Sequence record: PP400787 | Reading direction: 5' to 3' (one strand) | DNA length: 64,000 bases | Source of the DNA: Escherichia phage FL23 | In this document: positions 1-64,000 of the stretch, in pieces | How the letters are laid out: each line of letters begins with the position of its first letter | Numbering within the stretch: the first letter of the stretch is position 1 | The notes under the pieces: model-generated | Database searches by the model: none | What the model was told of the DNA's origin: nothing | The model's input: only the letters and a program-made list of their open reading frames with translations | Made by a program: the position numbers and the translations under genes

Positions 1-82
1 AGAAGCTCCTGTAAAAATTGAAGTTTATATTGAAGACGGTTTAGTTGCTTCAGTTGCTGCTTTCATTTCATTCCGTAAATAA
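1..82 (+). CDS. 3' terminal fragment of an upstream plus-strand ORF, product unknown
   Basis: Open frame from position 2 to TAA 80-82 (...EAPVKIEVYIEDGLVASVAAFISFRK*), followed by hairpin 89-106; only 26 codons visible. Confidence 0.35.
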   Translation, partial: EAPVKIEVYIEDGLVASVAAFISFRK

Positions 83-88
83 AAATAT

Positions 89-106
89 GGGGACCGAAAG
101 GTCCCC
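89..106. terminator. Bidirectional intrinsic terminator hairpin (ggggacc-gaaa-ggtcccc) between converging genes
   Basis: Perfect 7-bp GC-rich stem with GAAA loop, A/T runs on both flanks, between plus-strand stop (82) and minus-strand stop of gene 54 (111). Confidence 0.6.
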
Positions 107-110
107 ATTG

Positions 111-1076
111 TTATATTGCTCCTAATATTTTACTTTGCGAATTGACAATTCCTGTCATGGTATTAATGTTTGAAATGCTTCCAGCAGTTCCCCCTAATCT
201 ACTGAGTCGTGAAAGCGAATTAGATAGTCCAGTAACGCCTCCGCTATTTCCGAGAACGCTTTGAATACCATTTATAGCAGCAGATTCAAGCCATTCAAGC
301 GCAGCTTGCCTATCAACTGCTCCAGCCTGCATCACTCTATACGCAAAAGTAACGTCAAATGTAGTTATTTGGTTATCTCCATCATATGATAACTCAGGAG
401 CGCTCACTGATATTGGAATGCATCCGGTGAACATCACCGCAGTATGAGGCAATCCATTACGAGAATGAAGATTAACTTGGATATCCGCCTCAACATCTTG
501 CGGCAGAGCACGCAATCCAGTTACTGGGTCTTGAACAGCATTAACCCAGTCTTGCATTGCACGATAGTTACAAGCTTCTGAATCCATTCTAAATGAAATA
601 ACCAAAGGGTCTAATTCTCTCCCAGTTATACGAATATTAGGGGAATTATAGTTCCAGTCAGTTTCATAAGATAATCTATTCTCTGGCATTTTTACAGAAT
701 ATATCATCAATCCAGATGAGTTATATGCCATGTTAAAGAAGTCAATTAAATATGTACCAACTGTAAATGAGCCTAATAAACTCTGGACAGTACGTTGACT
801 CATGGCACCAATAAGATATTTACTGACTCCTGATTTTCTTATTAGTTTTTGTGTGCCAGCTGTAATTAGCGTGGTAATTCCCTGATTAATATCACCTTGA
901 GTTAATCCTAACCAATTTGAATTTAGGCCCAAGTTATTATAAGAAAAGTTGCTAATTGAACTTATCAACGAAGAGCTTTTAGTTGATGGAGTTGTCGCAA
1001 AAACGCAGCTAAACATATTATTACGTTGGAAATCTGCGTTTATTGCTTGATTATTAAATTCCTCTAAAGAATACAT
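111..1076 (-). CDS. 54: Baseplate tail-tube initiator (gp54-like)
   Basis: 321-aa ORF; size and position match T4 gp54 next to gp48; ATG verified; TAATG overlap with gene 48. Confidence 0.8.
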   Translation of the reverse strand: MYSLEEFNNQAINADFQRNNMFSCVFATTPSTKSSSLISSISNFSYNNLGLNSNWLGLTQGDINQGITTLITAGTQKLIRKSGVSKYLIGAMSQRTVQSLLGSFTVGTYLIDFFNMAYNSSGLMIYSVKMPENRLSYETDWNYNSPNIRITGRELDPLVISFRMDSEACNYRAMQDWVNAVQDPVTGLRALPQDVEADIQVNLHSRNGLPHTAVMFTGCIPISVSAPELSYDGDNQITTFDVTFAYRVMQAGAVDRQAALEWLESAAINGIQSVLGNSGGVTGLSNSLSRLSRLGGTAGSISNINTMTGIVNSQSKILGAI

Positions 1077-2170
1077 TAAAAAGTCCCCGCATATAAAGAA
1101 GCACGGTTTAACGTGATAATTTCTCTCATAGTAATCTCGAGAGTAAATGTACTAGGGAGGTTTGGAGCAATAGCTAATCCGTTAAAGTTACCATTAGGTG
1201 TTTTATCAAATCTGATGCTCTGGATTTGGCATGGACCAAATATTTCCGTTTTTCCATCAAACTTAGATGTTGCACCAAAGTTTTTCACCATCCAAACTGT
1301 CGGGTTTGAAACTACTAGAACGTTGGTTAAACTCGATGTCATTTTCTCAAATAGTGTTTTATTTTTAGCTGCGTCTTCCGGAGATAAAGGTTCAATTAAC
1401 GTAGAACGATACCAATCATCTAAATACCCCTTTATTTCAGCAGCATATTGAGATTTACCCGTTTCACCATAAGAAAAATAGTTAAAATATTGATAGATAT
1501 TAATAATAGCCATTAAATCTTCTGTTGAACGTGGAGTCAAATCCCATGTAAACACTTTAGTTCTATTTTCAGCACCACCATACATACTTCTGGCTGTCGT
1601 ATAAATCTGTTCATTATTATCAGCCATTATACCTTGTGTTATACTTTCCAACGCCCCAAATACTGCAGTTGAAGCAATATTACTTAGCACACCAGTAGCA
1701 GTACCTCCGCCTCTACTGATGAGGCTTTCTTGAACATCATTAAATCTATGTGATGATGTATCAACATCAGATTTAGATCTCGGTAAAAGAATGTTTGCGA
1801 TAGGAGATTTACTTATTGTTCCTGAATTATTATTTGATATTAATCCATTTGATAGTTTTGATACTGTACTACTAATAGTGTTTCTAGCTGTACGTAAAAT
1901 ACTCGAAGATGAAGAAGAGTAGTTAGATCTCATCGATCTAAGACTTCCAGAATCCCTAGATGACATATTGTATGCAGTAAATAATAATCCATTCTTATAT
2001 AGATCTGTTACCTGGAAGTCCCCTGTAGTGTCATTACCACTAGCACGCCCAGTTGGAAACTGGGCTGTGTATGTTTTAGTTCCTACTTCTGATTTAGTGC
2101 TCTGTCCGGCTGAAATTTTCTCACCGGACTTTTTAATTAAATCAGCAGTTATTTCTTTAACAATTGCCAT
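1076..2170 (-). CDS. 48: Baseplate tail-tube cap (gp48-like)
   Basis: 364-aa ORF, same length as T4 gp48; synteny 29-48-54. Confidence 0.8.
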   Translation of the reverse strand: MAIVKEITADLIKKSGEKISAGQSTKSEVGTKTYTAQFPTGRASGNDTTGDFQVTDLYKNGLLFTAYNMSSRDSGSLRSMRSNYSSSSSSILRTARNTISSTVSKLSNGLISNNNSGTISKSPIANILLPRSKSDVDTSSHRFNDVQESLISRGGGTATGVLSNIASTAVFGALESITQGIMADNNEQIYTTARSMYGGAENRTKVFTWDLTPRSTEDLMAIINIYQYFNYFSYGETGKSQYAAEIKGYLDDWYRSTLIEPLSPEDAAKNKTLFEKMTSSLTNVLVVSNPTVWMVKNFGATSKFDGKTEIFGPCQIQSIRFDKTPNGNFNGLAIAPNLPSTFTLEITMREIITLNRASLYAGTF

Positions 2171-2178
2171 ATTATTCC

Positions 2179-3951
2179 TTAATTAACTCCAGTCGCATCA
2201 AATACACCAGGAGCAGTCGTGCTCGTTACGGGTGTCATATTATGAACGACAGTATTTTTCTTAATAACATTATTAGTATTATTGATTGAAGGAGATGCTT
2301 GTTGAACAGGAGCTTGCTGTGCTTTGTTCTTTTCAATCACCTGGACTTGTTTCGCTTCTGGTGATTTAGCAGAAGTTTCAGGTTTGGCATTAGGCTGATT
2401 TTTCTTGAGCTCTTGATAAGTAGCATCAATTTTAGAAAATCTAGCAGCAAGTTCTTTTTTAACTGCCGGTGAATTATTTAAATCCGGGTCATCCATCCGT
2501 TTTTTAAGGTCTTCATAGGCAGCTTCAACTGATTTAACCGTTGAGTCTTTACTCATATCAGCTGAATCGGCATATTGTTCAAAACGATTCATAGCAGCAC
2601 GAGCTTCATTAGCTTTCATTAAAGCAATTTTAGCTTCTTCCGGAGAAAGTTGCTTTAATTTTTCTTCTTCCTCTGCTCTCTCTTCATCAGTCGTTAGTGC
2701 TTCTTTATTATCAACACCACGAATCCAGTTAGATGCGCGAGTTTTCCAGTTCGCAATTTTGTCTAATCCTTTCGCTATAGGCCCAAGATCTCCGTTCATT
2801 CTTTTGTATTGATAATTTGCAACTTTTTCTTGATCTTCTTTGCTAAGAGAAGCATTTGTAGTATTTTGGAAATTTTCCAGTGCTCTTCCTTCTACTTCAT
2901 CAGCAGTGTCTTTCATGCCAGGAATGACTCGAAGAATTGCAGCAGATAATTTAGCCATACCTAATTGAATAAGCTCTCCTAAATTAAAAAGAACCTTTCC
3001 AAGCCCTTCTACAATAGCTACCGTCAAACCACCCCAATCTCCAGCTTCCCAGAACTTTTTAATTCCATCGATAGAACTAAAGATGCTCTGTAATAAAGGA
3101 CCCCATGTTCCGGTTTCGCTAGAGAATTTAGTAAAGTCAGTATTAAATAAATCCCAGGCTTTTGAAAATTTATCTGACCAATATTTAAAGTGAACCATCA
3201 GCAGATCTATTCCAACAACAACAGCCAATATCATTGCAGTCATTTTAGCAGCTTCAATAGCAGCACTGACGGTGTACTTAAATAACATGCTTGATATTTT
3301 ATCACTAATTGAAATGGATTTCTTAAATCCAAAATCAACAGTCTTTGTTAATTTATCTAAAGCTTGAGATAATTTTAAGTTAAATGCTTCTTTTTTCTGT
3401 TTTTCTTCTGGCGATTCTTGTTTGGGTTCAACTGGCCGAGGGGTAGGGAAAAAATCAGCGTCAGGATCATTATTAACTGCTTCAGGAGTCGGTAATAAAG
3501 GACCCACAGATTCGGCAGTATCATCCTCAACGACTTTAACAGGAATAGCGCTTTCAACAGTGGCTAAACTAGTTCCAGTCTGTTGAATTCCAGCTGTCTG
3601 GATTTTTTGCTCTAGTAAACTTGTTAATTTATCTAATTTGCTTCCGAGTGATTCACCGATTTCTTTATTAATATTGTTGCCAATTTCGACAGTTTCAGCA
3701 ATTAACTCAGAACCGGCAGTAGTATCACTCACTGCGCTTTCTACGTTACCAATTGCTCCAACTATTTCATTCGATTTTTCTTCGACAGTTTGAGCTATTA
3801 ATTCAGAAGCAGCTTGAGCATCATCCAATTTCGTAGATATATCATTAAGTCCAGATAAAGTGTTAGAAGCGGATTTAGCCGCTTCCTGTGTCGGTTTATT
3901 ATCTGAAATAACTTTTCTACGCATCGTTTGCATTTCTTGTGGCTTTTTCAT
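2179..3951 (-). CDS. 29: Tail length tape-measure protein (gp29-like)
   Basis: 590-aa ORF, same length as T4 gp29; coiled-coil-like central region; synteny. Confidence 0.8.
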   Translation of the reverse strand: MKKPQEMQTMRRKVISDNKPTQEAAKSASNTLSGLNDISTKLDDAQAASELIAQTVEEKSNEIVGAIGNVESAVSDTTAGSELIAETVEIGNNINKEIGESLGSKLDKLTSLLEQKIQTAGIQQTGTSLATVESAIPVKVVEDDTAESVGPLLPTPEAVNNDPDADFFPTPRPVEPKQESPEEKQKKEAFNLKLSQALDKLTKTVDFGFKKSISISDKISSMLFKYTVSAAIEAAKMTAMILAVVVGIDLLMVHFKYWSDKFSKAWDLFNTDFTKFSSETGTWGPLLQSIFSSIDGIKKFWEAGDWGGLTVAIVEGLGKVLFNLGELIQLGMAKLSAAILRVIPGMKDTADEVEGRALENFQNTTNASLSKEDQEKVANYQYKRMNGDLGPIAKGLDKIANWKTRASNWIRGVDNKEALTTDEERAEEEEKLKQLSPEEAKIALMKANEARAAMNRFEQYADSADMSKDSTVKSVEAAYEDLKKRMDDPDLNNSPAVKKELAARFSKIDATYQELKKNQPNAKPETSAKSPEAKQVQVIEKNKAQQAPVQQASPSINNTNNVIKKNTVVHNMTPVTSTTAPGVFDATGVN

Positions 3952-4481
3952 TCAAATAATCCAATAATATTGCCAATTCCAGTTATTGGACCATTAGGGC
4001 CAGGAATTGCTAAAGTTGTAAAAATATCATTTGCCCATTTTAAAACGAATGCTGGCATCTCAAGAAAATTAATTTCTTTAACTTCATCATTGACCTTAAG
4101 CAAGCATTTAGATAACATATCGCTCACCGTTAAAAATTGTTCAAATTTTCCAGGAGGTCTAAAATAAAATGTATTTCCTTGGTATTGAAATTCTAATCTT
4201 TGGCATACATAAACATCATTAATGTCATAAGTATAGCCATCTATTTCTTTACGAGATTTAATCTTTCCATTAAATTCCAATAAATGAATAGAAACGAAAT
4301 CAACTTCTGCCGGTGATAAATTCGGACAAATAGAATCAATAAGAAGTTTTAAATTTTCATCAGGACCTTTAACATCCTTTAAAATGTTATAATGTTTAAG
4401 ACCCATTTTAGGAATAGAAACTTCTTTATTACTTATTGGAAGAACTACTTTCTTCAGTGGTAGTATCAGATTTAAATTCAT
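3948..4481 (-). CDS. 28: Baseplate hub distal subunit (gp28-like)
   Basis: 177-aa ORF, same length as T4 gp28; synteny. Confidence 0.75.
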
Positions 4482-5601
4482 TTTTAACCTTAACTGGGTC
4501 TATTGTTTCCAGTTTCGTTGCATTAGTGAACATATATAGATGAGTTACTGAATTATTATTGGATAATTCATGGATAACTTCATCAACGTAAAATTCTGTT
4601 TTAAATTGGTTTTTACTATCATTAAAAATAATTTTAACACCAGGAGTCAAGTTAAAATTACCGACAGTAGAACATTTAGCATAGCCGTCATATTGTGCCA
4701 TAGTTTGAAGACGAATAGCTTCTTCATATCCATTCCTATAAGTCATTTCAGAATAAGCACCTGACCTTGACACCACAATAGAGTTTTCACCCTTTCCTGT
4801 AGTAATCATTGGCAGTGAAGAATCTAAAAATGAATGAGCATAGATAGTAGCATTTTTCATTGGGTCACGTTTGTGAGGATTCGATTTAGTCAACCAAACA
4901 AAATCATATGCTAATGGATATTTTAATTCTTGGACAAATTGACCTATTAAAGATGGCTCACCGGCAATCATTGGATATGGTTCTTGATTTATCATCATAT
5001 CATAGTCCATCATGTTAACTCCCATGATGTCTTGCCATACAAATACAAATTTGTCGCTTCCTACAGCTAGAGCAACTTCTCTTACATATGACAAATAATT
5101 TTCAAATGTACTAGTCCATGGAATATCAGGAACATAAGCATTTATAGCATTTATTGCTGGAGTTAATAATGTGCGGTCTTGATAAATGACGCCAAGCATT
5201 TCTTTTATAGATTCACCTGCATCAGGGAAAAATGGTCGACCAAATTTAAGATTTTCTATAGAATGAATAGTTCCCAATTCAATAGCAATGATGTTATCAC
5301 CTTTTGAATCTACTGACACAGAAAAATGCTTACATCCATAAATTCGTGTTTTAACATTATTAATATCATTTGCATTAGCTACAGAAATCTGAATTATTTC
5401 ATTTCCATCCATTTTTGTATGGATGTTTTTAGAATCATAAAACTGCAGCATTCCTTCATTTCGGCCATAAAGAGAATCCCGCATAGTTAATGTAGTAATA
5501 GTAGCAGCTAATTCAACAAATCTATTATTACTCCAAGCGTCGTAGCTATCAAATAATTTAACGCTGAGATTTGGATATCCGGGGCGTTGCAACATACTCA
5601 T
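4429..5601 (-). CDS. 27: Baseplate hub subunit (gp27-like)
   Basis: 390-aa ORF beginning [10 protein letters not shown]; size matches T4 gp27; synteny. Confidence 0.8.
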
Positions 5602-6350
5602 TATTGTTTATCCTTCTCAATCAGTTTTAATACGAATCCGCGCTCAGCAGGAATCATTTTCATTATTGAATTTAAGCTATAATTACTTTTTACGAGTGTG
5701 TGATTAATTTGATAAAAAGTAAATATCTCATCTGGGTTAACTAATAGCTTAAACACGTCTACTATATCAGTGTATTTTTTAATGTACTTATTACAGCATG
5801 ACATATGTAGAGTTAAATTAATAGGATTCATTGCATCGAGAATTTTTTCTAATGTTTCTATCTCGATGGCATCAACAAGTTCTATTTGACTGGACTCGCT
5901 AATTTCCTTCCAATCATACCAAATTTCATCTACTTGAACAGAATGAATATTTTCAGTAATCATCTTTGCTTTATTTTCATAAAACTCAGAAGGAAACTTT
6001 AATTTAATTTTAACATTAGCTACATCAAAAACAGGTTCCTTTAATTCTTTTTGATATATTTCAAATGGAACTGTCTTTTCTTTTTTACATTTTGGACATA
6101 CGAATGTGACTGGTACTTTAGTTTTACCTATTGACCCTACAAATACCTGCAAAAATATAAATGGTTGCCAAGTCTTCGGATAGTCTCCAAAATAATCATC
6201 AATTAAATCAGTAATTATTTCTTTTTGTTCTTGTGGTGACCGATGTTCTATATCGTTTCGAACTAACAAAAAATCTCGATAATCTTCTACCGTAAATGGT
6301 TTAAAACGATGAACACCATCTGGTAATTTACAACGAATAATGTTTGCCAT
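5601..6350 (-). CDS. 51: Baseplate hub assembly catalyst (gp51-like)
   Basis: 249-aa ORF, same length as T4 gp51; divergent from gene 26. Confidence 0.75.
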
Positions 6351-6367
6351 AGATGCTCCTTTTATTC

Positions 6368-6379
6368 TATTTATAAATA
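6368..6379. promoter_or_regulatory. Overlapping divergent late promoters: TATAAATA on minus strand (6368-6375, gene 51) and on plus strand (6372-6379, gene 26)
   Basis: Sequence TATTTATAAATA in the 50-bp divergent intergenic region; each core lies 18-22 nt upstream of its ATG. Confidence 0.6.
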
Positions 6380-6400
6380 TGATAAATAAAGGAGCTAAAT

Positions 6401-7027
6401 ATGTATGAATACAAATTTGATGTGAGAGTTGGTTCTAAAATAATCAATTGTCGCGCATTCACGCTTAAAGAATATCTAGAACTTATTACTGCCAAAAATA
6501 ATGGTTCCGTAGAAGTAATTGTTAAAAAGCTAATCAAAGACTGCACAAATGCAAAAGATTTAAACCGTCAAGAATCAGAACTATTGTTAATTCATTTATG
6601 GGCACATTCTCTCGGTGAAGTTAATCACGAAAACTCCTGGAAGTGCACCTGTGGAACTGAAATACCAACCCATATAAATCTATTACATACACAAATAGAT
6701 GCACCAGAAGACCTCTGGTATACACTAGGTGACATTAAAATTAAATTCCGATACCCTAAAATTTTTGATGATAAAAATATAGCCCACATGATAGTATCAT
6801 GCATAGAAACGATTCATGCTAACGGGGAAAGCATTCCAGTTGAAGACTTAAATGAAAAAGAACTGGAAGATTTATACTCTATCATCACAGAGTCAGATAT
6901 TGTAGCTATAAAAGATATGCTTTTAAAGCCTACTGTTTATTTGGCTGTTCCAATTAAGTGTCCAGAGTGTGGAAAAACTCACGCTCATGTAATAAGAGGA
7001 CTCAAAGAATTCTTTGAGTTACTATAA
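6401..7027 (+). CDS. 26: Baseplate hub subunit (gp26-like)
   Basis: 208-aa ORF, same length as T4 gp26; synteny. Confidence 0.75.
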
Positions 7028-7425
7028 TGGCAAATATTAATAAGCTTTATTCTGACATCGACCCAGAAATGAAAATGGACTGGGACAAAGACGTTTCCAG
7101 ATCTCTTGGATTAAGGTCAATTAAAAATAGCCTTTTAGGAATTATTACAACCAGAAAAGGTTCAAGACCGTTTGACCCTGAATTTGGATGTGATTTATCA
7201 GATCAGCTTTTTGAAAATATGACTCCTCTTACTGCTGATACGGTTGAGCGTAACATCGAAAGCGCAGTAAGAAACTATGAGCCACGTATTGATAAATTAG
7301 CAGTTAATGTAATACCGGTTTATGATGATTATACTCTGATAGTAGAAATACGCTTTTCGGTCATCGATAACCCCGATGATATTGAGCAGATAAAACTGCA
7401 ATTGGCTTCCAGTAATAGGGTATAA
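7027..7425 (+). CDS. 25: Baseplate wedge subunit (gp25-like)
   Basis: 132-aa ORF, same length as T4 gp25; TAATG overlap with gene 26. Confidence 0.8.
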   Translation: MANINKLYSDIDPEMKMDWDKDVSRSLGLRSIKNSLLGIITTRKGSRPFDPEFGCDLSDQLFENMTPLTADTVERNIESAVRNYEPRIDKLAVNVIPVYDDYTLIVEIRFSVIDNPDDIEQIKLQLASSNRV

Positions 7426-7451
7426 TGCTTCACGTTAAAACGTGGTATAAT
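7424..7451 (+). promoter_or_regulatory. Middle-mode (MotA-dependent) promoter for uvsY
   Basis: MotA-box-like TGCTTCA at 7426-7432 and TATAAT at 7446-7451 (13-nt gap); perfect palindrome cacgttaaaacgtg (7431-7444) in between. Confidence 0.55.
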
Positions 7452-7491
7452 GAATCTAAGTCCATCCAATAACAATTGAATAGAGAACAAT

Positions 7492-7905
7492 ATGAGATTA
7501 GAAGATCTTCAAGAAGAATTGAAGAAAGATGTGTTTATAGATTCGACTAAATTACAGTATGAAGCAGCTAATAATGTGATGTTATATAGTAAATGGCTTA
7601 ATAAGCATTCAAGTATTAAAAAGGAAATGCTTAGAATTGATGCACAGAAAAAAGTTGCTCTTAAAGCAAGATTAGACTACTACTCGGGACGAGGAGATGG
7701 TGATGAATTTAGTATGGATCGTTATGAGAAGTCAGAAATGAAGACAGTTCTATCAGCTGATAAGGATGTTTTAAAGGTTGATACTTCATTACAATATTGG
7801 GGAATTTTATTAGATTTTTGTAGCGGAGCTCTTGATGCTATTAAATCACGTGGATTTGCTATTAAGCATATTCAAGACATGCGGGCATTTGAGGCTGGAA
7901 AATAA
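7492..7905 (+). CDS. uvsY: Recombination mediator UvsY
   Basis: 137-aa ORF, same length as T4 UvsY; synteny with gene 25 and uvsW. Confidence 0.85.
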   Translation: MRLEDLQEELKKDVFIDSTKLQYEAANNVMLYSKWLNKHSSIKKEMLRIDAQKKVALKARLDYYSGRGDGDEFSMDRYEKSEMKTVLSADKDVLKVDTSLQYWGILLDFCSGALDAIKSRGFAIKHIQDMRAFEAGK

Positions 7906-8132
7906 TGAGATATAGCATTGATGACGCTTTTAATTATGAAGAAGAATTTGAAACTGAGATTCAATTCTTAATGAAAAAGTATAATCTTAAGCGTCAGGAT
8001 ATTCGTATCCTGGCCGATCACCCGTGCGGTGAAGATGTCCTTTATATTAAAGGAAAATTTGCCGGATATCTTGATGAATATTTTTATTCTAAAGATATGG
8101 GCATTGATATGCATATGAGAGATATGGGGTAA
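7905..8132 (+). CDS. Small protein of unknown function (uvsY.-1 position)
   Basis: 75-aa ORF with ATGA-type coupling to uvsY. Confidence 0.55.
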   Translation: MRYSIDDAFNYEEEFETEIQFLMKKYNLKRQDIRILADHPCGEDVLYIKGKFAGYLDEYFYSKDMGIDMHMRDMG

Positions 8133-8134
8133 AT

Positions 8135-8227
8135 ATGACAAATTATAAAGAAGTATTTAGACTTTTAGCAGAAATGGAAGCATGTTTAAAGCGTGTACAA
8201 GAAATGCGTTTTAAGATGGGGTTATAA
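8135..8227 (+). CDS. Very small ORF (30 aa), uncertain
   Basis: ATG 8135 to TAA 8225-8227; weak RBS; overlaps downstream late promoter. Confidence 0.25.
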   Translation: MTNYKEVFRLLAEMEACLKRVQEMRFKMGL

Positions 8228-8230
8228 ATA
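8223..8230 (+). promoter_or_regulatory. Late promoter core TATAAATA upstream of the 55-aa Cys-containing ORF
   Basis: Exact TATAAATA 30 nt upstream of ATG 8260, followed by strong SD gaggag. Confidence 0.5.
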
Positions 8231-8259
8231 GATATATATATAATTCAGAGGAGACAATC

Positions 8260-8427
8260 ATGTCAGATAAGATTTGTGTTGTCTGTAAAACTCCAATCGA
8301 TTCTGCATTGGTTGTTGAAACAGACAAAGGTCCTGTACATCCTGGGCCTTGCTATAATTACATTAAAGAACTACCAGTTTCAGAAAGTTCGGAAGAACAA
8401 TTAAATGAAACACAACTTTTGCTATAG
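8260..8427 (+). CDS. Small Cys-containing protein (55 aa; uvsY.-2 position)
   Basis: ATG 8260 with SD gaggag; CxxC plus downstream Cys (MSDKICVVCKTP...GPCYNY). Confidence 0.5.
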   Translation: MSDKICVVCKTPIDSALVVETDKGPVHPGPCYNYIKELPVSESSEEQLNETQLLL

Positions 8428-8450
8428 TGTGACCTTTAGTCTATAGTTTT

Positions 8451-8480
8451 GGCCCTTCCTTTTTGGTTGGGCCTTTTTTA
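8451..8480 (+). terminator. Putative intrinsic terminator between converging small ORF and uvsW.1
   Basis: ggccc...gggcc stem followed by TTTTTTAATTT run. Confidence 0.4.
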
Positions 8481-8482
8481 AT

Positions 8483-8713
8483 TTAAAAGCTTTCTTCTAC
8501 TTCATCGTCTGAATCTTCTAATTCAGCTCTTTTTCCTGCCAAAGCATCTCTCACAGAGATGTCATCAGTATCTTTTAATTCAGTTTCTTTAACTCTTTTC
8601 TTATAATAAGCTTCAAGTTCTTCTAAACCTTCTAATGTTTGACAAGAGGCAATTTTACCCATAAATTCATCAATAGAAGCTTCATAAAGAAATTGTTTAA
8701 ATTCTAGTAACAT
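8483..8713 (-). CDS. uvsW.1: UvsW.1-like small acidic protein
   Basis: 76 aa from verified ATG (track ORF starts at an upstream TTG); located just downstream of uvsW as in T4. Confidence 0.65.
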   Translation of the reverse strand: MLLEFKQFLYEASIDEFMGKIASCQTLEGLEELEAYYKKRVKETELKDTDDISVRDALAGKRAELEDSDDEVEESF

Positions 8714-8738
8714 CTTTTTCTCCAAAGGGCCGAAGCCC

Positions 8739-10247
8739 TTATAAATTAACTGTTTTCATTACGTAATTAAATTTTTCATCTGCGTAGCGCTGAATACGAT
8801 CAATGCCGTGTTTTAAAAGATAGTTCAAATGAACGTATTTCTTTTTCGTATTAGCAGATTTTGGCTTGACGCCTGCGTCATCTATAAGATCCCAGACTGT
8901 TGCAATTGTTTTAGAACCATGTTTACGTAATACGCGACCTATTGTTTGCAATACAATAATTTTAGATTTAACACCGTGTGCTAAAACAACGTGATGCAGA
9001 TTTTTAACTGAAATACCAGTAGAAAATACACCATAACTAGCTACTATAATTATTCCTTTACCGTTTTCAGCTAAGGTTTTCATTATATTGCGGGTTTCGG
9101 TATCAACTTCCCCTGATACGTAATAAACTTTATCGTATTCATTTTTAATTAAATCGAAAATAGCTTTACCGTGCGATACGTGTTTAAACATGACAAAAGC
9201 GTTTTCATCTTTTTGTGCAAGCTTAATAGCCAATTTAGCGATCCATTTATTTCTTTTACTAAGCCCCGTAATAATTTTTATTTCTTCTTGATAAGTTTTT
9301 CCCTTTAATTTAGTAGTGAACTCATCGGGATAGCGAAGAAAAATACTATTAATTTTTAGCTCAGTTACTTGTCCATCTTCCATTAACTTAGAAGTCGTTA
9401 CTGGCTTAAATATTTCACCAAACATTCCAACATACTGCATGATATTGGCTTTGCCATCACGTAATGAACCAGACAAACCGAATTTGAACATGCAGTTATT
9501 TAAACCTGATATGATAGATGAAATACTTTTTCCTGTAGCAAGATGACATTCATCATTCATCATCATTCCAAACTGTGAGAACCATTCTTTCGGTTGTTTT
9601 ACTACAGTTTGCCATGTACCAACAACGACTGGTGCATCATTTTTATATTTATCATCTTTTGATGCTCCGCCACCAATTTTCTTTATCATTGCATGACTGA
9701 ATAAACGATAGTCAACGAAGTCATCAGCCATCTGAGTTGTCAGAGCAGTTGTTGGAACAATGATAAGAATTTTACCTTCATAATTTTCCAAATAATATCG
9801 CGCAAGCAAAGCTTGAATTAACGATTTACCAGCGGATGTTGGAAGATTAAGAATTCTACGACGATTAACTAATCCTTCGAACACTGCATCTTTTTGATAC
9901 CAGTGTGGTTCAATTCTTTTATTTCCTGAATAGATTTCTAATTTAGAAAGCCATTCATCAAAATCTTTTCTTGATAATTCTTCTTTTTCGTTAATTTGTG
10001 GGTCAATCCAGGCTTTATAGCCAAAGTTATCACAGAACTTTTTAATTTGCCCGACTAAGCCGAATGGAAGAAGACGATTATAATCTAACAGACGGATTCG
10101 TCCATCCCAGTTGCCATATCTGAAGCGAGGGTTAAATCTATATCCATCGGCCTCAAACGAAAAGAAATCTCTTAATTCGTGGAACGTGCTCTCTTCACAA
10201 TCGATGCGTACATGACTGAAGTCGTGAAAATGTACTTTAATATCCAT
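8739..10247 (-). CDS. uvsW: UvsW SF2 DNA/RNA helicase
   Basis: 502-aa ORF with Walker A (TSAGKS) and DECH box; size matches T4 UvsW. Confidence 0.85.
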   Translation of the reverse strand: MDIKVHFHDFSHVRIDCEESTFHELRDFFSFEADGYRFNPRFRYGNWDGRIRLLDYNRLLPFGLVGQIKKFCDNFGYKAWIDPQINEKEELSRKDFDEWLSKLEIYSGNKRIEPHWYQKDAVFEGLVNRRRILNLPTSAGKSLIQALLARYYLENYEGKILIIVPTTALTTQMADDFVDYRLFSHAMIKKIGGGASKDDKYKNDAPVVVGTWQTVVKQPKEWFSQFGMMMNDECHLATGKSISSIISGLNNCMFKFGLSGSLRDGKANIMQYVGMFGEIFKPVTTSKLMEDGQVTELKINSIFLRYPDEFTTKLKGKTYQEEIKIITGLSKRNKWIAKLAIKLAQKDENAFVMFKHVSHGKAIFDLIKNEYDKVYYVSGEVDTETRNIMKTLAENGKGIIIVASYGVFSTGISVKNLHHVVLAHGVKSKIIVLQTIGRVLRKHGSKTIATVWDLIDDAGVKPKSANTKKKYVHLNYLLKHGIDRIQRYADEKFNYVMKTVNL

Positions 10248-10249
10248 AA

Positions 10250-10867
10250 TTATGCCTTACTAAATTTGCCTTTAGAATCTCTTTTCATGAGACGACCTTT
10301 AATAAATCCGTCGGGAATAATACCGTCTGGTTGTATTAATTTATTTATTGCGCCATTATTGACCCAAAAAGTTCCTGTGGTAGTCGGTTTGACTTTACAT
10401 CCTTTTCTGGACTTTCTATTAGGATGAACCATCCCTTTTACAAATCCTTCTGGAACAAGTTCTCCAGGCTTAATAAAAATATTTTTAGTTCCATTAGTGT
10501 AACAAGTTGTACCTAATACCGTGCCCGGTGAGTTTTCAAATCTCTTAGCGGAAGATTCTTTCATCTTTGCTATAACCTCTGTAGTCATAACAATTCCACC
10601 AATTCCGCCAGGTTTCATATTATAATAATTTTTGCTTTTTATTATTTCAGAAGTTATAATTTCTTCTTCATACATGTACGCTTCTTCGGAAGTTTTAAAC
10701 TCTTTTAGTATTGTTCTAGAGAAATTGTTTTCACCATATTTCTTTATGGCCTGCTGAATTGCCTTACCGGAACCAAGGTAACCATCATTCAAGTCATCAG
10801 TAGAGTGTTTTCCTATATACTTTTTACCATTTATTAGATTTGTTGTTTCATATACAAAGTGGTACAT
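10250..10867 (-). CDS. segE: GIY-YIG homing endonuclease (SegE-like)
   Basis: 205-aa ORF; N-terminal GIY-YIG motifs (YHFVYETTN...KKYIGKH) and C-terminal DNA-binding tail (IIPDGFIKGR); position between inh and uvsW. Confidence 0.8.
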   Translation of the reverse strand: MYHFVYETTNLINGKKYIGKHSTDDLNDGYLGSGKAIQQAIKKYGENNFSRTILKEFKTSEEAYMYEEEIITSEIIKSKNYYNMKPGGIGGIVMTTEVIAKMKESSAKRFENSPGTVLGTTCYTNGTKNIFIKPGELVPEGFVKGMVHPNRKSRKGCKVKPTTTGTFWVNNGAINKLIQPDGIIPDGFIKGRLMKRDSKGKFSKA

Positions 10868-10895
10868 ACTATTTTCCGAGTAATAAATATATCTA

Positions 10896-10903
10896 TATTT
10901 ATA
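10896..10903 (-). promoter_or_regulatory. Late promoter core (TATAAATA on minus strand) upstream of segE
   Basis: Plus-strand TATTTATA 29 nt upstream of segE ATG. Confidence 0.45.
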
Positions 10904-10916
10904 CTGAGGAAATATT

Positions 10917-11597
10917 ATGATAGATAAAGATTATATTGCAGAGCTGAAGGCTCTTGATGATAATAAAGAAGCTAAAGCTAAATTAGCTGAATATGCTGAA
11001 CAGTTTGGTATAAAGGTCAAAAAGAATAAATCTTTTGATAATATCGTTGTTGATATTGAAGAAGCCCTCCAGAAGCTCGCTAGTGAACCTATGCCAGAGA
11101 CTGATGGGTTATCTATTAAAGACTTAATTGATGCTGCTGATGCCGCAGAGGGATTAAAATATGACGATGAAGAAGTCAATCCAGAAGCAGCACTTTTGAT
11201 TGATTCTCCGGTTAAATCTGACATTAAAATTGAAGTAGTAGAAACGGATAAAATTCCTGAAAATACCGATGTTTTGATTGAAGATACTCCTTTTGTTGAA
11301 GAAAAATTCGAGCAGGCTGTAGCTGAGATTATTGAATCTGAAAAGCCGTCTGTATTTACTCTTCCGGAAAACTTTAGTCCGAATCTTCAGCTGATTGGAA
11401 AAAATCCAGGATTCTGCACCGTTCCTTGGTGGATTTACCAGTGGATTGCTGAAACTCCGGATTGGAAATCTCACCCAACTAGTTTTGAGCATGCGTCAGC
11501 ACACCAAACTTTATTTAGCTTAATTTATTACATTAACCGTGACGGATCAGTTTTAATTCGTGAAACACGCAATTCTTCTTTCGTAACATTAAAATAA
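10917..11597 (+). CDS. inh: Inh-like protein (inhibitor of prohead protease), acidic
   Basis: 226-aa ORF, size and position (upstream of hoc) match T4 inh. Confidence 0.6.
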   Translation: MIDKDYIAELKALDDNKEAKAKLAEYAEQFGIKVKKNKSFDNIVVDIEEALQKLASEPMPETDGLSIKDLIDAADAAEGLKYDDEEVNPEAALLIDSPVKSDIKIEVVETDKIPENTDVLIEDTPFVEEKFEQAVAEIIESEKPSVFTLPENFSPNLQLIGKNPGFCTVPWWIYQWIAETPDWKSHPTSFEHASAHQTLFSLIYYINRDGSVLIRETRNSSFVTLK

Positions 11598-11606
11598 GGA
11601 TAACTT

Positions 11607-12737
11607 ATGACTTTTACAGTTGATATAACTCCTAAAACACCTACTGGAGTTATAGATCAGACTCAGCAGTTTACTGCTACACCCAGTGGTCAAACTGGAG
11701 ATGGACCTATTACATATGCTTGGAGCGTAGATGATGTTCCGCAAGATGGAACTGAAGCAACTTTTAGTTATGTACTAAAAGGACCTGCTGGTCAAAAGAC
11801 TATTAAAGTAGTTGCAACAAACACAGTTCCAGATACTGATGCTGAAACAGCAGAAGCTACTACAACTATCACAGTTCAAAACAAGACACAGACAACTACC
11901 TTAGCTGTAACTCCTGCTAGTCCTGCTGCTGGAGTAATTGGAACCCCAGTTCAATTTACTGCTGCCTTAGCTTCTCAACCATCAGGCGCATCTGCTACGT
12001 ATCAGTGGCATGTAGATGGTTCTCCTGTGAGCGAAGCAACTAGTGCTACATTCAATTACACTCCTACTACAAGCGGAGTTAAAAAAATTAAGTGTGTAGC
12101 TCAAGTAACCGCGGCAGATTATGATGCACTGAGCGTTACTTCTAATGAAGTATCACTGACTGTTAATAAGAAGACAATGAATCCACAGGTTACATTGACT
12201 CCTCCTTCTATTAATGTTCAGCAAGATGCTTCGGCTACATTTACTGCTAATGTTACTGGCGCACCTGAGGCAGCACAAATTACTTACTCGTGGAAGAAAG
12301 ATTCTTCTCCTGTAGAAGGGTCAACTAACGTATATACTGTCGATACCTCATCTGTTGGAAGTCAAACTATTGAAGTTACTGCAACTGTTACCGCTACTGA
12401 TTATGATAGCAAAACTATCGCAGCAGAAGGTCAAGTTCAGGTAACTGATAAAGTTGCTCCGGAACCAGAAGGTGAATTACCTTATGTTCATCCTCTTCCA
12501 CATCGTACTTCAGCTTATATCTGGTGCGGTTGGTGGGTTATGGATGAAATCCAAAAAATGACTGAAGAAGGTAAAGACTGGAAAACTGACGACCCAGACA
12601 GTAAATACTACCTGCATCGTTACACTCTTCAGAAGATGATGAAAGACTATCCAGAAGTTGATGTTCAAGAATCACGCAATGGATACATCATTCATAAAAC
12701 TGCTTTAGAAACTGGTATCATCTATACCTATCCATAA
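11607..12737 (+). CDS. hoc: Hoc-like outer capsid decoration protein with Ig-like repeats
   Basis: 376-aa ORF (same length as T4 Hoc) with repeated Thr/Ser-rich beta-strand-like segments. Confidence 0.8.
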   Translation: MTFTVDITPKTPTGVIDQTQQFTATPSGQTGDGPITYAWSVDDVPQDGTEATFSYVLKGPAGQKTIKVVATNTVPDTDAETAEATTTITVQNKTQTTTLAVTPASPAAGVIGTPVQFTAALASQPSGASATYQWHVDGSPVSEATSATFNYTPTTSGVKKIKCVAQVTAADYDALSVTSNEVSLTVNKKTMNPQVTLTPPSINVQQDASATFTANVTGAPEAAQITYSWKKDSSPVEGSTNVYTVDTSSVGSQTIEVTATVTATDYDSKTIAAEGQVQVTDKVAPEPEGELPYVHPLPHRTSAYIWCGWWVMDEIQKMTEEGKDWKTDDPDSKYYLHRYTLQKMMKDYPEVDVQESRNGYIIHKTALETGIIYTYP

Positions 12738-12741
12738 TCAT

Positions 12742-12769
12742 AAGGGGCTTCGGCCCCTTTCTTCATTTT
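12742..12769 (+). terminator. Intrinsic terminator downstream of hoc
   Basis: aaggggc-ttcg-gcccctt hairpin followed by T-rich run. Confidence 0.65.
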
Positions 12770-12826
12770 GAAAGCACACAAAACACAATCAGAAAATGAT
12801 GTATATAATGGCACCAACTCGATAAC

Positions 12827-13024
12827 ATGAGATTGATTATGAGAACTGAGGTTGTGGTGTTTACTCTTCATGAGTCTGGAAAGTCATTCATTGAAATTGC
12901 TCGTGAATTAAACTTACAGGCGAAAGAAGTGGCTGTATTATGGGCTCGAGCTATGACTGCTAAGAATAAATTTGAAACTCGAGAAAAAGTTGTCTATAGA
13001 AAAAGACATATTAATAAAAGGTGA
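12827..13024 (+). CDS. Small basic helix-turn-helix-like protein
   Basis: 65-aa ORF, ATG verified; HTH-like segment SGKSFIEIARELNLQAKEV. Confidence 0.45.
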   Translation: MRLIMRTEVVVFTLHESGKSFIEIARELNLQAKEVAVLWARAMTAKNKFETREKVVYRKRHINKR

Positions 13025-13027
13025 AAA

Positions 13028-13306
13028 ATGGAACAGTATGATCTTTATGAAAATGAATCTTTTGCTAATCGATTACGCGAAAAAGCACTTAAAAGTAAAC
13101 AGTTTAAACTAGAGTGTTTTATTAAAGATTTTTCGGAACTTGCTAATAAAGCAGCTGAACAAGGTAAAACATATTTTAGTTATTATTGTACTGCTCGCGA
13201 TAAATTGATTACTGAAGAAATTGGTGATTGGCTGAGAAAAGAAGGATTTAGCTTTAAAGTCAATAGTGATCAGCGTGATGGTGATTGGTTAGAAATTACA
13301 TTTTGA
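13028..13306 (+). CDS. Hypothetical protein (92 aa)
   Basis: ORF tightly packed between neighbours; ATG verified. Confidence 0.45.
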   Translation: MEQYDLYENESFANRLREKALKSKQFKLECFIKDFSELANKAAEQGKTYFSYYCTARDKLITEEIGDWLRKEGFSFKVNSDQRDGDWLEITF

Positions 13307-13315
13307 GGATTAATT

Positions 13316-14320
13316 ATGTTTAAAAAGTATAGCAGTCTTGAAAATCATTACAACTCTAAATTTATTGAAAAACTTTATAGCTTGGGATTGACTGGTGGGG
13401 AGTGGGTAGCTCGTGAAAAGATTCACGGCACAAATTTCTCATTGATTATTGAGCGTGATAAAGTAACTTGCGCTAAACGCACTGGTCCTATTCTTCCTGC
13501 TGAAGATTTCTTTGGGTATGAAATTATTTTGAAGAATTACTCTGATTCCATTAAAGCAGTACAAGATATTATGGAAACTTCAGCGGTTGTATCTTATCAA
13601 GTTTTTGGCGAATTCGCTGGACCTGGCATTCAGAAGAATGTCGATTATGGCGATAAAGATTTTTATGTATTTGACATTATTGTTACTACAGAAAGTGGTG
13701 ATGTGACTTATGTCGATGATTATATGATGGAATCATTCTGCAATACATTTAAATTTAAAATGGCTCCACTTTTAGGTCGCGGTAAATTTGAAGAACTTAT
13801 TAAATTGCCAAATGATTTAGATTCTGTCGTCCAGGATTATAATTTTACGGTAGACCATGCTGGATTAGTTGATGCAAATAAATGCGTTTGGAATGCTGAA
13901 GTAAAAGGCGAAGTATTTACCGCTGAAGGATATGTATTGAAACCTTGTTATCCTTCTTGGATGCCTAATGGCAATCGCGTAGCTATCAAATGCAAGAACT
14001 CTAAATTTAGTGAAAAGAAAAAGTCTGATAAGCCTATTAAAGCTAAAGTTGAACTGTCAGAAGCTGATAACAAATTGGTTGGAATTTTAGCTTGTTACGT
14101 TACACTGAACCGAGTAAATAACGTTATTTCTAAAATTGGTGAAATTGGTCCAAAAGATTTTGGAAAGGTGATGGGGCTAACTGTTCAAGATATTTTGGAA
14201 GAAACTTCTCGTGAAGGTATTACTCTAACTCAAGCGGATAATCCTTCTTTGATTAAGAAGGAATTAGTTAAAATGGTACAAGATGTACTTCGTCCGGCTT
14301 GGATTGAATTGGTAAGTTAA
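13316..14320 (+). CDS. rnlB: RNA ligase 2 (Rnl2-like)
   Basis: 334-aa ORF, same length as T4 Rnl2; nucleotidyltransferase motif KIHGTN; converges on gene 24. Confidence 0.85.
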
Positions 14321-14323
14321 ATA

Positions 14324-14350
14324 AAAAGGGACCTTTCGGTCCCTTTGTTT
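14324..14350. terminator. Bidirectional intrinsic terminator between rnlB and gene 24
   Basis: aaaagggacc-tttc-ggtccctttg hairpin with A-run upstream and T-run downstream. Confidence 0.65.
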
Positions 14351-15633
14351 TATTCATCAATGATAATTTTTGGTAGCTTAACACCTAATAAAACAGACAA
14401 ATCTGAACGACCCGCCATTTTATCCATATCTCCACCATCAATTACTCTTGCTTCTTTTTCATCTTTTGCTACAGTGTAAGGATTTGCAGATAAAGCATAT
14501 CTAACTAATAAACCGATAGATGGCTGCAAACTTTCTGGATCAACTACAACTTTAAATGCACCTACATGTTCAGGGTCATCTAAGTCAAGACCTTCTGTAT
14601 ACGGAGCATAGAAAATTGATCCAACAATTTCTTTTTCACCAATATTTTCTACTACGCCAACGATTACATAATCTAATGGACTGTTGGTATCGCAATAAAG
14701 CGGTAAACCATTAGCTAAGAACCCGTAGGCATTTTGTGAAAGATATTTGTCATCTTCTGGTTTATGTTTTAACCAACCTGATGCAGCAAGAATCGCAGCG
14801 GCACGAGCTGAAGCAACACAGAACGTTGCTGTATAAGTTGATTCTTTTTGGATATGTGAAACCATTTCACATACCATTCGATATAATGAACGACCCGCTT
14901 CAGGTGCAGATGCATAACTCAAATCAATGAATCCAGTATCAGTAATTCCTGTAACTTTATAACGTTTTGATACTGTAATCAAAGACTGCAGAATATCTTT
15001 ATTGATTTCATCTGCCATTTCGGTTGCAAGCAAATCTTCCAAGAAATTAGGAGCATCGAATCCATTTGCTTCTAAATCTTGTGCTAATTCAACTGTAATG
15101 CCAGTTTTAAGTTTACGAGATTTAACTGCGGTTTGCCATTTATTAATCTGGAATCTAGCATCCGCAATTTCACTATCAGAGCTTTCAAATTTGCTTGTTA
15201 CTGCAGCATCAGAAAATAGACGAACCTTTAAAAGAACGATTGCAATCTGAAGAGCTAATTCTAAATCGCTTTCTTCAATATCAGCAAATGGTGTATCTTC
15301 TAATACTTTATAAACGATATTATTATATTTGAATAAATCGCCTTTATTGAGAGTTAATTTAGACTCTTCTGTTAATTCTGTGATTTGTTCTCGGTCTACA
15401 TACCCAGCTTCGCCAGCGTAAGTAGCACCAGTTTTAAATGTAAATTCGTTATCTGGGTTAAGGTATTTGATACCATAAAAAGCAGCAACAGGTTGATTAG
15501 TTCTTTGCGTTGCTACAATGTCAGAATATATTAATTTAGTGGTAGCGCGAGTCAAAGCAACGAGATTTGGGCGACCGATTGAGTTGCTATTCGTTGTGGT
15601 TGATTCGCGCAGAAGTTCGTTGATTTTAGCCAT
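14350..15633 (-). CDS. 24: Capsid vertex protein (gp24-like)
   Basis: 427-aa ORF, same length as T4 gp24; paralogous to major capsid protein. Confidence 0.85.
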   Translation of the reverse strand: MAKINELLRESTTTNSNSIGRPNLVALTRATTKLIYSDIVATQRTNQPVAAFYGIKYLNPDNEFTFKTGATYAGEAGYVDREQITELTEESKLTLNKGDLFKYNNIVYKVLEDTPFADIEESDLELALQIAIVLLKVRLFSDAAVTSKFESSDSEIADARFQINKWQTAVKSRKLKTGITVELAQDLEANGFDAPNFLEDLLATEMADEINKDILQSLITVSKRYKVTGITDTGFIDLSYASAPEAGRSLYRMVCEMVSHIQKESTYTATFCVASARAAAILAASGWLKHKPEDDKYLSQNAYGFLANGLPLYCDTNSPLDYVIVGVVENIGEKEIVGSIFYAPYTEGLDLDDPEHVGAFKVVVDPESLQPSIGLLVRYALSANPYTVAKDEKEARVIDGGDMDKMAGRSDLSVLLGVKLPKIIIDE

Positions 15634-15660
15634 TGCGCTTTCCTTTTGGTTTATATGATT

Positions 15661-15668
15661 TATTTATA
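15661..15668 (-). promoter_or_regulatory. Late promoter core for gene 24
   Basis: Plus-strand TATTTATA 28 nt upstream of gene 24 ATG. Confidence 0.55.
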
Positions 15669-15670
15669 CC

Positions 15671-15701
15671 ATAAAAACAACTAAAGGGACCCGAAGGTCC
15701 C
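15671..15701 (-). terminator. Intrinsic terminator downstream of gene 23
   Basis: gggacc-cgaa-ggtccc hairpin; U-rich tract on the minus-strand transcript. Confidence 0.6.
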
Positions 15702-15716
15702 TTAAATCGTCAAAGA

Positions 15717-17282
15717 TTAGATACCTTTAACATATACACGTCTAAAGTAAGCGTTCTTACCAAGGCTATTCAGAATAGAAGGCATACCGCTCTGGATGCG
15801 AGAAGCCGGAGCCTGAGCAGCGGATTCTGCAAATGGGTTGATACCGATACCGTAACGAGTTTTGAATCCCATTACCGGTTGGAAGTTCTTCGGATCGGAA
15901 CCACGCAGCGGAGTCAGAGCTACATATGGAGCATAGTAAATACCAGCATCCATTTCGTTAGGACCTTTATAACCTACAGTGAAATAATCCTGTTTAGCAT
16001 ACTGGTCGATATATACACGGTATTTACCACCCAGAACACCAGCAAATACTGACTTGGTAGTATCAGTGTTAAAGCCAGTAGCCAGACCTTGTGCAGCATA
16101 AGAAATGCCGGTATCAACTGAAGCCAGAACGTTAACTACGTTACGGGAAGCGATAATGAAGTTACCTTCGCCGCGACCAGTCTGACGAGCAATTTCAACT
16201 GCTTCTTTGTCAATCTGGAACAACAGAGCTTTAAAGGATTCACCTGCCCAGCGAGCACCACGAATATCGATTGGGTCCTGGAAGTCAAATACACCAGCTT
16301 TAGAACCCGGAGTCAGGGTCATACCAGATTTACCAACCTGAGCGGAGTAGTTAATCCAATCAACAACTTCGCGGTTGATTTCCAGCATAATTTCGGTAGC
16401 CAGAATACCAGACAGTTCAGCATCAGCATCCATACCGTGAACAGCGCGAAGGTCTTGTGCTAATTCAATAGAGTAAGCAGCTTTCAGCTGACGAGATTTA
16501 GCTTCGATAACTTGCTTATCGATACGGAAGCCCATTTCATTCCATGGGTTATCGGTAGAACCATTGAAACCTTCCTGGAGTTCAGCGATAGAAGTAGCCA
16601 TACCTTCAGCGATTTCTACCAGTACACCAGCTTCCATTTGTTTCTTAATTTCAGCATCTAATTTAGCTGCGTCAGATGCACTAGTATCAATTTGCTTAAC
16701 TTCTGTAGCTTGCAGATATACAGTACCAGTGTCCTGGAAGAAGTGGGTGTAAATAGTTCCAACTTCAAGAGTATCACTTGCTTTCAAAGCAGCGAATTTC
16801 TTAGCAGCACCCTGACCAGAGAACATTGCATCTGGACCATACATTGGGTGGAATGCTTCTTTAGCACCGGCAGCGATCGGATCTTTACCATATACCGCGC
16901 GGAGTGCGAATACCTGACCGGTTGGGCTGTTCATCGGCTGAACACCACAAATATCGAAAGCAATCAGGTTAGGAATAGCACGACGTACCATACCCATAAC
17001 AGCCGGGCCAATCTGGGTTACTGCGCCAGAAGTCTGACCTGCAGCGATGTTGGTAGCATTGTAACCGTGGTCACCACCAATTTCAGCTTCTGTTAAGAAA
17101 GAACCGAATGCCTGAGCAATTTTTTCGTCTTTATATTCCGGAGCTGTCTGGAAATCTTTTTCCTGGTTTTCAAAGATTTTAGCGATAATCGCTTGTTTGC
17201 TATTAGCAATTTCCGGTAAACCTTCACCTTCCAGTAATGGCTTCCATTTGTTCAAAAGTTCAGCTTTAGTTTTGATAGTCAT
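15717..17282 (-). CDS. 23: Major capsid protein (gp23-like)
   Basis: 521-aa ORF, same length as T4 gp23; synteny 22-23-24. Confidence 0.9.
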   Translation of the reverse strand: MTIKTKAELLNKWKPLLEGEGLPEIANSKQAIIAKIFENQEKDFQTAPEYKDEKIAQAFGSFLTEAEIGGDHGYNATNIAAGQTSGAVTQIGPAVMGMVRRAIPNLIAFDICGVQPMNSPTGQVFALRAVYGKDPIAAGAKEAFHPMYGPDAMFSGQGAAKKFAALKASDTLEVGTIYTHFFQDTGTVYLQATEVKQIDTSASDAAKLDAEIKKQMEAGVLVEIAEGMATSIAELQEGFNGSTDNPWNEMGFRIDKQVIEAKSRQLKAAYSIELAQDLRAVHGMDADAELSGILATEIMLEINREVVDWINYSAQVGKSGMTLTPGSKAGVFDFQDPIDIRGARWAGESFKALLFQIDKEAVEIARQTGRGEGNFIIASRNVVNVLASVDTGISYAAQGLATGFNTDTTKSVFAGVLGGKYRVYIDQYAKQDYFTVGYKGPNEMDAGIYYAPYVALTPLRGSDPKNFQPVMGFKTRYGIGINPFAESAAQAPASRIQSGMPSILNSLGKNAYFRRVYVKGI

Positions 17283-17300
17283 TTGTGTTAACCTTTAAAA

Positions 17301-18110
17301 TTAGAAACGAGATGCGACTTTCGCATATACACTTACAATATCTTCTGCACCCTGTGCAGCTTTATCTTCTACAGCTTCAGTGACGAAATTCAGTCCGGCT
17401 GCTTCAGTATCAGGAGTATTTATACTCTCAGTAATAGTGCTTTCATCTTTATTAGATTTCTTCACCATTTCTACGATTGCACTCAATTTACTTGAGAATG
17501 CATCTGAATAATCCATACCTTCGACCAGAGCAGAGACTTTTTCTTTTTGAGACTCAGTCAGATCTTTAGTACTTTCGCTCAATGCCACTTCACGCTGCAC
17601 ATAATTGATATATGCGTCACGCTTATTGAGTTCTTCGAACAGACGAGCTGATTCTTCTTTATGTTCTTGCAGCTCTTCTTCCATTTCAGCTACAACATCA
17701 ACTGATTCTTCTGGAACAACAACGTTGTGTTCAATGAAGAGCTCTTTCAATCCACCAAGCATGGATTCAAACAGTTCGGCTTTGATACCTTTATCTACTG
17801 CTAATTTATTTTCAGTGAGCCATTCTTTTGCAAGATGGTCAAGGAATTTAGAAGCTTGCTCAGCGATTTTCTTCTCAGCTTTTTCTTCTGCTTCTTCTTT
17901 ATTTTTTTCTACTTCTTCTTCTGCTTTTTCAGCAATTTTAGCGATATGAGATTCAGCTAATTTAACGGCGTGCTGCTTGACGGTAGCTTCGAATACAGTG
18001 CCGAAAGTTTCTTTTGCTTCCGGAGAAATATTAACTGATTCGAAAATACTATCAAGAGCAACGGAAGCATCAATTTTCTGCGCTTCGGCAATCAGTTGTT
18101 CTTTAAGCAT
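17301..18110 (-). CDS. 22: Prohead scaffold core protein (gp22-like)
   Basis: 269-aa acidic, Ala/Glu-rich ORF, same length as T4 gp22. Confidence 0.8.
   Translation of the reverse strand: MLKEQLIAEAQKIDASVALDSIFESVNISPEAKETFGTVFEATVKQHAVKLAESHIAKIAEKAEEEVEKNKEEAEEKAEKKIAEQASKFLDHLAKEWLTENKLAVDKGIKAELFESMLGGLKELFIEHNVVVPEESVDVVAEMEEELQEHKEESARLFEELNKRDAYINYVQREVALSESTKDLTESQKEKVSALVEGMDYSDAFSSKLSAIVEMVKKSNKDESTITESINTPDTEAAGLNFVTEAVEDKAAQGAEDIVSVYAKVASRF
17417..17424 (-). promoter_or_regulatory. Late promoter core for gene 23, inside the 3' end of gene 22
   Basis: Minus strand reads TATAAATACTCC, about 135 nt upstream of gene 23 ATG. Confidence 0.55.
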
Positions 18111-18137
18111 TTTGTAGTCCTGTTGTTTAGATAATAA

Positions 18138-18145
18138 TATTTATA
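18138..18145 (-). promoter_or_regulatory. Late promoter core for gene 22
   Basis: Plus-strand TATTTATA 28 nt upstream of gene 22 ATG. Confidence 0.55.
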
Positions 18146-18779
18146 ACGCTTTTTTCATGGCCTCTGCGAGAGCCATATAGGCGTCATCGGCACTTGTATC
18201 GGCTTCCGCCGTCTGTGATTCGGTAATTTCCTTAGGAGTTACCCATGCATCTGGAGCACTTGGACCCCATACTGCATCAACACCTACAGTTAATTTGAAT
18301 CCTTCGTTTACGATACGATAACCTTTATTTGTGTCAGTCAATGAACCTAATCCACGAGAAGAAACTCCTGGAATCCATCCGGCACGAATATTAGCTGCTA
18401 ATTTATCTCCAGGACCATGGTCACCTTCAATAACACGAGCTCGTCCGTATACGTCATTTCCTTTCCACCACATATCTTCTATAATGATAGCGGCTTGCAT
18501 CGGGTCAACATTAGCGCGTGGAGGATGATTTAATTCTCCGAGAGCTTGTTTAGTTAAAACTTGCTCATTAATATAGTCTTTTACCGCTTTTTCTAATATA
18601 CGTTTTGGATAAAGACGTTTATTTCTATTGACGACTTCCGCTTGCATGAATATTCCTTCGATGTATAAACCAGGTTTTAAACCTAAGTCTTTTCCATCAT
18701 GAGATTCAAGCATTGGTACGCCATCAATAATTTCGCCAGGTTGACCCCAAGTTTCAATTAGTAATTGGGGTTCATTCAT
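18141..18779 (-). CDS. 21: Prohead core protease (gp21-like)
   Basis: 212-aa ORF, same length as T4 gp21; synteny. Confidence 0.85.
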   Translation of the reverse strand: MNEPQLLIETWGQPGEIIDGVPMLESHDGKDLGLKPGLYIEGIFMQAEVVNRNKRLYPKRILEKAVKDYINEQVLTKQALGELNHPPRANVDPMQAAIIIEDMWWKGNDVYGRARVIEGDHGPGDKLAANIRAGWIPGVSSRGLGSLTDTNKGYRIVNEGFKLTVGVDAVWGPSAPDAWVTPKEITESQTAEADTSADDAYMALAEAMKKAL

Positions 18780-19204
18780 TAGCTTAATCCTAATGCTTTA
18801 CGGCGTTTAAGAGCTTTTTTACGCTTACGCTGAGCACGAGATTGACCTGCTGGATTGGCAATCTTCGTTTTGGTAGCTTTACGAGCAATTTGTCTACGTT
18901 TTGCTTTAGACAACCCGGTAGTTTGAAATGCATTACGTTCGCGGGTTTTGCGATCTTTAGTGCGAGTAATTTCACCACGGGCAGAAACATGTTTAACGAT
19001 AAATTCATTTAACGGCATATTTTCATTAATAGAAGCTAATGCAACCGCTAAATCAGTTTCATCATCAAGCATATTCTCGACAATTGTATTTATATCGTCT
19101 TTATTTAAAGCGGAAGACAATTCGTCAAAGCGACCCTGTGCTTCAGGAATAAGTGCTTCGACATTCTCGAGAACTAATTCATGAGTTTCAGGGATCAGAA
19201 GCAT
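18779..19204 (-). CDS. 68: Prohead core protein (gp68-like)
   Basis: 141-aa ORF, same length as T4 gp68; basic C-terminus. Confidence 0.7.
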
Positions 19205-19442
19205 TATTCATCATCCTCGTCTTCGTCAGAGTCTTTGTCTTTTTTGTCGTCTTTATCATCACTATCTTCGTCTTCGTCATCATCCTCGTCATCAGGTTCT
19301 TCACCTTCGATTAAGAAATTACGAGCGATAGCGATTTTTTCTTCTTTAATTAAATCAGTCGTTCTTGCAGCCATGGCTTCAGCAAATAATTTACGAGCGG
19401 CTACGAGGTCGTTTGATTTAATAGCTTCAATTAAACCTTCCA

Positions 19443-19443
<1 letters not shown>
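19204..19443 (-). CDS. 67: Prohead core protein (gp67-like) with poly-acidic tail
   Basis: 79-aa ORF with Asp/Glu-rich C-terminus; between 20 and 68. Confidence 0.7.
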
Positions 19444-21068
<1,625 letters not shown>

Positions 21069-21100
21069 TTAAGCAGGATGGGGATTTCTCCCCATTCATT

Positions 21101-21592
21101 TTATTCCCAATAATCGAGAGCAAGAGTTACTTCAAAGGTTTGGATTTCATTGTTTGAATCCCAATCTAATTGAAGTTCACCCACGTTAGTAGGCCACAGA
21201 CCTTTAATTTCAATTTCTTTTGTTACTGTTTTAGCATCACGAGCATATTGACGAACAATAGCGCTCTTTTTATACTCTGCAGGTTTTCCACCAGTAATTT
21301 CGTTTCCTTGACCAGCAGCAATGCTTTGCCAATCAACAAACTTCTGGCGAGCATCATGAGCTTCATCGTTCATTACTGTAACAGTCCAGTCATCGAATGT
21401 ACGATCGCCTGCTACGTTAATTTTACGGTTCATAAATCCAACTGGAATTTTTTCTACAATACCAGCTGGTAAAGCAGTGGCTTTACATTGGAATGTAAAA
21501 TTTTGTCCAAGATAAGAAATTTCTACTTGGAATAAGTTAGGTCGAGCAAAATCACCAGATTCAAACGCTCGTGTTACATCATCTACAAACAT
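21101..21592 (-). CDS. 19: Tail tube protein (gp19-like)
   Basis: 163-aa ORF, same length as T4 gp19. Confidence 0.85.
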   Translation of the reverse strand: MFVDDVTRAFESGDFARPNLFQVEISYLGQNFTFQCKATALPAGIVEKIPVGFMNRKINVAGDRTFDDWTVTVMNDEAHDARQKFVDWQSIAAGQGNEITGGKPAEYKKSAIVRQYARDAKTVTKEIEIKGLWPTNVGELQLDWDSNNEIQTFEVTLALDYWE

Positions 21593-21606
21593 ATTAGCCT
21601 CTGTAG

Positions 21607-21614
21607 TATTTATA
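21607..21614 (-). promoter_or_regulatory. Late promoter core for gene 19 (proximal)
   Basis: Plus-strand TATTTATA in the 18-19 intergenic region. Confidence 0.45.
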
Positions 21615-21665
21615 TCCCTATGTTTAACCTAGGGCATATAGAATTAAAGAATTAAGGATATAGTG

Positions 21666-21673
21666 TATTTATA
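21666..21673 (-). promoter_or_regulatory. Late promoter core for gene 19 (distal)
   Basis: Plus-strand TATTTATA about 75 nt upstream of gene 19 ATG. Confidence 0.45.
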
Positions 21674-21674
21674 T

Positions 21675-21692
21675 GGCCTGCCGAAACAGGCC
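21675..21692 (-). terminator. Hairpin downstream of gene 18, possible terminator
   Basis: ggcctg-ccgaaa-caggcc stem-loop after gene 18 stop. Confidence 0.4.
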
Positions 21693-21708
21693 TTTAGAAT
21701 GCACCGTA

Positions 21709-23688
21709 TTAACCAGCAAGACCAGTTAACTCATCGAAATCTGCACCAGTAGCAGTTGCTACGAAGTTCAAGGTAATGTAGTTAATGCTTCTAGCCGGTT
21801 GAATGTAGAATGTTGCAACAAACTCATTTCTATCAATTACTGACGGAGTGTTATTTGTTGTATCGCAAACTACACGATATTCATAAATTCCACCGAGAGC
21901 TTTAATTCCCTGTAAGTATTGGGCAGTTTCTGTGCGGAATGATGAACGAGTAAACGCGTTGTTTAATTCGAACAAACGATATTTTGAACTACGTCCGATA
22001 TTCGTTTTCAACATATTAAACAGACGACGAACGTTAATACGATCAAATGGAGAAGGAACAGAAGTAGCTGTTTTATCACCATACAATACGTAACCATCAC
22101 CACCTGTACCAGTTACTGGGTTGATAGCTTCTTGATATAAACGGTCGCGCTGAGCTTGGCGAGTTTCAATAGCAAGTTTAATAACGTTAAGAATCTGACC
22201 ACGATTATAACCAGCTGGAGACATCCAAGTCTGAGAAACGTTATCAGTTCTCGCGCATAAACCAGCAATGTCAGCTGCTAATGGAACCCAACGATTCACA
22301 TCATTATATTTGTCATACTGATATTTGTAGTTACCATCAATTGCTGCGTAGGTTGAACTGATATTAAAGTTATTATCAGTGTATGAACCTGCTGCAGTTC
22401 TCCAGTTAACTAAATTATCTACTGCACGAGTTACAGGAATTCCAACTACAGTTTCACGCGGAGGTGAGCACAATACTAAGCAATCTTGACGAGCATCACC
22501 AATTGAAACAACATGTTTTTGGACAGTAGATGCTGTTTCAAGAGATTCACCGGCACAAGAACCAGCAATAAACAATTGAACGTCAACAGATTCACGGTCA
22601 GCAAAGAAGTCCCAAGCTTCCATCAAATCTCCTGATGTTACTTCAGCATTTGATGATAATCCACCAGACAGAGTTAAAATTCCAGAGAAGCCTTCTGGCC
22701 AGTTTTGTGCAGTTGCAAAAATATATTCTGAGCCGCCTTTTGCGAAAAAGTCATCGATATAGATGTTACTATCGTAAATATCTTTTTCACCACGCTTAGT
22801 TGAAAGAACAACGCTTTGAACAATAGCATCATTGCGACGAACTATAATAGCGTACTGTGAATCAGTTTGCGGTCCATATCCAAACACTGCCTTGGCAGTA
22901 GATGCACGAGTACCACCACCTGGATAAATTGGGAGTAATGCAGAAGCGCCTTTCGCGTAATCAGCTTTAGATACGATTTCGATTTCGATTTTATCGCCTA
23001 ATTCGCCTGGATAAAGAGCTACTACTCCTGGAATTCCATATTTTTTAAGATTTTCCTGAAAATCAACAGCTGTTATAGCAGCTTCAGCATTTTCAATTTC
23101 AGCTAATAAAATACCAGAATCAGTAATAATTTTTCCAAGAGTTATTACTGCAGCTAAACCAGAGGAAGACGAAGAAATTTCCGCAGTCCAGTTAGAACCT
23201 AGTGTTGGATATTCACCGACTTCTTTCGCTTTAGCGATAATTTTTGCAGTAGGAATACTAATTTTCTTGATTTTTCCATCAGCATCTACTTCGGTGATTT
23301 TACCTTCAGTTTCAATATCATCTGAAACATATTTGACCGTGATTTTATCTCCAACCGCATAGTTACTACCTGGGGTAGAAATTGTGTATTCAATATTACC
23401 AGCAATCGGAGATGAGTTTTTAGCGGTATCTCTATCGACAGCGCGCACAACTCGCAAATCATTTCCATATTGTAAGAAATTCATTGCAGACATAAAATAG
23501 TCAGCAGTTTCAGCTGTAGGTTGACCAAAAGTATTAACTAAATCTACTTCGTTTGTAACCTGTTTAATCTGAAAAGCAGGACCCCACTGGAATTTACCGG
23601 CCAAAGCTGCTGTACCAGTAGAGTTATTAACCACGGTGCTTTGAACCGTAGTTTCTTTGAGCTCAATGCCCGGAGATAATAAAGTCAT
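21709..23688 (-). CDS. 18: Contractile tail sheath protein (gp18-like)
   Basis: 659-aa ORF, same length as T4 gp18. Confidence 0.9.
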   Translation of the reverse strand: MTLLSPGIELKETTVQSTVVNNSTGTAALAGKFQWGPAFQIKQVTNEVDLVNTFGQPTAETADYFMSAMNFLQYGNDLRVVRAVDRDTAKNSSPIAGNIEYTISTPGSNYAVGDKITVKYVSDDIETEGKITEVDADGKIKKISIPTAKIIAKAKEVGEYPTLGSNWTAEISSSSSGLAAVITLGKIITDSGILLAEIENAEAAITAVDFQENLKKYGIPGVVALYPGELGDKIEIEIVSKADYAKGASALLPIYPGGGTRASTAKAVFGYGPQTDSQYAIIVRRNDAIVQSVVLSTKRGEKDIYDSNIYIDDFFAKGGSEYIFATAQNWPEGFSGILTLSGGLSSNAEVTSGDLMEAWDFFADRESVDVQLFIAGSCAGESLETASTVQKHVVSIGDARQDCLVLCSPPRETVVGIPVTRAVDNLVNWRTAAGSYTDNNFNISSTYAAIDGNYKYQYDKYNDVNRWVPLAADIAGLCARTDNVSQTWMSPAGYNRGQILNVIKLAIETRQAQRDRLYQEAINPVTGTGGDGYVLYGDKTATSVPSPFDRINVRRLFNMLKTNIGRSSKYRLFELNNAFTRSSFRTETAQYLQGIKALGGIYEYRVVCDTTNNTPSVIDRNEFVATFYIQPARSINYITLNFVATATGADFDELTGLAG

Positions 23689-23716
23689 TTTTAATCCTCT
23701 TTAATATGCTTTAATA

Positions 23717-26857
<3,141 letters not shown>

Positions 26858-26898
26858 GACTTCTCCTAATCTGGGCTTTAATTAGTTTATAATATTTA

Positions 26899-30090
<3,192 letters not shown>

Positions 30091-30099
30091 TTGTAATCC

Positions 30100-31650
30100 T
30101 TAGTAATGAATTTTAATAATATAGTTTAATGATATATTCCATGGTCTAGTTTCATAACCAATTAATCCTTCACGATTAAGTGTACCAAGGGCATCTCTCG
30201 GTCCACCTAATTCAAATCCATCATTAGTGAAGTATGAAGCATTATCCCAGTCGGCATATTTTCTAGTTCCAAGATATCCTTGATAAACGGACGCGCCAAA
30301 TGGAGCTTCATGTCTTTGGTATTCTCCCCAACCACCAGCATGTTTATGGTATGACATCTGTTGTGCTTGAACACCGCCAACATGCATTCCGTCACATCCT
30401 ACACCAAGTCTATCCTTCCCGTAACCATCTTGCCCTCGTTGATTTAAAATATGACCACCAGTACCAGCTCCTCTGACGAAAAGACCTCGCATATCAGGAA
30501 TGCCAGGATTATTCCAATCGCCACCAAATCTCGTTCCAACTGTGTTTCTATAATCAGGATATTGATCTCCTGACACGGTTCCACCATGACACATAATCCA
30601 ACCAGGAGGAGCTGAATCTCCAGCAAACATCATAATAGTTCCAACTGGAACCCTTTCGGACGCATATCTTTCAGTGGCAACAGGTTGATCGCCATTTTTC
30701 CACATTCCGCCGCGTGACCAAATTCCATTTGCTGTGAGATGATCTAAATTTAAAGAACCATTAATAGTTTGTCCACCACGAGTATTAATTACATCTGCGT
30801 TCCAGGCTAATGCACCAGAGCTATCACCTTCAGGAGCAATACCAGCTTGCGTCGTTAATTTTACTACCCCACGCATAGAACCGGTAGCTCCTCGACCATT
30901 TAGTGTTTCACCTGTTACTGCAACATCCCCCAAATTATTATTAATTTCTGCTTGTGTTCCTAGACGTATAACACCTTTATATTCTTGTGTTGCAACAGAA
31001 TTCATAAAGGTATACGGGGAAATTGCATATCCTTCACGGAGAGTTCCTTGACGAGTTTGAGCGACAGTTGATAACTGAACTACACCTCTAACAGATTCTG
31101 ATGCTGTGTCTTCTGAAGGAGCTATTTGCGAAATTAATTTTATTGCGAGTTTTTGGGTTTTCAACGGAGTCATCGCCGTAGTATCATCTATACCAGCCAA
31201 AGCCGCAGGAGTAGATGATATTTTAATAACTCCATTTGATGATTCAGATGAATACCTATTTTGGAATACATCGTCAGTATGGTATTTCAGTTTTTGCGGC
31301 GTTATTGATGAATTATTATCTGAGCCTTCTAAAGTTTCTTCATTTGTTGAATAGCGCGTTAATCCATATTTAGTTTCAGTAGCATTTGGATACAATAATC
31401 TTGTTGCTAATGTAGCTGGTGTAACGATTTTAGAATTATTTGTTCCATCTAAAACCTCTTGCTCTGACGCAATCATTGCTATTCCTTTAACTTCCATAGT
31501 TGCATCAGGAATACCATTTACGCCGATATTACTTATTTTTGATAATGCAGACTGCACCGTCGTAACAGTGTCAGGAAAATTCGATCCTACTGGATCGAAT
31601 TTAACATATTTTGATTCATTTGATACGTGCTGATATGTATTATTACTCAT
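30100..31650 (-). CDS. 12: Short tail fibre protein (gp12-like)
   Basis: 516-aa ORF; size close to T4 gp12; synteny 11-12-wac. Confidence 0.8.
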
Positions 31651-32306
31651 GCTATTCTCTCAAAATAATAAAATACTGTAGGTTGTGTGTGACTATCTAA
31701 CGTGACAGTTTGCGCACCTAATAATTGCCAAGTTCCATATCCAGGTTTAGAAGGAGAAATTATTTCTTGTTTGAAAGTAATTCCTTTATCAGAATATTGC
31801 TCTAAGATATGTTCTTGGTTATCTAAATACTTAACTTGTATTTTATTTCCTATTGTAGGATGGTCTTCAAATGAATCAATTGCAATAAATTTTGCAACCA
31901 TTTCCTGTAGAGCTGTTCTAACGGCACTGGTAAATTCAATTGAAGTCATTCCATTAGTAGCTTTAACAGGAATGCCAAACATGTTAACAATAACTGGGTC
32001 ACCCGGTTTGGCTGAAGTATCAGTAACAGTTCCTTCAAATGACCAATAGTCGGTTTGTTGTACGCCAGTAGGAGATACGCCGCTTATATTAATTAATACA
32101 GCTCCAACCTGTTGCTCTGCCATATTTCTAACATCATTGATAGCAGATTCTACATTTGGGTCATAAAAACCTTTTGCTATTTGTGAAATTGTTACAGCAC
32201 CTACCGGCTGATTATTCATAACCGAAATATCATTTTTCTTAGTTCTAAAACCAAGAAAATCTGCTAAGCGGGAAATAACTCCCGCTTTATTATTAAGTAA
32301 ACTCAT
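31647..32306 (-). CDS. 11: Baseplate wedge / short-fibre attachment protein (gp11-like)
   Basis: 219 aa from verified ATG at 32304-32306 (track ORF starts at upstream TTG); TAATG overlap with gene 10. Confidence 0.8.
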
Positions 32307-34111
32307 TATGCAATCCTTATCCAACGGTATACAGTAATAGACGGTTGAATATTACTAATATTAGCAGGAGGAGTATGTGAAGAGTTTGTTGTTGCGTAGT
32401 CTTCACGATATTTTGTATATATAGGACCAGTTTCGTCTGGGTCATATTGACATCCTCCAATAATAACTGATCCATTTTCGTCTTCAATTAAAACTCTTTC
32501 ATCAGTTTTAGTCGCAGGAAGATTTGCGTTTTCAAGCGTTACTGATGTTGTACCAACTGTTCCACCGGCGGTATGTGAAGGATTTCCGCTAGAATCTAAA
32601 TCATTATTGTTTAAAGCAAAGTTTGGATCCGTAACATCATCATTCCATCCTACTAAAACCTGCCCTTTACCAAATAATTTCCATGAACCAAATCCCATAT
32701 AAGTCACTGGATTATTTGGATTTATAGCATTTTCATAAATTGAACCAACAGGATAAATGCTGTCGAAAATAGATGATATTGAATTATACGTTCTAGTATA
32801 AGAATCAACTTTTTCAACATTTGGCCAACCGATTTTATCAAAATCTGTTAAGGCTACATCACCAGTAACTTCAGTAGATGATCCTTTACTAACATAACGG
32901 TCATCAGTTAATTCAATAATGTCATCTTTTTCTAAAAGAGTTCCTAAATCATTATTGAACCATGTTATAACGATTATATCGCCAGATTCAAATTTTCTAT
33001 CAAATAAAAGACTGACAGGTTTTCCATCTTCATATTCTATAGAATAATCTGTATTCGATTCTTTCCATTCACCACCAAGAGATATACATCCTGCTTGCGT
33101 ATCTGAATTAGCACCTTCACACAAAAACAGAGGATATCCGGCTGTTCCAGCTTGTTGTTGTAAAATTCCATTAAAACGAACTTCAAGAGAATTAGGATTA
33201 ATAGGTTCTCCAGGAATTAATCCAAATGCAGAGAATGGAATTGATTTCATTGTTGATAAATCAGTAACGTAAATACTTCCTTCTAAAGAAGTTTTTGACG
33301 TTAATTTTGAATCTAATACTTTTATTTGGCGTCTTGTATATGAACTTCTCCATTGTGATACACCATCCATAAATGTTTCAATTTGAACAGTGTCACCAAT
33401 ATTACAAGGCTGTCTTAACCTAATATTAAATCCATCAAGAGGAATCAATTCTCCTTCATTTTCCCCAGGAGAGCCAAAGTCACTGTTTTCACTAAATACA
33501 TCGCCATAATATAATTCATTACCGCGGTGTTTTACTCGGATGTTATTAACATTATAGCTAGTTCCACGGAAAACATCTAAAAAGTCTGTTTGCCCTTGAA
33601 CTTCGACTAAAAATTCTTTACGTGCTACATTACTAATATCTGAACTAATAATTTTGTCAATTTGTTTGTTTTTGACATATTCCCAACGTCCTGGAGCACA
33701 ATAAACTAACTCTAAATCGCTAAATTGGACATTAATTTCAACTGATGACGATGATCCTTTAATAGTATCACCAGAAGCGGCTACTAGAGTAACTGGATTA
33801 ACATTCCATGTTGCAAATACATCCCTAGCTTTAATTACTTTATTATAATCATTAACGGTTCCTTTAGGAAGTTGCAGAGTTACTCTTCCAGATGAAGTGT
33901 TAATGGCATATGATTTTCCCCATTCTGCTGTTAATGTTTGTCCTGATGAAGCATTATAAGTTTTCCAGGCACCAGCTGAATATGGAACATCACCGTCACC
34001 AAGCTCGTAATAAAGCTCATCAAAGTTTTCATTTATTTTTATACCACCTTTACGCAGGTAGTCACCGGTACCATCATCTACAACATTACCGATATTAATA
34101 TTTTGTTTCAT
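32306..34111 (-). CDS. 10: Baseplate wedge protein (gp10-like)
   Basis: 601-aa ORF; size matches T4 gp10. Confidence 0.8.
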
Positions 34112-34977
34112 TATTGAGCCACCCCAATTTTCTGCGTAGCGATAACTTTAACTGCTGCTCTCATACCGACAGTTGAAGAACTTATAGTCGCCGTTACGTA
34201 ATTTTCTTTAATACTAAATGCAATATTAGCGATTTCGTCTTCTTCGGTTTCATTCCCAACTCGCATGACAGCATATTCAGAAGAAATTACCTCTGAATTG
34301 ACAGTATCCACAAGAATATTTATTTCTGCTGTTTTAATTTTTCTTCCATCTACCGATTGGCACGTAACTAGCAATTTAGCCATATTGTATTCAGTGCGAT
34401 GAAATAATGGAATGTCAACTGATCCAGATGTAGAAATATTCCATGTACCTTCAGCTGGTGATTCCTTTTGTCCAAACATACTTTCAATAGAATAATTCCA
34501 AACCGACGTAGAATTATCAGATGAAATACAGCGTAAAGTAACTTTACTATATGGGCTAGTTACTACTAAATTACCTGAAACACCTTTAATTGAATCAATA
34601 GCTTGAATTGTCAAAGGATTAGTAACTGATATTGATCCATTAGAGTTAATGAATTCAACGCAGTCGCCAAGTTCGCCTCTTTCAATGATAACTTTAACAC
34701 CTACAGTAGAGGTATCAATATCATGCCTAGTGCCAACTTTTACTGGAGTTGCGTACTCTGCAATAGAGTGTTTTTGATAATATCCAGTAGCATGGATAAT
34801 TTGGCCATCTGCTCCAGTGCCATTTGCTACTGCCATTTTACGTTGATCGCCAAACGCATTATAAATTGCGTTAAAATCACTATTAATTTTATTACCACCG
34901 TCGAATAAGATATCACCAGTAGAAGCGTTACCAATTTCGCCGGTATCAATCAATTTCTTTGGTTCTTGAATGAACAT
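34111..34977 (-). CDS. 9: Baseplate wedge / long-fibre socket protein (gp9-like)
   Basis: 288-aa ORF, same length as T4 gp9. Confidence 0.8.
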   Translation of the reverse strand: MFIQEPKKLIDTGEIGNASTGDILFDGGNKINSDFNAIYNAFGDQRKMAVANGTGADGQIIHATGYYQKHSIAEYATPVKVGTRHDIDTSTVGVKVIIERGELGDCVEFINSNGSISVTNPLTIQAIDSIKGVSGNLVVTSPYSKVTLRCISSDNSTSVWNYSIESMFGQKESPAEGTWNISTSGSVDIPLFHRTEYNMAKLLVTCQSVDGRKIKTAEINILVDTVNSEVISSEYAVMRVGNETEEDEIANIAFSIKENYVTATISSSTVGMRAAVKVIATQKIGVAQ

Positions 34978-35001
34978 AGCGGTTTCCTTATGAGTTTATA
35001 G

Positions 35002-35009
35002 TATTTATA
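35002..35009 (-). promoter_or_regulatory. Late promoter core for gene 9
   Basis: Plus-strand TATTTATA 25 nt upstream of gene 9 ATG. Confidence 0.55.
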
Positions 35010-35037
35010 AAGAAAAAGGGAGCCCATGGGCTCCCTT
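35008..35037 (-). terminator. Intrinsic terminator downstream of gene 8
   Basis: gggagccc/gggctccc inverted repeat; U-run on minus-strand transcript. Confidence 0.6.
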
Positions 35038-35040
35038 AAT

Positions 35041-36045
35041 TTAAAATGTAAACAGAATATTGATTTCTTCTGTCTGATCCATTGCCATAATAATAGGTGG
35101 CCTATTTTCCATATAAATCATTTCGCCCGAATGCCTCATTAAATCTTCCGGATCATAATAATCCTTTTCAGCTTTAACGTTTGGGTCATTTGGATGAGCT
35201 TTAGCTTCAAGAGGATTCGTGATTATTGATATTTGTCTAAATCCTTTATTTCCTGGCAATGCAGCTTCAGGAAAATAAACTGAATCTAAATATGCTTTAA
35301 AACGGACAGTATTTGCCTTAACACGGTAAATTAATCCAAAATCATCTTGCTGCCAAGTGAGATTATCTTCATACCCCCATCTAGTCGGGTCTTCTTTTAA
35401 TTCCTCAGGCCAAGGAACCACGATATATTCATTCGTGCATCTATTTATAGATACATCAGGCGGAATCTCAAATAGATATTCCCACACATACCCGTCCCCA
35501 GGTTCAATTGTTCCTTCAGCATCTCCTCGACCTTCAGGAGGAGTCATTGACCTAGCAGAAGGAGTCCATTTTCCACCTAACTTAAGGCATTCATCCTTAT
35601 CAGTTAAAGATGCGATTGAACACATTCCGGTATCAGGAACATCTAAACAACGATATACTAACCAGCCTGCGCCTGATTCAGTAGCGTTGTAAGGAGCTGA
35701 GTTACACACTACAATATCGTTAATTCTAAATGTGTATGGATCCGGATATCTAGTATCTCCCCAATCTCTGCGAGGAATAACAGCATCAAGCATTGATGGA
35801 AGAACCTTTACTGTTCCCATCATATGCGTCCACATGTCAGTTACGCCTAATACAGAATCAGTTGGATAAGGTGGGGCAAAGCCCACCTCATTTTCATTTG
35901 ATGACCACGGTTCTGATCTTCCAAATGTGATAAAGATAGTGTTTTTATCCGGACCACTTCCAATTGAATTATAAAAATTCAACATTTTTTCTGTTCTAAA
36001 TTTTGAAGTAACTATCGCACGATAGATAACACTTGAATCATTCAT
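35041..36045 (-). CDS. 8: Baseplate wedge protein (gp8-like)
   Basis: 334-aa ORF, same length as T4 gp8. Confidence 0.8.
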   Translation of the reverse strand: MNDSSVIYRAIVTSKFRTEKMLNFYNSIGSGPDKNTIFITFGRSEPWSSNENEVGFAPPYPTDSVLGVTDMWTHMMGTVKVLPSMLDAVIPRRDWGDTRYPDPYTFRINDIVVCNSAPYNATESGAGWLVYRCLDVPDTGMCSIASLTDKDECLKLGGKWTPSARSMTPPEGRGDAEGTIEPGDGYVWEYLFEIPPDVSINRCTNEYIVVPWPEELKEDPTRWGYEDNLTWQQDDFGLIYRVKANTVRFKAYLDSVYFPEAALPGNKGFRQISIITNPLEAKAHPNDPNVKAEKDYYDPEDLMRHSGEMIYMENRPPIIMAMDQTEEINILFTF

Positions 36046-39000
36046 CTATTTTAACCTGTGTTGGATTTTCAGGGTCTCTTGGATTTCCTATATTATCTTT
36101 TAGACGTTTATTAACTAAATCTCTAAATTGCGCAAATGTTGTTCCAGATGCATCAAATAAAGGACTCATTAATTTACGTCGTTCAGACGGCAATTGACCT
36201 TGAAACATTGAATTATTATTTTCAGCATTATAGTCATCAGGAAGAGGATATTCTACACCAGCCATTGGGCCAGGCTCATAAATTGCTTCGCCTGTTACTG
36301 AATCATGCTCAATTTCACCGGTTGGAGTTAATTTAGCTACTCTATCAGCATATTCAGTAGGTAATCCAGAATCCCATTTATAGTTTTTGTATTTATTAAT
36401 TATAGTCTCTGTATGTTTAAGAGTTAAACCAACATTAATAAACATCGTTAAAAGGGTAATTGCTATAAATCCAAATCCTACTGGATGAACAAAACGAATA
36501 ACGTCAGATTTCCAGCGGGAAGAAGGTAAATTGGATTTAATTTTCATTACATAGTATGATCTACTTCTATTAATATAGTCTATATTGTTTTGAAGCAAAT
36601 CCTTTCCTTTAACTCCACGAATAATTTCGCCTTCAAAACTAGGAAGTCTTTCTGCTTTAACTTCTTGACCAGCAATTAATCTTCCCAAAAGATTATGAAT
36701 AGTTACGGTCCATTGCAATTTACCATTAGAATAACTTCTTTCTATATAAGTAACATTACATCTTCCTGTTGCTGTATAAATCGTTTGTCCTACTAAATCT
36801 TCAGTCAAAGAATCAGATTGAACGATTATATCATATTCAGTACCAGCCCCAGATTCAATTTCAATTTCAACTTCTTCATTATAAAGAACTTTAAAAAGAA
36901 ACTTGTATGATGCTTCAATTCCTTTAGTAGAATAAAAATCATAGCTACGTGATTCAAAGAATCTCGCAACAGCATCACGTTTATCAGCATTTAAATAAAT
37001 GTTTCTTTTATATATCTCTGACCACAAATATTCCCATGCATGCTCTTCTCGTGGATACTGATTACGAATTAAATTTCGTAAATTATTATACTGAGTTCCA
37101 TATCCGTCAGAAAGATATTGAATATATGCTTCGCAAAATGACTCAAAATTCGAATCCTGCAACAAATAAGAATCAGGCATCATTGTGCCAATTAATGGTC
37201 TTAAATCTGGGTCAGCTAATCCATGCTCTTCTTCTGGTGACCAAGGAGTCTCATGCTCTTGGTTTTGTAAAAATGCTTTTAAAAATACTTCAGTTGGCTT
37301 CCAAATAATTTCTACTGTATCTCTCACGCGATAGTTAAAATCATAGTAAGAAATTATTTCACCAGAGGCTTTATAGAAAAGCATCCCAGATGCATATTTT
37401 TTAAATCCAGTGAATTTAACATTTGGCATTACTATAGTACAATCGCCATCATCCCAGTATTCATGAACTAATCTATCTGGTGATGTTTCCGGAATATTTT
37501 CTATAACTTTAGTGTATTTTAAATCAGCATAAACTACTACAGCTCTATCAGAGTTGTTTATCCAACAACGTGTGTTAGATTTTTTAGACCAGTTAAAGAA
37601 CGGTTCTGCGTAGTATTTCATTGGTTGAGGAGTAAAAGTCTCCCAATCAGATTTTTCATCCGCTATAAATGCCATCATATGATAATGCTTATCAGCTAGC
37701 CATTCACGAGGAAATTCATATTTAACGGCACCGATTAACTGATATTTTGCTACAGTTTCAGGGTCATTAACAACATTATCACTTAAAAATTTAAAATTAC
37801 TCGAAGACAGAGAAACTAATTTACCGTCAGTTGACATATTCGCATATCCGGGTTGAATACGTCTTCTTTCTTCTTCGGTATTACCAAAAACTCTTTTCCA
37901 TGTTTTTTCGTCATGATTTAAAACATATATTCCTTTATCAGCGGAATCAATTATTTTTGATGTTCTCGGATTGGCATTTAATGTTTCAACTTCTCCAATA
38001 ATAAGAGCAAAAACTTTATCACCGATAGAATCCATTTTATAGCATACTGCTTTAGGATTTCCGGTTATAGTCATAGTATCAGGTTCAAAAAGTCTTTCCG
38101 AATATGTTGGAGATAATGGATCAGAATCTATAGGTGCATTACTCGTTTTTATGTATCTAACTTTGTCTCTGGCGACAACGTAAATGTAATCATCGGTGCA
38201 AGTAATAGCTTCTGCAATGCGGTATACATTCGCTGGTAAAGTCGCATAAGTGGCAAAAATTTCTACATCAAATCCTAGATGCAATTGGTCACCAAGTTTA
38301 GCAAATGTTATATCCTGTGAACTAAATCTGACATCATCAGCTGACCATCTAACATCAGTAGATTTACGGCCGTAGAAAATCTTGTCGTATCCTAGAACGT
38401 ATGTTGTGTTTGCAGATTGGTAATATACTGTCTTAGATAAAGGATATCCTACACGGTCATTGAAGAGCTTTACAGCTTTCCAAGTTTGTCCTTTATCATT
38501 AGATACTTTAACTACGGGTTGATAGCGCTCAAAAAGATATAGAATCCCTTCTGATTCCATCAAATAAACACGGTTAATATCCTTACATACCTGCTGAATA
38601 GAACCTTGTATTTCATGATACTCATTTTCACCAATAATAAAATTACTTATTGATGAAACATCAACATATGATGGACTGAATTGGAACGATTCATTCATCA
38701 ATGCAGCCATTATAGTGTCATTGTTAAAATTAACATAATCAGAATTATTAAGAGTAAATTTTTCCTGAATGAATTTATTGGCTAATTGCATTTCAATCAT
38801 GTTTTGAAATGTATAAGCATTTGTAGCAAAAGTTTCAAACTCTTCGGTATAAATCCAATCAGACTGCTCAAAATCTTGCGCAGCTGTAGCTACTCTGATA
38901 ATGTATGATGTCAATGGGTCAGCATCATCAAAAAAGAAGCTGTTATTTGCAGTATATCCTAAGTTAATCCATCTGTATTGATTACTCGGGAGATTTTCCC

Positions 39001-39136
39001 CCGAGTTCGTTTTTGTCTCAGCGATTTCTACAAAATAGTAGAAATTAGCACCAACGTCATCCCAGCGTACTTGCACCTGATTTGCGGATAACTTGGAAAT
39101 TCTGAGACTAGTGACTGAAGGTGCTTTTACTGTCAT
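36038..39136 (-). CDS. 7: Baseplate wedge initiator (gp7-like)
   Basis: 1032-aa ORF, same length as T4 gp7. Confidence 0.85.
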   Translation of the reverse strand: MTVKAPSVTSLRISKLSANQVQVRWDDVGANFYYFVEIAETKTNSGENLPSNQYRWINLGYTANNSFFFDDADPLTSYIIRVATAAQDFEQSDWIYTEEFETFATNAYTFQNMIEMQLANKFIQEKFTLNNSDYVNFNNDTIMAALMNESFQFSPSYVDVSSISNFIIGENEYHEIQGSIQQVCKDINRVYLMESEGILYLFERYQPVVKVSNDKGQTWKAVKLFNDRVGYPLSKTVYYQSANTTYVLGYDKIFYGRKSTDVRWSADDVRFSSQDITFAKLGDQLHLGFDVEIFATYATLPANVYRIAEAITCTDDYIYVVARDKVRYIKTSNAPIDSDPLSPTYSERLFEPDTMTITGNPKAVCYKMDSIGDKVFALIIGEVETLNANPRTSKIIDSADKGIYVLNHDEKTWKRVFGNTEEERRRIQPGYANMSTDGKLVSLSSSNFKFLSDNVVNDPETVAKYQLIGAVKYEFPREWLADKHYHMMAFIADEKSDWETFTPQPMKYYAEPFFNWSKKSNTRCWINNSDRAVVVYADLKYTKVIENIPETSPDRLVHEYWDDGDCTIVMPNVKFTGFKKYASGMLFYKASGEIISYYDFNYRVRDTVEIIWKPTEVFLKAFLQNQEHETPWSPEEEHGLADPDLRPLIGTMMPDSYLLQDSNFESFCEAYIQYLSDGYGTQYNNLRNLIRNQYPREEHAWEYLWSEIYKRNIYLNADKRDAVARFFESRSYDFYSTKGIEASYKFLFKVLYNEEVEIEIESGAGTEYDIIVQSDSLTEDLVGQTIYTATGRCNVTYIERSYSNGKLQWTVTIHNLLGRLIAGQEVKAERLPSFEGEIIRGVKGKDLLQNNIDYINRSRSYYVMKIKSNLPSSRWKSDVIRFVHPVGFGFIAITLLTMFINVGLTLKHTETIINKYKNYKWDSGLPTEYADRVAKLTPTGEIEHDSVTGEAIYEPGPMAGVEYPLPDDYNAENNNSMFQGQLPSERRKLMSPLFDASGTTFAQFRDLVNKRLKDNIGNPRDPENPTQVKIDE

Positions 39137-41115
39137 TGTGATATAGGCTCCAAATCGATAGTTAAGTATTGTGGACGTAAGTCATTTTCAAATACAATCA
39201 GTGAACCGTCGCGAGTAAAGATAACATCATCGGTTGGGTCAGAATATAATTCGATGGTCTGAACTTCAAATTTTTCAGATGTTAAATTAATTTTAGCGAT
39301 ATTCCAATAAATCACATCAGCTGGATAATTTATTTCACCGATAACATAGTATTTGTCGCGTCCATCAGAATTTGCTAATTTGTTAAAATCGTTGCCTGTA
39401 TATGGCTGAATGTTTTCATTTTCTGTAACATCGCCAGAAGCAAATGGACCAATAATAACTTTACCAATTCCTTTAGAATCTCGGTCTGTTGATACTATAC
39501 GAACGTCATATAATACATCTTCTTCTAAACCAGTATCAGGATTTACAACCTTTCGTCCAGAATTAAATGAAAACGTATTAGATTCCATAGAACGATCTTT
39601 TATTTGATTATTGTATTTAATACCCGCTTCAGGCGTTTTATAGAAGTTTTGTACTTCACGAACCATTTGAATAGTCGCTGATGAACCAATGACAGAATGA
39701 TCTGCATCATCTACATATGTCAACATCTTAGATTTAGCGAAAGACGAGTTAAAAATTTCTACATCTTCGGTATAATAGCGATCAATTTTATCAATTATTT
39801 GACCTTCAAGCCACTGTTCGGATTCTTGCAGTTTATTTAAAGCATATGTGACTTTTAAATTAGTCTTAATAAAAAGATAATTAGGAGAAATAATTGATGG
39901 CGTAATAGGAGCTAAATTATAGTCTTTGAGATAATTTTTAATATCTTCACGCTGTACAGTAGTTAAATACAGACCTGATTTAGGTTTAGCAGCAATGAAT
40001 GCATAACCAGGTTTAGTAGAATCAGTGAAAGTCTGAACTGCTTGAATAATAGAACCAAATCTCTCTGAAACGAATGTATCATAGTCAGTCGCAGTTACGC
40101 AGCGTTGCTGGGTTTCGCGTTTAATAGTACCCAATTCGCGAATACGTTCAATATCTTCTGGATCGCCGCCGCCATCTGCCCCAACAAAATCTGGGTCATC
40201 GTTTGGATTTTCATTAATGTTGATGACAGTTATATTTGTCAATGTATCTGCATATGAAAATCCGACTGCTCCGTTCGCGTCAGCACCATTAGTACTGATG
40301 TACTCAATGACAATCGTAGAATTCTGAGTAGGTTTAAGACCTCCGATATAATTAGCGGTCAAAGCTCCTTCTGCCGCATTAACAGAAATTTCACCTTCAC
40401 CAAAATAGAATTCAGTGTTTCCATCAATAGTTTCACGCATATAGTAAATCGTTGATGTTGAACCAGCATGAACCATTGACTTTCTTGTCCAGTTAATCCA
40501 TTCTGCTCCATCAACGTATAGTTTAACTTGGTTTCTATCTATATTTTTGTCATAAATGATAATAGGTGTTAATTTATCATAAATGATTTCAGTTCTTACT
40601 ATACGTCCCTGGGCCAATTTTAAACGTGGAAAATATTGGTTATTTTTATCACGAATAGCAATAACATCTTCAGTAGATACAAAGTTGTAAGGATTAACTG
40701 AAGTATCTTTTGCATATGCTAAAAAGCGAGTACCACGAGGAATAGTAATGTAATTTCTATTCAATGCGTCTGTACAAGTTAGCATAATTTCAGTTTGAGC
40801 AGCTGATTTTGAAGTAGGTAAATATCCATTATCTTGTGCCGCTTGAACTACTGAACTACGTAAGTTAGCAGTACGCATAAAGCTTTCATACACGGCAGCA
40901 TTACCAAACTGCTGAATGTATAATGTATTATAAGCCAAAAGGTCGCACAGAACGTTTAATCTCGAGCCTTCAAAATCATAATCCAAAAATTCATTTTGAC
41001 CATTAAGCCATTCAATGAGGTTTTGTTTTATTTCAGCAAACGTACCCCCGACGAATATCTCGGGAATAGCATTTGCTGTTCTTGTTAATTGATAATTTAC
41101 AGGGGTATTTGCCAT
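39133..41115 (-). CDS. 6: Baseplate wedge protein (gp6-like)
   Basis: 660-aa ORF, same length as T4 gp6. Confidence 0.85.
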   Translation of the reverse strand: MANTPVNYQLTRTANAIPEIFVGGTFAEIKQNLIEWLNGQNEFLDYDFEGSRLNVLCDLLAYNTLYIQQFGNAAVYESFMRTANLRSSVVQAAQDNGYLPTSKSAAQTEIMLTCTDALNRNYITIPRGTRFLAYAKDTSVNPYNFVSTEDVIAIRDKNNQYFPRLKLAQGRIVRTEIIYDKLTPIIIYDKNIDRNQVKLYVDGAEWINWTRKSMVHAGSTSTIYYMRETIDGNTEFYFGEGEISVNAAEGALTANYIGGLKPTQNSTIVIEYISTNGADANGAVGFSYADTLTNITVININENPNDDPDFVGADGGGDPEDIERIRELGTIKRETQQRCVTATDYDTFVSERFGSIIQAVQTFTDSTKPGYAFIAAKPKSGLYLTTVQREDIKNYLKDYNLAPITPSIISPNYLFIKTNLKVTYALNKLQESEQWLEGQIIDKIDRYYTEDVEIFNSSFAKSKMLTYVDDADHSVIGSSATIQMVREVQNFYKTPEAGIKYNNQIKDRSMESNTFSFNSGRKVVNPDTGLEEDVLYDVRIVSTDRDSKGIGKVIIGPFASGDVTENENIQPYTGNDFNKLANSDGRDKYYVIGEINYPADVIYWNIAKINLTSEKFEVQTIELYSDPTDDVIFTRDGSLIVFENDLRPQYLTIDLEPISQ

Positions 41116-41123
41116 TTTAAATC

Positions 41124-41417
41124 CTATTTAATGAATACTTTAGATGATGCCTGAGCCACAGTATCACCGCATGATATTGGATCAGCCATTTGAACAGCTT
41201 TCTTTCCAGTGACATATACCTTAGAAGTTCTAGGTTGTGTCACTCCGCCATGTGTTTCATATGGCTTTTTAATTTCTGTATGTTCTGTAATTGGATCGCC
41301 TGCTACTAGAACAGCAATTCCTCCGGTGAATACTTTACTTTGTGTAGCATTCACAACTGTTGGAGGCCATGCTTCATGGCCGGCAGTAACACATTTATCA
41401 TAACTTAATCCTGACAT
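41124..41417 (-). CDS. 5.4: PAAR-repeat spike-tip protein (gp5.4-like)
   Basis: 97-aa ORF, same length as T4 gp5.4; Gly/Val-rich beta-rich sequence between genes 5 and 6. Confidence 0.75.
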
Positions 41418-41972
41418 CTATGACCTCTCATACACATAGCTTCTTAATTTATTAGCCCAACGACTCCAATTTCCAACTATAGTTTTAGTATAATTTTTAA
41501 CGAGAGTTTTTCTTACTGGAGCAGGAGGATCTGTCGGTTCAGTAGTATCAGAAGATGACCTAGAATTACTGCCAGAACCTCCAGATTCACTTTGTTCTTG
41601 GTAGTCATATATTAATGTTACTTCGTAAGTGAATGTCTTCTGGAGGTTTTGAGGAGCTTTCCATAAATACAACTGAGTATCAGAATCAGTAGGAAGTTCT
41701 TCCCATGAAGCAGCAGTTTTAAATTCATCGCCTAAACGATATTTCAACGCGTCATTTCCAAATCCAAACACAGATTCATATGTTCCGTATAAGCGATTTT
41801 CTTCTACTAAAACCCCAGGAGTTTCTTCGTAACTAGTTATATTTATAGATACTAACGTTTCACCTGTTTCTAATTGAGCGGTAAAGGTGACGTCGATAGA
41901 AGAACCTTCCATGGATTCTCCTAAATCAGCGCTCATTGGAAGTATATTAGCCAATGTCAATCCTCGATCCAT
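41418..41972 (-). CDS. Hypothetical protein downstream of gene 5 (5.1-like position)
   Basis: 184 aa from verified ATG (track start is TTG); Ser/Gly-rich C-terminal region. Confidence 0.5.
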
Positions 41973-43674
41973 CAATTGTGTATTGACCAGATGAAATAGA
42001 ACTCATAGATGCCATTTTTTCTGTCCAATCACCACCAACGTCCCAATCAACTGTCCCAGCAACTTTCCAAGAAAGATTTCCATTTACTGTATTAGTCTGA
42101 TTTCCTTCAACTAAAGTGGTAGCATCTCCTTTAACTGTAATGTCAGCATTACCTTCAACTACAATAGTAACATTACCTTTGACTAGGAGAGTTCCATTAC
42201 CTTCAACCGTCTTAGTTTCATCGCCGCGCACAAATATTGTATTGCTTCCATCTATTTGGTGGAGACGATTATCCATGTTGTAATAAATTTCTGATCCACC
42301 GACGTTAGTCTTTTTATCACCGGCTACCAAAAAATTACCATCAGCGTTGGTTATATCATACAAATTATCAACAGTTTTTCTTGTTCTTCTTCCTGACGGT
42401 GATACTTCTTCATAAGTTCCAGTTGGATGAACTAATCTGTATCGTTCTTGCCCAGGGGTATCATCAAATTCCTGAATATGACCGCTTTCAGTTTCCATTG
42501 TGTGAACATACGGATATTCACCTTTATATGAAGAAACAGGTTCTTTAAATAAAATTCTCGAATCATTCGGAATAGGAGGATCAGCTGGATCAGAAGACTT
42601 TGCTACAGTAGCAGCCATTGCTGACAAAGACCTAGACGGTGTTTTCACTTCAATACCGTATGATTCCAAATTACCTGTAAGAATAATCATGGTAACACGA
42701 GATGCACGGCCTTTTGTTTGTTGATACCACAATGAATCACGACCAGCTTTATATGCCTTTTCCCAATCTCCGGCTAACATAGCAGTTAACATTGTGTTAA
42801 ATTTAGCTACACCACCAACGCCCATCTGAAATGCCATATTTTCTAATGCCATTTGACGAGAACGATTAACTGCTTGCCAAACTGGGCCAACTTTAGAATG
42901 TGATTTAATGTCACGTTGCATATCAGCCAAATCACGTTCAAATAAAGTTACCGCTTCTTCCATTGTAATAGAACCTGGATTTCCGGTAATTTCACGACCA
43001 ACCTGTTTTGATAAAACTTTATTAATTTGAGTCATATCACGAACTGGCTGCTTCATGATAAGATGACCAATACCAATTGTCGGATATCCTTCGGTATCCC
43101 AATAAACTTTTAGTCTTAATCCTTCATCGCGGCGAAGCATTTCAGCCATTGACATATTTGGATTATCATCAGTTGGAATCTCTGATAGTGGTCTATCATC
43201 AGGATTTATCGCAGTGTCTAAGTTACTATCTTGGATAATGTTAGAAGACGAATCATATCCTACTTCTCCGCCTTGGTTTAATACATTAGTATCATTTCCT
43301 AAACGTCTAGGATATTGCCCAGTTGGGTCAGAAAATCCTTCAAGTCTATTCGGTTTTTCGCGAACTATTCCACCATACGTGCCAAGGACAATTCCATTAG
43401 TTTTCCATTTGTCTAAAAAATGACCATAAACTCTAGTTCCTTCTACCGGTCCAGTAACGGAGCCTCCAATTCCAGACATTGCTGCAGAAGTTATGGGTTG
43501 AATAACTGACATCCACGGTAATTTATCAGTTGGAATACCCATTACATCGCCTTGTGCTCTTTGAGGTGGATGCAGACCAACTACACGAACACGAACACGA
43601 CCTAATTTTAATGGGTCCATTCTATCTTCAACAACACCAACAAACCAATTAAGGTTATTACTTATCATTTCCAT
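41947..43674 (-). CDS. 5: Baseplate central spike with lysozyme domain (gp5-like)
   Basis: 575-aa ORF, same length as T4 gp5; lysozyme motif EGYPTIGIGHL; C-terminal VxGxxxV beta-helix repeats. Confidence 0.9.
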   Translation of the reverse strand: MEMISNNLNWFVGVVEDRMDPLKLGRVRVRVVGLHPPQRAQGDVMGIPTDKLPWMSVIQPITSAAMSGIGGSVTGPVEGTRVYGHFLDKWKTNGIVLGTYGGIVREKPNRLEGFSDPTGQYPRRLGNDTNVLNQGGEVGYDSSSNIIQDSNLDTAINPDDRPLSEIPTDDNPNMSMAEMLRRDEGLRLKVYWDTEGYPTIGIGHLIMKQPVRDMTQINKVLSKQVGREITGNPGSITMEEAVTLFERDLADMQRDIKSHSKVGPVWQAVNRSRQMALENMAFQMGVGGVAKFNTMLTAMLAGDWEKAYKAGRDSLWYQQTKGRASRVTMIILTGNLESYGIEVKTPSRSLSAMAATVAKSSDPADPPIPNDSRILFKEPVSSYKGEYPYVHTMETESGHIQEFDDTPGQERYRLVHPTGTYEEVSPSGRRTRKTVDNLYDITNADGNFLVAGDKKTNVGGSEIYYNMDNRLHQIDGSNTIFVRGDETKTVEGNGTLLVKGNVTIVVEGNADITVKGDATTLVEGNQTNTVNGNLSWKVAGTVDWDVGGDWTEKMASMSSISSGQYTIDGSRIDIG

Positions 43675-44248
43675 AAGATTTCTCCATTATACGTATAAGG
43701 TCGTTCATAAATGAATTGATGTCTGATTTTGCTATTATTTTTATTTGACGAAGTTTTTCATTTTCAAGAACAGCAGCTTCATACGTATCGACCGCAGCAA
43801 GTGCTCCTTCATATTGAGGATATTTTCTAGCTTTATCGCCTTTGTCATACCAAACATATGGATTATCATCGTATGATATTAAATTATAAAATTTTTCACC
43901 GTTCTCATTCACATGATATACTATTTGGTCTCCACCTACGTTTTTGTATTTTTGTATAGATGCTTGATAAGCAGCTTCTTGCGAAGTAATCCATCCATAA
44001 TACGGATCATAATTATCATTACACATCAATAAAACCCAATACAACTGCGGATTTCCATATATAGTATTTGCTAATTCTTCCGGGCGTGGTGAACCTTTGA
44101 TATAATAAGTACGTAAGCGGTATCCCGCAAGAGCGCGTTTAAAATAGTCTTTATAGTTTCTAAAAATATCTGTCATAGGAATAGTCGGCGCGTTTTTATT
44201 CACCGTTTTGGCCGCATATTCAATCGGATCAAAAAATGTAAAGAGCAT
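43658..44248 (-). CDS. 53: Baseplate wedge protein (gp53-like)
   Basis: 196-aa ORF, same length as T4 gp53; first gene of the minus-strand block. Confidence 0.8.
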   Translation of the reverse strand: MLFTFFDPIEYAAKTVNKNAPTIPMTDIFRNYKDYFKRALAGYRLRTYYIKGSPRPEELANTIYGNPQLYWVLLMCNDNYDPYYGWITSQEAAYQASIQKYKNVGGDQIVYHVNENGEKFYNLISYDDNPYVWYDKGDKARKYPQYEGALAAVDTYEAAVLENEKLRQIKIIAKSDINSFMNDLIRIMEKSYGNDK

Positions 44249-44261
44249 GGGCCCTCCTGTT

Positions 44262-44284
44262 TATAAATATATTATCTATTTATA
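44262..44284. promoter_or_regulatory. Divergent late promoters: TATAAATA plus strand 44262-44269 (gene 4) and minus strand 44277-44284 (gene 53)
   Basis: Two exact late-core octamers on opposite strands in the 47-bp divergent intergenic region, each 27-29 nt from its ATG. Confidence 0.55.
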
Positions 44285-44295
44285 AGGAGAATCCA

Positions 44296-44748
44296 ATGGC
44301 ATATTCTGGAAAATGGGTTCCTAAAAATATATCAAAATATAGAGGTGACCCTAAAAAAATTACGTATAGATCAAATTGGGAAAAATTCTTTTTTGAATGG
44401 TTAGATAAAAATCCAGAAATTATTGCATGGGGTAGTGAAACAGCAGTAATTCCTTATTTTTGTAATGCAGAAGGGAAAAAACGTAGATACTTCATGGATA
44501 TTTGGATGAAAGATTCTTCTGGACAAGAATTTTTTATTGAAATAAAACCTAAAAAAGAAACACAACCACCAGTTAAACCAGCACATCTAACAACCGCAGC
44601 GAAGAAAAGATTTATGAATGAAATTTATACATATTCTGTTAATACCGACAAATGGAAAGCAGCGCAAGCTTTAGCTGAAAAGCGTGGAATAAAATTTAGA
44701 ATTCTGACAGAAGATGGATTACGAGCTCTTGGCTTTAAGGGGGCATAA
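44296..44748 (+). CDS. 4: Head completion protein (gp4-like)
   Basis: 150-aa ORF, same length as T4 gp4; SD aaggag. Confidence 0.75.
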
Positions 44749-45575
44749 TGGCTATTTTTCAAATAATTAATGAAAGCACTCCCCAAGTTCCAAAGGTTAA
44801 GCAATCATTAAACGAAAAGAAATGGATTCAGATAGGTCTTGAATATAAAAAGGCCAAAGCAAAAGGAATGACAGGAAAGCAATTTGCTGAAGAAAGAGGA
44901 ATCAAATACTCTACGTTTACTTCAGCAATGTCAAAATATGCTTCAGGAATTAAAACGGCTGAAAAGATTCAAAAGCTTGAATCAAAACCAATGAATAAAC
45001 TCAATAAGCAAGAAAGACAACTGCTTATGATAAATTCATTCAGACAAACATTGCGCGATAAAATTCGTAATGAAGGTGCAGCAATTAATAATAAAACCAG
45101 AAAATGGTTTGCTGAAACTATTAAGCAAGTAAAAGGACATAAAGTTGTTCGCCCGCAACCGGGACGAATATATGCTTTTGCTTATGACGCTAAACACAAG
45201 GAAACTCTTCCTTACTGGGATAAATTTCCTTTGATAATTTACCTTGGCTTAGGTAAGCATAACTTAATGTACGGATTAAACTTGCACTATATTCCACCTA
45301 AAGCTCGTCAGCAATTCCTAGAAGAGCTTTTAAAGCAATATGCAAATACACCTACTATTACTAATAAAACGAAATTAAAAATTGATTGGAGTCAAGTGAA
45401 AGGATTTAGGGGTGCAGACCAAATGATTAAGGCATATATACCTGGTAATATTATGGGTAGCCTTGTTGAAATCGCCCCGAAAGACTGGGCGAACGTTGTG
45501 TTAATGCCACTCCAAAGCTTCTACTCAAAAGGAAAACGTTTCTCTGCAAACAAAGTTTGGAGCAATGTACGATGA
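44748..45575 (+). CDS. 2: DNA end protector protein (gp2-like)
   Basis: 275-aa ORF; size close to T4 gp2; TAATG coupling to gene 4. Confidence 0.75.
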
Positions 45576-46230
45576 ATTATGAAAAAATTTATAATTCACT
45601 AATTGATAGGGCTCGCAATAGAGCCCTTACTGGATATAAAGAAAGACATCATATTATTCCGAAATGTTTAGGCGGTAGTAATGATGCTTCTAACTTGGTT
45701 GATTTAACTCCAGAAGAGCATTATGTTGCACATCAGCTATTAGTAAAAATCACCCAAATTCTTTAAAATTATCTTATGCAGCCATAAAAATGACGGTTTC
45801 AACTAAATATGTTAGGAGAAATAATAAAGTTTATGGTTGGTTAAAAAGAAAACATGCAAATAATATTTCAAATACACAAACTGGACGAAAATATTATAAT
45901 AATGGTAAAAGATGTATAAAATTGCATGATGGAGATATAATTCCTGAGGGATTTATTTTAGGAAGAGGATGGAGTCCGACACAAGGAACAACTCATTCTA
46001 GAAAAAATGACACATTTAAAAACAAAAAGCTTCAATCTGCTTTAGCTAATAAACGGTGGGAAAAAGAAAAGAAAATAATGTTAGATAACTTTGGAGTTAA
46101 CACTATTGATGAAGCAAAGAAAATTGTTCTTGATTTTAAATCAACTTGTCATCTAAGATATTGGCGAAAGCCAACTTTAGAAAAATTTCCATTTATGACT
46201 TCTGCTCGTTTAAGAAGTCTAATAAATTAA
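45572..46230 (+). pseudogene. HNH homing endonuclease, reading frame interrupted at an A5 run (HNH segment 45572-45766; DNA-binding segment continues to 46230)
   Basis: HNH motif ERHHIIPKCLGGSNDASNLVDLTPEEHYVAH in frame 2 stops at 45764-45766; frame 1 is open from 45703 and reads ...NHPNSLKLSYAAIKMTVSTKYV...NGKRCIKLHDGDIIPEGFILGR (Seg-like DNA-binding tail); one extra A at 45745-45749 would fuse them into about 219 aa. Confidence 0.6.
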
Positions 46231-46336
46231 TTCTATTATCTTCCATTCTTTTCTGTTGTTTGTTCTAAATGGAATTGAATGGAAGGGACTTAGACCCATT
46301 ATACCACCAACATTTATAAAGCATTATGAGGAATAT

Positions 46337-46867
46337 ATGTCGCAAGCACTGCAACAAATTTTTAACCAAGCAAATACAACTAACTTTGTAGTATCAATAC
46401 CACATAGTAATACTACATCTGCTTTTACTTTAAATGCTCAGTCAGTTCCTATTCCAGGAATTAGAATACCTGTTACTGATACCGTGACTGGGCCGTTTGG
46501 ACTGGGCCGAGCACAACGTCCAGGTGCTACATTTGAGTACGATCCACTCATCGTGAGATTTATAGTTGATGAAGAACTTAAGTCATGGATAGGAATGTAT
46601 GAATGGATGCTAGGAACTAGCAACTATCTTACAGGTGAAAATACTGCCCAAAAAACAGGTCCTGAATACATTACGCTTTACATTTTAGATAATAGCAAAA
46701 CTGAAATCGTGATGTCAATAAATTTTTATAAGCCTTGGGTTTCTGACCTGTCTGAAGTAGAATTTAGCTATACGGAAGATTCAGACCCGGCTTTAGTATG
46801 TACAGCAACGATTCCTTATACGTATTTTCAAGTAGAAAAAGATGGAAAAATTATAGCGGAAGTTTAA
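46337..46867 (+). CDS. 3: Tail completion / sheath stabiliser (gp3-like)
   Basis: 176 aa from ATG 46337 with SD gaggaa (track ORF starts at upstream TTG); matches T4 gp3 length. Confidence 0.75.
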   Translation: MSQALQQIFNQANTTNFVVSIPHSNTTSAFTLNAQSVPIPGIRIPVTDTVTGPFGLGRAQRPGATFEYDPLIVRFIVDEELKSWIGMYEWMLGTSNYLTGENTAQKTGPEYITLYILDNSKTEIVMSINFYKPWVSDLSEVEFSYTEDSDPALVCTATIPYTYFQVEKDGKIIAEV

Positions 46868-46891
46868 TGCTTCAGTTTCATGTGTTATAAT
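46866..46891 (+). promoter_or_regulatory. Middle-mode promoter for gene 1
   Basis: MotA-box-like aaTGCTTCA (46866-46874) and TATAAT (46886-46891). Confidence 0.5.
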
Positions 46892-46916
46892 CTTAACTAA
46901 ATTTGAGGAGAAACAT

Positions 46917-47641
46917 ATGAAACTAATCTTTTTAAGCGGTGTAAAGCGTAGTGGAAAAGATACTACTGCTGATTTTATCATGAGCAATTATTCTGCAGTT
47001 AAATACCAACTTGCTGGTCCTATTAAGGATGCATTGGCTTATGCATGGGGAGTATTTGCAGCAAATACCGACTATCCTTGCTTAACTCGTAAAGAGTTTG
47101 AAGGAATTGACTATGATCGTGAGACTAATTTAAATCTAACTAAATTAGAAGTAATCACGATTATGGAACAAGCATTTTGCTATCTTAATGGTAAAAGCCC
47201 AATTAAAGGTGTGTTTGTTTTTGATGACGAAGGACAAGAATCAGTTAATTCCGTAGCATTTAACAAGATTATTGACGTTATAAATAATATTGAAGATCAA
47301 TGGTCAGTCCGTCGTCTGATGCAAGCCCTAGGTACGGATTTGATTGTTAATAACTTCGACCGCATGTACTGGGTAAAATTATTTGCTTTAGATTATCTTG
47401 ATAAATTTAACTCAGGTTATGATTATTATATCGTTCCTGATACTCGTCAAGATCATGAAATGGATGCGGCTAGGGCGATGGGTGCTACAGTAATTCATGT
47501 AGTTCGTCCTGGTCAAAAATCCAATGATACACATATTACAGAAGCTGGATTGCCAATTCGTGATGGCGATTTAGTAATTACAAACGATGGTTCTCTTGAA
47601 GAACTTTTTTCTAAAATTAAAAATACACTAAAGGTACTATA

Positions 47642-47642
<1 letters not shown>
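46917..47642 (+). CDS. 1: dNMP kinase (gp1-like)
   Basis: 241-aa ORF, same length as T4 gp1; P-loop-like GVKRSGKDT. Confidence 0.8.
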
Positions 47643-48339
<697 letters not shown>

Positions 48340-48340
48340 T

Positions 48341-48390
48341 TTCACAAAGTTGTTTACATACTGATGAGGTAGTGATACTATTACCTCATC
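48341..48390 (+). promoter_or_regulatory. Early promoter with embedded stem-loop (PeSL-like) upstream of the 85-aa CTS gene
   Basis: tttcacaaagtTGTTTACA, 17-nt spacer, TACTAT (48376-48381); 9-bp inverted repeat gatgaggta/tacctcatc (48363-48371 / 48382-48390) around the -10. Confidence 0.65.
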
Positions 48391-48412
48391 AAAATTAATT
48401 AGGAAAATAAAA

Positions 48413-48670
48413 ATGAAAACTTTCAAAGAGTTTGCTACAAAAACTACTATCACTGAATCTTCCCACGGTATGGAAGTAAAGCTTGGAATGGCTTTAGCTG
48501 AAGCTGAGCGTCTTTTCTCTCGTATTAAAGAACTTGCTGCTGCGGTCGATCCTTCATCTTTTAAAGGAGACCAAACTAAAGTTAAAGCACTTTTAGCATT
48601 ATGCTCCGATGCAGGAGAAATTGCTAAAAATGGCTCTAAGATGAAGAAACGATTAGAAGATTTAAAATAA
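48413..48670 (+). CDS. Internal-protein-like capsid-targeted protein (CTS MKTFKEFATK...)
   Basis: 85-aa ORF with N-terminal CTS-like motif; paralogous to ORF 56353-56634 (shared EIAKNGSxMKxRLE). Confidence 0.6.
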   Translation: MKTFKEFATKTTITESSHGMEVKLGMALAEAERLFSRIKELAAAVDPSSFKGDQTKVKALLALCSDAGEIAKNGSKMKKRLEDLK

Positions 48671-48720
48671 TTTCACAAAGTTGTTTACATAGGGTTTTAG
48701 TTGTGATACTATTACCCTAT
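48671..48720 (+). promoter_or_regulatory. Early promoter with embedded stem-loop (PeSL-like)
   Basis: tttcacaaagtTGTTTACA, spacer, TACTAT (48707-48712); inverted repeat atagggt/accctat (48689-48695 / 48714-48720). Confidence 0.65.
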
Positions 48721-48746
48721 CAAAACAAAACCAAATGGAAATCAAA

Positions 48747-48980
48747 ATGAAAACTTACCAAGAATTTATTGCTGAAACTGCTGATGTAAAAGTTGAGTTT
48801 ATTTACACTGGCAAGAAAGATAAAATGGGTGAAATGCCTCATGGAGTTCTTCGTGATGCATTAGATAATTTCGGTCAACTCGCCGCAGAAGATTACGGTG
48901 ATAAAATTGTTGTTACTGGTCCTGCTGCAGTTATTGAAAAATGGGCAGCAGAAAATAAATCAATTTTTCGTAAAAAATAA
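48747..48980 (+). CDS. Internal-protein-like capsid-targeted protein (CTS MKTYQEFIAE...)
   Basis: 77 aa from the second in-frame ATG (48747), which gives the canonical MKTYQEFIAE start; position after 57B corresponds to the ipI locus. Confidence 0.6.
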   Translation: MKTYQEFIAETADVKVEFIYTGKKDKMGEMPHGVLRDALDNFGQLAAEDYGDKIVVTGPAAVIEKWAAENKSIFRKK

Positions 48981-49020
48981 GTTTACTTTTAGATAGGGTA
49001 GTGATACTATTACCCTATCT
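48981..49020 (+). promoter_or_regulatory. Early promoter with embedded stem-loop (PeSL-like)
   Basis: GTTTACT, spacer, TACTAT (49005-49010); perfect 10-bp inverted repeat agatagggta/taccctatct (48991-49000 / 49011-49020). Confidence 0.65.
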
Positions 49021-49038
49021 ACTACTGAGGAGAATAAA

Positions 49039-49224
49039 ATGAAACGTTGTGAATTAATTCGAAATGTTGCTATTGCAATTTCTGCTTCCGCTTTTAGTTT
49101 TTCAATGTTTGTTGGATTTATATGTGGATTATTGACTACAGCAGAAAATGTGTTTTCACTTGTAGTAGCATTTTTAATTGGTTTAATTGCTATTGTTATG
49201 GATAAAATTTCTAAAGGTGAATAA
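49039..49224 (+). CDS. Small hydrophobic membrane protein (61 aa)
   Basis: ATG with SD gaggag; two predicted TM segments. Confidence 0.5.
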   Translation: MKRCELIRNVAIAISASAFSFSMFVGFICGLLTTAENVFSLVVAFLIGLIAIVMDKISKGE

Positions 49225-49622
49225 TGAACGTTGAATATTATGTATATGCGGATTACGAAAATAATCCGTCTAAAGATGAAGATAATCGTTTAGGTGTAGA
49301 TGCTTTCGATTCCCCTGCGGCGGCATGGCAATGGGTTGAAAGAACCGATATTCCTTACCGTTATATTGAAGTGGTTGACCACGCAGGAAACAAGTATCCT
49401 AAGGAAGCATATGTTGCTTCCGGGAAGGTAAATTTCCTTTTGTTTGCAGGTGATAATTATTATCCCCGTGGTGGGTATACCGATTTAATTGCTAAAGCAT
49501 TCTCTGAAGATGAACTCCGTGACATTATCAAAGAAAATGAAAACAAACCGATGGATTCTAATCGCTTTGATTGGTGGCAAATCGTAAATGCTAATACTCA
49601 CACTATTGTTGATGAAGGCTGA
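49224..49622 (+). CDS. Hypothetical protein (132 aa)
   Basis: ORF with ATGA coupling to upstream gene. Confidence 0.5.
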   Translation: MNVEYYVYADYENNPSKDEDNRLGVDAFDSPAAAWQWVERTDIPYRYIEVVDHAGNKYPKEAYVASGKVNFLLFAGDNYYPRGGYTDLIAKAFSEDELRDIIKENENKPMDSNRFDWWQIVNANTHTIVDEG

Positions 49623-49624
49623 TA

Positions 49625-49912
49625 ATGATTCTTTATGCGAAAGTATCATCCATTGAAAATGGATATAAATATGATCAAGACGCGGCTAAAGCTTTGATTG
49701 ATGATTATGGCATTTTAACATGTTTTGAAGTTGAAAAGGTTTACATTGACCGTTCATCTTCTCAAGTTAAATTAGTGAAGGAAGAACGTAAATTTAATAC
49801 AGTAAATTTTGATTTCTTTATTGAAACAGAAAAAGGTCCTCTTGAATATGATATTTTCAAGAATCCTTTGGGTCTTGAATGCATCGTAAATATGTATTAT
49901 TATAAATGGTAA
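49625..49912 (+). CDS. Hypothetical protein (95 aa)
   Basis: Tightly packed ORF, ATG verified. Confidence 0.5.
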   Translation: MILYAKVSSIENGYKYDQDAAKALIDDYGILTCFEVEKVYIDRSSSQVKLVKEERKFNTVNFDFFIETEKGPLEYDIFKNPLGLECIVNMYYYKW

Positions 49913-49913
49913 A

Positions 49914-49940
49914 TATGCTTTAAGAATTATTTGTTATTAT
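49914..49940 (+). promoter_or_regulatory. Putative middle-mode promoter upstream of the tRNA cluster
   Basis: MotA-box-like atTGCTTTA (49914-49922) and TATTAT (49935-49940). Confidence 0.4.
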
Positions 49941-50009
49941 TAACTCATATCGCACTGATTAATACCCTCTATCATCAAGGGTTCTTGCTTAAGAGCCTTT
50001 GTTAATAAT

Positions 50010-50082
50010 TGGGAATTAGCCAAGTTGGTAAGGCACTGGATTTTGATTCCAGGATGCAAAGGTTCGAGTCCTTTATTCCCAG
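50010..50082 (+). tRNA. tRNA-Gln (anticodon UUG)
   Basis: Manual cloverleaf: acceptor tgggaat/attccca, anticodon loop ttttgat, T-arm ggttcgagtcc. Confidence 0.85.
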
Positions 50083-50083
50083 C

Positions 50084-50170
50084 GCGAGAATGGCCAAATT
50101 GGTAAAGGCACAGCACTTAAAATGCTGCGGAATGATTTCCTTGTGGGTTCGAGTCCCACTTCTCGTACCA
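50084..50170 (+). tRNA. tRNA-Leu (anticodon UAA), CCA encoded
   Basis: Acceptor gcgagaa/ttctcgt, long variable arm, T-arm gggttcgagtccc, 3' CCA. Confidence 0.85.
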
Positions 50171-50176
50171 AAGTTT

Positions 50177-50248
<72 letters not shown>

Positions 50249-50260
50249 AAATTTAATTTA

Positions 50261-50334
50261 CTCCGTGTAGCTCAGTTTGGTAGAGCGCCTGATTTGGGAT
50301 CAGGAGGTCCAAGGTTCAAATCCTTGTATGGAGA
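50261..50334 (+). tRNA. tRNA-Pro (anticodon UGG)
   Basis: Acceptor ctccgtg/tatggag (two G-U pairs), anticodon loop tttggga, T-arm caaggttcaaatccttg. Confidence 0.8.
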
Positions 50335-50336
50335 TT

Positions 50337-50423
50337 GGAGGCGTGGCAGAGTGGTTTAATGCACCGGTCTTGAAAACCGGCAGTCGCTCCGGCGACTCAT
50401 AGGTTCAAATCCTATCGCCTCCG
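50337..50423 (+). tRNA. tRNA-Ser (anticodon UGA)
   Basis: Acceptor ggaggcg/cgcctcc, anticodon loop cttgaaa, long variable arm, T-arm aggttcaaatcct. Confidence 0.85.
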
Positions 50424-50430
50424 TAATTTC

Positions 50431-50503
50431 GCTGATTTAGCTCAGTAGGTAGAGCACCTCACTTGTAATGAGGACGTCGGCGGTTCGATTCCGTCAATCA
50501 GCA
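50431..50503 (+). tRNA. tRNA-Thr (anticodon UGU)
   Basis: Acceptor gctgatt/aatcagc, anticodon loop cttgtaa, T-arm cggttcgattccg. Confidence 0.85.
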
Positions 50504-50509
50504 TATCAA

Positions 50510-50581
50510 GGCCCTGTAGCTGGAAGGTTCAAGCAAGCGACTCATAATCGCCAGATGGTGGTTCAATTCCACCCAGGGCCA
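50510..50581 (+). tRNA. tRNA with CAU anticodon (Ile by analogy with T4, where CAU is lysidine-modified; Met not excluded)
   Basis: Acceptor ggccctg/cagggcc, anticodon loop ctcataa, T-arm ggttcaattcc. Confidence 0.75.
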
Positions 50582-50622
50582 TATTTTGAGAACATAAATA
50601 CTCTTAGAAATAGGAGATATTT

Positions 50623-51288
50623 ATGTTCCATTACATTTATAAAATAACAAATAAAATTAATAATAAAATCTATATAGGCGCTCATTCTACCGAAAATTTA
50701 GATGATGGATATATGGGTTCTGGTAAATTATTAAAAAGAGCCCAAGATAAGTATGGTATAGAAAATTTTTCTAAAGAAATATTAGAGTTCTTTGACGATA
50801 AAACCTCTATGTTTGAGTCAGAAAAGAATATTGTGACTGAAGAGTTTTTAAAGCACCCTGATGTTTATAATTTGAAATTAGGTGGTGAAGGTGGTTGGGA
50901 CCATTTAAACACTAAAGAATATTTGGATAAAAAGAAAGAAGCTTCCTTAAAAGGAGCTGCCGCTTTTAAAACCAGATTTGAGAACGACCCAGACCTTAAA
51001 GAAAAATATCGTAAAATGGGTTCAGAAAGGTTTAAACAGCTTTGGGATAATCCTAAGTATAGAGAGAAATTTTTAAATACTAAATCTTTCTTGGGTAAGA
51101 CCCATACTCCTGAAACTATTAATAAAATGAAAGAATCTCACGCTAAAAATAATCACCAGAAAGGTGAAAAGAATTCCCAATTTGGTATGATGTGGATTCA
51201 TTCATTAGATGAAAAAGTTTCTAAACGTATTAAGAAAACTGACCCAATTCCAGAAGGATGGTTTAAAGGTCGAAAAATGAAATTTTAA
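50623..51288 (+). CDS. segB: GIY-YIG homing endonuclease (SegB-like) inserted in the tRNA cluster
   Basis: 221-aa ORF with GIY-YIG motifs (HYIYKITNK...KIYIGAH) and C-terminal IPEGWFKGR tail; located between the CAU tRNA and tRNA-Arg. Confidence 0.8.
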   Translation: MFHYIYKITNKINNKIYIGAHSTENLDDGYMGSGKLLKRAQDKYGIENFSKEILEFFDDKTSMFESEKNIVTEEFLKHPDVYNLKLGGEGGWDHLNTKEYLDKKKEASLKGAAAFKTRFENDPDLKEKYRKMGSERFKQLWDNPKYREKFLNTKSFLGKTHTPETINKMKESHAKNNHQKGEKNSQFGMMWIHSLDEKVSKRIKKTDPIPEGWFKGRKMKF

Positions 51289-51291
51289 CTA

Positions 51292-51367
51292 CGAGGCATA
51301 GCTCAGAAGGAAGAGCAAGGACCTTCTAAGTCCTGGGTCGTAGGTTCGATCCCTACTGCCTCGACCA
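51292..51367 (+). tRNA. tRNA-Arg (anticodon UCU), CCA encoded
   Basis: Acceptor cgaggca/tgcctcg, anticodon stem aggac/gtcct with loop cttctaa, T-arm gtaggttcgatccctac, 3' CCA. Confidence 0.8.
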
Positions 51368-51711
51368 GACAAGAAGCCGGGTCGCTACCGGCAAGTCGTC
51401 GGACTGATGTTCCCTGTTTAAGGACTGGCATTAACAAATCTTTACGATCTGCTAATGCCCCCTTATATCACAGCAGAAACGGCGCACCGAATTATCGATT
51501 CGAGGAAATATCTTTGCCATAAGCCGAGTAGCGTTTTTGACGGAACGTTCGGATATGGTCGAGATATGGCCTTTTAAAAATATTGAGTAGCGTCAACTGC
51601 TTAATAACCGGGTTCGAATCCCGGCGTTTCGTACAAACACTTGCCTTAGCAGGTGGAACCCCGACAAGGTTGCCGCAAGGCTTAGCCCCGACCGAAAGGT
51701 TGGGGCTTTTT
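51368..51711 (+). ncRNA. Small stable RNA region downstream of tRNA-Arg (T4 species-1/species-2-like), includes a tRNA-like element and the operon terminator
   Basis: GC-rich structured sequence without credible coding potential; acceptor-like stem cggaacg/cgtttcg with canonical T-arm ccgggttcgaatcccgg (51541-51632); terminator ccccgacc-gaaa-ggttgggg + T-run (51685-51711). Confidence 0.45.
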
Positions 51712-51801
51712 AGTTTGAATCACTCGGATAACGCTGTTACGGATAGTAACAAAGTAATAAATAATTAATAACCAACCGATAAATTATTTCAAGGATTTTA
51801 A

Positions 51802-52365
51802 ATGAAAACCTATGCCGAATTTTTAACCGAAGCAGCAAAATTACCATCTGAAGCAGATCTTACTAAAGTATTCTTCCAATTGGACCCAAAAGACCGCGGC
51901 GATTTTCTTAAGTGGAAAGCTAAAGCTATTGAAATGTACAACATCGATAATAGTTCTTTTACAATGAGTCAAGAAAATAAATTCAATAAAGCATTTTTCA
52001 AAATTTCTAAGAAATTGGCATCTGGCGCTCAGGTTCCTAAATCTGTGTTAGCTACTCCTGAACGCGCACCTGTTAAAATTTCTAAGAATATGTTCGACAC
52101 TAAAAAATACGTTAATGCTTTGAATAAAGCTCTTGATGCATTGGATGATGCAAAGAAGGCAGCCCGCGATCTTCAAGACGTGTACACCGATTTTGACCGC
52201 AAAACTAAAGGTTCTATTTCAAATAGCGAACGCAATAGTGTAAGTGTTTATTCTGATAGCCTTGATGTTCTTGGCGATGCGTATACTGAAATTAAAAATC
52301 GTATTAACACTGCATCTAAGCTAAAAGCTGCTGCAGAAGCTATAATAAGTAAACTAGGTAAATAA
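51802..52365 (+). CDS. Internal-protein-like capsid-targeted protein (CTS MKTYAEFLTE...; IPIII-like size)
   Basis: 187-aa ORF with SD aagga and N-terminal CTS-like motif. Confidence 0.6.
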   Translation: MKTYAEFLTEAAKLPSEADLTKVFFQLDPKDRGDFLKWKAKAIEMYNIDNSSFTMSQENKFNKAFFKISKKLASGAQVPKSVLATPERAPVKISKNMFDTKKYVNALNKALDALDDAKKAARDLQDVYTDFDRKTKGSISNSERNSVSVYSDSLDVLGDAYTEIKNRINTASKLKAAAEAIISKLGK

Positions 52366-52373
52366 TTTTAAAT

Positions 52374-52398
52374 CCCTATCTAAATGATAGGGCTTTTT
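52374..52398 (+). terminator. Intrinsic terminator downstream of the 187-aa CTS gene
   Basis: ccctatc-taaat-gataggg hairpin followed by CTTTTT. Confidence 0.6.
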
Positions 52399-52510
52399 GG
52401 TATCTAGGCCTTTCTGGACCTCTCTAGGCATCATTTAGTTTATACCCTTTATAATATATTATCCTATCCTTTAATTGCCCATCCCTGCCCTAGAATTCCC
52501 TAAAAATTTT

Positions 52511-52551
52511 TTCACAAAACTGTTTACATCTCTGTTCTTCCATGGTACTAT
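52511..52551 (+). promoter_or_regulatory. Early promoter
   Basis: ttcacaaaacTGTTTACA, 17-nt spacer, TACTAT (52546-52551). Confidence 0.6.
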
Positions 52552-52594
52552 ACAACTATCAACTACTGATACAGAAAACAACTTGGAGAATGAA

Positions 52595-52858
52595 ATGGAT
52601 AATTACGGCGAACTGTTCAACTTCTTTATGAAATGCGTTTCAGAAGATTTCGGTCGTACAGTGAATGATATTAAAGTTATCGGTCCTGACCATCCGATGT
52701 TTGAAACTTACGCAGTAATGGGTAATGAAGACGGTCAGTGGTATACTGTAAAAGTTGTGATTAATATGTTCACAGCAGAAGGTTATGTTAAACTGTCTTC
52801 TAAAGTTTACCATGATAACGACGAAATCGCAGAAGAATATTTCAATAATATGAAATAA
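52595..52858 (+). CDS. Hypothetical protein (87 aa)
   Basis: ATG 52595 with SD ggag 6 nt upstream (track ORF extends upstream through the promoter). Confidence 0.5.
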   Translation: MDNYGELFNFFMKCVSEDFGRTVNDIKVIGPDHPMFETYAVMGNEDGQWYTVKVVINMFTAEGYVKLSSKVYHDNDEIAEEYFNNMK

Positions 52859-52894
52859 GTTTACGCAGGCTCATGATTGAGATATTATGAGCCT
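52859..52894 (+). promoter_or_regulatory. Early promoter with embedded stem-loop (PeSL-like)
   Basis: GTTTACG, 17-nt spacer, TATTAT (52883-52888); inverted repeat aggctcat/atgagcct (52867-52874 / 52887-52894). Confidence 0.55.
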
Positions 52895-52959
52895 ATAATT
52901 TGACGATAGAGTATTATACTCCTACGGATTTTAAATCTCAATTAACCTAAGGAAATACT

Positions 52960-53553
52960 ATGAACACACTGAAGAAAATTGTTGAGTTTATTCGCACTAA
53001 ACTTGGTTCTGCTATGGCTAAAAATCTATCTGTCGAAGAACAGTATACTGCTGCAGCAGCAAAACTACTTGATAAAATTAAAGATCTAAAAACTGCTTCT
53101 GTTAAATCTATTAACGAAGAAAAACGTATTCGTGAACTTGTTATCGAAAAGAATCGACAGGCCGAATCAAAAGAGCGTGAAATTCGTAAACTTCTTTCCG
53201 AAGGCCAAGATGTAACAATGCATGCTAAACTCGGTTTACTATATCGTCGAACAGCTGAGCAGTTGACTACTAAGGCTGACGGTTATGCTGAAATGCGAAT
53301 TGAAATCGCCAAGAAAGTAGTTGAGTTAGATGATGCTCGTCAAGAACTTGCGGTTAAATTGGAATATATCCGTGAAACTCGTGCAGCGAATGCCCTTGGA
53401 ATTAGTACTGCTGATGATGTAGTTGAAATTGCAGCACTGACTAAGGTTGATATTGAAGATACTCTTGCTCGAGTTGAAACCTTTAATGGTAATATTTCTG
53501 GGGTTGAAACTACCTCTGCCGATGTTCAGGAATATATTAATTCTCTGAAATAA
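52960..53553 (+). CDS. Hypothetical coiled-coil protein (197 aa)
   Basis: ORF with SD aagga; heptad-rich sequence. Confidence 0.5.
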
Positions 53554-53559
53554 TGATAA

Positions 53560-53574
53560 GGGGCTTCGGGCCCC
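53560..53574 (+). terminator. Hairpin downstream of the 197-aa ORF, possible terminator
   Basis: ggggc-ttcgg-gcccc stem-loop followed by a moderately T-rich stretch. Confidence 0.4.
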
Positions 53575-53595
53575 TATTACTTGGAGTAAATAGGA

Positions 53596-54204
53596 ATGAA
53601 AATGCAAAGTGATTTCAATTCAATGTTTGAAGAGTTTCAAAGACAGGTTGATGTTCCAGACCAATTACTAAATGCTCTTAAACGCATGGCAGAAGGACGT
53701 AATTACTATTGGGGGTCTTCATATGAAACTGATGAAAGCCTTTCCGGAAGATTTTCTAGAGGTAAAAAGTCTTTAATACGTCCTGGAATACTCATTAACA
53801 GTATTGAATCAATTCATTCATTGACGTGTGATTTTGATGTTGAATTTACTGATTTCATTTCTCCTGAATGGACGGTTTGTTATTTAAACGACGATTTTGA
53901 TTATCTCGGTGTTTATAGTTTAAGTGACGCATGGTTTAAACGTAATTTACAAAAGTCAAATTTATTTTATATTGATACTACTGTAAAATTTCAGGGCAAG
54001 AAATATTTCTTTACTCTTATAGTTGATTCTGAAACGAAGCATGAAAATAAACGTATTCTTAGTAAAAAGAATATCTTAACTATTGTTGATGATCTTTTTG
54101 ATAAATTTGTAGAAAATCCCAATTTTGAAAGTGATTTATTACTAGAAAAATTTGTTAAGGAATGTAGAGAATATGTCAAAGCCATCACTATACCTTCCAA
54201 GTAA
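53596..54204 (+). CDS. Hypothetical protein (202 aa) ending in the FVKECR junction motif
   Basis: ORF with SD ggag/aggaa; C-terminal ...EKFVKECREYV. Confidence 0.5.
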   Translation: MKMQSDFNSMFEEFQRQVDVPDQLLNALKRMAEGRNYYWGSSYETDESLSGRFSRGKKSLIRPGILINSIESIHSLTCDFDVEFTDFISPEWTVCYLNDDFDYLGVYSLSDAWFKRNLQKSNLFYIDTTVKFQGKKYFFTLIVDSETKHENKRILSKKNILTIVDDLFDKFVENPNFESDLLLEKFVKECREYVKAITIPSK

Positions 54205-54565
54205 ACCGTTGAAGTATGAATTAAAGCGTCAGATAATTTCTACTGATGTGTTAATAGGTCCTGTTATACTCATATCATTTGTAATTCTATTGATTATTGG
54301 AGGTGTTTTAGATGTTATGACTGATATTGATTCTGGCGAAATACTTGTGTTAATGCTAATTCTTCCATTAATAGTTCCACTTTTATTAGTACCCGTAAAT
54401 TGGGTAGGATACTGGTATCAAGGAAGGCATTATCGTAAACGCGTACGTGATTGGAAAGCACAGTGTAAAAAGATTAAAAAGGAACATCAGCTTAAACTTG
54501 CTGCGTATGAATTTGATGAAATTATGAAATTTGTTAAGGAATCACGATGCAAAAGCCAAAACTAA
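54173..54565 (+). CDS. Small membrane protein, paralog family member 1
   Basis: 130 aa from ATG 54173; two hydrophobic TM segments; C-terminus ...MKFVKESRCKSQN. Confidence 0.5.
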   Translation: MSKPSLYLPSKPLKYELKRQIISTDVLIGPVILISFVILLIIGGVLDVMTDIDSGEILVLMLILPLIVPLLLVPVNWVGYWYQGRHYRKRVRDWKAQCKKIKKEHQLKLAAYEFDEIMKFVKESRCKSQN

Positions 54566-54909
54566 ATAAAGTCAAATATTCGTTTTCTGAGTCATTTTTA
54601 ATTTTTGCTGTGGCGTTGGCTGCAGCTCTTGCAGGTAGTCTTTTTGGATTGTTAATTGACTGTCTTATTTTAAACATCGACGGCACAGTAAATATAACAG
54701 AAGTTTGGAGTGAGCTTTGTTATACTAAAATTATTTCATTGTTTTCATTCTTTGGTTCCATGTTATATTTTCATTATGATAATTTTAAAATAAATTGGCA
54801 AAGAAAAAAAGATTACAAAATACAATTAAAAGAATATAATAGCTACATGTCTTATATTGAAAATGAGTCAATGAAAGAGTTTGTGAGTGATTGTAGGAAA
54901 ATTAAATGA
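54547..54909 (+). CDS. Small membrane protein, paralog family member 2
   Basis: 120-aa ORF; TM segments; C-terminus ...KEFVSDCRKIK. Confidence 0.5.
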   Translation: MQKPKLNKVKYSFSESFLIFAVALAAALAGSLFGLLIDCLILNIDGTVNITEVWSELCYTKIISLFSFFGSMLYFHYDNFKINWQRKKDYKIQLKEYNSYMSYIENESMKEFVSDCRKIK

Positions 54910-55394
54910 TTTTAAAAACTCGCTGGTATGATTTAGATGATGGGGACGATGGCATTTCAGTTGATAGAGTTGACTGGAATGGTTGTTCCGAAGATATGAA
55001 AAATTTGTTGATTAGGGAGTTTAGAATGGGATATCAAGCAGCTAAGCCATTTACTGTAACAGATGATAAGTTCGTATGTATTCAAAACGGTCGCGCTAAG
55101 TTAACGAATGCTGATTGGTTCACAGATAAGAAGGTTCTTCTGTGGTATATCATTAGTCTTCCTATATCATCGTTCGTATTTTACTTTTTTATAAAAAATC
55201 CAATGGACAGAATAGGAGATTGGGTTCTTTTAACTATACTTGTTAATATTTTTACAGCAGCAGTATTATCAGGAATATGGCGTATGTTCATTGAAATGCC
55301 ATGGCGTTTACGCAGACAACAAAAGATTTTTGATGAAAAGAAATATACTCAAAATTTAAATAACTTTATCACTGAATGCAGGAAATTAAAATGA
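54906..55394 (+). CDS. Small membrane protein, paralog family member 3
   Basis: 162-aa ORF; TM segments; C-terminus ...NFITECRKLK; ATGA coupling on both sides. Confidence 0.5.
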   Translation: MILKTRWYDLDDGDDGISVDRVDWNGCSEDMKNLLIREFRMGYQAAKPFTVTDDKFVCIQNGRAKLTNADWFTDKKVLLWYIISLPISSFVFYFFIKNPMDRIGDWVLLTILVNIFTAAVLSGIWRMFIEMPWRLRRQQKIFDEKKYTQNLNNFITECRKLK

Positions 55395-55831
55395 AAACAC
55401 TATCAGCTGGTATTATCTTTATGACAGAAGATAAAGATTTATTTATGGGTCGGGTTACTGGTTCTCGTAAGCCTGGAATGATGGCACATCGCTGGGATAT
55501 TCCAAAGGGCCGCGTAGAAAGTTCTGATTTGAATGCACTGGAAGCTGCAAAAAGAGAATGCTTAGAAGAGACCGGTTTTAGCAATTATAATCCAGACCTT
55601 CTAGAAGACCTAGGTGTATTTAAATATTCTAGTAATAAAGACTTACAGTTATTTTATTATACGATTCCAGTAGAGCATGAGATGTTTAGAAATTGCCATT
55701 GCGAGTCTTATTTTGAAAATAAAGATGGCGTTATGATTCCAGAGATGGATGCTTTTGCTCTTATTCCTCGTACTCAGTGGCAATATGTGATGGGTCCTTC
55801 ACTTTACCGAATAATGAACAACCTCTTTTAA
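55391..55831 (+). CDS. nudE: Nudix hydrolase (NudE-like)
   Basis: Nudix box GRVESSDLNALEAAKRECLEETGF; start set at ATG 55391 (ATGA overlap with upstream stop, SD aggaaa) rather than the track's 55376. Confidence 0.75.
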   Translation: MKTLSAGIIFMTEDKDLFMGRVTGSRKPGMMAHRWDIPKGRVESSDLNALEAAKRECLEETGFSNYNPDLLEDLGVFKYSSNKDLQLFYYTIPVEHEMFRNCHCESYFENKDGVMIPEMDAFALIPRTQWQYVMGPSLYRIMNNLF

Positions 55832-56634
<803 letters not shown>

Positions 56635-56635
56635 T

Positions 56636-56689
56636 GTTTACTTCCTCCAAGGGTTTTGATACTATACATTCATCAACTACTTGGAGGAA
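56636..56689 (+). promoter_or_regulatory. Early promoter with SD-sequestering stem-loop (PeSL-like)
   Basis: GTTTACT, 17-nt spacer, TACTAT (56660-56665); 10-bp inverted repeat 56642-56651 / 56680-56689 whose 3' arm contains SD GGAGG. Confidence 0.6.
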
Positions 56690-56692
56690 ATT

Positions 56693-56795
56693 ATGACCCG
56701 TCCGAAGCGTCCATTGCGATAAGTCAAGCACGCTTAGATAAAAAATTGCTCAACGCCCGACTTGGTACAAATACTTTGGTAAATCAATTTACTAA
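56693..56795 (+). pseudogene. denV: denV (endonuclease V / pyrimidine-dimer glycosylase) relic: start codon context plus about 30 C-terminal codons, frameshifted
   Basis: ATG-ACC-CGT (MTR) then out of frame; frame A reads [12 protein letters not shown], frame B (after A6 run 56740-56745) reads [16 protein letters not shown], matching my recollection of T4 DenV C-terminus (...[32 protein letters not shown]); about 105 internal codons are absent. Confidence 0.6.
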
Positions 56796-56801
56796 GGAAA
56801 A

Positions 56802-56987
56802 ATGAAAATGTATCAAGAATTTATCGTTGAAGCAGATGCCAAAGGTCCTAAATTTAAAGTTAAAGCTTTCATTGGTGATGCGGAAGACTTTGGCTCATTA
56901 AAACGTAATGGGTATTCTTTCTTAGGTGGCGATGGTAAAGAAATCAAAACACCTATGCAAAACGTAGTGAAATTGCTTATGTTGTAG
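56802..56987 (+). CDS. Internal-protein-like capsid-targeted protein (CTS MKMYQEFIVE...), possibly truncated by frameshift
   Basis: 61-aa ORF with SD aagga; a second open frame 56939-57064 continues with protein-like sequence. Confidence 0.5.
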   Translation: MKMYQEFIVEADAKGPKFKVKAFIGDAEDFGSLKRNGYSFLGGDGKEIKTPMQNVVKLLML

Positions 56988-57067
56988 CAAGTCCTAAAGT
57001 AGATGTTGACGATATTGGATATGATTTTAACAACTTCGGAATTATTTCTGGCGGTAAAGCTTAAACG

Positions 57068-57097
57068 GTTTACGCTTAAGTATTAATATGGTATAAT
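57068..57097 (+). promoter_or_regulatory. Early promoter
   Basis: GTTTACG, 17-nt spacer, TATAAT (57092-57097). Confidence 0.6.
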
Positions 57098-57125
57098 TAC
57101 TCTATCAAAACAAACAAGGAAACAT

Positions 57126-57428
57126 ATGAAAACGTATAAAGAATTTATTACTGAAGCGCGAGTGAGTGCAGGTAAATTATATGCCGCTATAAATAAAAAG
57201 GCCCATTCATTTCATGATTTGTCCGATAAAGACCGTAAGAAACTTGTAAGCCTTTATATTGACAAAGAGCGTATTCTCGCTCTTCCTGGCGCTAATGAAG
57301 GTAAACAGGCAAAGCCTTTGAATGCTGTTGAAAAGAAAATTGATAACTTTGCTTCTAAATTCGGTATGTCTATGGATGACCTTCAGCAAGCGGCTATCGA
57401 AGCAGCTAAAGTAATTAAAGGTAAATAA
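57126..57428 (+). CDS. Internal-protein-like capsid-targeted protein (CTS MKTYKEFITE...; IPII-like size)
   Basis: 100-aa ORF with SD aagga and CTS-like N-terminus. Confidence 0.6.
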   Translation: MKTYKEFITEARVSAGKLYAAINKKAHSFHDLSDKDRKKLVSLYIDKERILALPGANEGKQAKPLNAVEKKIDNFASKFGMSMDDLQQAAIEAAKVIKGK

Positions 57429-57430
57429 CA

Positions 57431-57460
57431 GTTTACTTTCTCCTAGAATTGTGATAGTAT
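57431..57460 (+). promoter_or_regulatory. Early promoter
   Basis: GTTTACT immediately after the stop of the previous gene, 17-nt spacer, TAGTAT (57455-57460). Confidence 0.5.
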
Positions 57461-57541
57461 ATTCATAATTACTTGGAGGGGTAAATACAGAAATGGACAA
57501 TTCATGCGCCACGGAATGGCCCAACATAAAAGAGAAACTAA

Positions 57542-58093
57542 ATGAGAACATTTTTAACTGGACCTTATCTATCCCTGATGAATGCTTTTACACACCATTC
57601 TGATGCTAGAGTAGAAGAAATTTGTAAGAACGGTTATGTCCCACCATTTGAAGATGTACTCAAGCAGTACTGTACACTTCGTTTAGACGGCGGCAGACAA
57701 TCAGGTAAATCAATTGCTGTGACTAACTTCGCTGCTAATTGGTTGTATGATGGCGGAACTGTTATTGTTCTTTCTAATACTTCAGCTTATGCTAAAATTT
57801 CTGCTAAAATTTCTGCTGGCAACATTAAAAAAGAATTTTCTCGTTATTCTAGCGATGATATTCGATTCCGTTTATTTACTGATTCTGTTCGTAGTTTTAT
57901 TGGCAATGAAGGTTCTAAATTCCGTGGATTAACGCTTTCTCGTATTCTGTACATAATTGACGAGCCTATTAAAGCTCCTGATATGGATAAGATTTACAAT
58001 GTCCATATTAAAACAGTCCAACACTGTTGCAAAAGCAAATATTGCATCGGCGGTAATGCTCGTCCTCAATTTTTTGTGATTGGAATGCAATGA
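57542..58093 (+). CDS. Small P-loop NTPase-like protein (183 aa)
   Basis: Walker A-like GGRQSGKS and Walker B-like ILYIIDE. Confidence 0.5.
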   Translation: MRTFLTGPYLSLMNAFTHHSDARVEEICKNGYVPPFEDVLKQYCTLRLDGGRQSGKSIAVTNFAANWLYDGGTVIVLSNTSAYAKISAKISAGNIKKEFSRYSSDDIRFRLFTDSVRSFIGNEGSKFRGLTLSRILYIIDEPIKAPDMDKIYNVHIKTVQHCCKSKYCIGGNARPQFFVIGMQ

Positions 58094-58398
58094 TGACCAC
58101 TATTGAAGTTTTTGAATATTGTTATAACAGCCCAGTATGCAATAAAAGGGCTCTTGTAGAAAATTACGAGATTTACCATTTTAAACCTAAACGATATCGT
58201 TTGACTAAAGGTCCGTTCGCAGGGCAGCAGGTTCTTTGTACTGCTCCTAATGCACGGTTAATGACTAGTATTCCGCATTTCAAAATGGAATTTATTGATG
58301 GGCCATTTAAGGGATTAATCACTCAAAGTTTAATGGCGTTTAATTCCGACCCATTTTTGATTAAAGAAAAAACTTGGATAAATTTATTTTCTAATTGA
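58090..58398 (+). CDS. Hypothetical protein (102 aa)
   Basis: ORF with ATGA coupling to upstream gene. Confidence 0.5.
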
Positions 58399-58405
58399 GG
58401 TTATT

Positions 58406-58768
58406 ATGAAAGCATATCAAATTCTTGAAGGTGCACATAAAGGCACTATTTATTTTGAAGACGGTACTCAAGCCCGGATTATTGTCTCTAAGACTTTTAA
58501 AGAAGACGCTATTGTAGACCCGGAAATTTTCTACGGTTTGCATGCCCGTGAAATTGAAATTGAACATCAACCTAAAGTTAAAATTGAAGGTGGTCAACAT
58601 CTGAACGTTAACGTTCTGCGTCGTGAAACTCTGGAAGATGCAGTTAAGCATCCGGAAAAATATCCGCAGCTGACCATCCGTGTATCCGGTTATGCAGTTC
58701 GCTTTAACTCTCTGACTCCGGAACAGCAGCGCGACGTTATCGCTCGTACCTTTACCGAGAGTCTATAA
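58406..58768 (+). CDS. Autonomous glycyl-radical cofactor-like protein (GrcA/YfiD-like; T4 Y06I-like)
   Basis: C-terminal 60 residues (...[60 protein letters not shown]) carry the glycyl-radical motif RVSGY; SD gagg. Confidence 0.75.
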
Positions 58769-58989
58769 TGGCTAAATTGATTATAGAAGGGTCTGAAGAT
58801 GTTTTAAAATGTTTTGCCGCCTGGTTTAGTTGCTCAGGCGAGCAATCATTCACTGAAGCATTTAGAATGGGTGATATTACTGGAAACTATCCGACAACTG
58901 ATATCACTGTACGTGGATATGGTATTAATGAACCTATTCGTTTAGTTGAATACGATTTATGTACTGGTGAGGAAGTCAAATATGATTGA
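58768..58989 (+). CDS. Hypothetical protein (73 aa)
   Basis: ORF coupled (TAATG) to upstream gene. Confidence 0.45.
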   Translation: MAKLIIEGSEDVLKCFAAWFSCSGEQSFTEAFRMGDITGNYPTTDITVRGYGINEPIRLVEYDLCTGEEVKYD

Positions 58990-59248
58990 AGATATTAAGG
59001 GTTATAAACCACATACTGAAGAGAAAATAGGTAAAGTAAATGCTATTAAAGACGCTGAAGTTCGTTTAGGACTTATCTTTGACGCTTTATACGATGAATT
59101 TTGGGAAGCATTTGATAGCTGTGAAGATGATGAACTCGCGAAGAATTACGCCGAAAGCCTCGATCAGTTAACTATTGCTAAAACGAAACTCAAAGAAGCT
59201 AGTATGTGGGCTTGTCGTGCTGTGTTCCAACCAGAGGAAAAATATTAA
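58982..59248 (+). CDS. Hypothetical protein (88 aa)
   Basis: Verified ATG 58982 overlapping upstream stop. Confidence 0.45.
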
Positions 59249-59526
59249 TGGCTCAATTAAGCGCAGGGTTTGGTTATGAGTATTATACTGTCCCTCGTCG
59301 TGTATCTATTGCTCCTAAGAAAATTCAAAGTCTTGATGATTTCCAGGAAGTAGTCCGTAAAGCTTTCCAGGACTATGCACGTTATCTTAAAGAAGATTCA
59401 CAGGACTGCCTCGAAGAAGATGAAATTGCTTACTATGAGCAACGTCTTGAACAGCTTAAAAACTTACATGAGGTTCGTGCAGAAGTTACAAAGTCTATGA
59501 ATAAATTGATTAGATTTAAAGAATAA
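59248..59526 (+). CDS. Hypothetical protein (92 aa)
   Basis: Verified ATG 59248 (TAATG overlap). Confidence 0.45.
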
Positions 59527-59528
59527 CT

Positions 59529-59581
59529 GTTTACTTTTCCTCTTGACTGTGGTATAATTTTTCTATCAGTTAAGAGGAGAA
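59529..59581 (+). promoter_or_regulatory. Early promoter with SD-sequestering stem-loop (PeSL-like) for regB
   Basis: GTTTACT, 17-nt spacer, TATAAT (59553-59558); 10-bp stem ttttcctctt (59535-59544) with aagaggagaa (59572-59581, contains SD). Confidence 0.65.
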
Positions 59582-59585
59582 TAAC

Positions 59586-60047
59586 ATGACTATCAATACA
59601 GAAGTTTTTATCCGTAGAAATAAGCTTCGTCGTCACTTTGAGTCGGAGTTTCGTCAAATTAACAATGAGATTCGTGAGGCATCAAAAGCAGCAGGGGTCT
59701 CATCGTTTCATCTAAAATATTCTCAGCATCTTCTTGATCGTGCAATTCAACGGGAGATTGATGAGACATATGTTTTTGAATTATTCCACAAAATAAAAGA
59801 CCATGTTTTAGAAGTTAATGAATTCCTGAGTATGCCTCCGCGTCCTGACATTGATGAGGATTTTATTGATGGGGTTGAATACCGTCCTGGACGTTTAGAA
59901 ATCACAGATGGAAATCTTTGGCTTGGATTTACAGTTTGTAAACCTAATGCAAAGTTCAAAGACCCGTCACTTCAATGTAGGATGGCAATTATTAACAGTC
60001 GTCGTTTACCAGGAAAGGCTTCTAAAGCAGTAATTAAAACTCAATGA
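59586..60047 (+). CDS. regB: RegB site-specific endoribonuclease
   Basis: 153-aa ORF, same length as T4 RegB; position upstream of vs/tk. Confidence 0.75.
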   Translation: MTINTEVFIRRNKLRRHFESEFRQINNEIREASKAAGVSSFHLKYSQHLLDRAIQREIDETYVFELFHKIKDHVLEVNEFLSMPPRPDIDEDFIDGVEYRPGRLEITDGNLWLGFTVCKPNAKFKDPSLQCRMAIINSRRLPGKASKAVIKTQ

Positions 60048-60054
60048 GGTAAGC

Positions 60055-60600
60055 ATGAGAAAAGCACTACTCGCTGGTCTATTGGCCATTTCAATGATGG
60101 CACATAGCTCCGAGCATACTTTCAGTAATGTCCAACTCGATAACATGCGTTACGCGTATCAATTCGGGGAACAATTTTCTAAGGATGGAAAATATAAAAC
60201 ACACAAAAACATCCATAAGAGCGGATTGGGTCATATAATGGCTGCTATTTTGTGGCAAGAAAGCTCTGCCGGAGTTAATTTAAAATCTAAACCAAAGCAT
60301 CATGCCTATGGAATGTTCCAAAATTATTTGCCTACTATGCGAGCAAGAGTTAAGGAACTTGGTTATAATATGACCGATGCTGAAATAAAAAGAATGTTGA
60401 ATAAACGGTCCAATTCAGCTTCCTGGGCGTACATTGAACTTTCTTATTGGTTAAATATACATAAGGGCGATATAAGAAAGGCGATATCCTCTTATAATTC
60501 GGGATGGAATGTTAAAGCAGGTTCTAAATATGCTTCTGAAGTCCTAGAAAAGGCTAATTACCTTAAAAATAATAAACTTTTGGAAATAGTAAATGACTAA
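60055..60600 (+). CDS. Secreted protein with lytic-transglycosylase-like motif (vs.1 position)
   Basis: 181-aa ORF with N-terminal signal peptide (MRKALLAGLLAISMMAHS) and WQESS motif. Confidence 0.5.
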   Translation: MRKALLAGLLAISMMAHSSEHTFSNVQLDNMRYAYQFGEQFSKDGKYKTHKNIHKSGLGHIMAAILWQESSAGVNLKSKPKHHAYGMFQNYLPTMRARVKELGYNMTDAEIKRMLNKRSNSASWAYIELSYWLNIHKGDIRKAISSYNSGWNVKAGSKYASEVLEKANYLKNNKLLEIVND

Positions 60601-60934
60601 AATTTTGGTTTTATGTATAGGATTAATTTCATTTTCTGTGTTAGCAGATACATCATATACTGAAATTAGAGAGTATGTAAACCGTACTGCCGCGGATTAT
60701 TGTGGGAAAAATAAAGCATGCCAAGCTGAATTTGCGCAGAAATTAATATATGCATACAAAGACGGAGAAAGAGATAAATCAAGCAGATATAAAAATGATA
60801 CATTGTTAAAACGATATGCTAAAAAGTGGAATACTTTAGAATGTTCAGTTGCGGAGGAGAAAGATAAAGCCGCTTGTCATTCAATGGTTGACCGTTTAGT
60901 AGATTCTTATAATCGAGGATTGAGTACTAGATGA
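60593..60934 (+). CDS. Small secreted Cys-containing protein (vs position)
   Basis: 113-aa ORF with signal peptide and 4 Cys; symbol not assigned because only synteny supports it. Confidence 0.45.
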   Translation: MTKILVLCIGLISFSVLADTSYTEIREYVNRTAADYCGKNKACQAEFAQKLIYAYKDGERDKSSRYKNDTLLKRYAKKWNTLECSVAEEKDKAACHSMVDRLVDSYNRGLSTR

Positions 60935-61398
60935 TTGTAAAATATATCAAGGGCGATATTGTCGCCCTTTTCGCTGAAGGTAAAAATATCGCTCATGGTT
61001 GTAACTGTTTCCACACGATGGGATCAGGAGTAGCTGGTCAATTAGCTAAAGCTTTTCCTAAGATTTTGGAAGCCGACAAATTGCAAACTGAATGGGGAGA
61101 TGAAACTAAACTCGGTTCTTATTCGGTTTACGAAAAATATTTCAGAACTCATAAAGCTTATTGCTTTAATCTTTACACACAGTTCGAACCTGGACCGAAT
61201 TTTGAGTACTCTGCTTTAATGAATTGTATGTTAGAATTAAATGAGTTTGGTGAAAATAAACTGATTAAACCTACAATCTATATGCCTAGGATTGGTGCAG
61301 GCATAGGTAAAGGGAACTGGGATATTATTGAGGGGATTTTAGATACATATTCCTCTAAATTAGAAATTGTGATTGTTGATTGGGAACCATTATTATGA
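60931..61398 (+). CDS. Macro-domain (ADP-ribose-binding/processing) protein
   Basis: 155-aa ORF with macro-domain-like motifs GDIVALFAEGKNIAHGCNC...MGSGVAGQLAKAFP. Confidence 0.55.
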   Translation: MIVKYIKGDIVALFAEGKNIAHGCNCFHTMGSGVAGQLAKAFPKILEADKLQTEWGDETKLGSYSVYEKYFRTHKAYCFNLYTQFEPGPNFEYSALMNCMLELNEFGENKLIKPTIYMPRIGAGIGKGNWDIIEGILDTYSSKLEIVIVDWEPLL

Positions 61399-61607
61399 AA
61401 GTACATTACCCGCATCCGTTTGATCCTAAAAACAAAGTGGAAATTATTCGTCAATGGGAACGCATTTGCCGTACTAAATGTCCAATTAATAGTCCGCATG
61501 ATGTAGATAAAGACTACATTGGAACATTCGTTGAATATACCTTTATTGATAAGAAAGGTCGTAAACAGCATGTAGAAGAATACTGCTTAAAGGTTACATG
61601 GTTATGA
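61380..61607 (+). CDS. Hypothetical protein (75 aa)
   Basis: ORF in tightly packed tk-proximal array. Confidence 0.45.
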   Translation: MGTIIMKVHYPHPFDPKNKVEIIRQWERICRTKCPINSPHDVDKDYIGTFVEYTFIDKKGRKQHVEEYCLKVTWL

Positions 61608-61810
61608 GCCAAACTAGTATTCTTAAAAATGCCCATTGTGAAAAGTGTAAATGGCCAGTTGTTTTTGCTTTATGCAACGATGAAATGGCTTGTGATTTCG
61701 ATTATTGGTGCTATTGTTCTAATAAAGGATGCATCAATCATAAAGGTGAAGGATTTTATTCGGGATTTTATCCTTATCCAGATTTCGTTAAAGAAGGTAA
61801 ACCGAAATGA
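61598..61810 (+). CDS. Small Cys-rich protein (70 aa), possible zinc-binding
   Basis: Several Cys including CEKCKW and CYCSNKGC. Confidence 0.45.
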   Translation: MVMSQTSILKNAHCEKCKWPVVFALCNDEMACDFDYWCYCSNKGCINHKGEGFYSGFYPYPDFVKEGKPK

Positions 61811-61980
61811 ATAGTTTTGAGTTACAGTATGAAGTGTTACGTGAGCTTGATAATTTAATTGAACTCGCTGTCAATAAAGGTTTTGCCATTGGAATCGGTC
61901 AAAAAGATACTGGTCATTTAACTATGGAAATATTTAAGCAAAAGCGAATTATTTTAAAACTCCTGGAAATTAATATATGA
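61807..61980 (+). CDS. Hypothetical small protein (57 aa)
   Basis: ATG 61807 with ATGA overlap; below the 60-aa ORF-track threshold. Confidence 0.35.
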   Translation: MNSFELQYEVLRELDNLIELAVNKGFAIGIGQKDTGHLTMEIFKQKRIILKLLEINI

Positions 61981-62162
61981 GTCTGAGTAAAGAACAAAAA
62001 GATAAATTGTTTGAGCTTATCCATGAACTTCTAGATGAGCATACAGAAGCAAACACCTTTTATGATGAATACGGCCCGCTATCTCCCGAACAGCAAGAAG
62101 AATTTGCTGATCGGTTTGATAAGAAAGAAAACGAATTAATAGCTTATGTGAATATGCTTTAA
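61977..62162 (+). CDS. Hypothetical acidic protein (61 aa)
   Basis: ORF with ATGA overlap to upstream ORF. Confidence 0.4.
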   Translation: MSLSKEQKDKLFELIHELLDEHTEANTFYDEYGPLSPEQQEEFADRFDKKENELIAYVNML

Positions 62163-62171
62163 GAAGGTGAT

Positions 62172-62753
62172 ATGGCGAGTTTAATTTTTACTTACGCAGC
62201 AATGAATGCTGGAAAATCTGCTTCTCTTTTGACTGCTGCACATAATTATAAAGAACGCGGAATGGGTGTATTAGTTCTTAAGCCTGCTATTGATACTCGC
62301 GATTCTGTCTGTGAAGTCGTTTCTCGCATTGGAATTAAGCAGGAAGCGAATATTATTACGGATGATATGGATATTTTTGAGTTCTATAAATGGGCTGAAG
62401 CACAAAAAGATATTCATTGTGTATTTGTAGATGAAGCTCAGTTTTTAAAAACTGAACAGGTGCATCAATTAAGTCGAATTGTTGATACATATAATGTTCC
62501 TGTTATGGCTTATGGGCTAAGGACTGATTTCGCTGGAAAATTATTTGAAGGTTCTAAAGAACTTTTGGCGATTGCAGATAAACTTATTGAACTAAAGGCA
62601 GTTTGTCATTGTGGTAAAAAAGCTATTATGACAGCTCGATTAATGGAAGATGGAACACCAGTTAAAGAAGGTAATCAAATCTGTATTGGTGATGAAATTT
62701 ATGTTTCTTTGTGTAGAAAACATTGGAACGAATTAACTAAAAAGCTCGGTTAG
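62172..62753 (+). CDS. tk: Thymidine kinase
   Basis: 193-aa ORF, same length as T4 Tk; P-loop AMNAGKSA and Zn-ribbon cysteines. Confidence 0.85.
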   Translation: MASLIFTYAAMNAGKSASLLTAAHNYKERGMGVLVLKPAIDTRDSVCEVVSRIGIKQEANIITDDMDIFEFYKWAEAQKDIHCVFVDEAQFLKTEQVHQLSRIVDTYNVPVMAYGLRTDFAGKLFEGSKELLAIADKLIELKAVCHCGKKAIMTARLMEDGTPVKEGNQICIGDEIYVSLCRKHWNELTKKLG

Positions 62754-62762
62754 TGCAAAAGT

Positions 62763-62770
62763 TATAAATA
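62763..62770 (+). promoter_or_regulatory. Late promoter core TATAAATA downstream of tk
   Basis: Exact octamer 26 nt upstream of ATG 62796. Confidence 0.45.
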
Positions 62771-62795
62771 GGTTTATCTAACTAAAGGGGTATAT

Positions 62796-63008
62796 ATGCT
62801 ACAATTAACTGAAAAGCAACTTCGCAATCTTACTGTTCTTCAATTAGATGAAATTCGTAGGGAAGTTGGAAATATCATTTCAGCTTTGCGTCGAGAAGTA
62901 TCACTCAACCAATCTCCGGCAGACTATACTAGATTGCGAAATTTTGAAAAATACCTTGATAAAGTTAAGGCCGTGCATCGGCATAAAGTAAATACAGGAC
63001 AAAAATGA
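62796..63008 (+). CDS. Hypothetical protein (70 aa) upstream of rI
   Basis: ORF with SD aaagggg. Confidence 0.45.
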
Positions 63009-63020
63009 TAGGAGGCCTTT

Positions 63021-63314
63021 ATGGCCTTAAAAGCAACGGCACTATTTGCCATGCTAGGATTAGCGTTTGCTTTATCTCCACCAATTGAAGCGAATGTCGA
63101 TCCTCATTTTGATAAATTTATGGAATCTGGTATTAGACACGTTTATATGCTTTTTGAAAATAAAAGCGTAGAATCATCTGAACAGTTCTATAGTTTTATG
63201 CGAACGACTTATAAAAATGACCCGTGCTCTTCCGATTTTGAATGTATAGAGCGAGGCGCGGAGATGGCACAATCATACGCTAGAATTATGAACATTAAAT
63301 TGGAGACTGAATGA
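63021..63314 (+). CDS. rI: Lysis-inhibition regulator RI (periplasmic antiholin), signal-anchored
   Basis: 97-aa ORF, same length as T4 RI; N-terminal signal/anchor MALKATALFAMLGLAFALS; position next to tk. Confidence 0.7.
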   Translation: MALKATALFAMLGLAFALSPPIEANVDPHFDKFMESGIRHVYMLFENKSVESSEQFYSFMRTTYKNDPCSSDFECIERGAEMAQSYARIMNIKLETE

Positions 63315-63697
63315 AATTCAGCGACTTTTCACAAAGTGGAAAACCTTCAAAGGCAGATGAATACTTAGGTTTATTAATGGCTGCACAAGCTTATTTTCAT
63401 TCTGCGCATTTTGAAACTAAAAGTTATGCTAGACACAAAGCATACGATTTTATTTTCTCTGAGTTGCCAGATTTGATTGATAAATTTGGTGAGCAATATT
63501 TGGGGTATTCTGGTAGAAAATACACGCCTTCTATTCCAGATGCCAGTAAACTTCCTACCGACACAATTAAAATGATTGATCGCATACTAGACCAATCTAA
63601 CAGCATTTATAAAGAAATGCCTCCAGCCATTCAAAGCACGATAGATGATATTACTGGGATGTTTTACCAGAGTAAATATCTTCTTTCCCTCGAATAA
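63311..63697 (+). CDS. Hypothetical protein (128 aa) downstream of rI
   Basis: ORF with ATGA overlap to rI. Confidence 0.45.
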
Positions 63698-63701
63698 CAT
63701 T

Positions 63702-63725
63702 AGTCTCCTTCGGGAGACTTTTTTC
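63702..63725 (+). terminator. Intrinsic terminator
   Basis: agtctcc-ttcg-ggagact hairpin followed by TTTTTC. Confidence 0.65.
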
Positions 63726-63734
63726 ATTTTACCG

Positions 63735-63764
63735 GTTTACTTTCCATTTGAGCTGTGATACTAT
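63735..63764 (+). promoter_or_regulatory. Early promoter
   Basis: GTTTACT, 17-nt spacer, TACTAT (63759-63764), directly after the terminator. Confidence 0.6.
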
Positions 63765-63792
63765 ACAACTATCGGATAAAGAGGAGAACATC

Positions 63793-63981
63793 ATGAAAAT
63801 TGAAGCACTTAATCAAGAAGGAAATATCTACGTCATCATTAATGGTGATTTTTTCGTCGACATGGATGAAGTTACTAGTGAAGAACTTGTAGAACTTCTT
63901 AAGAAACGTTATGATATGTGTGATGAAGCTGCAACTCATATGGCGTGTGCAATATTCTCTCTTTCATATGTGGTGGAATAG
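63793..63981 (+). CDS. Hypothetical protein (62 aa)
   Basis: ATG 63793 with SD gaggag (track ORF starts upstream inside the promoter). Confidence 0.45.
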
Positions 63982-64000
63982 AACAAGCAGATAAAATTAA

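Follow-up and report, generated by a model that had tools for sequence, protein, structure and literature searches.

The locus between genes 2 and 3

The element described here lies on the + strand at 45572-46230 of the window, the whole 64,000-nt stretch of DNA that was analysed. It is situated between gene 2 (44748..45575, +), which encodes the DNA end protector of 275 aa and was assigned from ORF calls and the RB32 annotation, and gene 3 (46338..46867, +), which encodes the tail completion and sheath stabiliser protein of 176 aa and was assigned from ORF calls and annotation. The local gene order, 53(-), 4, 2, element, 3, 1, 57A and 57B, matches that of T4 and RB32. Over a 1-kb stretch around the element, the window matches Escherichia phage FL44 (PP400790.1, Tequatrovirus), from pig faeces in Denmark, with 100% identity. 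The TGA stop codon of gene 2 shares the letters ATGA with the start codon of the endonuclease gene, giving a 4-nt overlap.

In T4, genes 2 and 3 are separated by a 106-nt spacer alone, in agreement with the statement in the initial annotation, made from the letters alone, that T4 carries no gene at this position. The site is empty in both T4 and ASO78A and occupied here, and the earlier description of a free-standing HNH endonuclease insertion between genes 2 and 3 is thereby upheld. Comparison of the junction across relatives, which had been proposed as a check, revealed a polymorphic site with a single ORF elsewhere; the element is present between genes 2 and 3 in 36 of the ~500 Tequatrovirus records having this junction. 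Free-standing between conserved genes and present or absent among related genomes, the gene shows the distribution by which Mob-type genes are recognized. Serratia phage X20 (Winklervirus) and VR25 (Gaprivervirus) each have an orthologue of ~66–70% nucleotide identity in this slot, where it likewise overlaps gene 2 by 4 nt. Judged from the features under the match, C6, QL01 and Kc304 have this arrangement as well.

The element is already known, being annotated in dozens of phage genomes. Its first annotation was as RB32 ORF146c, described as [quoted passage not shown], and RB32 has been listed with two mob-like HNH genes (PMC2993671). The FL44 GenBank record contains two separate "homing endonuclease" CDSs, so the split discussed below is already visible there.

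Two reading frames and a single-base lesion

The coding sequence is distributed over two frames. ORF1 (45572..45766, +; 64 aa) encodes residues 1–60 of the endonuclease, which form the Mob-type HNH core, and then runs through 4 out-of-frame residues to a stop codon; it contains HHIIPKCLGGSNDASNLVDLTPEEHYVAH, the HNH motif that had been quoted for the first ORF. ORF2 (45790..46230, +) comprises the C-terminal 146 residues and contains NGKRCIKLHDGDIIPEGFILGR. The frame is open from 45703, with 45790 as the position of the first ATG, so that the frames and coordinates given previously for the two halves were correct. The ORF1 stop lies 24 nt ahead of ATG 45790, and no Shine-Dalgarno sequence precedes this ATG.

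Alignment with relatives placed the lesion at 45750..45751 (+), where a 1-nt deletion has removed an A and converted ATACAC to ATCAC. Relatives (RB32, Pinarejo and CT01 in the alignment) read GTAAAAATACACCC versus GTAAAAAT-CACCC in the window, the lost A having followed T45750. The initial annotation had located the interruption at the A5 run (45745-45749); the deletion instead lies downstream of that run, at a site that is not a homopolymer. Its prediction that one extra A in the run would restore a protein of ~219 aa holds as far as length is concerned, since an added base does yield a 219-aa ORF, but the missing base is outside the run. The ancestral protein reads LLVKIHPNSL with Ile at residue 60 (KIHPN), whereas repair to six A's would yield LLVKNHPNSL, with Asn (KNHPN) in place of the ancestral Ile. 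With the lesion outside the A5 run, both the suspicion of a homopolymer error and a search for six A's in read data as proof of an intact gene are misdirected.

A 70-nt probe across the lesion matched 36 phage records; the match was ungapped in FL44 only, and the other 35 records carried the extra base. Over its 659 nt, the element differs from its closest relatives by this gap and one substitution only (99.7% identity). The substitution is a C to T missense change at 46154 (+) that produces P195L in a conserved HPRYW motif and occurs in no relative compared, so the window copy is set against its relatives by both the frameshift and P195L. An intact ORF, as expected of a functional Mob member, is not present in this copy, in which a stop follows after 64 codons.

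The two halves derive from one protein

The homology search with the conceptually repaired protein that had been recommended was carried out and identified PHROG 655, "homing endonuclease", with an E-value of 1e-58. In a database search, the repaired protein had 2933 homologues at E<=1e-5; by this count and the PHROG match, the pair of ORFs did not arise by chance. ORF1 and ORF2 match PHROG 655 positions 27-87 and 100-218, respectively, which are consecutive, and in every relative both ORFs match successive parts of single proteins of 214-225 aa. All 27 of the 27 aligned homologues (39–63% identity) are continuous through the break, with P62 invariant, and a single ORF is found in 35 of the 36 phage records.

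By these comparisons, the single-ORF organisation is ancestral and the two halves belong to one 219-aa protein. The opposite proposal, that two truly independent small genes merely resemble the halves of one protein, had been named beforehand as an outcome that would overturn the interpretation. It could draw on the annotation of two separate CDSs in the FL44 GenBank record, but the consecutive matches to PHROG 655 and to single proteins in every relative, together with the counts of 35/36 records and 27/27 homologues, leave it with almost no probability.

Protein family and domain organisation

The endonuclease aligns with T4 MobB (45% identity over 126 aa, E 2e-30), MobD (53% identity over 75 aa) and MobC (34% identity over 134 aa). 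The pattern MNYxKIYNxLI...ExHHIIPxxxGGxDxxxNLVxLTxxEHxxAHxLLxKI is common to MobA-E and the endonuclease, and twelve columns are invariant across MobA-E. No variation is seen at the HNH motif residues HH26-27, N41, H50 and H54 among 28 aligned homologues. Matches to the Pfam HNH and HNH_5 models remained under the gathering score (16.5-18.6 bits vs 21.4), and PF01844 was matched at E<=0.01 by 20 of 28 relatives. On the basis of these alignments, the N-terminal ~100 residues are assigned to the T4 Mob family, of HNH type.

The C-terminal residues, ~105-219, gave no alignment with any of MobA-E, and no Pfam family was matched by the 146-aa fragment. According to PMC2790892, an N-terminal HNH domain is common to the Mob proteins, and the C-terminal domain, which presumably binds DNA, is particular to each of them. 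The lack of T4 Mob alignment past residue ~105 fits this published pattern of individual C-terminal domains, and the C-terminal half is regarded as a distinct, putatively DNA-binding region.

An AlphaFold model built on the homologue alignment (mean pLDDT 89.5) places a nuclease domain at residues 1–103, with a helix at 3–16, strands at 24–27 and 42–45, a helix at 47–60, and helices at 65–73 and 89–103. Beyond this domain, strands within 107–118 belong to a beta-hairpin, the NGxxx...PxGFxxGR module, which is followed by a low-confidence linker (~133–150) and a four-helix domain (152–218). The break falls at the exact end of helix 47–60 of the beta-beta-alpha-metal motif and is thus located within the modelled nuclease domain. 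ORF2 accordingly spans helices 65–73 and 89–103 of the nuclease domain, the beta-hairpin NGxxxIxxxxxxxxPxGFxxGR module and the helical C-terminal domain. PDB structure searches returned no significant match, and a PDB sequence search returned nothing meaningful.

The C-terminal half had been described as a Seg-like tail, a description that is partly accurate. A short module is indeed common to the endonuclease and a 205-aa GIY-YIG Seg-like ORF at 10250-10867 of the window (tblastn E 0.001); this xNGxxxxxIxxxxxxPxGFxKGR module occurs twice in the Seg-like ORF and once in the endonuclease. The catalytic domain is nevertheless HNH and not GIY-YIG: a GIY-YIG catalytic domain is absent from the endonuclease, whose N-terminus is that of a Mob HNH protein, whereas Seg-type enzymes have a GIY-YIG catalytic domain. 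NUMOD3 (PF07460) gave no match at E<=1 in the endonuclease itself; it was found in 1 of 28 aligned relatives and in several more distant homologues.

Insertion anatomy and the gene 2 flank

Comparison of occupied alleles with the empty alleles of T4 and ASO78A defined precise edges for the insertion. The empty alleles read ...AAAGTCTGGTCAAATAT|TTAATTC and the occupied alleles ...AAAGTTTGGAGCAATGT[ACGATGAAT...CTAATAAAT]TAATTC. The TAA stop codon of the endonuclease gene (46228..46230, +) forms the right edge of the ~660-nt insertion and aligns with the gene 2 stop of the empty alleles. In occupied alleles, gene 2 ends differently, in SNVR*, and its new TGA stop overlaps the ATG of the element.

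The sequence of the element-proximal part of gene 2 also differs between the two kinds of allele. A block of 13 substitutions (45512..45567, +), identified by alignment of element-carrying with T4/ASO78A empty alleles, occupies the last 60 nt of gene 2, compared with roughly one substitution per 40–50 nt elsewhere in gene 2 and in gene 3. The block includes a GGAG Shine-Dalgarno sequence (45559..45562, +), which precedes the endonuclease ATG by 9 nt. This GGAG arises through a switch of a gene 2 Ser codon from TCA to AGC; the empty alleles read TGGTCAAAT. The 13-substitution block is common to element-carrying relatives. Among 500 records, 37 contain the full block (36 carriers plus CT01), ~14 element-less phages contain only its upstream part, and 446 are of the T4 type. 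We infer that the block is a candidate immunity or co-converted tract, its pattern being as expected for a co-converted or cleavage-immune flank.

Expression signals and predicted RNA structure

Motif search located the consensus of T4 late promoters, TATAAATA, immediately before gene 4 (44262..44269, +). The next + strand TATAAATA is at 47279, so that no late-promoter consensus belongs to the endonuclease gene itself. The sole upstream + strand occurrence, before gene 4, suggests that the endonuclease gene is co-transcribed with genes 4 and 2. A scan for sigma-70 promoters and terminators near the element yielded nothing over shuffled expectation.

The 5' end of the gene (45540-45645) folds better than shuffled controls (z -4.2). 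Folding predicted an AU-rich RNA hairpin (45573..45598, +), in which the UG of the start codon and the next bases pair with 45588-45598, and a GC hairpin, GGGCTC-GCAATA-GAGCCC, in the 5' coding region (45609..45626, +). X20 and VR25 retain the GC hairpin, the latter with one compensatory U-A to C-G double change.

A real mutation versus a sequencing error

The initial annotation had left three possibilities for the interrupted gene: decaying, frameshifted or mis-sequenced. A single-base frameshift is confirmed, and mis-sequencing is the least likely of the three. Under the latter, the phage would possess an intact 219-aa gene and the deposited consensus would simply miss the A. The split is seen just in FL44 and FL23, which come from the same study, laboratory and pipeline, and the A is present in the other 35 records. 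Against this, the site, ATACAC, is no homopolymer, and both phages were sequenced by Illumina MiSeq 2x250 with de novo assembly (PMC12032242), in which consensus indels are rare at such sites. Furthermore, FL44 and FL23 were sequenced separately within that study, share 99.77% identity (PMC12032242) and gave the same two ORFs. The exact 64-aa and 146-aa products are deposited for FL44 (XAO17816, XAO17815) and FL23 (XAO17074, XAO17075); the FL23 split was read from these protein accessions and the FL44 lesion from the deposited nucleotide consensus.

A survey of indels between RB32 and FL44 addressed the same question. The survey is clean within a colinear block of 34 kb; outside this block, divergence gives rise to many paired alignment gaps, which are uninformative on assembly quality. 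Within the block, the 45751 deletion alone among isolated 1-nt indels disrupts a conserved FL44 ORF. Another isolated indel, a T-run difference at 18150, affects the last codons of gene 21 and leaves the FL44 ORF unbroken, and the remaining one, at 48409, lies just upstream of an ATG. The non-homopolymer site, the MiSeq data, the two isolates and the clean 34-kb survey together indicate that the frameshift is most likely a real, lineage-specific inactivating mutation, and an artefact of sequencing or assembly appears improbable.

Possible residual activity

Acceptance of the frameshift as real raises the question of whether some product could still be made, through leaky recoding or as a split enzyme. 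A -1 slip of tRNA-Lys on A_AAA (45745-45748), with GUAAAAAUC as the candidate shift site, would read ...LLVK NHPNSLKLSYAAIKM..., one residue off the ancestor; a near-native full-length enzyme (I60N) would then be made at a low level, and the element would be partly active. However, the zero-frame codons GUA AAA AUC do not form an X XXY YYZ slippery heptamer, a stimulatory element was not found, and the two-frame layout is not conserved (single ORF in 35/36 records and in 27 homologues), as expected of a recent accident and not of a selected design.

Re-initiation at ATG 45790 would alternatively supply a DNA-binding fragment that works with the 64-aa HNH piece or alone, leaving the element active in part or repurposed. 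The distance is short, with the ORF1 stop just 24 nt ahead of this ATG, and the residues of the HNH motif are all kept in the 64-aa piece. Yet ATG 45790 has no Shine-Dalgarno sequence, and the modelled break lies inside the nuclease domain, where it parts the beta-beta-alpha core from helices 65–103. Recoding or a split enzyme is, on balance, quite unlikely. Still less credence is given to the wider reading in which inactivation is incomplete, whether through slippage on the A-run to give an attenuated low-dose enzyme (I60N), through fragments with some activity, or, judged jointly with these, through a new role, for example of the 146-aa or 64-aa pieces in site-specific binding or repression at the 2/3 junction.

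Two specific mechanisms were rejected. Programmed -1 frameshifting was dismissed because a slippery heptamer is lacking and relatives do not share the two-frame layout. Transcriptional slippage on the A5 run was dismissed because the run is too short and the lesion lies outside it; such slippage requires runs much longer than A5.

Relation to known systems

The closest counterpart of the gene is RB32 ORF146c (YP_803088.1), which is the same gene at the same insertion site with the same ATGA overlap and 99.7% nucleotide identity over 659 nt; further copies are found in RB33, HY03, vB_EcoM_112, fPS-2 and others. Relative to ORF146c, the window copy lacks the A after 45750, is shifted in frame past codon 60 and carries P195L.

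The T4 Mob family resembles the window gene in its conserved N-terminal domain and in its free-standing position between conserved genes. The slots differ, being 2/3 here versus nrdA/nrdB, a-gt/55 and others for the T4 mob genes, and the C-terminal half of the window protein cannot be aligned with T4 Mob proteins. MobE is the characterised member of the family, and the activity and target of the window gene are predicted by analogy with it. mobE is promoterless and co-transcribed (PMC2790892), resembling the window gene with its lack of an own promoter consensus. The title of reference B68 in PMC2993671 refers to sequestration of the mobE RBS by a hairpin; the predicted 5' hairpins of the window gene recall the mobE RBS hairpin, to the extent given by that title, and the internal terminator (PMC2790892, PMC2993671).

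Inactivated remnants of HNH homing endonucleases likewise persist in T4, namely mobA (a 37-aa remnant) and the truncated I-TevIII (T4 annotation; PMC2790892). The mobA and I-TevIII lesions are deletions, whereas the window gene is complete apart from one lost base. Since its coding sequence is whole but for 1 nt, the lesion is much younger than those of mobA and I-TevIII.

Several states of decay are represented at the 2/3 site itself. The gene is intact in ~30 Tequatrovirus genomes. CE1 shows an in-frame codon loss (YYNNG to YNNG). In Manna, the right end is changed and the stop lost, and an annotated 431-aa ORF reads into gene 3, so that the endonuclease is predicted to be fused to gene 3. 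CT01 has a ~486-nt internal deletion and retains a 57-aa ORF without the HNH motif. The fresh frameshift of FL44 and FL23 joins these states.

Proposed history of the element

The element is, very probably, a free-standing Mob-type HNH gene (the RB32 ORF146c element) at the end of gene 2 that has recently been inactivated to a pseudogene. In its intact form, the gene would be expressed from the gene 4 late promoter, its own promoter consensus being absent, and its translation would probably be coupled to that of gene 2 through the ATGA overlap and the GGAG of the recoded Ser codon. The product would be a 219-aa two-part enzyme, with an N-terminal Mob HNH nuclease domain (~1–103) and a C-terminal part composed of the beta-hairpin module, a flexible linker and a helical, presumably DNA-binding, domain.

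MobE nicks T2 nrdB (PMC2790892). By analogy with MobE, in a co-infected cell the intact enzyme would nick or cut the allele that lacks the element, close to the 2/3 junction, and repair off the element-carrying genome would copy in both the gene and the neighbouring gene 2 polymorphisms. In FL44 and FL23, loss of the A right after codon 60 ends translation after 64 residues and leaves the presumed targeting half in another frame without a ribosome-binding site. The FL44 copy would then specify a 64-aa peptide without the remaining nuclease domain and the targeting region, and homing would cease; full loss of activity in this copy is what we infer from the sequence.

Implications

For FL44 and FL23, the two "homing endonuclease" CDSs merit merging into one flagged pseudogene, whose lesion is not attributable to a homopolymer. 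Beyond annotation, the significance of the finding is small. The mutation is an ordinary early step of homing-endonuclease decay, and the lesion would represent one stage in the cycle of invasion, decay and loss of homing endonuclease genes. Across phages, the 2/3 junction is found empty (T4), with an intact gene (RB32 and ~30 others), and with a frameshift, a codon loss, a stop loss or a stump, so that every phase in the life of a homing endonuclease gene can be seen at one site. The 2/3 locus would therefore be a convenient system for characterising this Mob-like enzyme and its target.

Hairpins and shared modules of the endonuclease gene

The endonuclease mRNA has two predicted RNA hairpins at its 5' end (plus strand). 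The first (45573-45598) pairs the start codon region, and its arms encode the Mob-conserved residues N-Y and I-Y-N. The second (45609-45626) is a GC stem, which is preserved in the orthologues of the phages X20 and VR25; in VR25, two synonymous substitutions turn one U-A pair into C-G. By analogy, these two predicted structures recall the RBS hairpin and internal terminator of mobE, the characterised Mob gene of T4.

A GIY-YIG (Seg-like) ORF of 205 aa is located elsewhere in the window, on the minus strand (10250-10867), directly adjoining a 502-aa helicase ORF (8739-10247) that is probably uvsW. The module NGxxxxxIxPGxxxPxGFxKG is present in two tandem copies in the Seg-like ORF and in one copy in the HNH element.

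At 18141-18150 on the minus strand, within the last codons of the gene 21 (prohead protease) counterpart, a run of T6 versus T7 distinguishes FL44 from RB32; the RB32 protein comprises 217 aa and the FL44 counterpart 212 aa. The T4 late-promoter consensus TATAAATA occurs 23 times in the whole window against 9.9 copies expected, a number reached in none of 100 shuffles. Many copies are located upstream of structural genes, a placement that fits a T4-type late region, as expected.

Altered copies of the element

Altered copies of the element were identified in three other phages. In vB_EcoM_CE1 (locus L015, 373-1029), the YYNNG module has lost one Tyr through a 3-nt in-frame deletion, and the protein has 218 rather than 219 aa. 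Shigella phage CT01 (L008, OK018184.1, 773-946) carries a remnant with an internal deletion, which fuses the first ~13 codons to the last ~45 and has its left breakpoint where the GC hairpin begins. The resulting ORF is a 57-aa "hypothetical protein", from which the HNH motif is absent.

In Salmonella phage Manna (L014, PP987310.1, 373-1401), the sequence at the element's right end (corresponding to window 46215-46235) is AGTCAAAT-ATCTAATTC rather than AGTCTAATAAATTAATTC. The stop codon of the element is gone, and the annotated 431-aa ORF, Manna_142, reads from the endonuclease through to gene 3 without a change of frame. The altered right end looks like the gene 2 terminus at empty sites (GGTCAAATATTTAATTC), a likeness suggestive of recombination with an allele that lacks the element.

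When proteins are clustered at 90% identity, the 219-aa endonuclease falls together with gp3 tail-completion proteins of 176 and 203 aa and with entries described as "phage tail protein, partial" and labelled Enterococcus faecalis and E. coli. ORFs that arise by read-through or fusion, Manna_142 among them, are the probable cause of this mixture; the Enterococcus labels look like contamination.

Gene 2 alleles and the ends of the element

Approximately 14 element-less phage records, including T4_ev151, SG1, FL12 and EC128, carry the element-type sequence in the upstream portion of the block at the 3' end of gene 2 (window 45490-45560) and lack the element-type junction. These hybrid alleles could have arisen by loss of the element or by partial co-conversion, or could be variants that resist cleavage.

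The element's final codons (AAGTCTAATAAATTAATTC, window 46210-46235) are similar to those that close gene 2 in empty alleles (AAGTCTGGTCAAATATTTAATTC; comparison loci L009 and L010). On this similarity, the original terminus of gene 2 may survive, in degenerate form, as the C-terminus of the endonuclease, gene 2 itself having acquired a new end.

Follow-up and report, generated by a model that had tools for sequence, protein, structure and literature searches.

ip5 and ip6 in Escherichia phage FL23: a probable T6-type allele of the polymorphic ipI locus

Introduction

Which proteins are encoded by the two small open reading frames (ORFs) next to gene 57B in Escherichia phage FL23, and which host defense do they counter? 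Injected internal proteins (IPs) are the phage's first line of counter-defense, present in the cell before the phage genes are read, and the injected IPs whose function has been characterized each act against a different type IV restriction enzyme. T-even phages have two polymorphic IP loci, one between 57B and trna.4 and the other downstream of e. As related in passages of Silas et al. (2025) and Comeau et al. (2014; PMC4122927), about ten IP genes bearing a capsid-targeting sequence (CTS) are credited to Repoila et al. (1994), and so is the idea that IP genes are shuffled between related phages.

The initial annotation had read the two FL23 ORFs as CTS-tagged IP genes with their own early promoters and as candidates for injected anti-defense effectors. 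Here, this reading was followed up in the window, that is, the whole stretch of 64,000 nucleotides analyzed from sequence record PP400787. Its biological core was right, and an anti-defense role is the accepted expectation for such genes. The assumption that the proteins are uncharacterized fared differently.

Results

The two ORFs correspond to ip5 and ip6 of phage T6

The genome in the window is T4-like (Tequatrovirus). On the + strand, the gene order is gp2, a homing endonuclease gene, gp3, gp1 (dNMP kinase), 57A, 57B, the two small ORFs, trna.4, trna.3, trna.2, the tRNA cluster, and segB. Gene 57B (47881..48339, + strand), which forms the conserved left border of the locus, encodes the anti-CBASS protein Acb1 (Pfam PF23474 Acb1, E value of 2.7e-60; 57B in the T4 and T6 annotation). 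The conserved right flank, trna.4 (49039..49224, + strand), encodes a hydrophobic protein of 61 amino acids (aa) (T4 and T6 annotation; PHROG 1692). Both ORFs were present where they had been placed, ORF1 at 48413-48670 and ORF2 at 48747-48980 on the + strand, and their position between 57B and trna.4 is that of ipI in T4 and of ip5 and ip6 in T6, one of the polymorphic IP loci. The 961 bases from 48300 to 49260 were matched by 89 records at an identity of at least 99%. Among the matches listed, phages Elenatom, MLP2, and FL44 were 100% identical, and the other 27 records were 99.8 to 99.9% identical.

ORF1 encodes a protein of 85 aa that was identical to the internal head protein Ip5 of T6 (UniProt Q38630) at 85/85 positions, and this exact sequence bears the UniRef name "Ip5 ... 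Q38630_BPT6." It was also identical to bas37_0261 of phage Bas37 (85/85), and it fell into the PHROG family phrog_3499, "internal head protein," with an E value of 1e-49. The name Ip5 is used in the records of RB3, RB14, and RB51, and the JK08 record has both ip5 and ip6. The mature Ip5 body occurred in 494 phage records, with an identity of at least 90% in 268 of these, and a second copy of the family, 48% identical to Ip5, lies at 56353-56634 in the same phage.

For ORF2, the longest frame opens at 48735 (MEIKMKTYQEF...), four codons before 48747. The records of T6, JK08, and Bas37 all place the start at 48747 (MKTYQEFIAE), which shows the same GGA-N8-ATG geometry as ip5. The resulting 77-aa protein was identical to T6 Ip6 at 76/77 positions, the sole substitution being conservative (V62 here versus I in T6). 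It was identical at 77/77 positions to translated bas37_0260, a 234-nt gene directly after bas37_0261 in the genome of Bas37 (KarlGJung; MZ501089), and the surrounding 3.2 kb of the window and Bas37 were 98.6% identical. The PHROG family was phrog_8111, "internal virion protein" (E value of 1e-52), and the mature Ip6 body was found in 230 phage records, 178 of them at an identity of at least 95%.

In a word-indexed search of 5.8 billion proteins, all relatives of Ip5 were at least 81% identical, and all relatives of Ip6 were at least 78% identical. When the Ip6 alignment was used as the profile in an exhaustive search, the gain was limited to two distant homologues of full length (P0047 and P0048). 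Each of them begins with MKTYQEF, and thus the Ip6 body and its tag travel together. For Ip5 and Ip6, Pfam and NCBIfam gave nothing above threshold.

Judging from sequence and gene order, this region is in all likelihood a T6-type allele of the polymorphic ipI locus, with the ip5 and ip6 cassettes placed between 57B/acb1 and trna.4. The view of the ORFs as uncharacterized was therefore not upheld, since ORF1 is T6 Ip5 (100%) and ORF2 is T6 Ip6 (76/77), under names found in the T6, RB3, RB14, RB51, and JK08 records and in Q38630. The genes ip5 and ip6 and the architecture of the locus are already known, and the present observation is a rediscovery. In many deposited genomes, ip5 and ip6 are still annotated as "hypothetical," and the value of the finding lies mainly in annotation.

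Three early-promoter elements frame the cassettes

Both cassettes consist of an early-promoter element of about 70 nt, a short leader with a weak Shine-Dalgarno sequence, and an ORF that begins with the CTS, which takes up the first 10 to 15 codons. The initial annotation had described two near-identical early promoters with an embedded inverted repeat. These are real, and there are three of them, the third preceding trna.4. A repeat finder returned them as a 71-nt family at 48324-48394, 48655-48725 (86% identical to copy 1), and 48953-49023 (63% identical to copy 1).

Element 1, P_ip5 (48324..48394, + strand), has its -35 hexamer, GTTTAC, at 48352-48357 and an extended -10 sequence, TGaTACTAT, at 48373-48381. 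Its inverted-repeat arms occupy 48362-48371 and 48382-48391 (dG of -17.4 kcal/mol, z of -5.4), and T4 ipI is preceded by an identical element. The last codons of 57B (D-L-K-stop) fall within this element. Element 2, P_ip6 (48655..48725, + strand), has the -35 hexamer at 48683-48688 and the -10 hexamer TACTAT at 48707-48712, includes the last codons of ip5 (D-L-K-stop), and forms an imperfect hairpin (ATAGGGT/ACCCTAT plus an inner stem; dG of -16.5 kcal/mol, z of -4.6). Element 3, P_trna.4 (48953..49023, + strand), with the -35 hexamer at 48981-48986 and the -10 hexamer at 49005-49010, closes the cassette array on the right, and its 11-nt arms (48990-49000 and 49011-49021) form a perfect inverted repeat (dG of -18.5 kcal/mol, z of -4.7).

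The promoters are of the sigma-70-type T4 early class, GTTTACA-N17-TACTAT with a TG extension. TTTACA-17-TACTAT occurs at 48353 and 48684, and GTTTACT...TACTAT occurs at 48981. The pattern GTTTAC-N15-19-TGATACTAT was found 5 times in the window versus 0.01 expected, its N15 form, GTTTAC-N15-TGATACTAT, is carried by 3/3 element copies, and exact occurrences of the core GTGATACTATTACC in the window were confined to the three elements. The consensus for T4/PST early promoters is TTTACW-N17-TAYWAT (PMC4122927). In the present elements, this promoter is combined with a Shine-Dalgarno sequence and start codon and flanks variable ORFs, as in the promoter-early stem-loop (PeSL) of T4-like phages (Arbiol 2010; Comeau 2014, PMC4122927).

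Directly upstream of ip5 and ip6, no late promoter of the form TATAAATA was found, and the closest one on the + strand lies within gene 1, at 47279. Since no late promoter is adjacent, synthesis during prohead assembly would have to rely on read-through or on persistent early mRNA. Transcripts from the early promoters would start inside the right arm of the inverted repeat, and thus only read-through RNA would hold the full hairpin. Late synthesis of the IPs for prohead loading probably proceeds through such hairpin-carrying read-through transcripts.

A hairpin encloses the -10 box

In all three elements, the arms bracket the -10 hexamer, and the single strand folds into a hairpin of 13 to 14 bp with GTGATACTAT in its loop. 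As a result, the promoter sits inside the hairpin, a positional variant with respect to the PeSL stem-loop. The hairpins had dG values from -16.5 to -18.5 kcal/mol and z values from -4.6 to -5.4, and 0/200 shuffles were as stable. No such hairpin was formed by three further promoters of the early type in the window (56636, 63735, and 52523). Two arm types with compensatory changes were observed, GAGG/CCTC and AGGG/CCCT. Over 22 distinct elements, 76% of the cells were paired versus 74.7% in shuffles, a weak formal support for covariation, with compensatory changes at only 2 to 3 pairs.

Several functions were considered for this structure. Terminators were rejected, as no U-tract follows the stems and a terminator scan did not flag them. 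A protein-binding palindrome is unlikely, as the arms vary in sequence from copy to copy yet remain self-complementary; the covariation is weak, as noted. An Rfam search over the elements gave no family match.

The inverted repeat may instead act chiefly at the transcript level, as a 3' stabilizer, a processing site, or a weak attenuator acting on RNA that reads through from 57B and the upstream cassettes, and be neither a recombination structure nor a part of promoter function. The PeSL elements have been described as composite terminator/promoters (PMC4122927), and the hairpins are strong, specific to these three promoters, complete only in read-through RNA, and present in two arm types with compensatory changes, all of which would suit such a role. 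The missing U-tract, the negative terminator scan, the weak covariation statistics, and the lack of an Rfam match count against it, and RB3, SF3, and EP01 retain chimeric elements in which the hairpin is broken. On this evidence, a role mainly in the transcript is conceivable but rather doubtful.

The locus is a variable array of exchangeable cassettes

The interval between 57B and trna.4 was compared between the window and nine phages (T4, T6, RB3, RB51, teqdroes, P922, EP01, slur13, and Pu-Krd-SF3). It held no cassette in slur13, one in T4 (ipI) and RB51 (ip5), and four in EP01. Two cassettes were present in T6 and the window (ip5 and ip6), RB3 (ip5 and ipI), teqdroes (ipI and a variant of ip6), P922 (ipI and ip7), and SF3 (two others). 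Thus, with 0, 1, 2, or 4 cassettes across the phages compared, the ipI locus next to 57B is as hypervariable as the initial annotation had held. All ORFs in the interval begin with MKT[YF][QK][EK]F, each with a promoter/hairpin element ahead.

The boundaries of the cassettes are marked by direct repeats. Exact repeats of 33 nt bound the ip5 cassette (48328-48360 and 48659-48691) and take in the final codons of the preceding gene, which is why 57B and Ip5 both end in D-L-K. For the ip6 cassette, the boundaries are exact 19-nt repeats of the core (48703-48721 and 49001-49019). When T4 was aligned with the window, homology (98%) ended at 48447 within the CTS-coding region, so that the first ~35 nt of ip5 lie in the block shared with T4 ipI, and it returned precisely at position 49001, where the core of element 3 begins. 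The single T4 element downstream of ipI combines the left half of P_ip6 with the right half of P_trna.4, and the left half of element 2 was 96.6% identical to this T4 element preceding trna.4. Chimeric elements, whose left and right arms are of different types and no longer pair well, were RB3_884 (-10.1 kcal/mol), EP01_1250 (-6.2 kcal/mol), and SF3_892 (-1.9 kcal/mol). Such chimeras are the expected product of recombination within the core and support the shuffling model.

In the shuffling model, the promoter elements and the shared CTS codons would serve as portable homology for the gain, loss, and exchange of cassettes among co-infecting T-even phages, with crossovers mapping to the invariant core GTGATACTATTACC. 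The PeSL elements, a later generalization of the shuffling model for the IP locus, have likewise been proposed to mediate cassette excision, insertion, and exchange (PMC4122927).

The N-termini point to packaging and injection

According to a review from the Black laboratory, the first 10 residues of T4 IPIII suffice for incorporation into the head, CTS residues 4 and 7 are needed for targeting and residues 8 and 10 for processing, and gp21 cuts after L/I-x-E (PMC9026906). The initial annotation had pointed to capsid-targeting-like N-termini, and the comparison with T4 bore this out. Both T4 IPII and T4 IPIII start with MKTYQEFIAE, the Ip6 CTS (10/10 residues). Ip5, with the N-terminus MKTFKEFATK, shares MKTFKEF (residues 1 to 7, 7/7) with T4 IPI, which starts with MKTFKEFTSTTTPVSTITE followed by A after the cut, and has an ITE site at residues 13 to 15. 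The key CTS residues of T4 IPIII were present, with Y or F at position 4, F at 7, I at 8, and E at 10.

A gp21 motif of the L/I-x-E type ends a putative propeptide of 10 to 19 residues in each protein. For Ip6, the predicted cut is after E10 (IAE, before T). For Ip5, it is predicted after E15 (ITE, before S), which gives the propeptide MKTFKEFATKTTITE, and the corresponding site in IPI is ITE19 before A. The predicted mature Ip5* has 70 aa, a mass of 7.5 kDa, and a pI of 9.2, with 13 K+R in 70 aa. The predicted mature Ip6* has 67 aa and a mass of 7.4 kDa, with a ferredoxin-like alpha/beta fold. It is near-neutral rather than basic (pI of 6.5), which counts against its fit with the classical IPs.

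By analogy with T4 IPI to IPIII, the Ip5 and Ip6 precursors would bind the scaffolding core of the prohead, the prohead protease gp21 would trim them to mature proteins of about 7.4 to 7.5 kDa, and these would be stored with the DNA and injected with it. Cleavage, packaging, and injection of Ip5 and Ip6 are thus assigned by likeness, and no virion proteomics or injection data for the two proteins were found in the literature. Proteins injected with the DNA would be in the cell before the expression of any phage gene.

Alternatively, Ip5 and Ip6 might act after de novo early synthesis, without injection, their 5' codons being kept mainly as homology for recombination and not as a working targeting signal. 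Each gene does have a strong early promoter and no adjacent late promoter, and the first ~35 nt of ip5 belong to the block shared with T4 ipI (to 48447). However, IPs with unrelated bodies retain the experimentally defined residues for targeting (4 and 7) and processing (8 and 10) even though their nucleotide sequences differ, T4 IPI* is an established case of action after injection, and McrBC would attack the incoming DNA before phage genes can be expressed. We therefore consider action by early synthesis very improbable and retain injection with the DNA as the working model.

Ip6 is linked to escape from McrBC

In T6-type phages, hydroxymethylcytosine is partly unglucosylated, and the unglucosylated part is a substrate of McrBC. 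It is plausible that this incomplete glucosylation is what makes escape from McrBC useful to these phages. Bas37 carries a beta-alpha-glucosyltransferase of the T6 type (10.1101/2025.11.20.689424). In the same HIDEN-SEQ preprint, bas37_0260 was placed "at the same locus as" T4 ipI, and its disruption caused a strong fitness defect on E. coli K-12 BW25113 and none on a strain without McrA, McrBC, and Mrr. Knockout of bas37_0260 led to sensitivity specific to McrBC of E. coli K-12 (10.1101/2025.11.20.689424).

As ORF2 is identical to bas37_0260 (77/77), a role of Ip6 against McrBC has already been assigned genetically. On the strength of the knockout phenotype reported in the preprint, the phage needs Ip6 to evade the type IV restriction system McrBC of E. 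coli K-12, and direct inhibition of McrBC by Ip6 may underlie this. The McrBC-related function of Bas37_0260 carries over to Ip6 in ~180 phage records (at least 95% identical). High identity to an already characterized internal protein would have undone the initial claim of novelty; this is the case for ORF2, while ORF1 matches Ip5, a named protein without an assigned target.

Ip5 most likely counters another DNA-directed defense

The anti-restriction function that had been cited for T4 IPI at the equivalent locus was confirmed in the literature. T4 Ip1 inhibits GmrSD, and T4 Ip1, Ip2, and Ip3 each block a different GmrSD type IV restriction enzyme (PMC12373910). When ip4 to ip10 of other T-even phages were assayed against 15 GmrSD groups, reproducible inhibition was absent (PMC12373910), and for bas37_0261, the Bas37 gene for Ip5, the text of the HIDEN-SEQ preprint mentions no phenotype (10.1101/2025.11.20.689424). 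The AF2 model of Ip5 (pLDDT of 69, moderate confidence) shows two long helices forming a helical hairpin, and structural matches to this predicted fold were not informative.

These properties might also describe a generic, basic, DNA-associated protein that fills the head or assists its assembly, through charge neutralization or in the prohead core, as proposed for part of the role of T4 IPIII, and not a specific anti-defense effector. The basic mature protein (pI of 9.2), the simple two-helix hairpin predicted for it, and the failure of the GmrSD panel and HIDEN-SEQ to provide a defense target agree with such a bulk role, and T4 IPIII mutants have head-assembly defects (PMC9026906). The second family copy at 56353-56634 is consistent with it as well, although paralogues at 48% identity fit target diversification better. 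In addition, the locus is dispensable, with no cassette at all in slur13 and ipI in place of ip5 and ip6 in T4, and genes caught in an arms race typically come, go, and are swapped in this way. Furthermore, the three IPs of T4 and Ip6 are antagonists of type IV restriction, as established by knockout for Ip6. Consequently, a bulk role is unlikely for Ip5, and inhibition of another DNA-directed defense is its most likely role.

Discussion

Here, the two small genes beside 57B in FL23 were recognized as ip5 and ip6. Beyond the known framework, we offer a joint proposal in two separate parts, which is speculative and, taken together, improbable. The Ip5 family (48413-48670 and 56353-56634) would be an injected inhibitor of a defense other than GmrSD, McrBC, McrA, and Mrr, one to which no internal protein has yet been tied. 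Separately, the hairpin enclosing the -10 box would be a structure-specific site of cassette exchange, similar to the attC site of integrons, and not mere homology. If the exchange-site reading of the hairpin is true, the T-even IP locus would amount to a phage "integron" for injected effectors. The targets of Ip5 and its paralogue bear on host-range prediction for therapeutic Tequatrovirus phages, an incremental gain within the known framework.

Among the closest known systems is T6, in which the order 57B-ip5-ip6-trna.4-trna.3-trna.2-tRNAs is the same as in the window and the only difference is the single substitution in Ip6 (V62 versus I). Ip5 and Ip6 were reportedly described for T6, and also for T2, RB3, RB14, RB51, and RB70, by Repoila et al. 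in 1994 (EMBO J 13:4181). Another close system is Bas37. Its Bas37_0260 is ORF2, at the same locus and with the same ip5 neighbor (bas37_0261), and there is no difference at the protein level. The preprint authors' name for Bas37_0260 is not Ip6.

Ip5 and Ip6 share the ipI locus and its promoter element with T4 IPI*, and they share the CTS and, where function is known, antagonism to type IV restriction with T4 IPI*, IPII, and IPIII. In contrast, the mature bodies are unrelated in sequence. No homology of mature Ip5 or Ip6 to IPI*, IPII, or IPIII was detected, and a PDB sequence search returned only noise and no hit to IPI*. Moreover, Ip6 is required against McrBC, an enzyme family other than the GmrSD countered by IPI*. 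With the PeSL, the elements share a conserved early promoter, a stem-loop, and a Shine-Dalgarno sequence with a start codon around variable ORFs. They differ in that the published stem-loop lies just upstream of the promoter, whereas the stem in the present locus encloses the spacer and the -10 hexamer.

Internal protein genes in the second locus

The window encodes six ORFs in all that bear the N-terminal capsid-targeting sequence (CTS), and no T4 IPIII homologue was observed there. In the second internal protein (IP) locus, with the lysozyme gene e immediately upstream, lies a gene for a 93-aa paralogue of Ip5 (56353-56634). Its product shares 48% identity with Ip5 (E value of 1e-24), and both proteins belong to PHROG 3499. 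The N-terminus consists of 10 residues followed by a predicted gp21 cut before serine. The word-indexed homology search with Ip5 did not pick up this paralogue. There were 226 phage records that matched Ip5 at <60% identity only (e.g., RB69ORF127c), and these may be of the paralogue type.

The same region contains a 61-aa CTS ORF (56802-56987), which begins MKMYQEFIVE, and a 100-aa CTS ORF (57126-57428) whose product is a close homologue of T4 IPII. Since the match of the 61-aa ORF to the internal-head-protein profile phrog_2667 was limited to the first ~45 of 101 profile positions, the ORF may be truncated.

A probable internal protein between the tRNAs and e.8

An insertion of ~660 bp (51714-52374), missing in T4 and T6 alike, is located between the last tRNA and e.8 and carries a 187-aa ORF (51802-52365). 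This ORF has the CTS-like N-terminus MKTYAEFLTE, which includes an L-x-E motif with a predicted cut before the following alanine. G+C-rich, terminator-like hairpins are present upstream (51684-51707) and after the ORF (52374-52392). The product was assigned to PHROG 2280, a family of unknown function, and gave no matches in Pfam or NCBIfam. All named members of its cluster are either hypothetical proteins (e.g., RB14ORF136) or labeled as dioxygenases, a label that is evidently spurious. The 187-aa ORF probably encodes an internal protein that has not been annotated as such.

Neighborhood and expression of ip5 and ip6

The anti-CBASS gene acb1 (57B) directly adjoins the IP cassettes, and thus two to three unrelated counter-defense genes cluster at 47881-49224 under early promoters. 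Farther upstream, between gp2 and gp3, a homing-endonuclease gene (45557-46230) is split into ORFs of 69 and 146 aa. The counterpart in phage Elenatom is intact (219 aa), and in comparison with it the split arises from the loss of 1 nt near 45750. The disruption reflects either pseudogenization or a sequencing error.

At the other end of the cluster, a 73-nt segment (48998-49070) spanning the promoter core, the right arm of the hairpin, and the leader and first codons of trna.4 was the sole part of the query matched by >100 records of Klebsiella and Raoultella T4-like phages (e.g., JD18 and Mineola), at 93% identity. In these records, no similarity was detectable by megablast in the flanking sequence. 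The element seems to be conserved, or exchanged, outside the genus.

The T4 endoribonuclease RegB targets GGAG and inactivates early mRNAs. The trna.4 leader (49023-49038) contains GAGGAG. GGAG is absent from the ribosome-binding regions of both ip5 (48396-48412, TAGGAAAA) and ip6 (48730-48746, ATGGAAAT), so that, speculatively, the ip mRNAs might escape RegB and stay translatable late, at prohead loading.

Follow-up and report, generated by a model that had tools for sequence, protein, structure and literature searches.

What are the short, nearly identical sequences that separate the small genes of this T4-type phage, and do they mark the places at which those genes are exchanged? The window (the whole stretch of 64,000 nucleotides analysed here) is 100% identical to Escherichia phage FL44 (Tequatrovirus) and corresponds to the segment between gene 57B and regB on the T4 map. 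[quoted passage not shown] Our analysis finds that the elements are real and were correctly recognized, and that they are ordinary, previously described T4-like early promoters, many with an overlapping RNA hairpin. Where they stand between small accessory genes they represent many, though not all, of the sites at which related phages have swapped genes. We regard it as probable that the locus as a whole is explained by three things together: T4-type early promoters, hairpins formed between promoter spacer and leader, and exchange of cassettes at these modules.

Early promoters of the window

The exact pattern GTTTACW-N17-TAYWAT has 7 matches in the window against 0.05 expected, and the relaxed pattern GTTTAC-N18-TAnnnT has 10 against 0.74, a number reached by none of 100 shuffles. 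All relaxed matches lie on the + strand at 48.3-63.7 kb, and the same scan finds no match in the first 48 kb. At least ten copies had been predicted between 48341 and 59581; that count holds for the window, while the interval itself contains nine, the tenth lying beyond it at 63735 (Table 1). The copies had also been placed immediately after stop codons, and eight of the nine indeed begin 0-13 nt past one, but P52522 begins 156 nt past.

The ten matches conform to the established early-promoter consensus, in which GTTTAC occupies roughly -36 to -31, the spacer measured from TTTACN is 17 nt long, and the -10, TAnnnT, is often preceded by TGn (Nolan 2006; Hinton 2010). TG precedes the -10 in six of them, A+T makes up 76-88% of the 25 upstream nucleotides in seven elements and 60-64% in the other three, and all ten have a Shine-Dalgarno (SD) sequence with ATG downstream, 16-65 nt from the inferred start. 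Near-identical sequences occupy the corresponding T4 sites upstream of ipI, trna.4, e.8, e.7, an ipIII-type gene and regB, and the fPS-90 record annotates six of these promoters as predicted early promoters. From this orthology to T4 promoters we infer promoter activity; the start sites and the read-through transcription considered below are putative. The motif would thus be the standard T4-type early promoter, with a UP-like A/T tract, the GTTTAC -35, often TGn, and the TAnnnT -10, which host sigma-70 RNA polymerase would read right upon infection; each copy, set in the short gap past one small gene, would drive the gene that follows.

Table 1. Early promoters, promoter-associated hairpins and variable cargo (folding energies in kcal/mol; z against dinucleotide shuffles)
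Feature	Coordinates	Strand	Energy	z	Remarks
Early promoter P1 (-35 GTTTAC to -10 TACTAT)	48352..48381	+	-17.4	-3.9	upstream of IPa
P1 hairpin	48362-48391	+			class A, -10 in loop
ipI-locus cargo	48413..48980	+			IPa 48413-48670, IPb 48735-48980; phrog_3499, phrog_8111
Early promoter P2	48683..48712	+	-18.4	-3.6	upstream of IPb
P2 hairpin arms	48689-48695 / 48714-48720	+			class A, register shifted
Early promoter P3	48981..49010	+	-19.8	-3.8	upstream of trna.4 homologue; abuts stop codon
P3 hairpin	48990-49021	+			class A
Early promoter P52522	52522..52551	+		-0.1	upstream of e.8 homologue; no overlapping hairpin
Early promoter P52859	52859..52888	+	-18.8	-3.9	abuts e.8 stop codon
P52859 hairpin	52867-52894	+			class A
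Second IP locus	56353..57428	+			IPc 56353-56634; denV relic 56692-~56800; truncated IP gene 56802-56987; ipII homologue 57126-57428
Early promoter P56636	56636..56665	+	-19.1	-3.0	upstream of denV relic
P56636 hairpin	56642-56689	+			class B; TTCCTCCAAG paired with CTTGGAGGAA (Shine-Dalgarno)
Early promoter P57068	57068..57097	+		+0.3	upstream of ipII homologue; no hairpin
Early promoter P57431 with hairpin	57431..57486	+	-20.3	-3.9	promoter 57431-57460; class B, reaching GGAGGGG Shine-Dalgarno
regB early promoter P59529 with hairpin	59529..59581	+	-23.1	-5.2	promoter 59529-59558; class B hairpin 59535-59581
Terminator, then early promoter P63735	63702..63764	+			hairpin + T-run 63702-63719; promoter 63735-63764; beyond the interval first delimited

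Many promoter spacers are complementary to their leaders

When 70-nt segments were folded as RNA and compared with 200 dinucleotide shuffles each, seven of the ten promoters (48352, 48683, 48981, 52859, 56636, 57431 and 59529) showed a significant overlapping hairpin (z <= -3), with energies between -17.4 and -23.1 kcal/mol and z-scores between -3.0 and -5.2; such folds gave none at 52522, 57068 and 63735. All six inverted repeats listed originally are therefore real, and a seventh, at 57431, had been missed. The six had been said to span the spacer and the -10; the repeats fall into two geometries rather than one. In class A (48352, 48683, 48981, 52859) the arms lie on either side of the -10, spacer against +1 region, and leave the -10 in the loop. 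The class B hairpins (56636, 57431, 59529) have their 5' arm behind the -35, upstream of the inferred start site, and their 3' arm, which lies 30-40 nt downstream, is formed by the following gene's Shine-Dalgarno sequence. The arm sequences differ between elements.

This pairing extends beyond the window. Among 125 non-redundant T4-type promoters with their leaders, taken from IMG/VR, from seven relatives and from the window itself, a spacer-leader duplex of <= -10 kcal/mol is formed by 42%, as against 10% of pairs in which spacers were permuted among leaders with position-specific composition kept. At <= -14 kcal/mol the figures are 22% and 0.7% (Mann-Whitney p = 6e-10), and at -16 kcal/mol 19% and 0.27%. 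The 53 duplexes at <= -10 kcal/mol divide into 34 of class A and 19 of class B, and in-register class A pairing of at least 9/10 occurs in 8 of 85 cases, compared with 0 of 85 in slid controls and a permuted mean of 0.57. Parts of the +1 region (TACCCTATCA) are conserved and TAGGGTA recurs in some spacers, so that the complementarity might be imagined to have arisen by chance, from an AT-rich genome and a consensus shared at promoter and +1. This is hardly conceivable in view of the permuted and slid controls and of the dinucleotide-shuffle z-scores of -3 to -5, which refute it.

The interior non-Watson-Crick pairs indicate the molecule on which selection acts. In the collapsed set there are 20 G·T/T·G against 3 A·C/C·A pairs (p = 5e-4), and in the uncollapsed set 41 against 5; the stems thus accept G·U and not A·C, which places selection on the sense read-through RNA. 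BF15 moreover carries a compensatory A-T to G-C change at the P52859 hairpin. The repeats might instead act as DNA, by extruding cruciforms or by binding a protein dimer with a role in promoter control or in the initiation of recombination, as their centring on the -10 and the speculation of Arbiol 2010 about a DNA-binding protein recognizing PeSL stems could suggest. We hold this to be very improbable, as the arm sequences are wholly different among elements and neither a cruciform nor a site in double-stranded DNA would be expected to show the strong excess of G·T over A·C. Loops of 10-30 nt, as seen here, are also unfavourable for cruciform extrusion.

Possible functions of the hairpins

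Selection on sense RNA is compatible with any function that such RNA may have, including the one in the original PeSL view, in which the stem-loops are terminators or attenuators of the upstream gene, compacted onto the next promoter, with the masking of the Shine-Dalgarno sequence being incidental. They do start 0-13 nt past stop codons, and with one phi1 PeSL stem-loop the drop in lacZ expression was about as large as with rrnB T1 (Arbiol 2010). However, no promoter-embedded hairpin is followed by a T-run, so that terminator activity is not predicted, and a terminator scan that detects 51684, 52374 and 63702 picks up none of them; the 3' arm of class B, furthermore, sits 30-40 nt downstream, exactly at the Shine-Dalgarno sequence, a geometry found in 19 of the 53 strong hairpins genus-wide. 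As a whole, the terminator reading appears rather unlikely.

We favour a reading in which the fold depends on where the RNA begins. A transcript from the element's own promoter would lack the 5' arm and form no hairpin, while read-through RNA from upstream would contain both arms and fold. In class B the fold would hide the Shine-Dalgarno sequence, so that translation would proceed mainly from own-promoter transcripts. At regB, where the 3' arm covers the Shine-Dalgarno sequence AAGAGGAG, the predicted probability of its being unpaired is 0.63 in the own transcript and 0.03 in read-through; at P56636 the predicted values are 0.34 and 0.14. The class A hairpins, right behind the upstream stop codon, would most likely serve as attenuators, processing sites or 3'-end stabilizers.

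T4 provides a precedent for class B in genes e, soc, 49 and I-TevI, in whose long upstream transcripts the SD or AUG is held in a helix, and a promoter within the structure yields a shorter, translatable RNA (PMC3014915). Class B has the same geometry, its SD masking being a prediction. In the T4 genes, however, the internal promoter is late (or middle) and delays expression, whereas here it is early, so that the effect would be to confine translation to promoter-proximal, immediate-early transcripts. Class B would accordingly represent the e/soc/49/I-TevI mechanism with opposite timing.

Only tentatively would we extend this to a general 'transcript-origin filter', in which the spacers of about 40% of T4-type early promoters are under selection for pairing, in sense RNA, with the leader of the same promoter, and translation (class B, with an anti-SD in the spacer) or processing (class A) depends on whether the RNA stems from the own promoter or from read-through. 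If so, every shuffled cassette would be autonomous in its expression. In the literature covered we found no description of the geometry, prevalence or G·U strand asymmetry for T-even phages; older T4 work (Liebig and Rüger 1989; Repoila 1994; Miller 2003) may document them.

Proposed cassette exchange at the promoter modules

Breakpoints were mapped by comparing the window with seven relatives, which were picked from the top hits and are not mutually independent. Promoter modules account for 6.7% of the bases but overlap seven of the 17 breakpoint clusters (p = 6e-5); the remaining ten lie at tRNA or homing-endonuclease sites, at repeats resembling terminators, and at ordinary gene boundaries. 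Synteny breakpoints thus map to the elements in part only. Breakpoints occur at 6/9 promoter junctions and at 9/30 other gene junctions, a weak excess (Fisher p = 0.057), and against these relatives none is seen at P52522 or P59529. The hairpin is no predictor of a breakpoint (5/7 elements with it, 1/2 without it).

Homology ends or resumes at 48723, 49001, 57116 and 57461-57479, and the crossovers at 49001, 57116 and 57461-57479 are located past the -10 and ahead of the SD or ATG. Killian, Pu-Krd-SF4, BF15 and T4 contain chimeric elements in which the 5' half of one type is joined to the 3' half of another; the persistence of recombinant elements with broken repeats in the first three shows that the hairpin is dispensable, at least in the short term.

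It is possible, though we do not favour it, that the promoters are not specially recombinogenic and that viable insertions and deletions in a hyperplastic region simply have to hit gene junctions, many of which are occupied by promoters. The modest Fisher value, the ten clusters elsewhere and the two promoters free of breakpoints would all fit. Yet the crossovers map within conserved promoter, leader and CTS sequence and not merely close by, the chimeric elements join halves of different types, and circles joined within PeSLs were recovered by Arbiol 2010. We therefore infer that the coincidence is due to recombination at the modules and not to selection on viable junctions. Promoter, leader and, in internal protein (IP) genes, the capsid-targeting N-terminal codons are conserved between otherwise unrelated cassettes; they would thereby offer short patches of homology to T4's efficient homologous recombination, and cassettes would be gained, lost and exchanged there.

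The individual loci illustrate both the reach and the limits of such exchange. At the ipI locus lie two genes for internal head proteins whose N-termini are of the CTS type; these genes are replaced or absent in T4, Pu-Krd-SF4, PaulHMueller and BF15. P1 is identical in T4, fPS-90 and HP3.1, while its Killian version is chimeric with a broken repeat. The single ipI/trna.4 promoter of T4 consists of the 5' half of P2 and the 3' half of P3, and T4 homology resumes within P3 at 49001, which identifies IPb as a cassette between tandem promoters. At P52859, five of the seven relatives break, and an extra e.7-like gene is found in relatives. In the second IP locus, IPc is a paralogue of IPa (48% identical), and the ipII/denV order is reversed relative to T4; breakpoints at 57116 and 57157 lie downstream of P57068. 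P57431 forms the right border of the variable IP/denV block in 7/7 relatives, with homology resuming at 57479 in 6/7, and a promoter of its type precedes ipIII in T4, denV in fPS-90 and HP3.1, and a vs.8 homologue in the window.

The elements had been thought to delimit exactly the variable cargo, comprising CTS genes, denV relic and regB. This describes the IP cassettes, which are bounded by promoter, leader and CTS modules, and agrees with the breakpoints at 6/9 elements, but it fails for the ten clusters elsewhere and for the other two genes. regB is conserved in 7/7 relatives, behind a near-invariant promoter without a breakpoint. The denV relic arose not by exchange at an element but by an internal 297-nt deletion across a 13-nt microhomology (56689-56701). 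P56636 would now have no more than a 9-codon denV remnant to drive.

Relation to known elements

The closest counterparts are the T-even PeSL-like elements. As cited in Arbiol 2010 (PMC2839356), Repoila 1994 saw 'PeSL-like sequences' at two T-even internal-protein loci, and according to Comeau 2014 (PMC4122927) the PeSL promoters of the T4/PST pair have the consensus TTTACW-N17-TAYWAT. To the extent that these accounts describe them, they belong to the same genus and loci (ipI; ipIII/ipII/denV) and share the core, the AT-rich stem-loops of variable size and the link to IP-gene exchange; we see no essential difference, FL44 being one more genome with a different set of IP cassettes.

With the phi1/RB49 PeSLs (Arbiol 2010) the window elements share an A/T tract that includes the preceding stop codon, a strong early promoter with a stem-loop lying over its -35 and -10 boxes or between them, SD and ATG, clustering in hyperplastic regions, and crossovers (there in mini-circles) between the -10 and the SD/ATG. 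Among the features that define PeSLs, stop-codon and A/T placement, a stem-loop in or near the promoter, SD with ATG, hyperplastic clustering and internal crossovers are found here. Nevertheless, phi1/RB49 elements have a near-perfect sigma-70 TTGACA and stems of G- and C-runs (GGGG...CCCC), whereas ours have GTTTAC and heterogeneous, unrelated AT-rich stems; by -35 and stem comparison they do not belong to that sequence family, in keeping with the view that the T-even elements are its analogs, not homologs (Arbiol 2010, PMC2839356). Terminator activity and mini-circles have been demonstrated for phi1/RB49 only.

In a wider sense, the modules resemble Botstein-Campbell linkers, short conserved sequences between unrelated modules that aim homologous exchange at safe junctions, with the difference that here the linker itself would be a working promoter and leader, plus CTS codons for IP genes. 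In PST, finally, the stems lie just upstream of the promoter (Comeau 2014, figure legend), an arrangement that recurs here at P63735, with its terminator hairpin 16 nt upstream, and loosely at P52522, with a canonical terminator hairpin (52374-52392) 130 nt upstream, while seven stems overlap the promoter.

A known element type in a new genome

What are the repeated promoter modules of this genome? Over 48000-60000 the window is 100% identical to the Tequatrovirus Escherichia phage FL44 (PP400790.1), after which the sequence is called below, and 1097 phage records match. Annotation and comparison with T4 place on the + strand, in the order of the T4 map, genes 3, 1, 57A and 57B, the ipI locus, trna.4 to trna.2, the tRNA cluster with segB, e.8 to e.1 (nudE), e, the second internal-protein locus with denV, the vs genes, regB, vs.1 and vs. 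This is a classic hyperplastic region of an intensively studied genome, and it is transcribed early.

The exact pattern GTTTACW-N17-TAYWAT matches 7 times in the window against 0.05 expected, and the relaxed pattern GTTTAC-N18-TAnnnT 10 times against 0.74; every relaxed-pattern copy is on the + strand, and the first 48 kb are free of them. A scan for generic sigma-70 promoters gave no signal, with 64 sites where 67 are expected; only the T4 early consensus is in excess. The original prediction of a conserved early promoter repeated at least ten times holds for the window, with ten relaxed-pattern matches, but not for its own interval, 48341-59581, which contains nine of them. Its placement of the promoters right after stop codons holds for eight of these nine, which start 0-13 nt downstream of one, but not for P52522 (promoters are named by their start), which is separated from the preceding stop codon by 156 nt. 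In seven elements the A+T content of the 25 nt upstream is 76-88%.

The predicted likeness to promoter-early stem-loop (PeSL) elements is well founded, as both consensus and loci agree with published descriptions. For the pair PST and T4, which show five internal-protein differences, the PeSL promoter consensus is TTTACW-N17-TAYWAT (Comeau 2014, PMC4122927); PeSL-like sequences at the two T-even internal-protein loci have been credited to Repoila 1994 and described as analogs based on T4 early promoters, their stem-loops being weaker and rich in AT (Arbiol 2010, PMC2839356). Moreover, T4 genes e, soc, 49 and I-TevI are textbook cases in which the Shine-Dalgarno sequence (SD) is sequestered in long transcripts, with a promoter inside the hairpin (PMC3014915). 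Given these precedents, the modules are a described element type, correctly recognised in a new genome: real and non-random, but already known. They are no new kind of element; FL44 is one more Tequatrovirus genome with modules long tied to the shuffling of internal-protein genes.

Early promoters, terminators and cargo genes in the window
Feature	Position	Strand	Hairpin class or remark	Basis
Early promoter	48352	+	class A	pattern match
Early promoter	48683	+	class A	pattern match
Early promoter	48981	+	class A	pattern match
Early promoter	52522	+		pattern match
Early promoter	52859	+	class A	pattern match
Early promoter	56636	+	class B	pattern match
Early promoter	57068	+		pattern match
Early promoter	57431	+	class B	pattern match
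Early promoter	59529	+	class B	pattern match
Tenth early promoter	63735	+		pattern match
Canonical terminator	51684-51707			terminator scan
Canonical terminator	52374-52392			terminator scan
Canonical terminator	63702-63719			terminator scan
Internal head protein IPa	48413-48670		phrog_3499, paralogue of IPc (48% identity)	PHROG profiles
Internal virion protein IPb	48735-48980			PHROG profiles
Internal head protein IPc	56353-56634		phrog_3499	PHROG profiles
Truncated internal protein	56802-56987		phrog_2667, early stop 56985-56987	PHROG profiles
Internal virion protein	57126-57428			PHROG profiles
RegB	59586-60047			PHROG profiles

Hairpins of two geometries

RNA folding of 70-nt segments gave significant hairpins at the seven promoters classed in the table (-17.4 to -23.1 kcal/mol, z-scores -3.0 to -5.2) and none at P52522, P57068 or P63735. 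All six promoters originally credited with an inverted repeat do fold, and a seventh, P57431, had been overlooked. In class A the 5' arm lies inside the promoter spacer, the extended -10 forms the loop and the 3' arm spans about -6 to +5; in class B the 5' arm directly follows the -35, and the 3' arm is the SD, 30-40 nt downstream. Class B would be the same device as in T4 e, soc, 49 and I-TevI, but built around an early promoter. As modelled, a transcript from the element's own promoter would lack the 5' arm in both classes, and folding would be possible only in read-through RNA from upstream. At regB the predicted accessibility of the SD is 0.63 when the transcript starts at the gene's own promoter but only 0.03 in read-through RNA; the corresponding values for P56636 are 0.34 and 0.14.

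None of the seven promoter-embedded hairpins is followed by a T-run; what the terminator scan picks up instead are the three canonical terminators of the table. An Rfam scan of 46500-64000 returned the eight tRNAs only, the hairpins matching no known RNA family. The last of the canonical terminators lies 16 nt upstream of P63735, which is the arrangement shown for PST, a 'stem-loop just upstream of the promoter' (Comeau 2014, PMC4122927). The strongest class A case among the relatives is the T4 promoter upstream of ipII (10202-10260 of the T4 sequence, L002, in window orientation), where a perfect 14-15 bp inverted repeat, TCCTAGAATTGTGA ... TCACAATTCTAGGA, holds the -10 in its loop.

Pairing between spacer and leader

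Scanning IMG/VR with GTTTAC-N14-KTGATACTAT yielded 120 loci. Promoter and leader instances from these, from the window and from seven relatives (T4, Killian, fPS-90, Pu-Krd-SF4, PaulHMueller, HP3.1 and BF15) made a sample of 125 once near-identical copies were collapsed. The best spacer-leader RNA duplex reached -10 kcal/mol or lower in 42% of them against 10% in spacer/leader permutations, -14 kcal/mol in 22% against 0.7%, and -16 kcal/mol in 19% against 0.27% (Mann-Whitney p = 6e-10 for observed versus permuted duplexes). The 53 duplexes at or below -10 kcal/mol divide into 34 of class A and 19 of class B. In the fixed class A register, at least 9 of 10 positions pair in 8 of 85 sequences, compared with none in slid registers and a mean of 0.57 in permutations.

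As the arm sequences are unrelated between elements, it is the pairing itself, rather than a sequence motif, that is conserved. BF15 carries a compensatory A-T to G-C change at P52859; the regB hairpin gives no covariation signal among the seven relatives because it is nearly invariant in them. At interior non-Watson-Crick stem positions, G·T/T·G outnumber A·C/C·A by 41 to 5 before collapsing and by 20 to 3 in the collapsed set (p = 5e-4). Since G·U pairs form solely in sense RNA, this excess favours a function in read-through transcripts over a cruciform or a protein site in double-stranded DNA. Spacer-leader pairing is widespread in T4-type early promoters and under selection at the RNA level, often with an SD predicted to be masked, and may merit an experiment in T4. 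Only quantitative points are possibly fresh here, namely the pairing frequency, the strand asymmetry at the RNA level and the subclass with an anti-SD.

Cassette boundaries

Breakpoints were taken from chained blastn alignments of 46500-61500 with the seven relatives, and a promoter module was taken to begin at the preceding stop codon and to include the first 35 nt of the following gene; the BF15 chain skips 52906-57116 and contributed no breakpoints there. Among these relatives, which were picked from best hits and share ancestry, 7 of 17 breakpoint clusters overlap promoter modules, which make up 6.7% of bases (binomial p = 6e-5). Under the stricter null of gene junctions the enrichment is weak, at 6 of 9 promoter-bearing junctions against 9 of 30 others (Fisher p = 0.057).

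In four relatives homology stops at 48433-48447, just past the codons for the capsid-targeting N-terminus (CTS) of IPa. The single ipI/trna.4 promoter of T4 combines P48683 (5' half) and P48981 (3' half), the two overlapping by 21 nt, which makes IPb a cassette between tandem promoters. An extra e.7-like gene sits exactly at P52859 in five of the seven relatives; for the ipII module the breakpoint is 57116 or 57157. At the SD of P57431 (57479) homology resumes in six of seven, BF15 forming one alignment block across this position. The gene behind a promoter of this type differs between phages: it is ipIII in T4, denV in fPS-90 and HP3.1, but the vs.8 homologue in FL44 and BF15. Chimeric elements with 5' and 3' arms of different types, in which pairing is lost, are present in Killian, Pu-Krd-SF4 and BF15. 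The crossovers between -10 and SD/ATG match the positions sequenced in PeSL mini-circles (Arbiol 2010, PMC2839356).

That the elements exactly delimit the variable cargo is only partly right: the other ten clusters lie outside the modules, and neither P52522 nor the regB promoter has a breakpoint relative to the seven relatives, all of which conserve regB. In the blastn chains, the non-module breakpoints fall at the boundaries of the trna.3 gene, at DNA inserted behind trna.2 and, in Killian, at an HNH endonuclease; others reflect variation in segB and the tRNAs, fall where gene e ends, or lie at terminator-like hairpin repeats around a 187-aa gene (51802-52365). Hairpin-bearing elements are not clearly commoner as breakpoints (5 of 7) than hairpin-free ones (1 of 2). 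A four-gamete style test that set spacer types (5') against leader types (3') gave six incompatible sets; this counts for little, since unrelated 3' types group with one another through the +1 consensus. For annotation, the modules are useful in marking transcription units and likely exchange points of accessory cassettes.

Cargo genes and neighbouring features

Internal proteins are injected anti-defence and host-range factors. Each of the two internal-protein loci has a phrog_3499 member; the second copy lacks a promoter of its own, its ATG overlapping the stop codon of the lysozyme gene e. The predicted denV relic is confirmed: 297 nt within denV are missing relative to Pu-Krd-SF4 and PaulHMueller, and the alignment blocks with their intact denV overlap by 13 nt (56689-56701), which indicates a microhomology deletion inside the gene. 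The relic (56689-56800) retains only MTR and out-of-frame C-terminal codons, with promoter and SD intact. Homology of the phrog_2667 gene runs on out of frame past its early stop to about 57062, and 56802-57062 is therefore probably a pseudogene. The T4 order is e, ipIII, ipII, denV, and that of FL44 (56353-57428) is e, IPc, denV relic, truncated internal protein, ipII; ipII and denV have thus swapped relative order.

The 187-aa gene (51681-52392 region; phrog_2280, function unknown) has a CTS-like N-terminus, MKTYAEF, and is missing in T4 and BF15. Its flanks are not promoters but 20-40-nt repeated terminator-like hairpins (GGGGCTTTTT, AGGGCTTTTT), the left of which holds a further insert of ~517 nt in fPS-90, Pu-Krd-SF4 and HP3.1; terminator hairpins may be exchange points too. 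At 57542-58399 the FL44 GenBank record annotates a single 858-nt CDS, probably an annotation error, with an in-frame TGA at 58091-58093; the overlapping ORFs 57542-58093 and 58090-58398 are counterparts of T4 vs.8 and vs.7, and a 36-codon ORF (57493-57603) overlaps the start of the annotated CDS. The eight tRNAs (50010-51364) enclose the segB homing endonuclease gene; tRNA content varies among the relatives, and Killian (L010) has an HNH endonuclease gene at the position of the FL44 tRNA-Gln.

Follow-up and report, generated by a model that had tools for sequence, protein, structure and literature searches.

The closest described counterparts of the gene array reported here are the promoter-early stem-loop (PeSL) cassettes of T4-type phages (Arbiol et al. 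2010, PMC2839356; Comeau et al. 2014, PMC4122927). PeSLs are intergenic sequences of about 100 bp in which an early promoter is combined with a GC-rich stem-loop, every cassette being an autonomous transcription unit (PMC2839356; PMC4122927). A second related case is found in the internal-protein (IP) loci of T-even phages, whose genes share a capsid-targeting leader (Repoila et al. 1994, as cited in PMC2839356; PMC12373910; PMC3012670). The conserved terminal coding segment of these loci, together with their expression signals, is believed to keep the shuffling of cassettes within the locus. Finally, deletions between short homologies have been described in T4 (Singer et al. 1982, as cited in PMC2839356).

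Gene content of the array

The window, i.e. the whole 64-kb stretch of DNA analyzed here, is by sequence identity assigned to a Tequatrovirus; FL44 is 100% identical to it over the 2.5 kb compared. Four consecutive ORFs are identified from their DNA as the T4 genes e.5, e.4, e.3 and e.2 (92-100% DNA identity to NC_000866, proteins NP_049738-NP_049741), followed by nudE and e. Stops and starts overlap along the array, from 5' to 3', by 32, 19, 4 and 4 nt (e.5/e.4, e.4/e.3, e.3/e.2 and e.2/nudE).

53556-53577, + strand: GC-rich stem-loop GGGGCTTCGGGCCCC in the e.6/e.5 interval, where the packed block has its upstream boundary
53596-54204, + strand: e.5 CDS (ORF, T4 e.5, phrog_2607), 202 aa, soluble; motif in the C-terminal helix (AF2 helix 181-196)
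54173-54565, + strand: e.4 CDS, 130 aa from ATG, two predicted TM helices and a basic cytoplasmic tail; 32-nt overlap with e.5
54547-54909, + strand: e.3 CDS, 120 aa, a strong hydrophobic helix and a second, weaker one, predicted cytoplasmic tail
54906-55394, + strand: e.2 CDS, 162 aa, small N-terminal domain and two predicted TM helices, TM2 prolonged into a motif-ending cytoplasmic helix
55391-55831, + strand: nudE (Nudix hydrolase), the cistron with which the tightly packed block ends

An alternative ATG for nudE lies upstream at 55376. PHROGs 2203, 2330, 2604 and 2607 cover e.2-e.5 as four separate families without assigned function, and the precomputed Pfam families for these T4 genes are PF26896, PF26873 and PF26876.

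The array resembles PeSL cassettes in having conserved short sequences around small, variable, non-essential genes of the hyperplastic region, and in that recombination between two copies excises one gene, leaving a chimeric copy between intact neighbours. This is seen for e.2, which RB32, ZN18, T2 and others lack while carrying a chimeric e.3 tail. In contrast to the intergenic PeSLs, the junction repeat here lies inside the CDS, where stops and starts overlap by 4-32 nt; it consists of the last 6-8 codons with a Shine-Dalgarno sequence and an overlapping start, and the genes form one translationally packed block. No early promoter was found at the four junctions (a sigma-70-type scan, generic rather than T4-early specific, gave 22 sites vs. 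19.8 expected), nor was a stem-loop at e.5/e.4, e.4/e.3, e.3/e.2 or e.2/nudE, the sole GC-rich one being that upstream of e.5. The likeness to the IP loci is that a single short terminal peptide is common to adjacent small genes with no other relation to one another; in the IPs this peptide has a function at the protein level. The IP tag is N-terminal, cleaved and used for packaging, whereas the e.5-e.2 tag is C-terminal and present on both membrane and cytoplasmic proteins. An IP locus is located a few hundred bases downstream of the array, in the same window.

A peptide motif at four consecutive C-termini

The e.5 protein ends in ...EKFVKECREYVKAITIPSK, with the motif 11 residues ahead of the stop, e.4 in ...MKFVKESRCKSQN, e.3 in ...KEFVSDCRKIK and e.2 in ...NNFITECRKLK.

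54151-54168, + strand: motif FVKECR of e.5 (TTTGTTAAGGAATGTAGA); AAGGA at 54157-54161, 11 nt 5' of the e.4 ATG
54530-54547, + strand: motif FVKESR of e.4; AAGGA at 54536-54540, 6 nt 5' of the e.3 ATG
54880-54897, + strand: motif FVSDCR of e.3; AGGAAA at 54895-54900, 7 nt 5' of the e.2 ATG
55365-55382, + strand: motif FITECR of e.2; AGGAAA at 55380-55385, 7 nt 5' of the nudE ATG

The original prediction that four consecutive genes share a C-terminal motif proved real: the pattern F[VI]x[ED][CS]R has exactly four six-frame matches in the 64-kb window, all at the C-termini of e.5-e.2, whereas mononucleotide shuffles of the window averaged 0.46 matches and never gave more than 2. In the complete 168-kb genome of the relative HP3 four of the five six-frame matches are again these C-termini, and no further C-terminal copy was found in that genome. 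That the pattern is short and was set after the fact would favour a chance resemblance among AT-rich, Lys/Glu-rich C-termini, but it was replicated independently in other lineages. At loci from four of them F[IV]xxC[RK] occurs within the last 20 residues of 11 ORFs (about 0.05 expected), all of which belong to the same gene array. Together with hhalign E-values of 1e-6 to 1e-8 (see below), the shuffles, the HP3 scan and the independent lineages effectively refute chance.

The peptide is also superficially similar, as xFIxE, to the EFIAE in the leader (MKTYQEFIAE) of IP-like genes that follow a short way downstream, still in the window, and IPs share that leader only (PMC12373910; PMC3012670). 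It might accordingly be a capsid-targeting signal or a site (L/I-x-E) of the prohead protease gp21. This protease requires Glu at its site. The reading was rejected because the motif Glu is not conserved, being replaced by G, M, N or D (FIKGCR, FIKMCR, FIRNVR, FVSDCR), with Cys and Arg conserved instead; the IP leader, in contrast, is N-terminal with a conserved Glu, and the carriers of the C-terminal motif are membrane proteins. We regard a capsid or protease signal as highly improbable.

Predicted membrane topology and homology of the tails

By hydropathy e.4 and e.2 have two clear hydrophobic helices each, and in e.3 one helix is strong and the other weaker. Charge counts of these proteins show an N-terminus and a tail rich in K+R, and acidic loops. 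All three look like N-in/C-in two-helix membrane proteins with a basic tail, and both measures agree with the earlier suggestion that the last three genes encode membrane proteins, with the second helix of e.3 the weaker one. In the AF2 model of e.2 (pLDDT 75), taken for secondary structure only, TM2 runs on as a helix to residue 161, and in that of e.5 the motif lies within helix 181-196.

Profile-profile comparison with hhalign aligned e.3 with e.4 over 43 tail columns (91% probability, E=1e-6) and e.3 with the C-terminal half of e.2 over 27 columns (94% probability, E=9e-8), while e.5 shares just 11-14 residues with the membrane proteins (E=1e-4 to 1e-3). When the motif was trimmed off, the e.3-e.4 match dropped to 31% (E=5e-4) and the other pairs gave nothing. 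A full-length match of e.3 to the e.4 PHROG has E=0.01, and weak full-length BLASTP matches were obtained in a tiny database only, e.g. e.4-e.3 of VR7 at 2e-4. As judged from the hhalign matches, homology among e.4, e.3 and e.2 appears to be confined to the cytoplasmic tail. Since the TM regions show no significant similarity after motif trimming, whole-gene common ancestry of the three is likely though not established, and the tail may instead be a module that they share. The genes would appear to be one family that the present PHROG and Pfam classifications split apart.

Conservation across genera

The core h-x-x-F-[IV]-x-x-C-R is found, written with other codons, in orthologues and extra paralogues from Mosigvirus, Gaprivervirus, Kanagawavirus and phage LQ5, and on this sequence evidence the peptide is common to at least four genera of Tevenvirinae. 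Motif codons vary between genera for Arg (AGA/CGA/AGG/CGT/CGC), Cys (TGT/TGC) and Phe (TTT/TTC). Among e.2 relatives that are 24-36% identical overall the F, I, C and R of the motif are invariant, and the motif is also kept in e.5 of PEi20 in spite of the distance to the next start. The Cys is substituted in e.4 lineages (by S or I) and in ORF142 of PEi20 (by V). The conserved residues and divergent codons across genera show that the motif is maintained by selection mainly at the protein level.

A different possibility is that the motif is a mere relic of recent tandem duplication, kept by ancestry or gene conversion and devoid of any protein or RNA role. The N-termini of e.4 and e.3 are also alike (MSKPSL and MQKPKL), the junction 16-mer described below is identical within Tequatrovirus, and hybrids such as that of UFV11 indicate ongoing unequal recombination. 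Yet the paralogues have otherwise diverged past recognition while the motif was kept in at least four genera, as well as in e.2 homologues of such low identity, and it is found on soluble proteins in which nothing else detectably resembles the membrane proteins. A mere relic therefore seems improbable to us.

Junction DNA and Shine-Dalgarno sequences

The alignment of the four 3' junctions revealed significant similarity in the form of the hhalign matches, an exact 16-mer and an imperfect 22-nt repeat.

54148-54163, + strand: exact 16-nt repeat AAATTTGTTAAGGAAT, copy 1, at e.5/e.4
54527-54542, + strand: exact 16-nt repeat AAATTTGTTAAGGAAT, copy 2, at e.4/e.3
54888-54909, + strand: 22-nt junction repeat TGATTGTAGGAAAATTAAATGA, end of e.3 and start of e.2, with ATGA overlap
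55373-55394, + strand: 22-nt junction repeat TGAATGCAGGAAATTAAAATGA, end of e.2 and start of nudE, imperfect copy of 54888-54909 and its partner in the natural e.2 deletion

An AGGA-type Shine-Dalgarno sequence lies within the motif codons, 6-11 nt 5' of the following ATG, at all four junctions of the window, and an AGGA, GAGG or AAGGA core is present at this distance in 16 of 18 junctions. The overlap of the motif with the ribosome-binding site, as originally predicted, thus applies to every junction of the array. The predicted overlap with the next start codon applies to e.4/e.3 alone, where the Arg codon CGA of the motif runs into the e.3 ATG (CGATG). The stops and starts overlap and each Shine-Dalgarno sequence falls within the preceding gene, as would be expected of coupled junctions; translational coupling is putative. 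GGAG, the site of RegB, was not found at the window junctions, and a reading of the junctions as RegB sites was rejected. The 5' ends of e.2 and nudE share a 19-nt similarity in register with the junction repeat, which is borderline for chance (roughly p=0.05 by our own estimate).

The AGGA is built from codons that are rare in the genome (AAG, 20% of Lys; AGG, 4% of Arg; GAG, 13% of Glu). At the variable third position of the motif AAG accounts for 7 of 9 Lys codons vs. 20% genome-wide (binomial p=3e-4, for related sequences with no correction for phylogeny). With the exact 16-mer at two junctions and the 22-nt repeat at the other two, this could mean that the junction serves first of all as DNA or RNA, at once coupling signal and linker for cassette recombination, and that the peptide is its passive consequence. 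However, F, I/V and C add nothing to a Shine-Dalgarno sequence, whose position on the motif codons also shifts, falling on K-E at some junctions and on R-K at others. In e.5 of PEi20 and of LQ5, moreover, the next start is located about 25-37 nt past the motif and has a different Shine-Dalgarno sequence. Between genera the amino acids are conserved but the nucleotides are not. The original idea of a duplicated DNA junction unit is supported as to the similarity of the junctions, but not as to DNA being its primary cause.

Diversity, gene loss and recombination

The junctions are the least variable DNA of an otherwise polymorphic array, with nucleotide diversity minima of 0.000-0.007 vs. 0.10-0.15 in the TM cores. 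Gene e.2 is absent in at least 53 Tequatrovirus records, including T2, RB32, PP01 and PST. The crossover of the e.2-less haplotype falls within the AGGAAA of the 22-nt imperfect direct repeat, which has an identical core of 6-9 nt there, and the loss is precise, leaving the e.3 frame and the nudE start intact. In RB32, ZN18, T2 and others e.3 accordingly ends in ...CRKLK, a tail of the e.2 type, joined to the nudE ATG. Breakpoints of mosaic alleles map to 54504-54586 and 54874-54979, i.e. to junction intervals, with a bias toward conserved zones since they are resolved only to intervals lacking informative sites.

Loss of e.2 through a short core, and likewise the e.4::e.2 fusion in UFV11, produced by a crossover at a short match in TM1, resemble the short-homology deletions of T4, and the mechanism is nothing new. 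What differs is that the repeat here would be held by selection on the protein and on the Shine-Dalgarno sequence, which makes in-register loss of e.2 repeatable and harmless. L010 has a deletion internal to e.3, and neither this internal event nor the complex rearrangement of OLB35, whose record is UNVERIFIED, was accepted as motif-mediated. The suggestion of a recombination linker is thus borne out by the e.2-loss crossovers and the allele breakpoints at junctions, but not by UFV11 and L010; because such rearrangements use other sites, the junction does not appear to be an element dedicated to recombination.

The diversity minima, the precise e.2 excision and the analogy with PeSL-mediated shuffling (PMC2839356) would all suit a junction that is primarily a DNA or RNA element. 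Rearrangements at TM1 or internal sites argue against it, as do the residues kept between genera, and we consider it unlikely.

Proposed model: a protein-selected tail with a shared junction

In our view it is fairly probable that the array comprises a membrane-hairpin family with a protein-selected tail, Shine-Dalgarno sequences recruited from motif codons, and crossovers as a by-product. The e.4, e.3 and e.2 proteins, together with the products of genes of the RB69 ORF133c and PEi20 ORF142 types from other genera, would be small inner-membrane N-in/C-in helical hairpins whose basic cytoplasmic C-terminal helix finishes in h-x-x-F-[I/V]-x-x-C-R, and the soluble e.5 and PEi20 ORF137 would finish in the same helix tip. 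The helix would be amphipathic, and the motif may make up its hydrophobic side (h at -3, F at 0, I/V at +1, C at +4). One might speculate that the products of the locus use this tail helix as a shared surface for docking or oligomerisation in the cytoplasm.

Because stops and starts overlap in such packed genes, the motif codons, which are rich in purines (AAG-GAA or AGG-AAA), would also have been recruited to provide the next cistron with its Shine-Dalgarno sequence, a function that their position and codon bias suggest. Being doubly constrained and least variable, the junctions have therefore served as sites of homologous or microhomology crossover, resulting in precise loss of e.2 and exchange of variable TM-core alleles. 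We read this recombination as a by-product of conservation. The array would thus be a natural case of one short sequence in triple use, as protein motif, Shine-Dalgarno sequence and recombination site, and it would extend the idea of conserved linkers in the plasticity of the T4 hyperplastic region from intergenic promoter elements to coding sequence.

A bolder version, possible but doubtful, is that the F-I-x-x-C-R tip is a portable C-terminal address tag for changing, otherwise unrelated early proteins, and that the DNA of the tag doubles as ribosome-binding site of the gene that follows and as the crossover point at which cassettes are gained, lost or swapped. If so, two-TM proteins, soluble e.5 and PEi20 ORF137 would be brought to one cytoplasmic partner or assembly, and the locus would do within coding sequence what PeSL or integron-like shuffling does elsewhere, all recombinants automatically retaining tag, frame and expression.

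Functional searches and annotation

Scans of e.5-e.2 and e.6 against Pfam, PHROGs and NCBIfam gave only PHROGs of unassigned function and sub-threshold noise. The e.5 sequence had no match in PDB, and Foldseek of its AF2 model (pLDDT 60.7) against PDB gave no E below 0.027 and no TM-score above 0.23; because of the low-confidence model and the lack of a match, no fold was inferred for e.5. No match in Pfam, NCBIfam, PDB or Foldseek thus suggests a function for e.5-e.2, and the record labels 'sulfurtransferase', 'DNA primase' and 'host specificity protein' for these genes find no support here. Databases and the searchable literature, which covers that on T4 in part, yielded no earlier mention of the shared C-terminal motif or the homology between the tails. 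As a shared cytoplasmic peptide of uncharacterised T4 early genes, the motif offers a bait for pull-down and residues to mutate (F, C and R).

Nothing beyond close relatives or fragments came from the homologue searches with e.3, e.5 and the tail profile. The IMG/VR scan with e.5 yielded only 6 loci. The exhaustive HMMER search with e.2 yielded only 16 representatives, and its long multi-stretch matches (P0063, P0069, P0071, P0072 and P0074) cover e.2 residues 38-116, i.e. the end of the N-terminal domain and TM1.

Gene content of the e region

The four consecutive genes correspond to T4 ORFs upstream of the lysozyme gene, placed here according to the T4 annotation:

53596-54204, e.5
54173-54565, e.4
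54547-54909, e.3
54906-55394, e.2
3' of e.2, nudE (Nudix hydrolase), then e (lysozyme)

Over the 2.5 kb around the array, identity is 100% to Escherichia phage FL44 and 95.6% to T4; 513 phage records, nearly all Tequatrovirus, match this stretch. The array genes are already known T4 ORFs of unknown function: all four are 'hypothetical' in the T4 annotation, Pfam-A and NCBIfam scans of e.5-e.2 gave no above-threshold match, and PHROGs places them in four different families of unknown function. Precomputed Pfam tags on relatives of e.5, e.4 and e.2 (PF26876, PF26873 and PF26896) led to no literature that we could find. As far as we could find, the tail common to e.5-e.2, its conservation across genera and its triple use are apparently undescribed. 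In automated record annotations e.6 appears as 'host specificity protein', and e.3 or e.4 as 'sulfurtransferase' or 'DNA primase'; none of our family searches supports these labels.

The e.2 product is given as 102 aa in the T4 reference annotation vs. an intact 162 aa in the window. T4 e.2 (L001 4506-4990; NC_000866 67476-67960) differs from window 54906-55394 by two frameshifts about 90 nt apart; because these compensate, the reading frame is restored in the tail that carries the motif, yet a stop cuts this tail off. In other T4-lineage records e.2 likewise matches in two pieces.

A C-terminal motif specific to the array

The four genes do share a C-terminal motif, as originally predicted. 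From e.5 to e.2 the products end in EKFVKECREYVKAITIPSK, MKFVKESRCKSQN, KEFVSDCRKIK and NNFITECRKLK, and all four six-frame matches to F[VI]x[ED][CS]R in the 64-kb window are located here (0.46 expected from shuffles). The strict motif has five six-frame matches in HP3, a complete 168-kb relative; four are at these C-termini, and the scan found no other ORF carrying it near its end. Since the pattern was defined post hoc from the four window genes, replication in other lineages is the stronger test. Among loci from Mosigvirus (Shf125875), Gaprivervirus (VR7), Kanagawavirus (PEi20) and phage LQ5, F[IV]xxC[RK] lies within the last 20 residues of 11 ORFs (~0.05 expected), all 11 of them in the same e-array. 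One further occurrence, an 83-aa ORF on a 524-nt ENA contig (P0073), has the e.2 tail including the motif as its last 21 residues, while its first ~62 residues resemble an unrelated soluble protein; it may be an assembly chimera.

Selection on the motif acts mainly at the protein level, a reading that the original prediction, centred on DNA, had not considered. Codon usage in the motif varies freely across 19 genes of five lineages (Phe TTT/TTC, Cys TGT/TGC, Ile/Val ATT/ATC/GTT/GTG/GTA, Arg AGA/AGG/CGA/CGT/CGC), and the motif is kept in the e.5 genes of PEi20 and LQ5 despite a distant next start codon. When 1.84 billion representatives were searched exhaustively with e.2 (HMMER), only 16 matched; in the alignment of the full-length ones (24-36% identity to the window protein) the motif F, I, C and R are invariant columns and the residue preceding Cys is E, M or G. 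The consensus of 20 tails, h-x-x-F-[IV]-(K)-(E)-C-R, puts hydrophobic residues at i, i+3, i+4 and i+7, a spacing that would line them up along one side of a helix. The AF2 model of e.2 (pLDDT 75) has the motif ending a continuous helix from TM2 to residue 161, and the low-confidence e.5 model places it inside a C-terminal helix (181-196). The junction repeats, Shine-Dalgarno sequences and crossovers described below bear out part of the DNA-centred reading, as features secondary to the conserved protein motif.

Membrane topology and relationships of the proteins

The prediction that e.4, e.3 and e.2 are membrane proteins is supported by two clear hydrophobic helices each in e.4 and e.2 and one strong plus one weaker helix in e.3; e.5 has no hydrophobic segment. 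Lys/Arg-rich N-termini and tails with acidic loops in the three proteins suggest an N-in/C-in topology with a cytoplasmic tail. In profile-profile comparisons e.3 matches e.4 over 43 cytoplasmic-tail columns (91% probability, E=1e-6) and the C-terminal half of e.2 over 27 columns (94%, E=9e-8). When the motif was trimmed, the signal disappeared in all pairs except e.3-e.4, where it dropped to a weak 31% (E=5e-4). These two also have similar N-termini (MSKPSL in e.4, MQKPKL in e.3), alike in DNA as well, and a weak full-length match between e.3 and the e.4 PHROG; tandem duplication is very likely the origin of this pair. The tail module and the architecture, at least, are common to e.2, ORF133c and ORF142. 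For e.5 the similarity spans no more than 11-14 residues (E=1e-4 to 1e-3), and that of PEi20 ORF137, a 96-aa soluble protein, is confined to the tail tip. Proteins of more than one kind thus carry the motif, which acts like a tag.

Junction DNA and ribosome-binding sites

All four window junctions have stop/start overlaps (32, 19, 4 and 4 nt) and an AAGGA or AGGA core 6-11 nt 5' of the next ATG. As had been proposed, the motif overlaps the ribosome-binding site of the next gene: at every junction the core is made of motif codons, K-E (AAG GAA) at e.5>e.4 and e.4>e.3, and R-K (AGG AAA) at e.3>e.2 and e.2>nudE. An exact 16-mer, AAATTTGTTAAGGAAT, is present at both the e.5 and e.4 motifs, and a 22-nt imperfect repeat, TGA(T/A)TG(T/C)AGGAAA(A)TTAAA(A)TGA, at the 3' ends of e.3 and e.2. 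The codons concerned are rare in this genome (AAG 20% of Lys, AGG 4% of Arg, GAG 13% of Glu), but AAG supplies seven of nine Lys codons at the variable third position of the motif (binomial p=3e-4, a value that ignores shared ancestry), and AGG or GAG is used exactly where AGGA results at the right spacing. This placement, with such a core at 16 of 18 junctions in five lineages, indicates that the codons are also shaped as Shine-Dalgarno sequences, and adjacent genes may be translationally coupled.

A stretch of 19 nt in the 5' part of the e.2 coding sequence (54922-54940) resembles one in the 5' part of nudE (55406-55424) at 79% identity, in a different reading frame. The spacing of the pair, 484 nt, is in register with the junction repeats; we estimate the similarity to be borderline chance. 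The sole strong hairpin in the block is a GC-rich stem-loop, GGGGCTTCGGGCCCC, at 53556-53577 between e.6 and e.5, with the e.5 start 19 nt further on.

Recombination and natural variants

Pairwise diversity among nine Tequatrovirus sequences is 0.10-0.15 in the TM-coding cores vs. 0.007, 0.000, 0.000-0.034 and 0.020 at the four junctions. The variable cores reassort: in one relative (L007) an e.4 core of the window type (40 informative sites in a row) sits inside flanks of the type of another (L005), with breakpoint intervals at 54233-54265, 54504-54586 (spanning the e.4/e.3 junction) and 54874-54979 (spanning e.3/e.2), although such mapping is intrinsically biased to conserved intervals. In RB32 and ZN18 e.2 is precisely absent and e.3 ends in an e.2-type tail (...CRKLK) directly into the nudE ATG, the crossover lying within AGGAAA of the 22-nt repeat; the identical contiguous junction occurs in at least 53 records, including T2, RB33, PP01, PST and UFV-AREG1. 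Because e.2 adjoins nudE or sits one gene away in other genera, its absence is the derived state. UFV11 (L013 2501-2821; same protein as P0061) has one in-frame hybrid, e.4(1-31)::e.2(86-162), in place of e.4, e.3 and e.2, with the crossover in TM1 of both parents, and L010 and OLB35 show internal or complex e.3 rearrangements. Since these events use other sites, the junctions are favoured, harmless crossover points rather than exclusive ones.

Further changes concern e.3, which has decayed in some Mosigvirus sequences. L010 has a ~250-nt deletion internal to e.3 (9880-10080), and OLB35 (L019 3040-3800, an UNVERIFIED record) a duplicated e.4-tail segment inserted in the e.3 tail. In RB32 e.3 (L002 2647-2943) a run of 11 A vs. 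7 frameshifts the tail; the longer run may reflect an error in sequencing, or the tract (window 54803-54809) may be genuinely prone to slippage.

Proposed mechanism and comparison with known systems

We propose, as the most likely mechanism, that the locus encodes early proteins of the cytoplasmic membrane and the cytoplasm whose C-termini present one shared helix tip to the cytoplasm; this tip may provide a common docking or oligomerisation surface. Through tight cistron packing, purine-rich codons of the motif would have come to double as Shine-Dalgarno sequences, and the doubly constrained junction DNA would serve passively as homology for unequal and allelic recombination.

The promoter-early stem-loop (PeSL) cassettes of RB49/phi1-type phages are intergenic promoter-plus-stem-loop elements of ~100 bp, and pairwise PeSL-PeSL recombination excises or inserts ORFans (PMC2839356). 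Loss of e.2 proceeds in the same way as PeSL excision, but the array junctions lack all three structural features (intergenic location, stem-loop and, by a generic sigma-70-type scan, promoter). By analogy, the closest conceptual parallel is with the T-even internal-protein loci, where unrelated proteins have only a terminal leader in common, with a protein function (PMC12373910; PMC3012670). Shuffling there may be kept within the locus by conserved internal-protein-associated elements, which are built on T4 early promoters and weak stem-loops (PMC2839356). The internal-protein tag, however, is N-terminal and cleaved, whereas that of the e-array is C-terminal. The xFIxE resemblance of the motif to the internal-protein leader is superficial and was rejected, because the Glu is unconserved in the e-array motif. 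Past the lysozyme gene, genes at 56338-56634 and 56802-56987 begin with the capsid-targeting leader of T-even internal proteins (one reads MKMYQEFIVE), so consecutive genes with a common terminal peptide occur a second time in the window.

Mosigvirus, Gaprivervirus, Kanagawavirus and LQ5 have, between e.3 and e.2, a second tandem family that the window lacks (L003 4231-5025; L011 2024-3283; L012 1729-2803 and 3143-3343; L014 3034-4073). Its members are 3-5 small acidic proteins with the C-terminus W(V/I/Y)(S/N/T)SSxxC-stop, and most of the stops lie directly 5' of a Shine-Dalgarno core of the GGAA type and the next ATG. Adjoining the family are a 318-aa protein with DUF7277 and DUF7275 and a conserved protein of 228 aa without a Pfam match.

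Follow-up and report, generated by a model that had tools for sequence, protein, structure and literature searches.

The 103 nt at 56693–56795 (plus strand) of the window, i.e., the whole 64 kb stretch of Escherichia phage FL23 DNA that was analyzed, raise the question of what has become of denV in this phage, how the greater part of the gene was lost, and what the loss would mean for its carrier. The gene encodes T4 endonuclease V, a pyrimidine-dimer glycosylase/AP lyase. The first-pass annotation regarded the stretch as a denV gene reduced to a frameshifted relic of ca. 100 bp, and this description is borne out by our analysis: the remnant measures 103 nt, is distributed over three reading frames, and occupies the position where relatives carry an intact denV, with both of its ends homologous to that gene. 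We consider it very probable (roughly 93%), judging from sequence comparison, that 56693–56795 is a dead remnant of a denV allele of the RB69 type, which would have been reduced by a 310-nt deletion bounded by repeats and subsequently by a 1-nt deletion, and which would no longer specify a glycosylase.

The surroundings of the remnant indicate the type of allele from which it was derived. Upstream, on the same (plus) strand, are found nudE (55376–55831) and the lysozyme gene e (55868–56356), both named after the T4 and RB69 annotation, and an internal-protein-like gene that resembles ORF127c of RB69 (56353–56634). Downstream follow a second internal-protein-like gene, a homologue of RB69 ORF125c of which the product starts with MKMYQEFIVEA (56802–56987, plus strand), an ipII-like gene (57126–57428, plus strand), and then homologues of vs.8, vs.7, and vs.6. 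This is the gene order of RB69 (e, ORF127c, denV, ORF125c), and Pu-Krd-SF5, JK42, NicPhage, and G2133 also possess an intact denV of 137 codons in that arrangement. The order in T4 is different (e, ipIII, ipII, denV, vs.8), so that denV of T4 follows ipII whereas the relic lies between the ORF127c and ORF125c homologues. In a blastn comparison with intact genes the relic is 98% identical over 100 nt to the 3′ end of denV of G2133 (E 4e-47) and 97% identical to that of RB69, a resemblance that chance would not produce. The alignment with the T4 denV locus that had been proposed as a check does exist but is weak, comprising a single stretch of 36 nt at 92%, and the allele is of the RB69 rather than the T4 type. 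The high identity to the RB69-type alleles, together with this weak T4 alignment, therefore identifies the parent allele as RB69-type, an allele that is found in phages of both Tequatrovirus and Mosigvirus.

The ORF125c homologue (56802–57065 in its full extent) carries a +2 frameshift of its own at about 56946–56953, where the window reads AAAACACC and the inferred sequence in JM17 and RB69 is AATACC. Its product ends at 61 instead of 86 amino acids, and the remainder can be read in another frame to 57065. The sequences suggest that JM10 and Pu-Krd-SF5 have the same insertion, and a second gene in this small denV block thus looks degraded.

The anatomy of the remnant is simple. Codons 1–3 (ATG ACC CGT, 56693–56701), encoding the N-terminal MTR, are fused out of frame to codons 106–137, and both pieces are still recognizable as members of the same family as T4 denV. 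As had been noted from the sequence, the frame is lost directly after MTR: the native ATG now opens a frame of only nine residues, MTRPKRPLR, terminated by TAA at 56720–56722 (56693–56722, plus strand), which is the sole product left to it. The codons 106–120 are read at 56698–56739 (plus strand) in the +2 frame relative to the ATG (tblastn residues 103–122, 85% identity), and the remains of codons 121–137, including the original stop codon TAA (56793–56795), in the third frame at 56740–56795 (plus strand; tblastn residues 121–137, 94% identity). Both downstream frames had been assigned beforehand to the C-terminus of DenV by comparison with the T4 sequence; both are indeed read in this way, and the T4 sequence used for that assignment is identical to that in NC_000866. 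A continuous open reading frame of ca. 137–138 codons from the native ATG is not present in the relic, which encounters its first stop after 9 codons where intact relatives continue for 137, and, other than in T4 denV, there is no open frame linking the pieces.

Alignment of the relic with the intact denV of Pu-Krd-SF5 requires only one clean gap of 310 nt and a separate gap of 1 nt, and the sizes balance exactly (414 − 310 − 1 = 103 nt). What was deleted comprises codons 4–105 and part of the next codon. The estimate of about 105 missing codons in the first-pass annotation was therefore slightly too high, 310 nt corresponding to about 103 codons and one base. Since 310 is not divisible by three, codon 3 joins codon 106 out of frame and the stop codon at 56720–56722 is encountered. 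The first change of frame is caused by the large deletion itself; the second has a separate cause, i.e., a 1-nt deletion at 56739/56740 (plus strand), where GATGAAAAAATT of the intact alleles has become GATAAAAAATT by loss of the G of GATGAAAAAATT. This second lesion splits the 3′ fragment into two frames.

Both end-points of the large deletion are explained by the sequence of the intact alleles. A single copy of a 13-bp motif, AATTATGACCCGT, remains at 56689–56701 (plus strand), and comparison with the intact alleles places the deletion junction somewhere within it. In the intact RB69-type alleles this motif occurs twice as a direct repeat: the first copy begins 4 nt ahead of the ATG and ends with codon 3, and the second lies 310 nt downstream, across codons 103–107. 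The two copies agree at 13 of 13 positions in JK42 and NicPhage and at 12 of 13 in Pu-Krd-SF5 (GCC) and in RB69 and G2133 (GTC); denV of T4 does not contain such a 13-bp repeat. Parental repeats are thus present at both end-points and one copy is left in the product. A 310-nt gap with a flanking repeat of this kind is, on the evidence of the alignments, what is classically left behind when DNA between short direct repeats is deleted. In the ancestor, denV would have been of the RB69 type and would have lain downstream of the lysozyme gene e, with an internal-protein-like gene on either side; one repeat copy and all intervening DNA would have been lost when the two copies recombined or replication slipped from one to the other; and the 1-nt deletion that broke the 3′ fragment would have occurred later, in the lineage of the window.

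Studies by Pribnow et al. in 1981 and by Singer and Westlye in 1988 reportedly described rII deletions of T4 that had arisen spontaneously between short direct repeats. As in those mutants, the end-points of the denV deletion lie inside a short direct repeat (here 13 bp) of which one copy is left. There are two differences. The rII deletions were selected laboratory mutants, whereas the denV deletion is a natural polymorphism of field isolates. Furthermore, one of the denV repeat copies includes the ribosome-binding spacer and the start codon, and the expression signals have survived.

A junction of this type could in principle be spurious, arising from sequencing or assembly errors or from a deletion during the laboratory propagation of a single stock. 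Short-read assemblies can collapse repeats, and the 1-nt deletion adjoins a run of six A residues. However, a repeat of 13 bp is too short for assembly collapse, and what is missing at the 1-nt lesion is a G, with the A-run unchanged in length; this lesion is common to FL44, JM10, FL12, and the window. Moreover, 13 phages that were isolated and sequenced independently, in several laboratories and countries, carry the deletion, and their sequences have since diverged. In view of these many independent genomes and their later divergence an artefact, the probability of which we consider negligible, is excluded.

The distribution of the deletion was established with a 37-nt junction probe, for which a required word of 28 nt bars the 37-mer from matching intact alleles. 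It retrieved 14 records representing 12 phages with the identical junction, i.e., FL44, JM10, FL12, JM17, FL18, F27, G8, G4498, BF15, Phaginator, 235Ecol030PP, and B1.1. A variant junction, ATGTCCCGT (ATGTCC), for which the probe carried a T at the polymorphic position of the repeat, occurs in Shinka only. With Shinka counted, the 310-nt deletion is known from 13 distinct sequenced isolates of Tequatrovirus and Mosigvirus. The stated origins of the carriers are Denmark, Germany, Poland, and the USA, and the stated sources pig faeces, a pig farm, manure, or sewage. In IMG/VR the junction 37-mer was found in the G8 genome only and in JGI metagenome contigs it was not found, a result that is uninformative on its environmental occurrence.

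This distribution poses the question of whether the deletion arose once or repeatedly. At the junction Shinka has the base that G2133 and RB69 carry in their downstream repeat copy, and both flanks of this junction nearly match those of the intact G2133 allele. Shinka would accordingly be best explained by a deletion of its own, in which the crossover fell within the AATTATG portion of the repeat. We favor at least two independent deletions, a reading based on one nucleotide in Shinka and on the flanking haplotypes of a few sequences, which the frequent recombination among T-even phages could blur.

The alternative is a single ancestral deletion of 310 nt that spread by homologous recombination to the 13 carriers in two genera, with the T of Shinka as a later mutation or gene conversion. 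The identity of the junction in 12 phages would fit such a history, as would the presence of the carriers on two haplotypes of the e gene with varied downstream genes, recombination being common around the locus, and the AAT variant that is carried by nine type-A carriers and is absent from the five intact alleles examined. A deletion defined by repeats should, however, yield the same junction each time it arises, the junction base of Shinka corresponds exactly to that of the G2133/RB69 downstream copy on flanks nearly identical to G2133, and the group to which the window belongs has the ancestral AGT where most other type-A carriers have AAT. A single origin is therefore possible but, in our opinion, doubtful.

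Whichever number of origins applies, the locus has been reshuffled. Two clearly different haplotypes of the e gene occur among phages with the same internal-protein/denV module, and FL12 switches from one to the other in the middle of the gene; recombination breakpoints thus lie no more than a few hundred bases away from the relic. The two e haplotypes and the differing downstream genes among the carriers show that the locus is a mosaic, so that recurrence and recombinational spread are both plausible. The relic itself has also continued to change. The type-A carriers comprise three sub-haplotypes, and the 1-nt deletion occurs only in the window, FL44, JM10, and FL12, not in the other ten carriers. 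Apart from this lesion, the differences among carriers are AGT/AAT, GCT/GAT, and CGT/CGC, some of which would change amino acids in the ghost frame, and the segment is too short for a test of rates.

A more far-reaching scenario, which we consider rather unlikely, is that the 13-bp repeat makes denV of the RB69 type a deletion hot spot that recurrently yields denV-null variants, that these would be tolerated or even favored in coliphages of gut and sewage, where UV exposure is low, and that the promoter cassette would be kept for the internal-protein genes. If true, loss of denV would be a recurrent, ecologically patterned event instead of a one-off accident.

The signals that once drove denV can still be recognized. 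An early promoter is predicted from the sequence at 56637–56665 (plus strand), with a −35 box TTTACT (56637–56642), a spacer of 17 nt, and a −10 box TACTAT (56660–56665), and it fits the T4/PST early-promoter consensus TTTACW-N17-TAYWAT (PMC4122927). This upholds the earlier proposal of an early promoter and Shine-Dalgarno sequence in front of the relic, even though a generic sigma-70 scan (TTGACA/TATAAT) missed the promoter, which has 8 of 12 matches to that pattern. A perfect 10-bp inverted repeat, TTCCTCCAAG at 56642–56651 and CTTGGAGGAA at 56680–56689 (plus strand), is predicted to form a hairpin that encloses the −10 box and has the Shine-Dalgarno sequence GGAGG (56683–56687, plus strand) inside its 3′ arm; RNA folding of 56642–56689 yielded −19.1 kcal/mol with a z of −3.7. 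The T4 denV leader has the same promoter architecture and an equivalent predicted hairpin with different stem letters, and the existence of this counterpart with another stem sequence suggests that the hairpin may be a conserved element. A hairpin of the type known from T4 gene e could mask the ribosome-binding site in transcripts that read through from upstream. The promoter is nearly identical between deletion carriers and intact alleles, and none of the 14 deletion carriers, the window included, deviates from the others in promoter, hairpin, Shine-Dalgarno sequence, or ATG. These expression signals owe their survival to the position of the upstream repeat copy, which starts only 4 nt ahead of the ATG.

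Such complete conservation might indicate that the stump is kept for a function of its own, either as a promoter/leader cassette for the internal-protein genes or as the source of a new small protein of 9 or 49 amino acids. The good fit of the promoter to the T4 early consensus would be in line with this, and so would the position of the next gene, which starts 7 nt past the old denV stop codon, and the fact that gene callers annotate an open reading frame of 49 amino acids. This frame (56656–56805, plus strand) is a mechanical one, beginning with a TTG inside the −10 region, and its translation yielded no match in a Pfam search. Since its start sits inside the −10 box, it falls outside the transcript of the denV promoter. 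In JM17, FL18, and B1.1 the counterpart has another frame end and comprises 46 amino acids. Consequently, the 49-aa frame and the 9-aa peptide were rejected as real genes: the frame is not conserved among carriers, the start lies inside the −10 box, and there is no family match. The same variation in frame and length (49 vs. 46 aa) argues against a retained function, as does the gene downstream, which is itself frameshifted in the window, and the positions of the repeats fully explain the deletion end-points, so that selection need not be invoked. We therefore regard a function of the stump as highly improbable and adhere to the interpretation of a dead remnant. The orphan promoter presumably still fires and probably still feeds the downstream internal-protein genes; that it matters for these genes as a selected function seems quite unlikely.

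The annotation of the stump in public records is heterogeneous. In GenBank it is labeled as a 46-aa ‘endonuclease’ in JM17, FL18, and B1.1 and as a 49-aa ‘hypothetical protein’ in FL44, JM10, and FL12, and the records of G8, G4498, BF15, Phaginator, F27, Shinka, and 235Ecol030PP give it no annotation. None of these records marks it as a pseudogene. A description of the denV relic was not found in the searchable literature, and the paper reporting FL44 does not mention denV (PMC12032242).

The consequences for the enzyme follow from what has been deleted. With codons 4–105 gone, no active DenV protein can be made. In a search for the Pyr_excise domain (Pfam PF03013), the intact relative matched over residues 1–87 with 53.4 bits against a cut-off of 23, while neither the open reading frame of the relic nor a spliced reconstruction gave a match to this domain at E up to 1; the deletion has taken away the entire domain, and in this respect the relic differs from T4 denV. 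The intact relative also matches the T4 endonuclease V structures 2END and 1VAS over its full length. Catalysis by T4 endonuclease V involves the amino group of the N-terminal Thr2 and Glu23, with Arg22 and Arg26 participating in DNA binding. The codon for Thr2 is left in the relic (56696–56698); codons 22–26, which include those for Arg22, Glu23, and Arg26, fall inside the 310-nt deletion. On these grounds we infer, soundly in our view, that the pyrimidine-dimer glycosylase activity has been lost, and the UV sensitivity of the phage would be expected to approximate that of a T4 v mutant.

A second, intact copy of denV would alter this expectation, and the earlier proposal to search the rest of the genome for one was followed with the genome of FL44, a Tequatrovirus from pig faeces in Denmark that has been reported to have a 99.77%-identical sibling, FL23 (PMC12032242). 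The window is 100% identical to FL44 (PP400790.1) over 24 kb, and a comparison of 54800–58999 (4.2 kb) with the FL44 record revealed two differences, a SNP and a 1-nt indel. The FL44 genome was assembled for the search from the window and the remaining segments of the FL44 record. A six-frame tblastn search of this complete genome with DenV of the RB69 type and of T4 did not reveal a second denV; the significant hits were the two relic fragments only (56689–56748 and 56742–56792, E 6e-11). Because of the two differences in 4.2 kb this result holds for FL44 and not strictly for the phage's own genome outside the 64 kb.

The next-best hit in FL44 (39510–39656) lies in a coding sequence at the position of gene 49, labeled ‘endonuclease’, which was considered as a substitute for DenV. 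It is 41% identical to DenV residues 56–101 over 49 amino acids (E 7e-4). This protein, which we take to be an endonuclease VII-like enzyme and not a glycosylase, was rejected as a substitute, the match being a short local similarity inside a different enzyme; such local similarity between DenV and the gene-49 nuclease, two T4 enzymes of DNA repair and resolution, has reportedly been remarked on in the older literature.

The two differences between the window and FL44 in this region are a SNP at 57329 and an indel at about 58075. The FL44 record has one fused coding sequence of 858 nt at the latter position, where the window and its relatives have two genes, vs.8 (57542–58093) and vs.7 (58090–58398). 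The fused coding sequence may be either a true difference between siblings or an indel error in the deposited FL44 sequence.

The first-pass annotation had also connected the relic with the UV-sensitive phenotype of T2 and T6. Work by Streisinger in 1956, Harm in 1963, and Yasuda and Sekiguchi in 1970 is said to have dealt with the classical u/v difference in UV sensitivity, T2 and T6 reportedly being naturally deficient in denV. Natural denV-null T-even phages have been known for decades. The expected phenotype, i.e., a T-even phage without a pyrimidine-dimer glycosylase of its own, is indeed shared. The genotype is different: the window retains the denV promoter, start codon, and 3′ end, whereas no DenV-like sequence was detected, at E up to 1, at the corresponding loci of T2 (AP018813, 61000–68000) and T6 (MH550421, 57500–68000). 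In T6, e is directly followed by regB and the block with the internal-protein genes, denV, and vs.3–vs.8 is missing; in T2 other small genes lie between e and vs.7, and denV and vs.8 are absent from the locus. T2 and T6 thus lack denV in another way, so that the link is reduced to an analogy of phenotype. The possibility that the window itself represents a T2 or T6 genotype was likewise dismissed, FL44 being its best match and the T2 and T6 loci having other gene orders and no DenV hit.

The region has counterparts in the hyperplastic regions and promoter-early stem-loop (PeSL) cassettes that have been described for T4-like phages (PMC2839356, PMC4122927). As in those cassettes, a variable internal-protein region contains an early promoter with a stem-loop, and the content of downstream genes differs between carriers. 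In contrast, the denV deletion did not take place between PeSLs: one of its repeats lies at the start codon and the other within the coding sequence. The hairpin of the relic has the −10 box and the Shine-Dalgarno sequence inside it and is not a terminator beside the promoter.

The denV relic is an ordinary pseudogene. The mutational mechanism that produced it is well known, the region in which it lies was already known to be hypervariable, and knowledge of DenV or of repair in T-even phages is unchanged by it. It does allow the annotation of the stump in public records to be corrected, and rates of short-repeat deletion in natural T-even backgrounds could be measured by a simple PCR across the repeat-defined junction. 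The significance is modest: the locus provides an example, at the sequence level, of how T-even phages in the field lose the one enzyme they have that is dedicated to the repair of pyrimidine dimers. UV sensitivity is predicted for FL44 and for a dozen further isolates, some of which are under study for receptor use or therapy, and it would be relevant to their environmental stability and to the UV handling of phage preparations.

Follow-up and report, generated by a model that had tools for sequence, protein, structure and literature searches.

We analysed a 64,000-nucleotide stretch of the genome of Escherichia phage FL23 (PP400787), referred to here as the window, and concentrated on a locus at which nudE, e (lysozyme), a 93-aa gene with a capsid targeting sequence (CTS), a remnant of denV, an orthologue of RB69 ORF125c and an IpII-like gene follow each other in this order. 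It corresponds to the classical internal-protein (ip) region of T-even phages, and the ORF125c orthologue lies within its e/ip/denV hyperplastic segment, beside other ip genes. The coordinates of the features are collected in Table 1. The sequence around the lesion described below matches that of phage FL44 (PP400790) at all of 491 nt (100%) and has 95–99% identity with those of more than 200 RB69-like T-even coliphages. Over 20 kb, no record but FL44 is near-identical to FL23; the two differ by one SNP (57329) and by the length of one T run. The internal proteins of T-even phages have been described as injected proteins of diverse kinds, acting in anti-restriction or defence, which have the CTS alone in common, with IPI* versus GmrSD as an example (PMC3012670; PMC6024577), and they are poorly conserved among the relatives of T4 (PMC9026906). 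In T4 IPIII the first 10 residues are enough to load the protein into the prohead core; in the T4 CTS, targeting is governed by positions 4 and 7 and processing by positions 8 and 10, and the prohead protease gp21 cuts after L/I-X-E (PMC9026906).

Table 1. Features of the ip locus of phage FL23 (positions in the window).
Feature	Position	Strand	Basis
CTS gene of 93 aa (MKTYSEFL...), intact; control for lesion frequency	56353–56634	+	phrog_3499 internal head protein, E=1e-46
denV (endonuclease V) remnant, directly upstream of the ORF125c orthologue	56693–56795	+	Alignment with Pu-Krd-SF5 (intact denV)
Truncated RB69 ORF125c orthologue, CTS-bearing internal head protein (ORF)	56802–56987	+	Alignment to intact orthologues; phrog_2667
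CTS, codons 1–10 (MKMYQEFIVE)	56802–56831	+	I-x-E motif at its end; cleavage predicted after Glu10
Lesion site: A4 run (A2 in intact relatives)	56946–56949	+	DNA alignments
Displaced C-terminal remnant: ancestral 38 codons (NTYAKRSEIAYVVASPKVDVDDIGYDFNNFGIISGGKA) and stop	56948–57064	+	Alignment; own start codon absent
Second A4 run, earlier proposed as the lesion	56959–56962	+	Unchanged in all intact relatives aligned
IpII-like CTS gene of 100 aa (MKTYKEFI), intact, downstream	57126–57428	+	phrog_7857, E=3.6e-54; PF26874 Phage_T4_IpII

The ORF125c orthologue encodes a product of 61 aa, MKMYQEFIVEADAKGPKFKVKAFIGDAEDFGSLKRNGYSFLGGDGKEIKTPMQNVVKLLML, which ends in GKEIKTPMQNVVKLLML before the stop codon at 56985–56987. 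It is overlapped by a second frame, which is open from 56939, directly past a TAA at 56936–56938, and reads RNQNTYAKRSEIAYVVASPKVDVDDIGYDFNNFGIISGGKA up to a stop at 57062–57064; the displaced C-terminal frame contains NTYAKRSEIAYVV. Concerning the start, we place it at the first ATG (56802), which is the only ATG in the orthologues of VR7, STP4-a and NicPhage and is the one used in the RB69 annotation. The second ATG (56808) was rejected as a start: the divergent orthologues have the first ATG only, and the CTS requires it. Public annotations (FL44, JM10, G4498, ST0, Pu-Krd) nevertheless begin at 56808 (MYQEF...), dropping two residues of the CTS. Read from the first ATG, the decapeptide resembles MKTYQEFIAE, including the key residues 4 and 7, and Y4, E6, F7, I8 and E10 do not vary among the aligned orthologues. 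The L/I-X-E motif of the prohead protease is found at positions 8–10 as I8-V9-E10, followed by Ala at the predicted site.

The intact form of the gene is a single ORF of 86 aa, MKMYQEFI(V/I)EADAK...GKEINT(Y/C)AKRSEIAYVV...GGKA, in G4498, ST0, Shinka, RB69 and Pu-Krd-SF4. RB69 ORF125c (NP_861815.1, RefSeq ‘internal head protein’) is annotated as 86 aa from the first ATG. Full-length orthologues, with 65–86% identity over 86–87 residues, are also found in other genera: VR7 (Gaprivervirus), STP4-a and Melville (Gelderlandvirus), and NicPhage. The product of the second frame is identical or near-identical to the C-terminal 38 residues of the 86-aa protein in the relatives inspected, and therefore it is protein-like for a reason other than chance; at the DNA level the remnant is base-for-base identical to intact ST0. 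The profile matches follow the same division, since the 61-aa product matches phrog_2667 (‘internal head protein’) with E=6.6e-12 over profile positions 1–48 only, whereas the repaired 86-aa sequence matches it with E=1.9e-19 over positions 1–79. The 61-aa product thus falls short of a full-length family match, while the whole gene is present in the DNA in frameshifted form. Based on these alignments and profile matches, the gene at 56802 is assigned to the RB69 ORF125c group (phrog_2667) as a disrupted member. A preliminary description of this DNA had suggested a CTS gene cut short by a frameshift, and the relatives, which cover the downstream frame as part of one ORF, bear this out. The stop of the ORF and the opening of the second frame that it reported were recovered on re-translation, and the joined protein of about 87 aa that it predicted has its counterpart in the 86-aa intact orthologue.

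Where that description placed the lesion is a different matter. In the DNA alignments there is one length difference between FL23 and the single-ORF relatives (G4498, ST0, Shinka, RB69 and Pu-Krd-SF4), all of which are without two A's at 56946–56949: the relatives have GAAATC-AA-CACCT and FL23 has GAAATC-AAAA-CACCT (ATCAACACC and ATCAAAACACC, respectively), so that the codons ATC-AAC-ACC of the relatives become ATC-AAAA-CACC. The lesion is a 2-nt AA insertion, and the frame is shifted after Ile48; residues 1–48 of the 61-aa product are native and residues 49–61 (KTPMQNVVKLLML) are out of frame. The preliminary description had proposed that one extra A in the A4 run at 56959–56962 (GCAAAACGT) would join the frames. 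This run is identical in all intact relatives that were aligned, which rules it out as the lesion, and the change differs from the proposed one in site, in sign and in size. Adding one A does join the two frames arithmetically, as had been stated, but it does so anywhere in the overlap and does not restore the ancestral sequence.

The distribution of the allele was examined with a 71-nt query across the lesion site, which matched 147 records of a phage collection. Seven of these carry exactly the AA-insertion allele (100% identical over the 71 nt) and the remaining 140 do not have the two A's; those inspected among the 140 contain the intact 86-aa ORF. The carriers are FL44 and JM10, from pig faeces in Denmark, and Pu-Krd-SF1, 2, 5, 6 and 7, from piglet faeces in Russia. 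Also, the exact truncated product (59/61 aa) with the same AA insertion is present on two ENA metagenome contigs (L017 and L018; ERZ28616113 and ERZ27280748). An early stop, which the preliminary description had named as evidence against a frameshift if shared by the homologues, is found only in the seven records and the two metagenome contigs, and there it belongs to one derived allele. The Russian carriers have an intact denV and two upstream amino-acid differences (P16S and R35H), while denV is deleted in the Danish ones.

These occurrences bear directly on whether the lesion is a sequencing or assembly artefact, that is, a homopolymer miscall in a genome which truly encodes the intact 86-aa protein. 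The lesion does sit in an A-run, and the T6/T7 length difference from the near-identical FL44, about 1.1 kb downstream, indicates some homopolymer uncertainty in the assemblies. A change of +2 in a run of just two A's is however atypical of homopolymer error, and the allele is not confined to one assembly or one technology: it is identical in seven records from two unrelated projects in different countries and in two short-read metagenome assemblies. We consider the artefact extremely unlikely, and the read error implied by the preliminary description is at odds with the recurrence of the allele in independent projects and metagenomes. Because it has been seen in unrelated projects, countries and metagenome assemblies, the AA insertion is a genuine, naturally circulating allele.

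The T6/T7 difference itself lies at 58064–58069, with T6 in FL23 and T7 in FL44. FL44 annotates a fused CDS of 858 nt, which is matched by PF26834 (Phage_T4_Y06J), whereas two overlapping ORFs stand in its place in FL23, JM10, ST0 and others. In FL23 these are 57542–58093 (183 aa, with a P-loop-like GGRQSGKS) and 58090–58398 (102 aa, Y06J-like). Either the T run of FL44 contains a homopolymer error, or the phages differ by a second, real frameshift polymorphism. Further on, a 120-aa ORF (58406–58768) is an autonomous glycyl-radical cofactor gene (GrcA/YfiD-like, PF01228) and is so annotated in FL44 and JM10.

With a real allele, the two frames could in principle still be read as one: a programmed or compensated −1 shift within 56939–56984 would yield a full-length protein of 87 aa, perhaps alongside the short form. 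Lys-tRNA is prone to slippage on A-runs, and the 49-nt overlap contains two A4 runs; the downstream frame is also still pristine. No slippery heptamer of the type X XXY YYZ was found in the zero frame of the overlap (56937–56985), no homopolymer longer than four is present in its 49 nt, and ATG, GTG and TTG are all absent from the downstream frame. The two-frame layout is not conserved either, since the insertion is absent from 140 of the 147 records and the relatives inspected have a single ORF, and the frameshifts of other phages are at different positions, as random lesions would give. The pristine state of the downstream frame is accounted for by a recent mutation; the frameshift indeed appears to be evolutionarily recent, because the downstream DNA is still identical to that of intact ST0. 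Recoding as a source of the full-length protein is, on this evidence, highly improbable, and ribosomes may still slip by −1 spontaneously, at trace level, where the new A4 run lies.

The neighbourhood of the gene has been altered as well. The denV gene, whose product is a UV repair enzyme, is annotated at the same place in RB69, ST0 and SF5; in FL23 about 310 nt have been deleted between imperfect 13-nt direct repeats, AATTATG(A/C)CCCGT, and 1 nt has been lost further on. What is left is a 9-codon ORF, MTRPKRPLR (56693–56722, with its stop), and an out-of-frame C-terminal piece; FL44 and JM10 annotate a 49-aa ‘hypothetical protein’ (56656–56805) across the remnant. G4498 and Shinka share this denV deletion but not the AA insertion. 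All four combinations of presence and absence of the denV deletion and the AA insertion occur among close relatives, at sites about 250 bp apart, so that the four-gamete test fails, which indicates recombination or recurrent mutation inside the ip locus.

Concerning the transcription of the locus, a promoter-like site (57069–57097), which agrees with the consensus at 10 of 12 positions, precedes the IpII-like gene. With this site in front of the gene, the frameshift should have no polar effect on it. A scan of 56300–57600 found no terminator. A candidate early promoter upstream of the denV remnant (GTTTAC at 56636–56641 and TACTAT at 56660–56665) was noticed by eye only and discarded, as the consensus scan did not flag it. 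Two T4 late-promoter motifs, TATAAATA, are located just upstream of e (55868), at 55834–55841 and 55847–55854, 13 nt apart; from them late transcription could run through the locus. This motif is enriched across the 64,000-nt window, with 23 matches where about 10 would be expected.

Where the gene is intact, the segment which FL23 no longer reads in frame is conserved. Based on the Nei–Gojobori method applied to the intact orthologues, dN/dS of the segment past the frameshift is 0.10–0.27 (dS 0.6–1.9) and comparable to that of the upstream part (0.05–0.14). The C-terminal 38 residues are under purifying selection in these phages, as the dN/dS of 0.10–0.27 indicates.

The gene has nevertheless been damaged repeatedly in close relatives. 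In JS09 (JS09_057; 601–717 of its locus), 144 nt have been deleted in frame between TCCTAAA repeats, which leaves a 38-aa form that corresponds to phrog_35655, and OLB35 (601–864 of its locus) has an in-frame stop within a replaced N-terminal segment. Indels of 1 nt are found at three other positions on metagenomic and isolate contigs; one of these forms (P0007) is present on 8 contigs, another (P0009) on a contig of 167,973 bp with about 5,600x coverage, and the third is P0005. A 60-nt in-frame deletion between AAAACGTA repeats is found on one contig (P0004), and in a further case (P0012) a denV::ORF125c fusion protein has been formed. These natural lesions (JS09_057, OLB35, P0004, P0005, P0007, P0009 and P0012) all disrupt or shorten the same gene, and each differs from that of FL23 in position and mechanism. 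They are independent events, at least six in number besides the FL23 lesion. Since it has been hit by several independent lesions elsewhere, ORF125c is probably dispensable.

As a control for lesion frequency we used the neighbouring 93-aa CTS gene, for which the same database search returned four full-length clusters and one short one, the latter on a 1.2-kb contig. Damaged forms make up 8 of 12 clusters for ORF125c and 1 of 5 for the control (Fisher p=0.13); counted by member sequences, which are not independent samples, the numbers are 10 of 50 and 1 of 80 (Fisher p=0.0003). The contrast is a suggestive hint of dispensability specific to this gene, or of selected loss.

Selected loss could take two forms: the intact injected protein may be costly or sensed by host defence, or the basic 61-aa product may be newly active. 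Several observations fit with adaptive loss or neofunctionalisation of this kind. The lesions look concentrated in ORF125c, the persistence of the allele spans two countries and recombinant backgrounds, and the truncated product retains the CTS, with the computed pI after CTS removal changing from about 6.4 to 9.5. The cluster-level test is however not significant and the member counts are not independent, and the same pattern follows from relaxed selection acting on a gene that is not essential. Moreover, 140 of the 147 isolates are unshifted at this site, and the lesions are heterogeneous, some of them being in-frame deletions that spare the C-terminus, so that no single outcome seems to be selected. 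We regard adaptive loss or neofunctionalisation as unlikely. The wider proposal, that ORF125c is a hotspot of recurrent, selected inactivation with at least seven lesions of independent origin in Mosigvirus genomes and metagenomes against a neighbouring CTS gene of similar size that is nearly always intact, we regard as quite unlikely. If it were true, the injected protein could be one that a host defence system senses, or one that is costly on some hosts, and its loss could be an escape route; the locus would then point naturally to a new pair made up of a protein injected by the phage and a sensor of the host.

The orthology, the position and nature of the indel, its independent occurrence, selection on the lost segment and the lack of recoding signals are established by the results above, and the reading which we consider very probable is ordinary truncation, or pseudogenisation, of a non-essential accessory gene by a real, circulating 2-nt insertion. 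By analogy with T4 IPI, IPII and IPIII, the intact protein would be taken up by the prohead core and trimmed after Glu10 by the prohead protease; it would then be injected together with the DNA and would probably act against defence systems. The AA insertion (ATCAACACC to ATCAAAACACC) causes translation to stop 13 codons after Ile48, giving 61 aa in place of 86 and leaving the conserved 38-residue C-terminus, for which there is no start codon, untranslated. A dispensable gene has thus been lost or severely truncated, presumably with loss of function, within the ongoing decay of the hyperplastic region.

The truncated product is without the conserved C-terminal half and has 13 nonsense residues after residue 48; as it keeps the CTS and 38 native residues (11–48), it could still be packaged and have partial or altered activity. 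The mature intact form would comprise 76 aa after the predicted removal of the CTS. A Pfam scan assigned neither the intact nor the truncated protein to a family, a PDB sequence search with the orthologue profile gave chance matches only (E ~0.3), and a literature search for ‘ORF125c’ found no papers. The AlphaFold2 model, built from a 4-sequence alignment only, has a mean pLDDT of 53.9 and a pTM of 0.45, a quality too low to judge from it whether the lost part belongs to the fold.

The truncated allele is already in public records, where the 59/61-aa ORF is called ‘hypothetical protein’ or ‘internal head protein’ and carries no pseudogene flag. The correct annotation is a frameshifted ORF125c orthologue with its lesion at 56946–56949. 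The locus is a small, clean example of how T-even internal-protein loci decay, through short-repeat deletions, small indels and recombination of alleles; its importance would be wider only if the recurrent loss of ORF125c proves to be selected.

Compared with known systems, the gene resembles those of T4 IPI, IPII and IPIII in beginning with the decapeptide MK(T/M)YQEFI(x)E with its I-x-E motif (PMC9026906; PMC3012670), in being small and in its location in the e-ip-denV region, and it is likewise non-conserved and dispensable in character. No sequence similarity to the three T4 proteins was detected outside the CTS. They are CTS-targeted, processed by gp21 and injected, and IPI* inhibits GmrSD; for ORF125c, presence in the virion is predicted. 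Also, the intact mature ORF125c protein is near-neutral to acidic (pI ~6.4), in contrast to the basic IPII and IPIII of T4. The closest comparison is with RB69 ORF125c and its orthologues (VR7 ORF127c, STP4a_116 and Melville gp114), with which the FL23 gene shares its place after denV and before the next ip gene. Residues 1–48 of FL23 are near-identical to those of RB69 ORF125c, with few substitutions (e.g. I9V and D15G), and the out-of-frame remnant corresponds exactly to residues 49–86 of ST0 and differs from RB69 at two residues. Unlike RB69 ORF125c, the FL23 copy has a 2-nt insertion after codon 48, and a 13-residue nonsense tail replaces the conserved 38-residue C-terminus.
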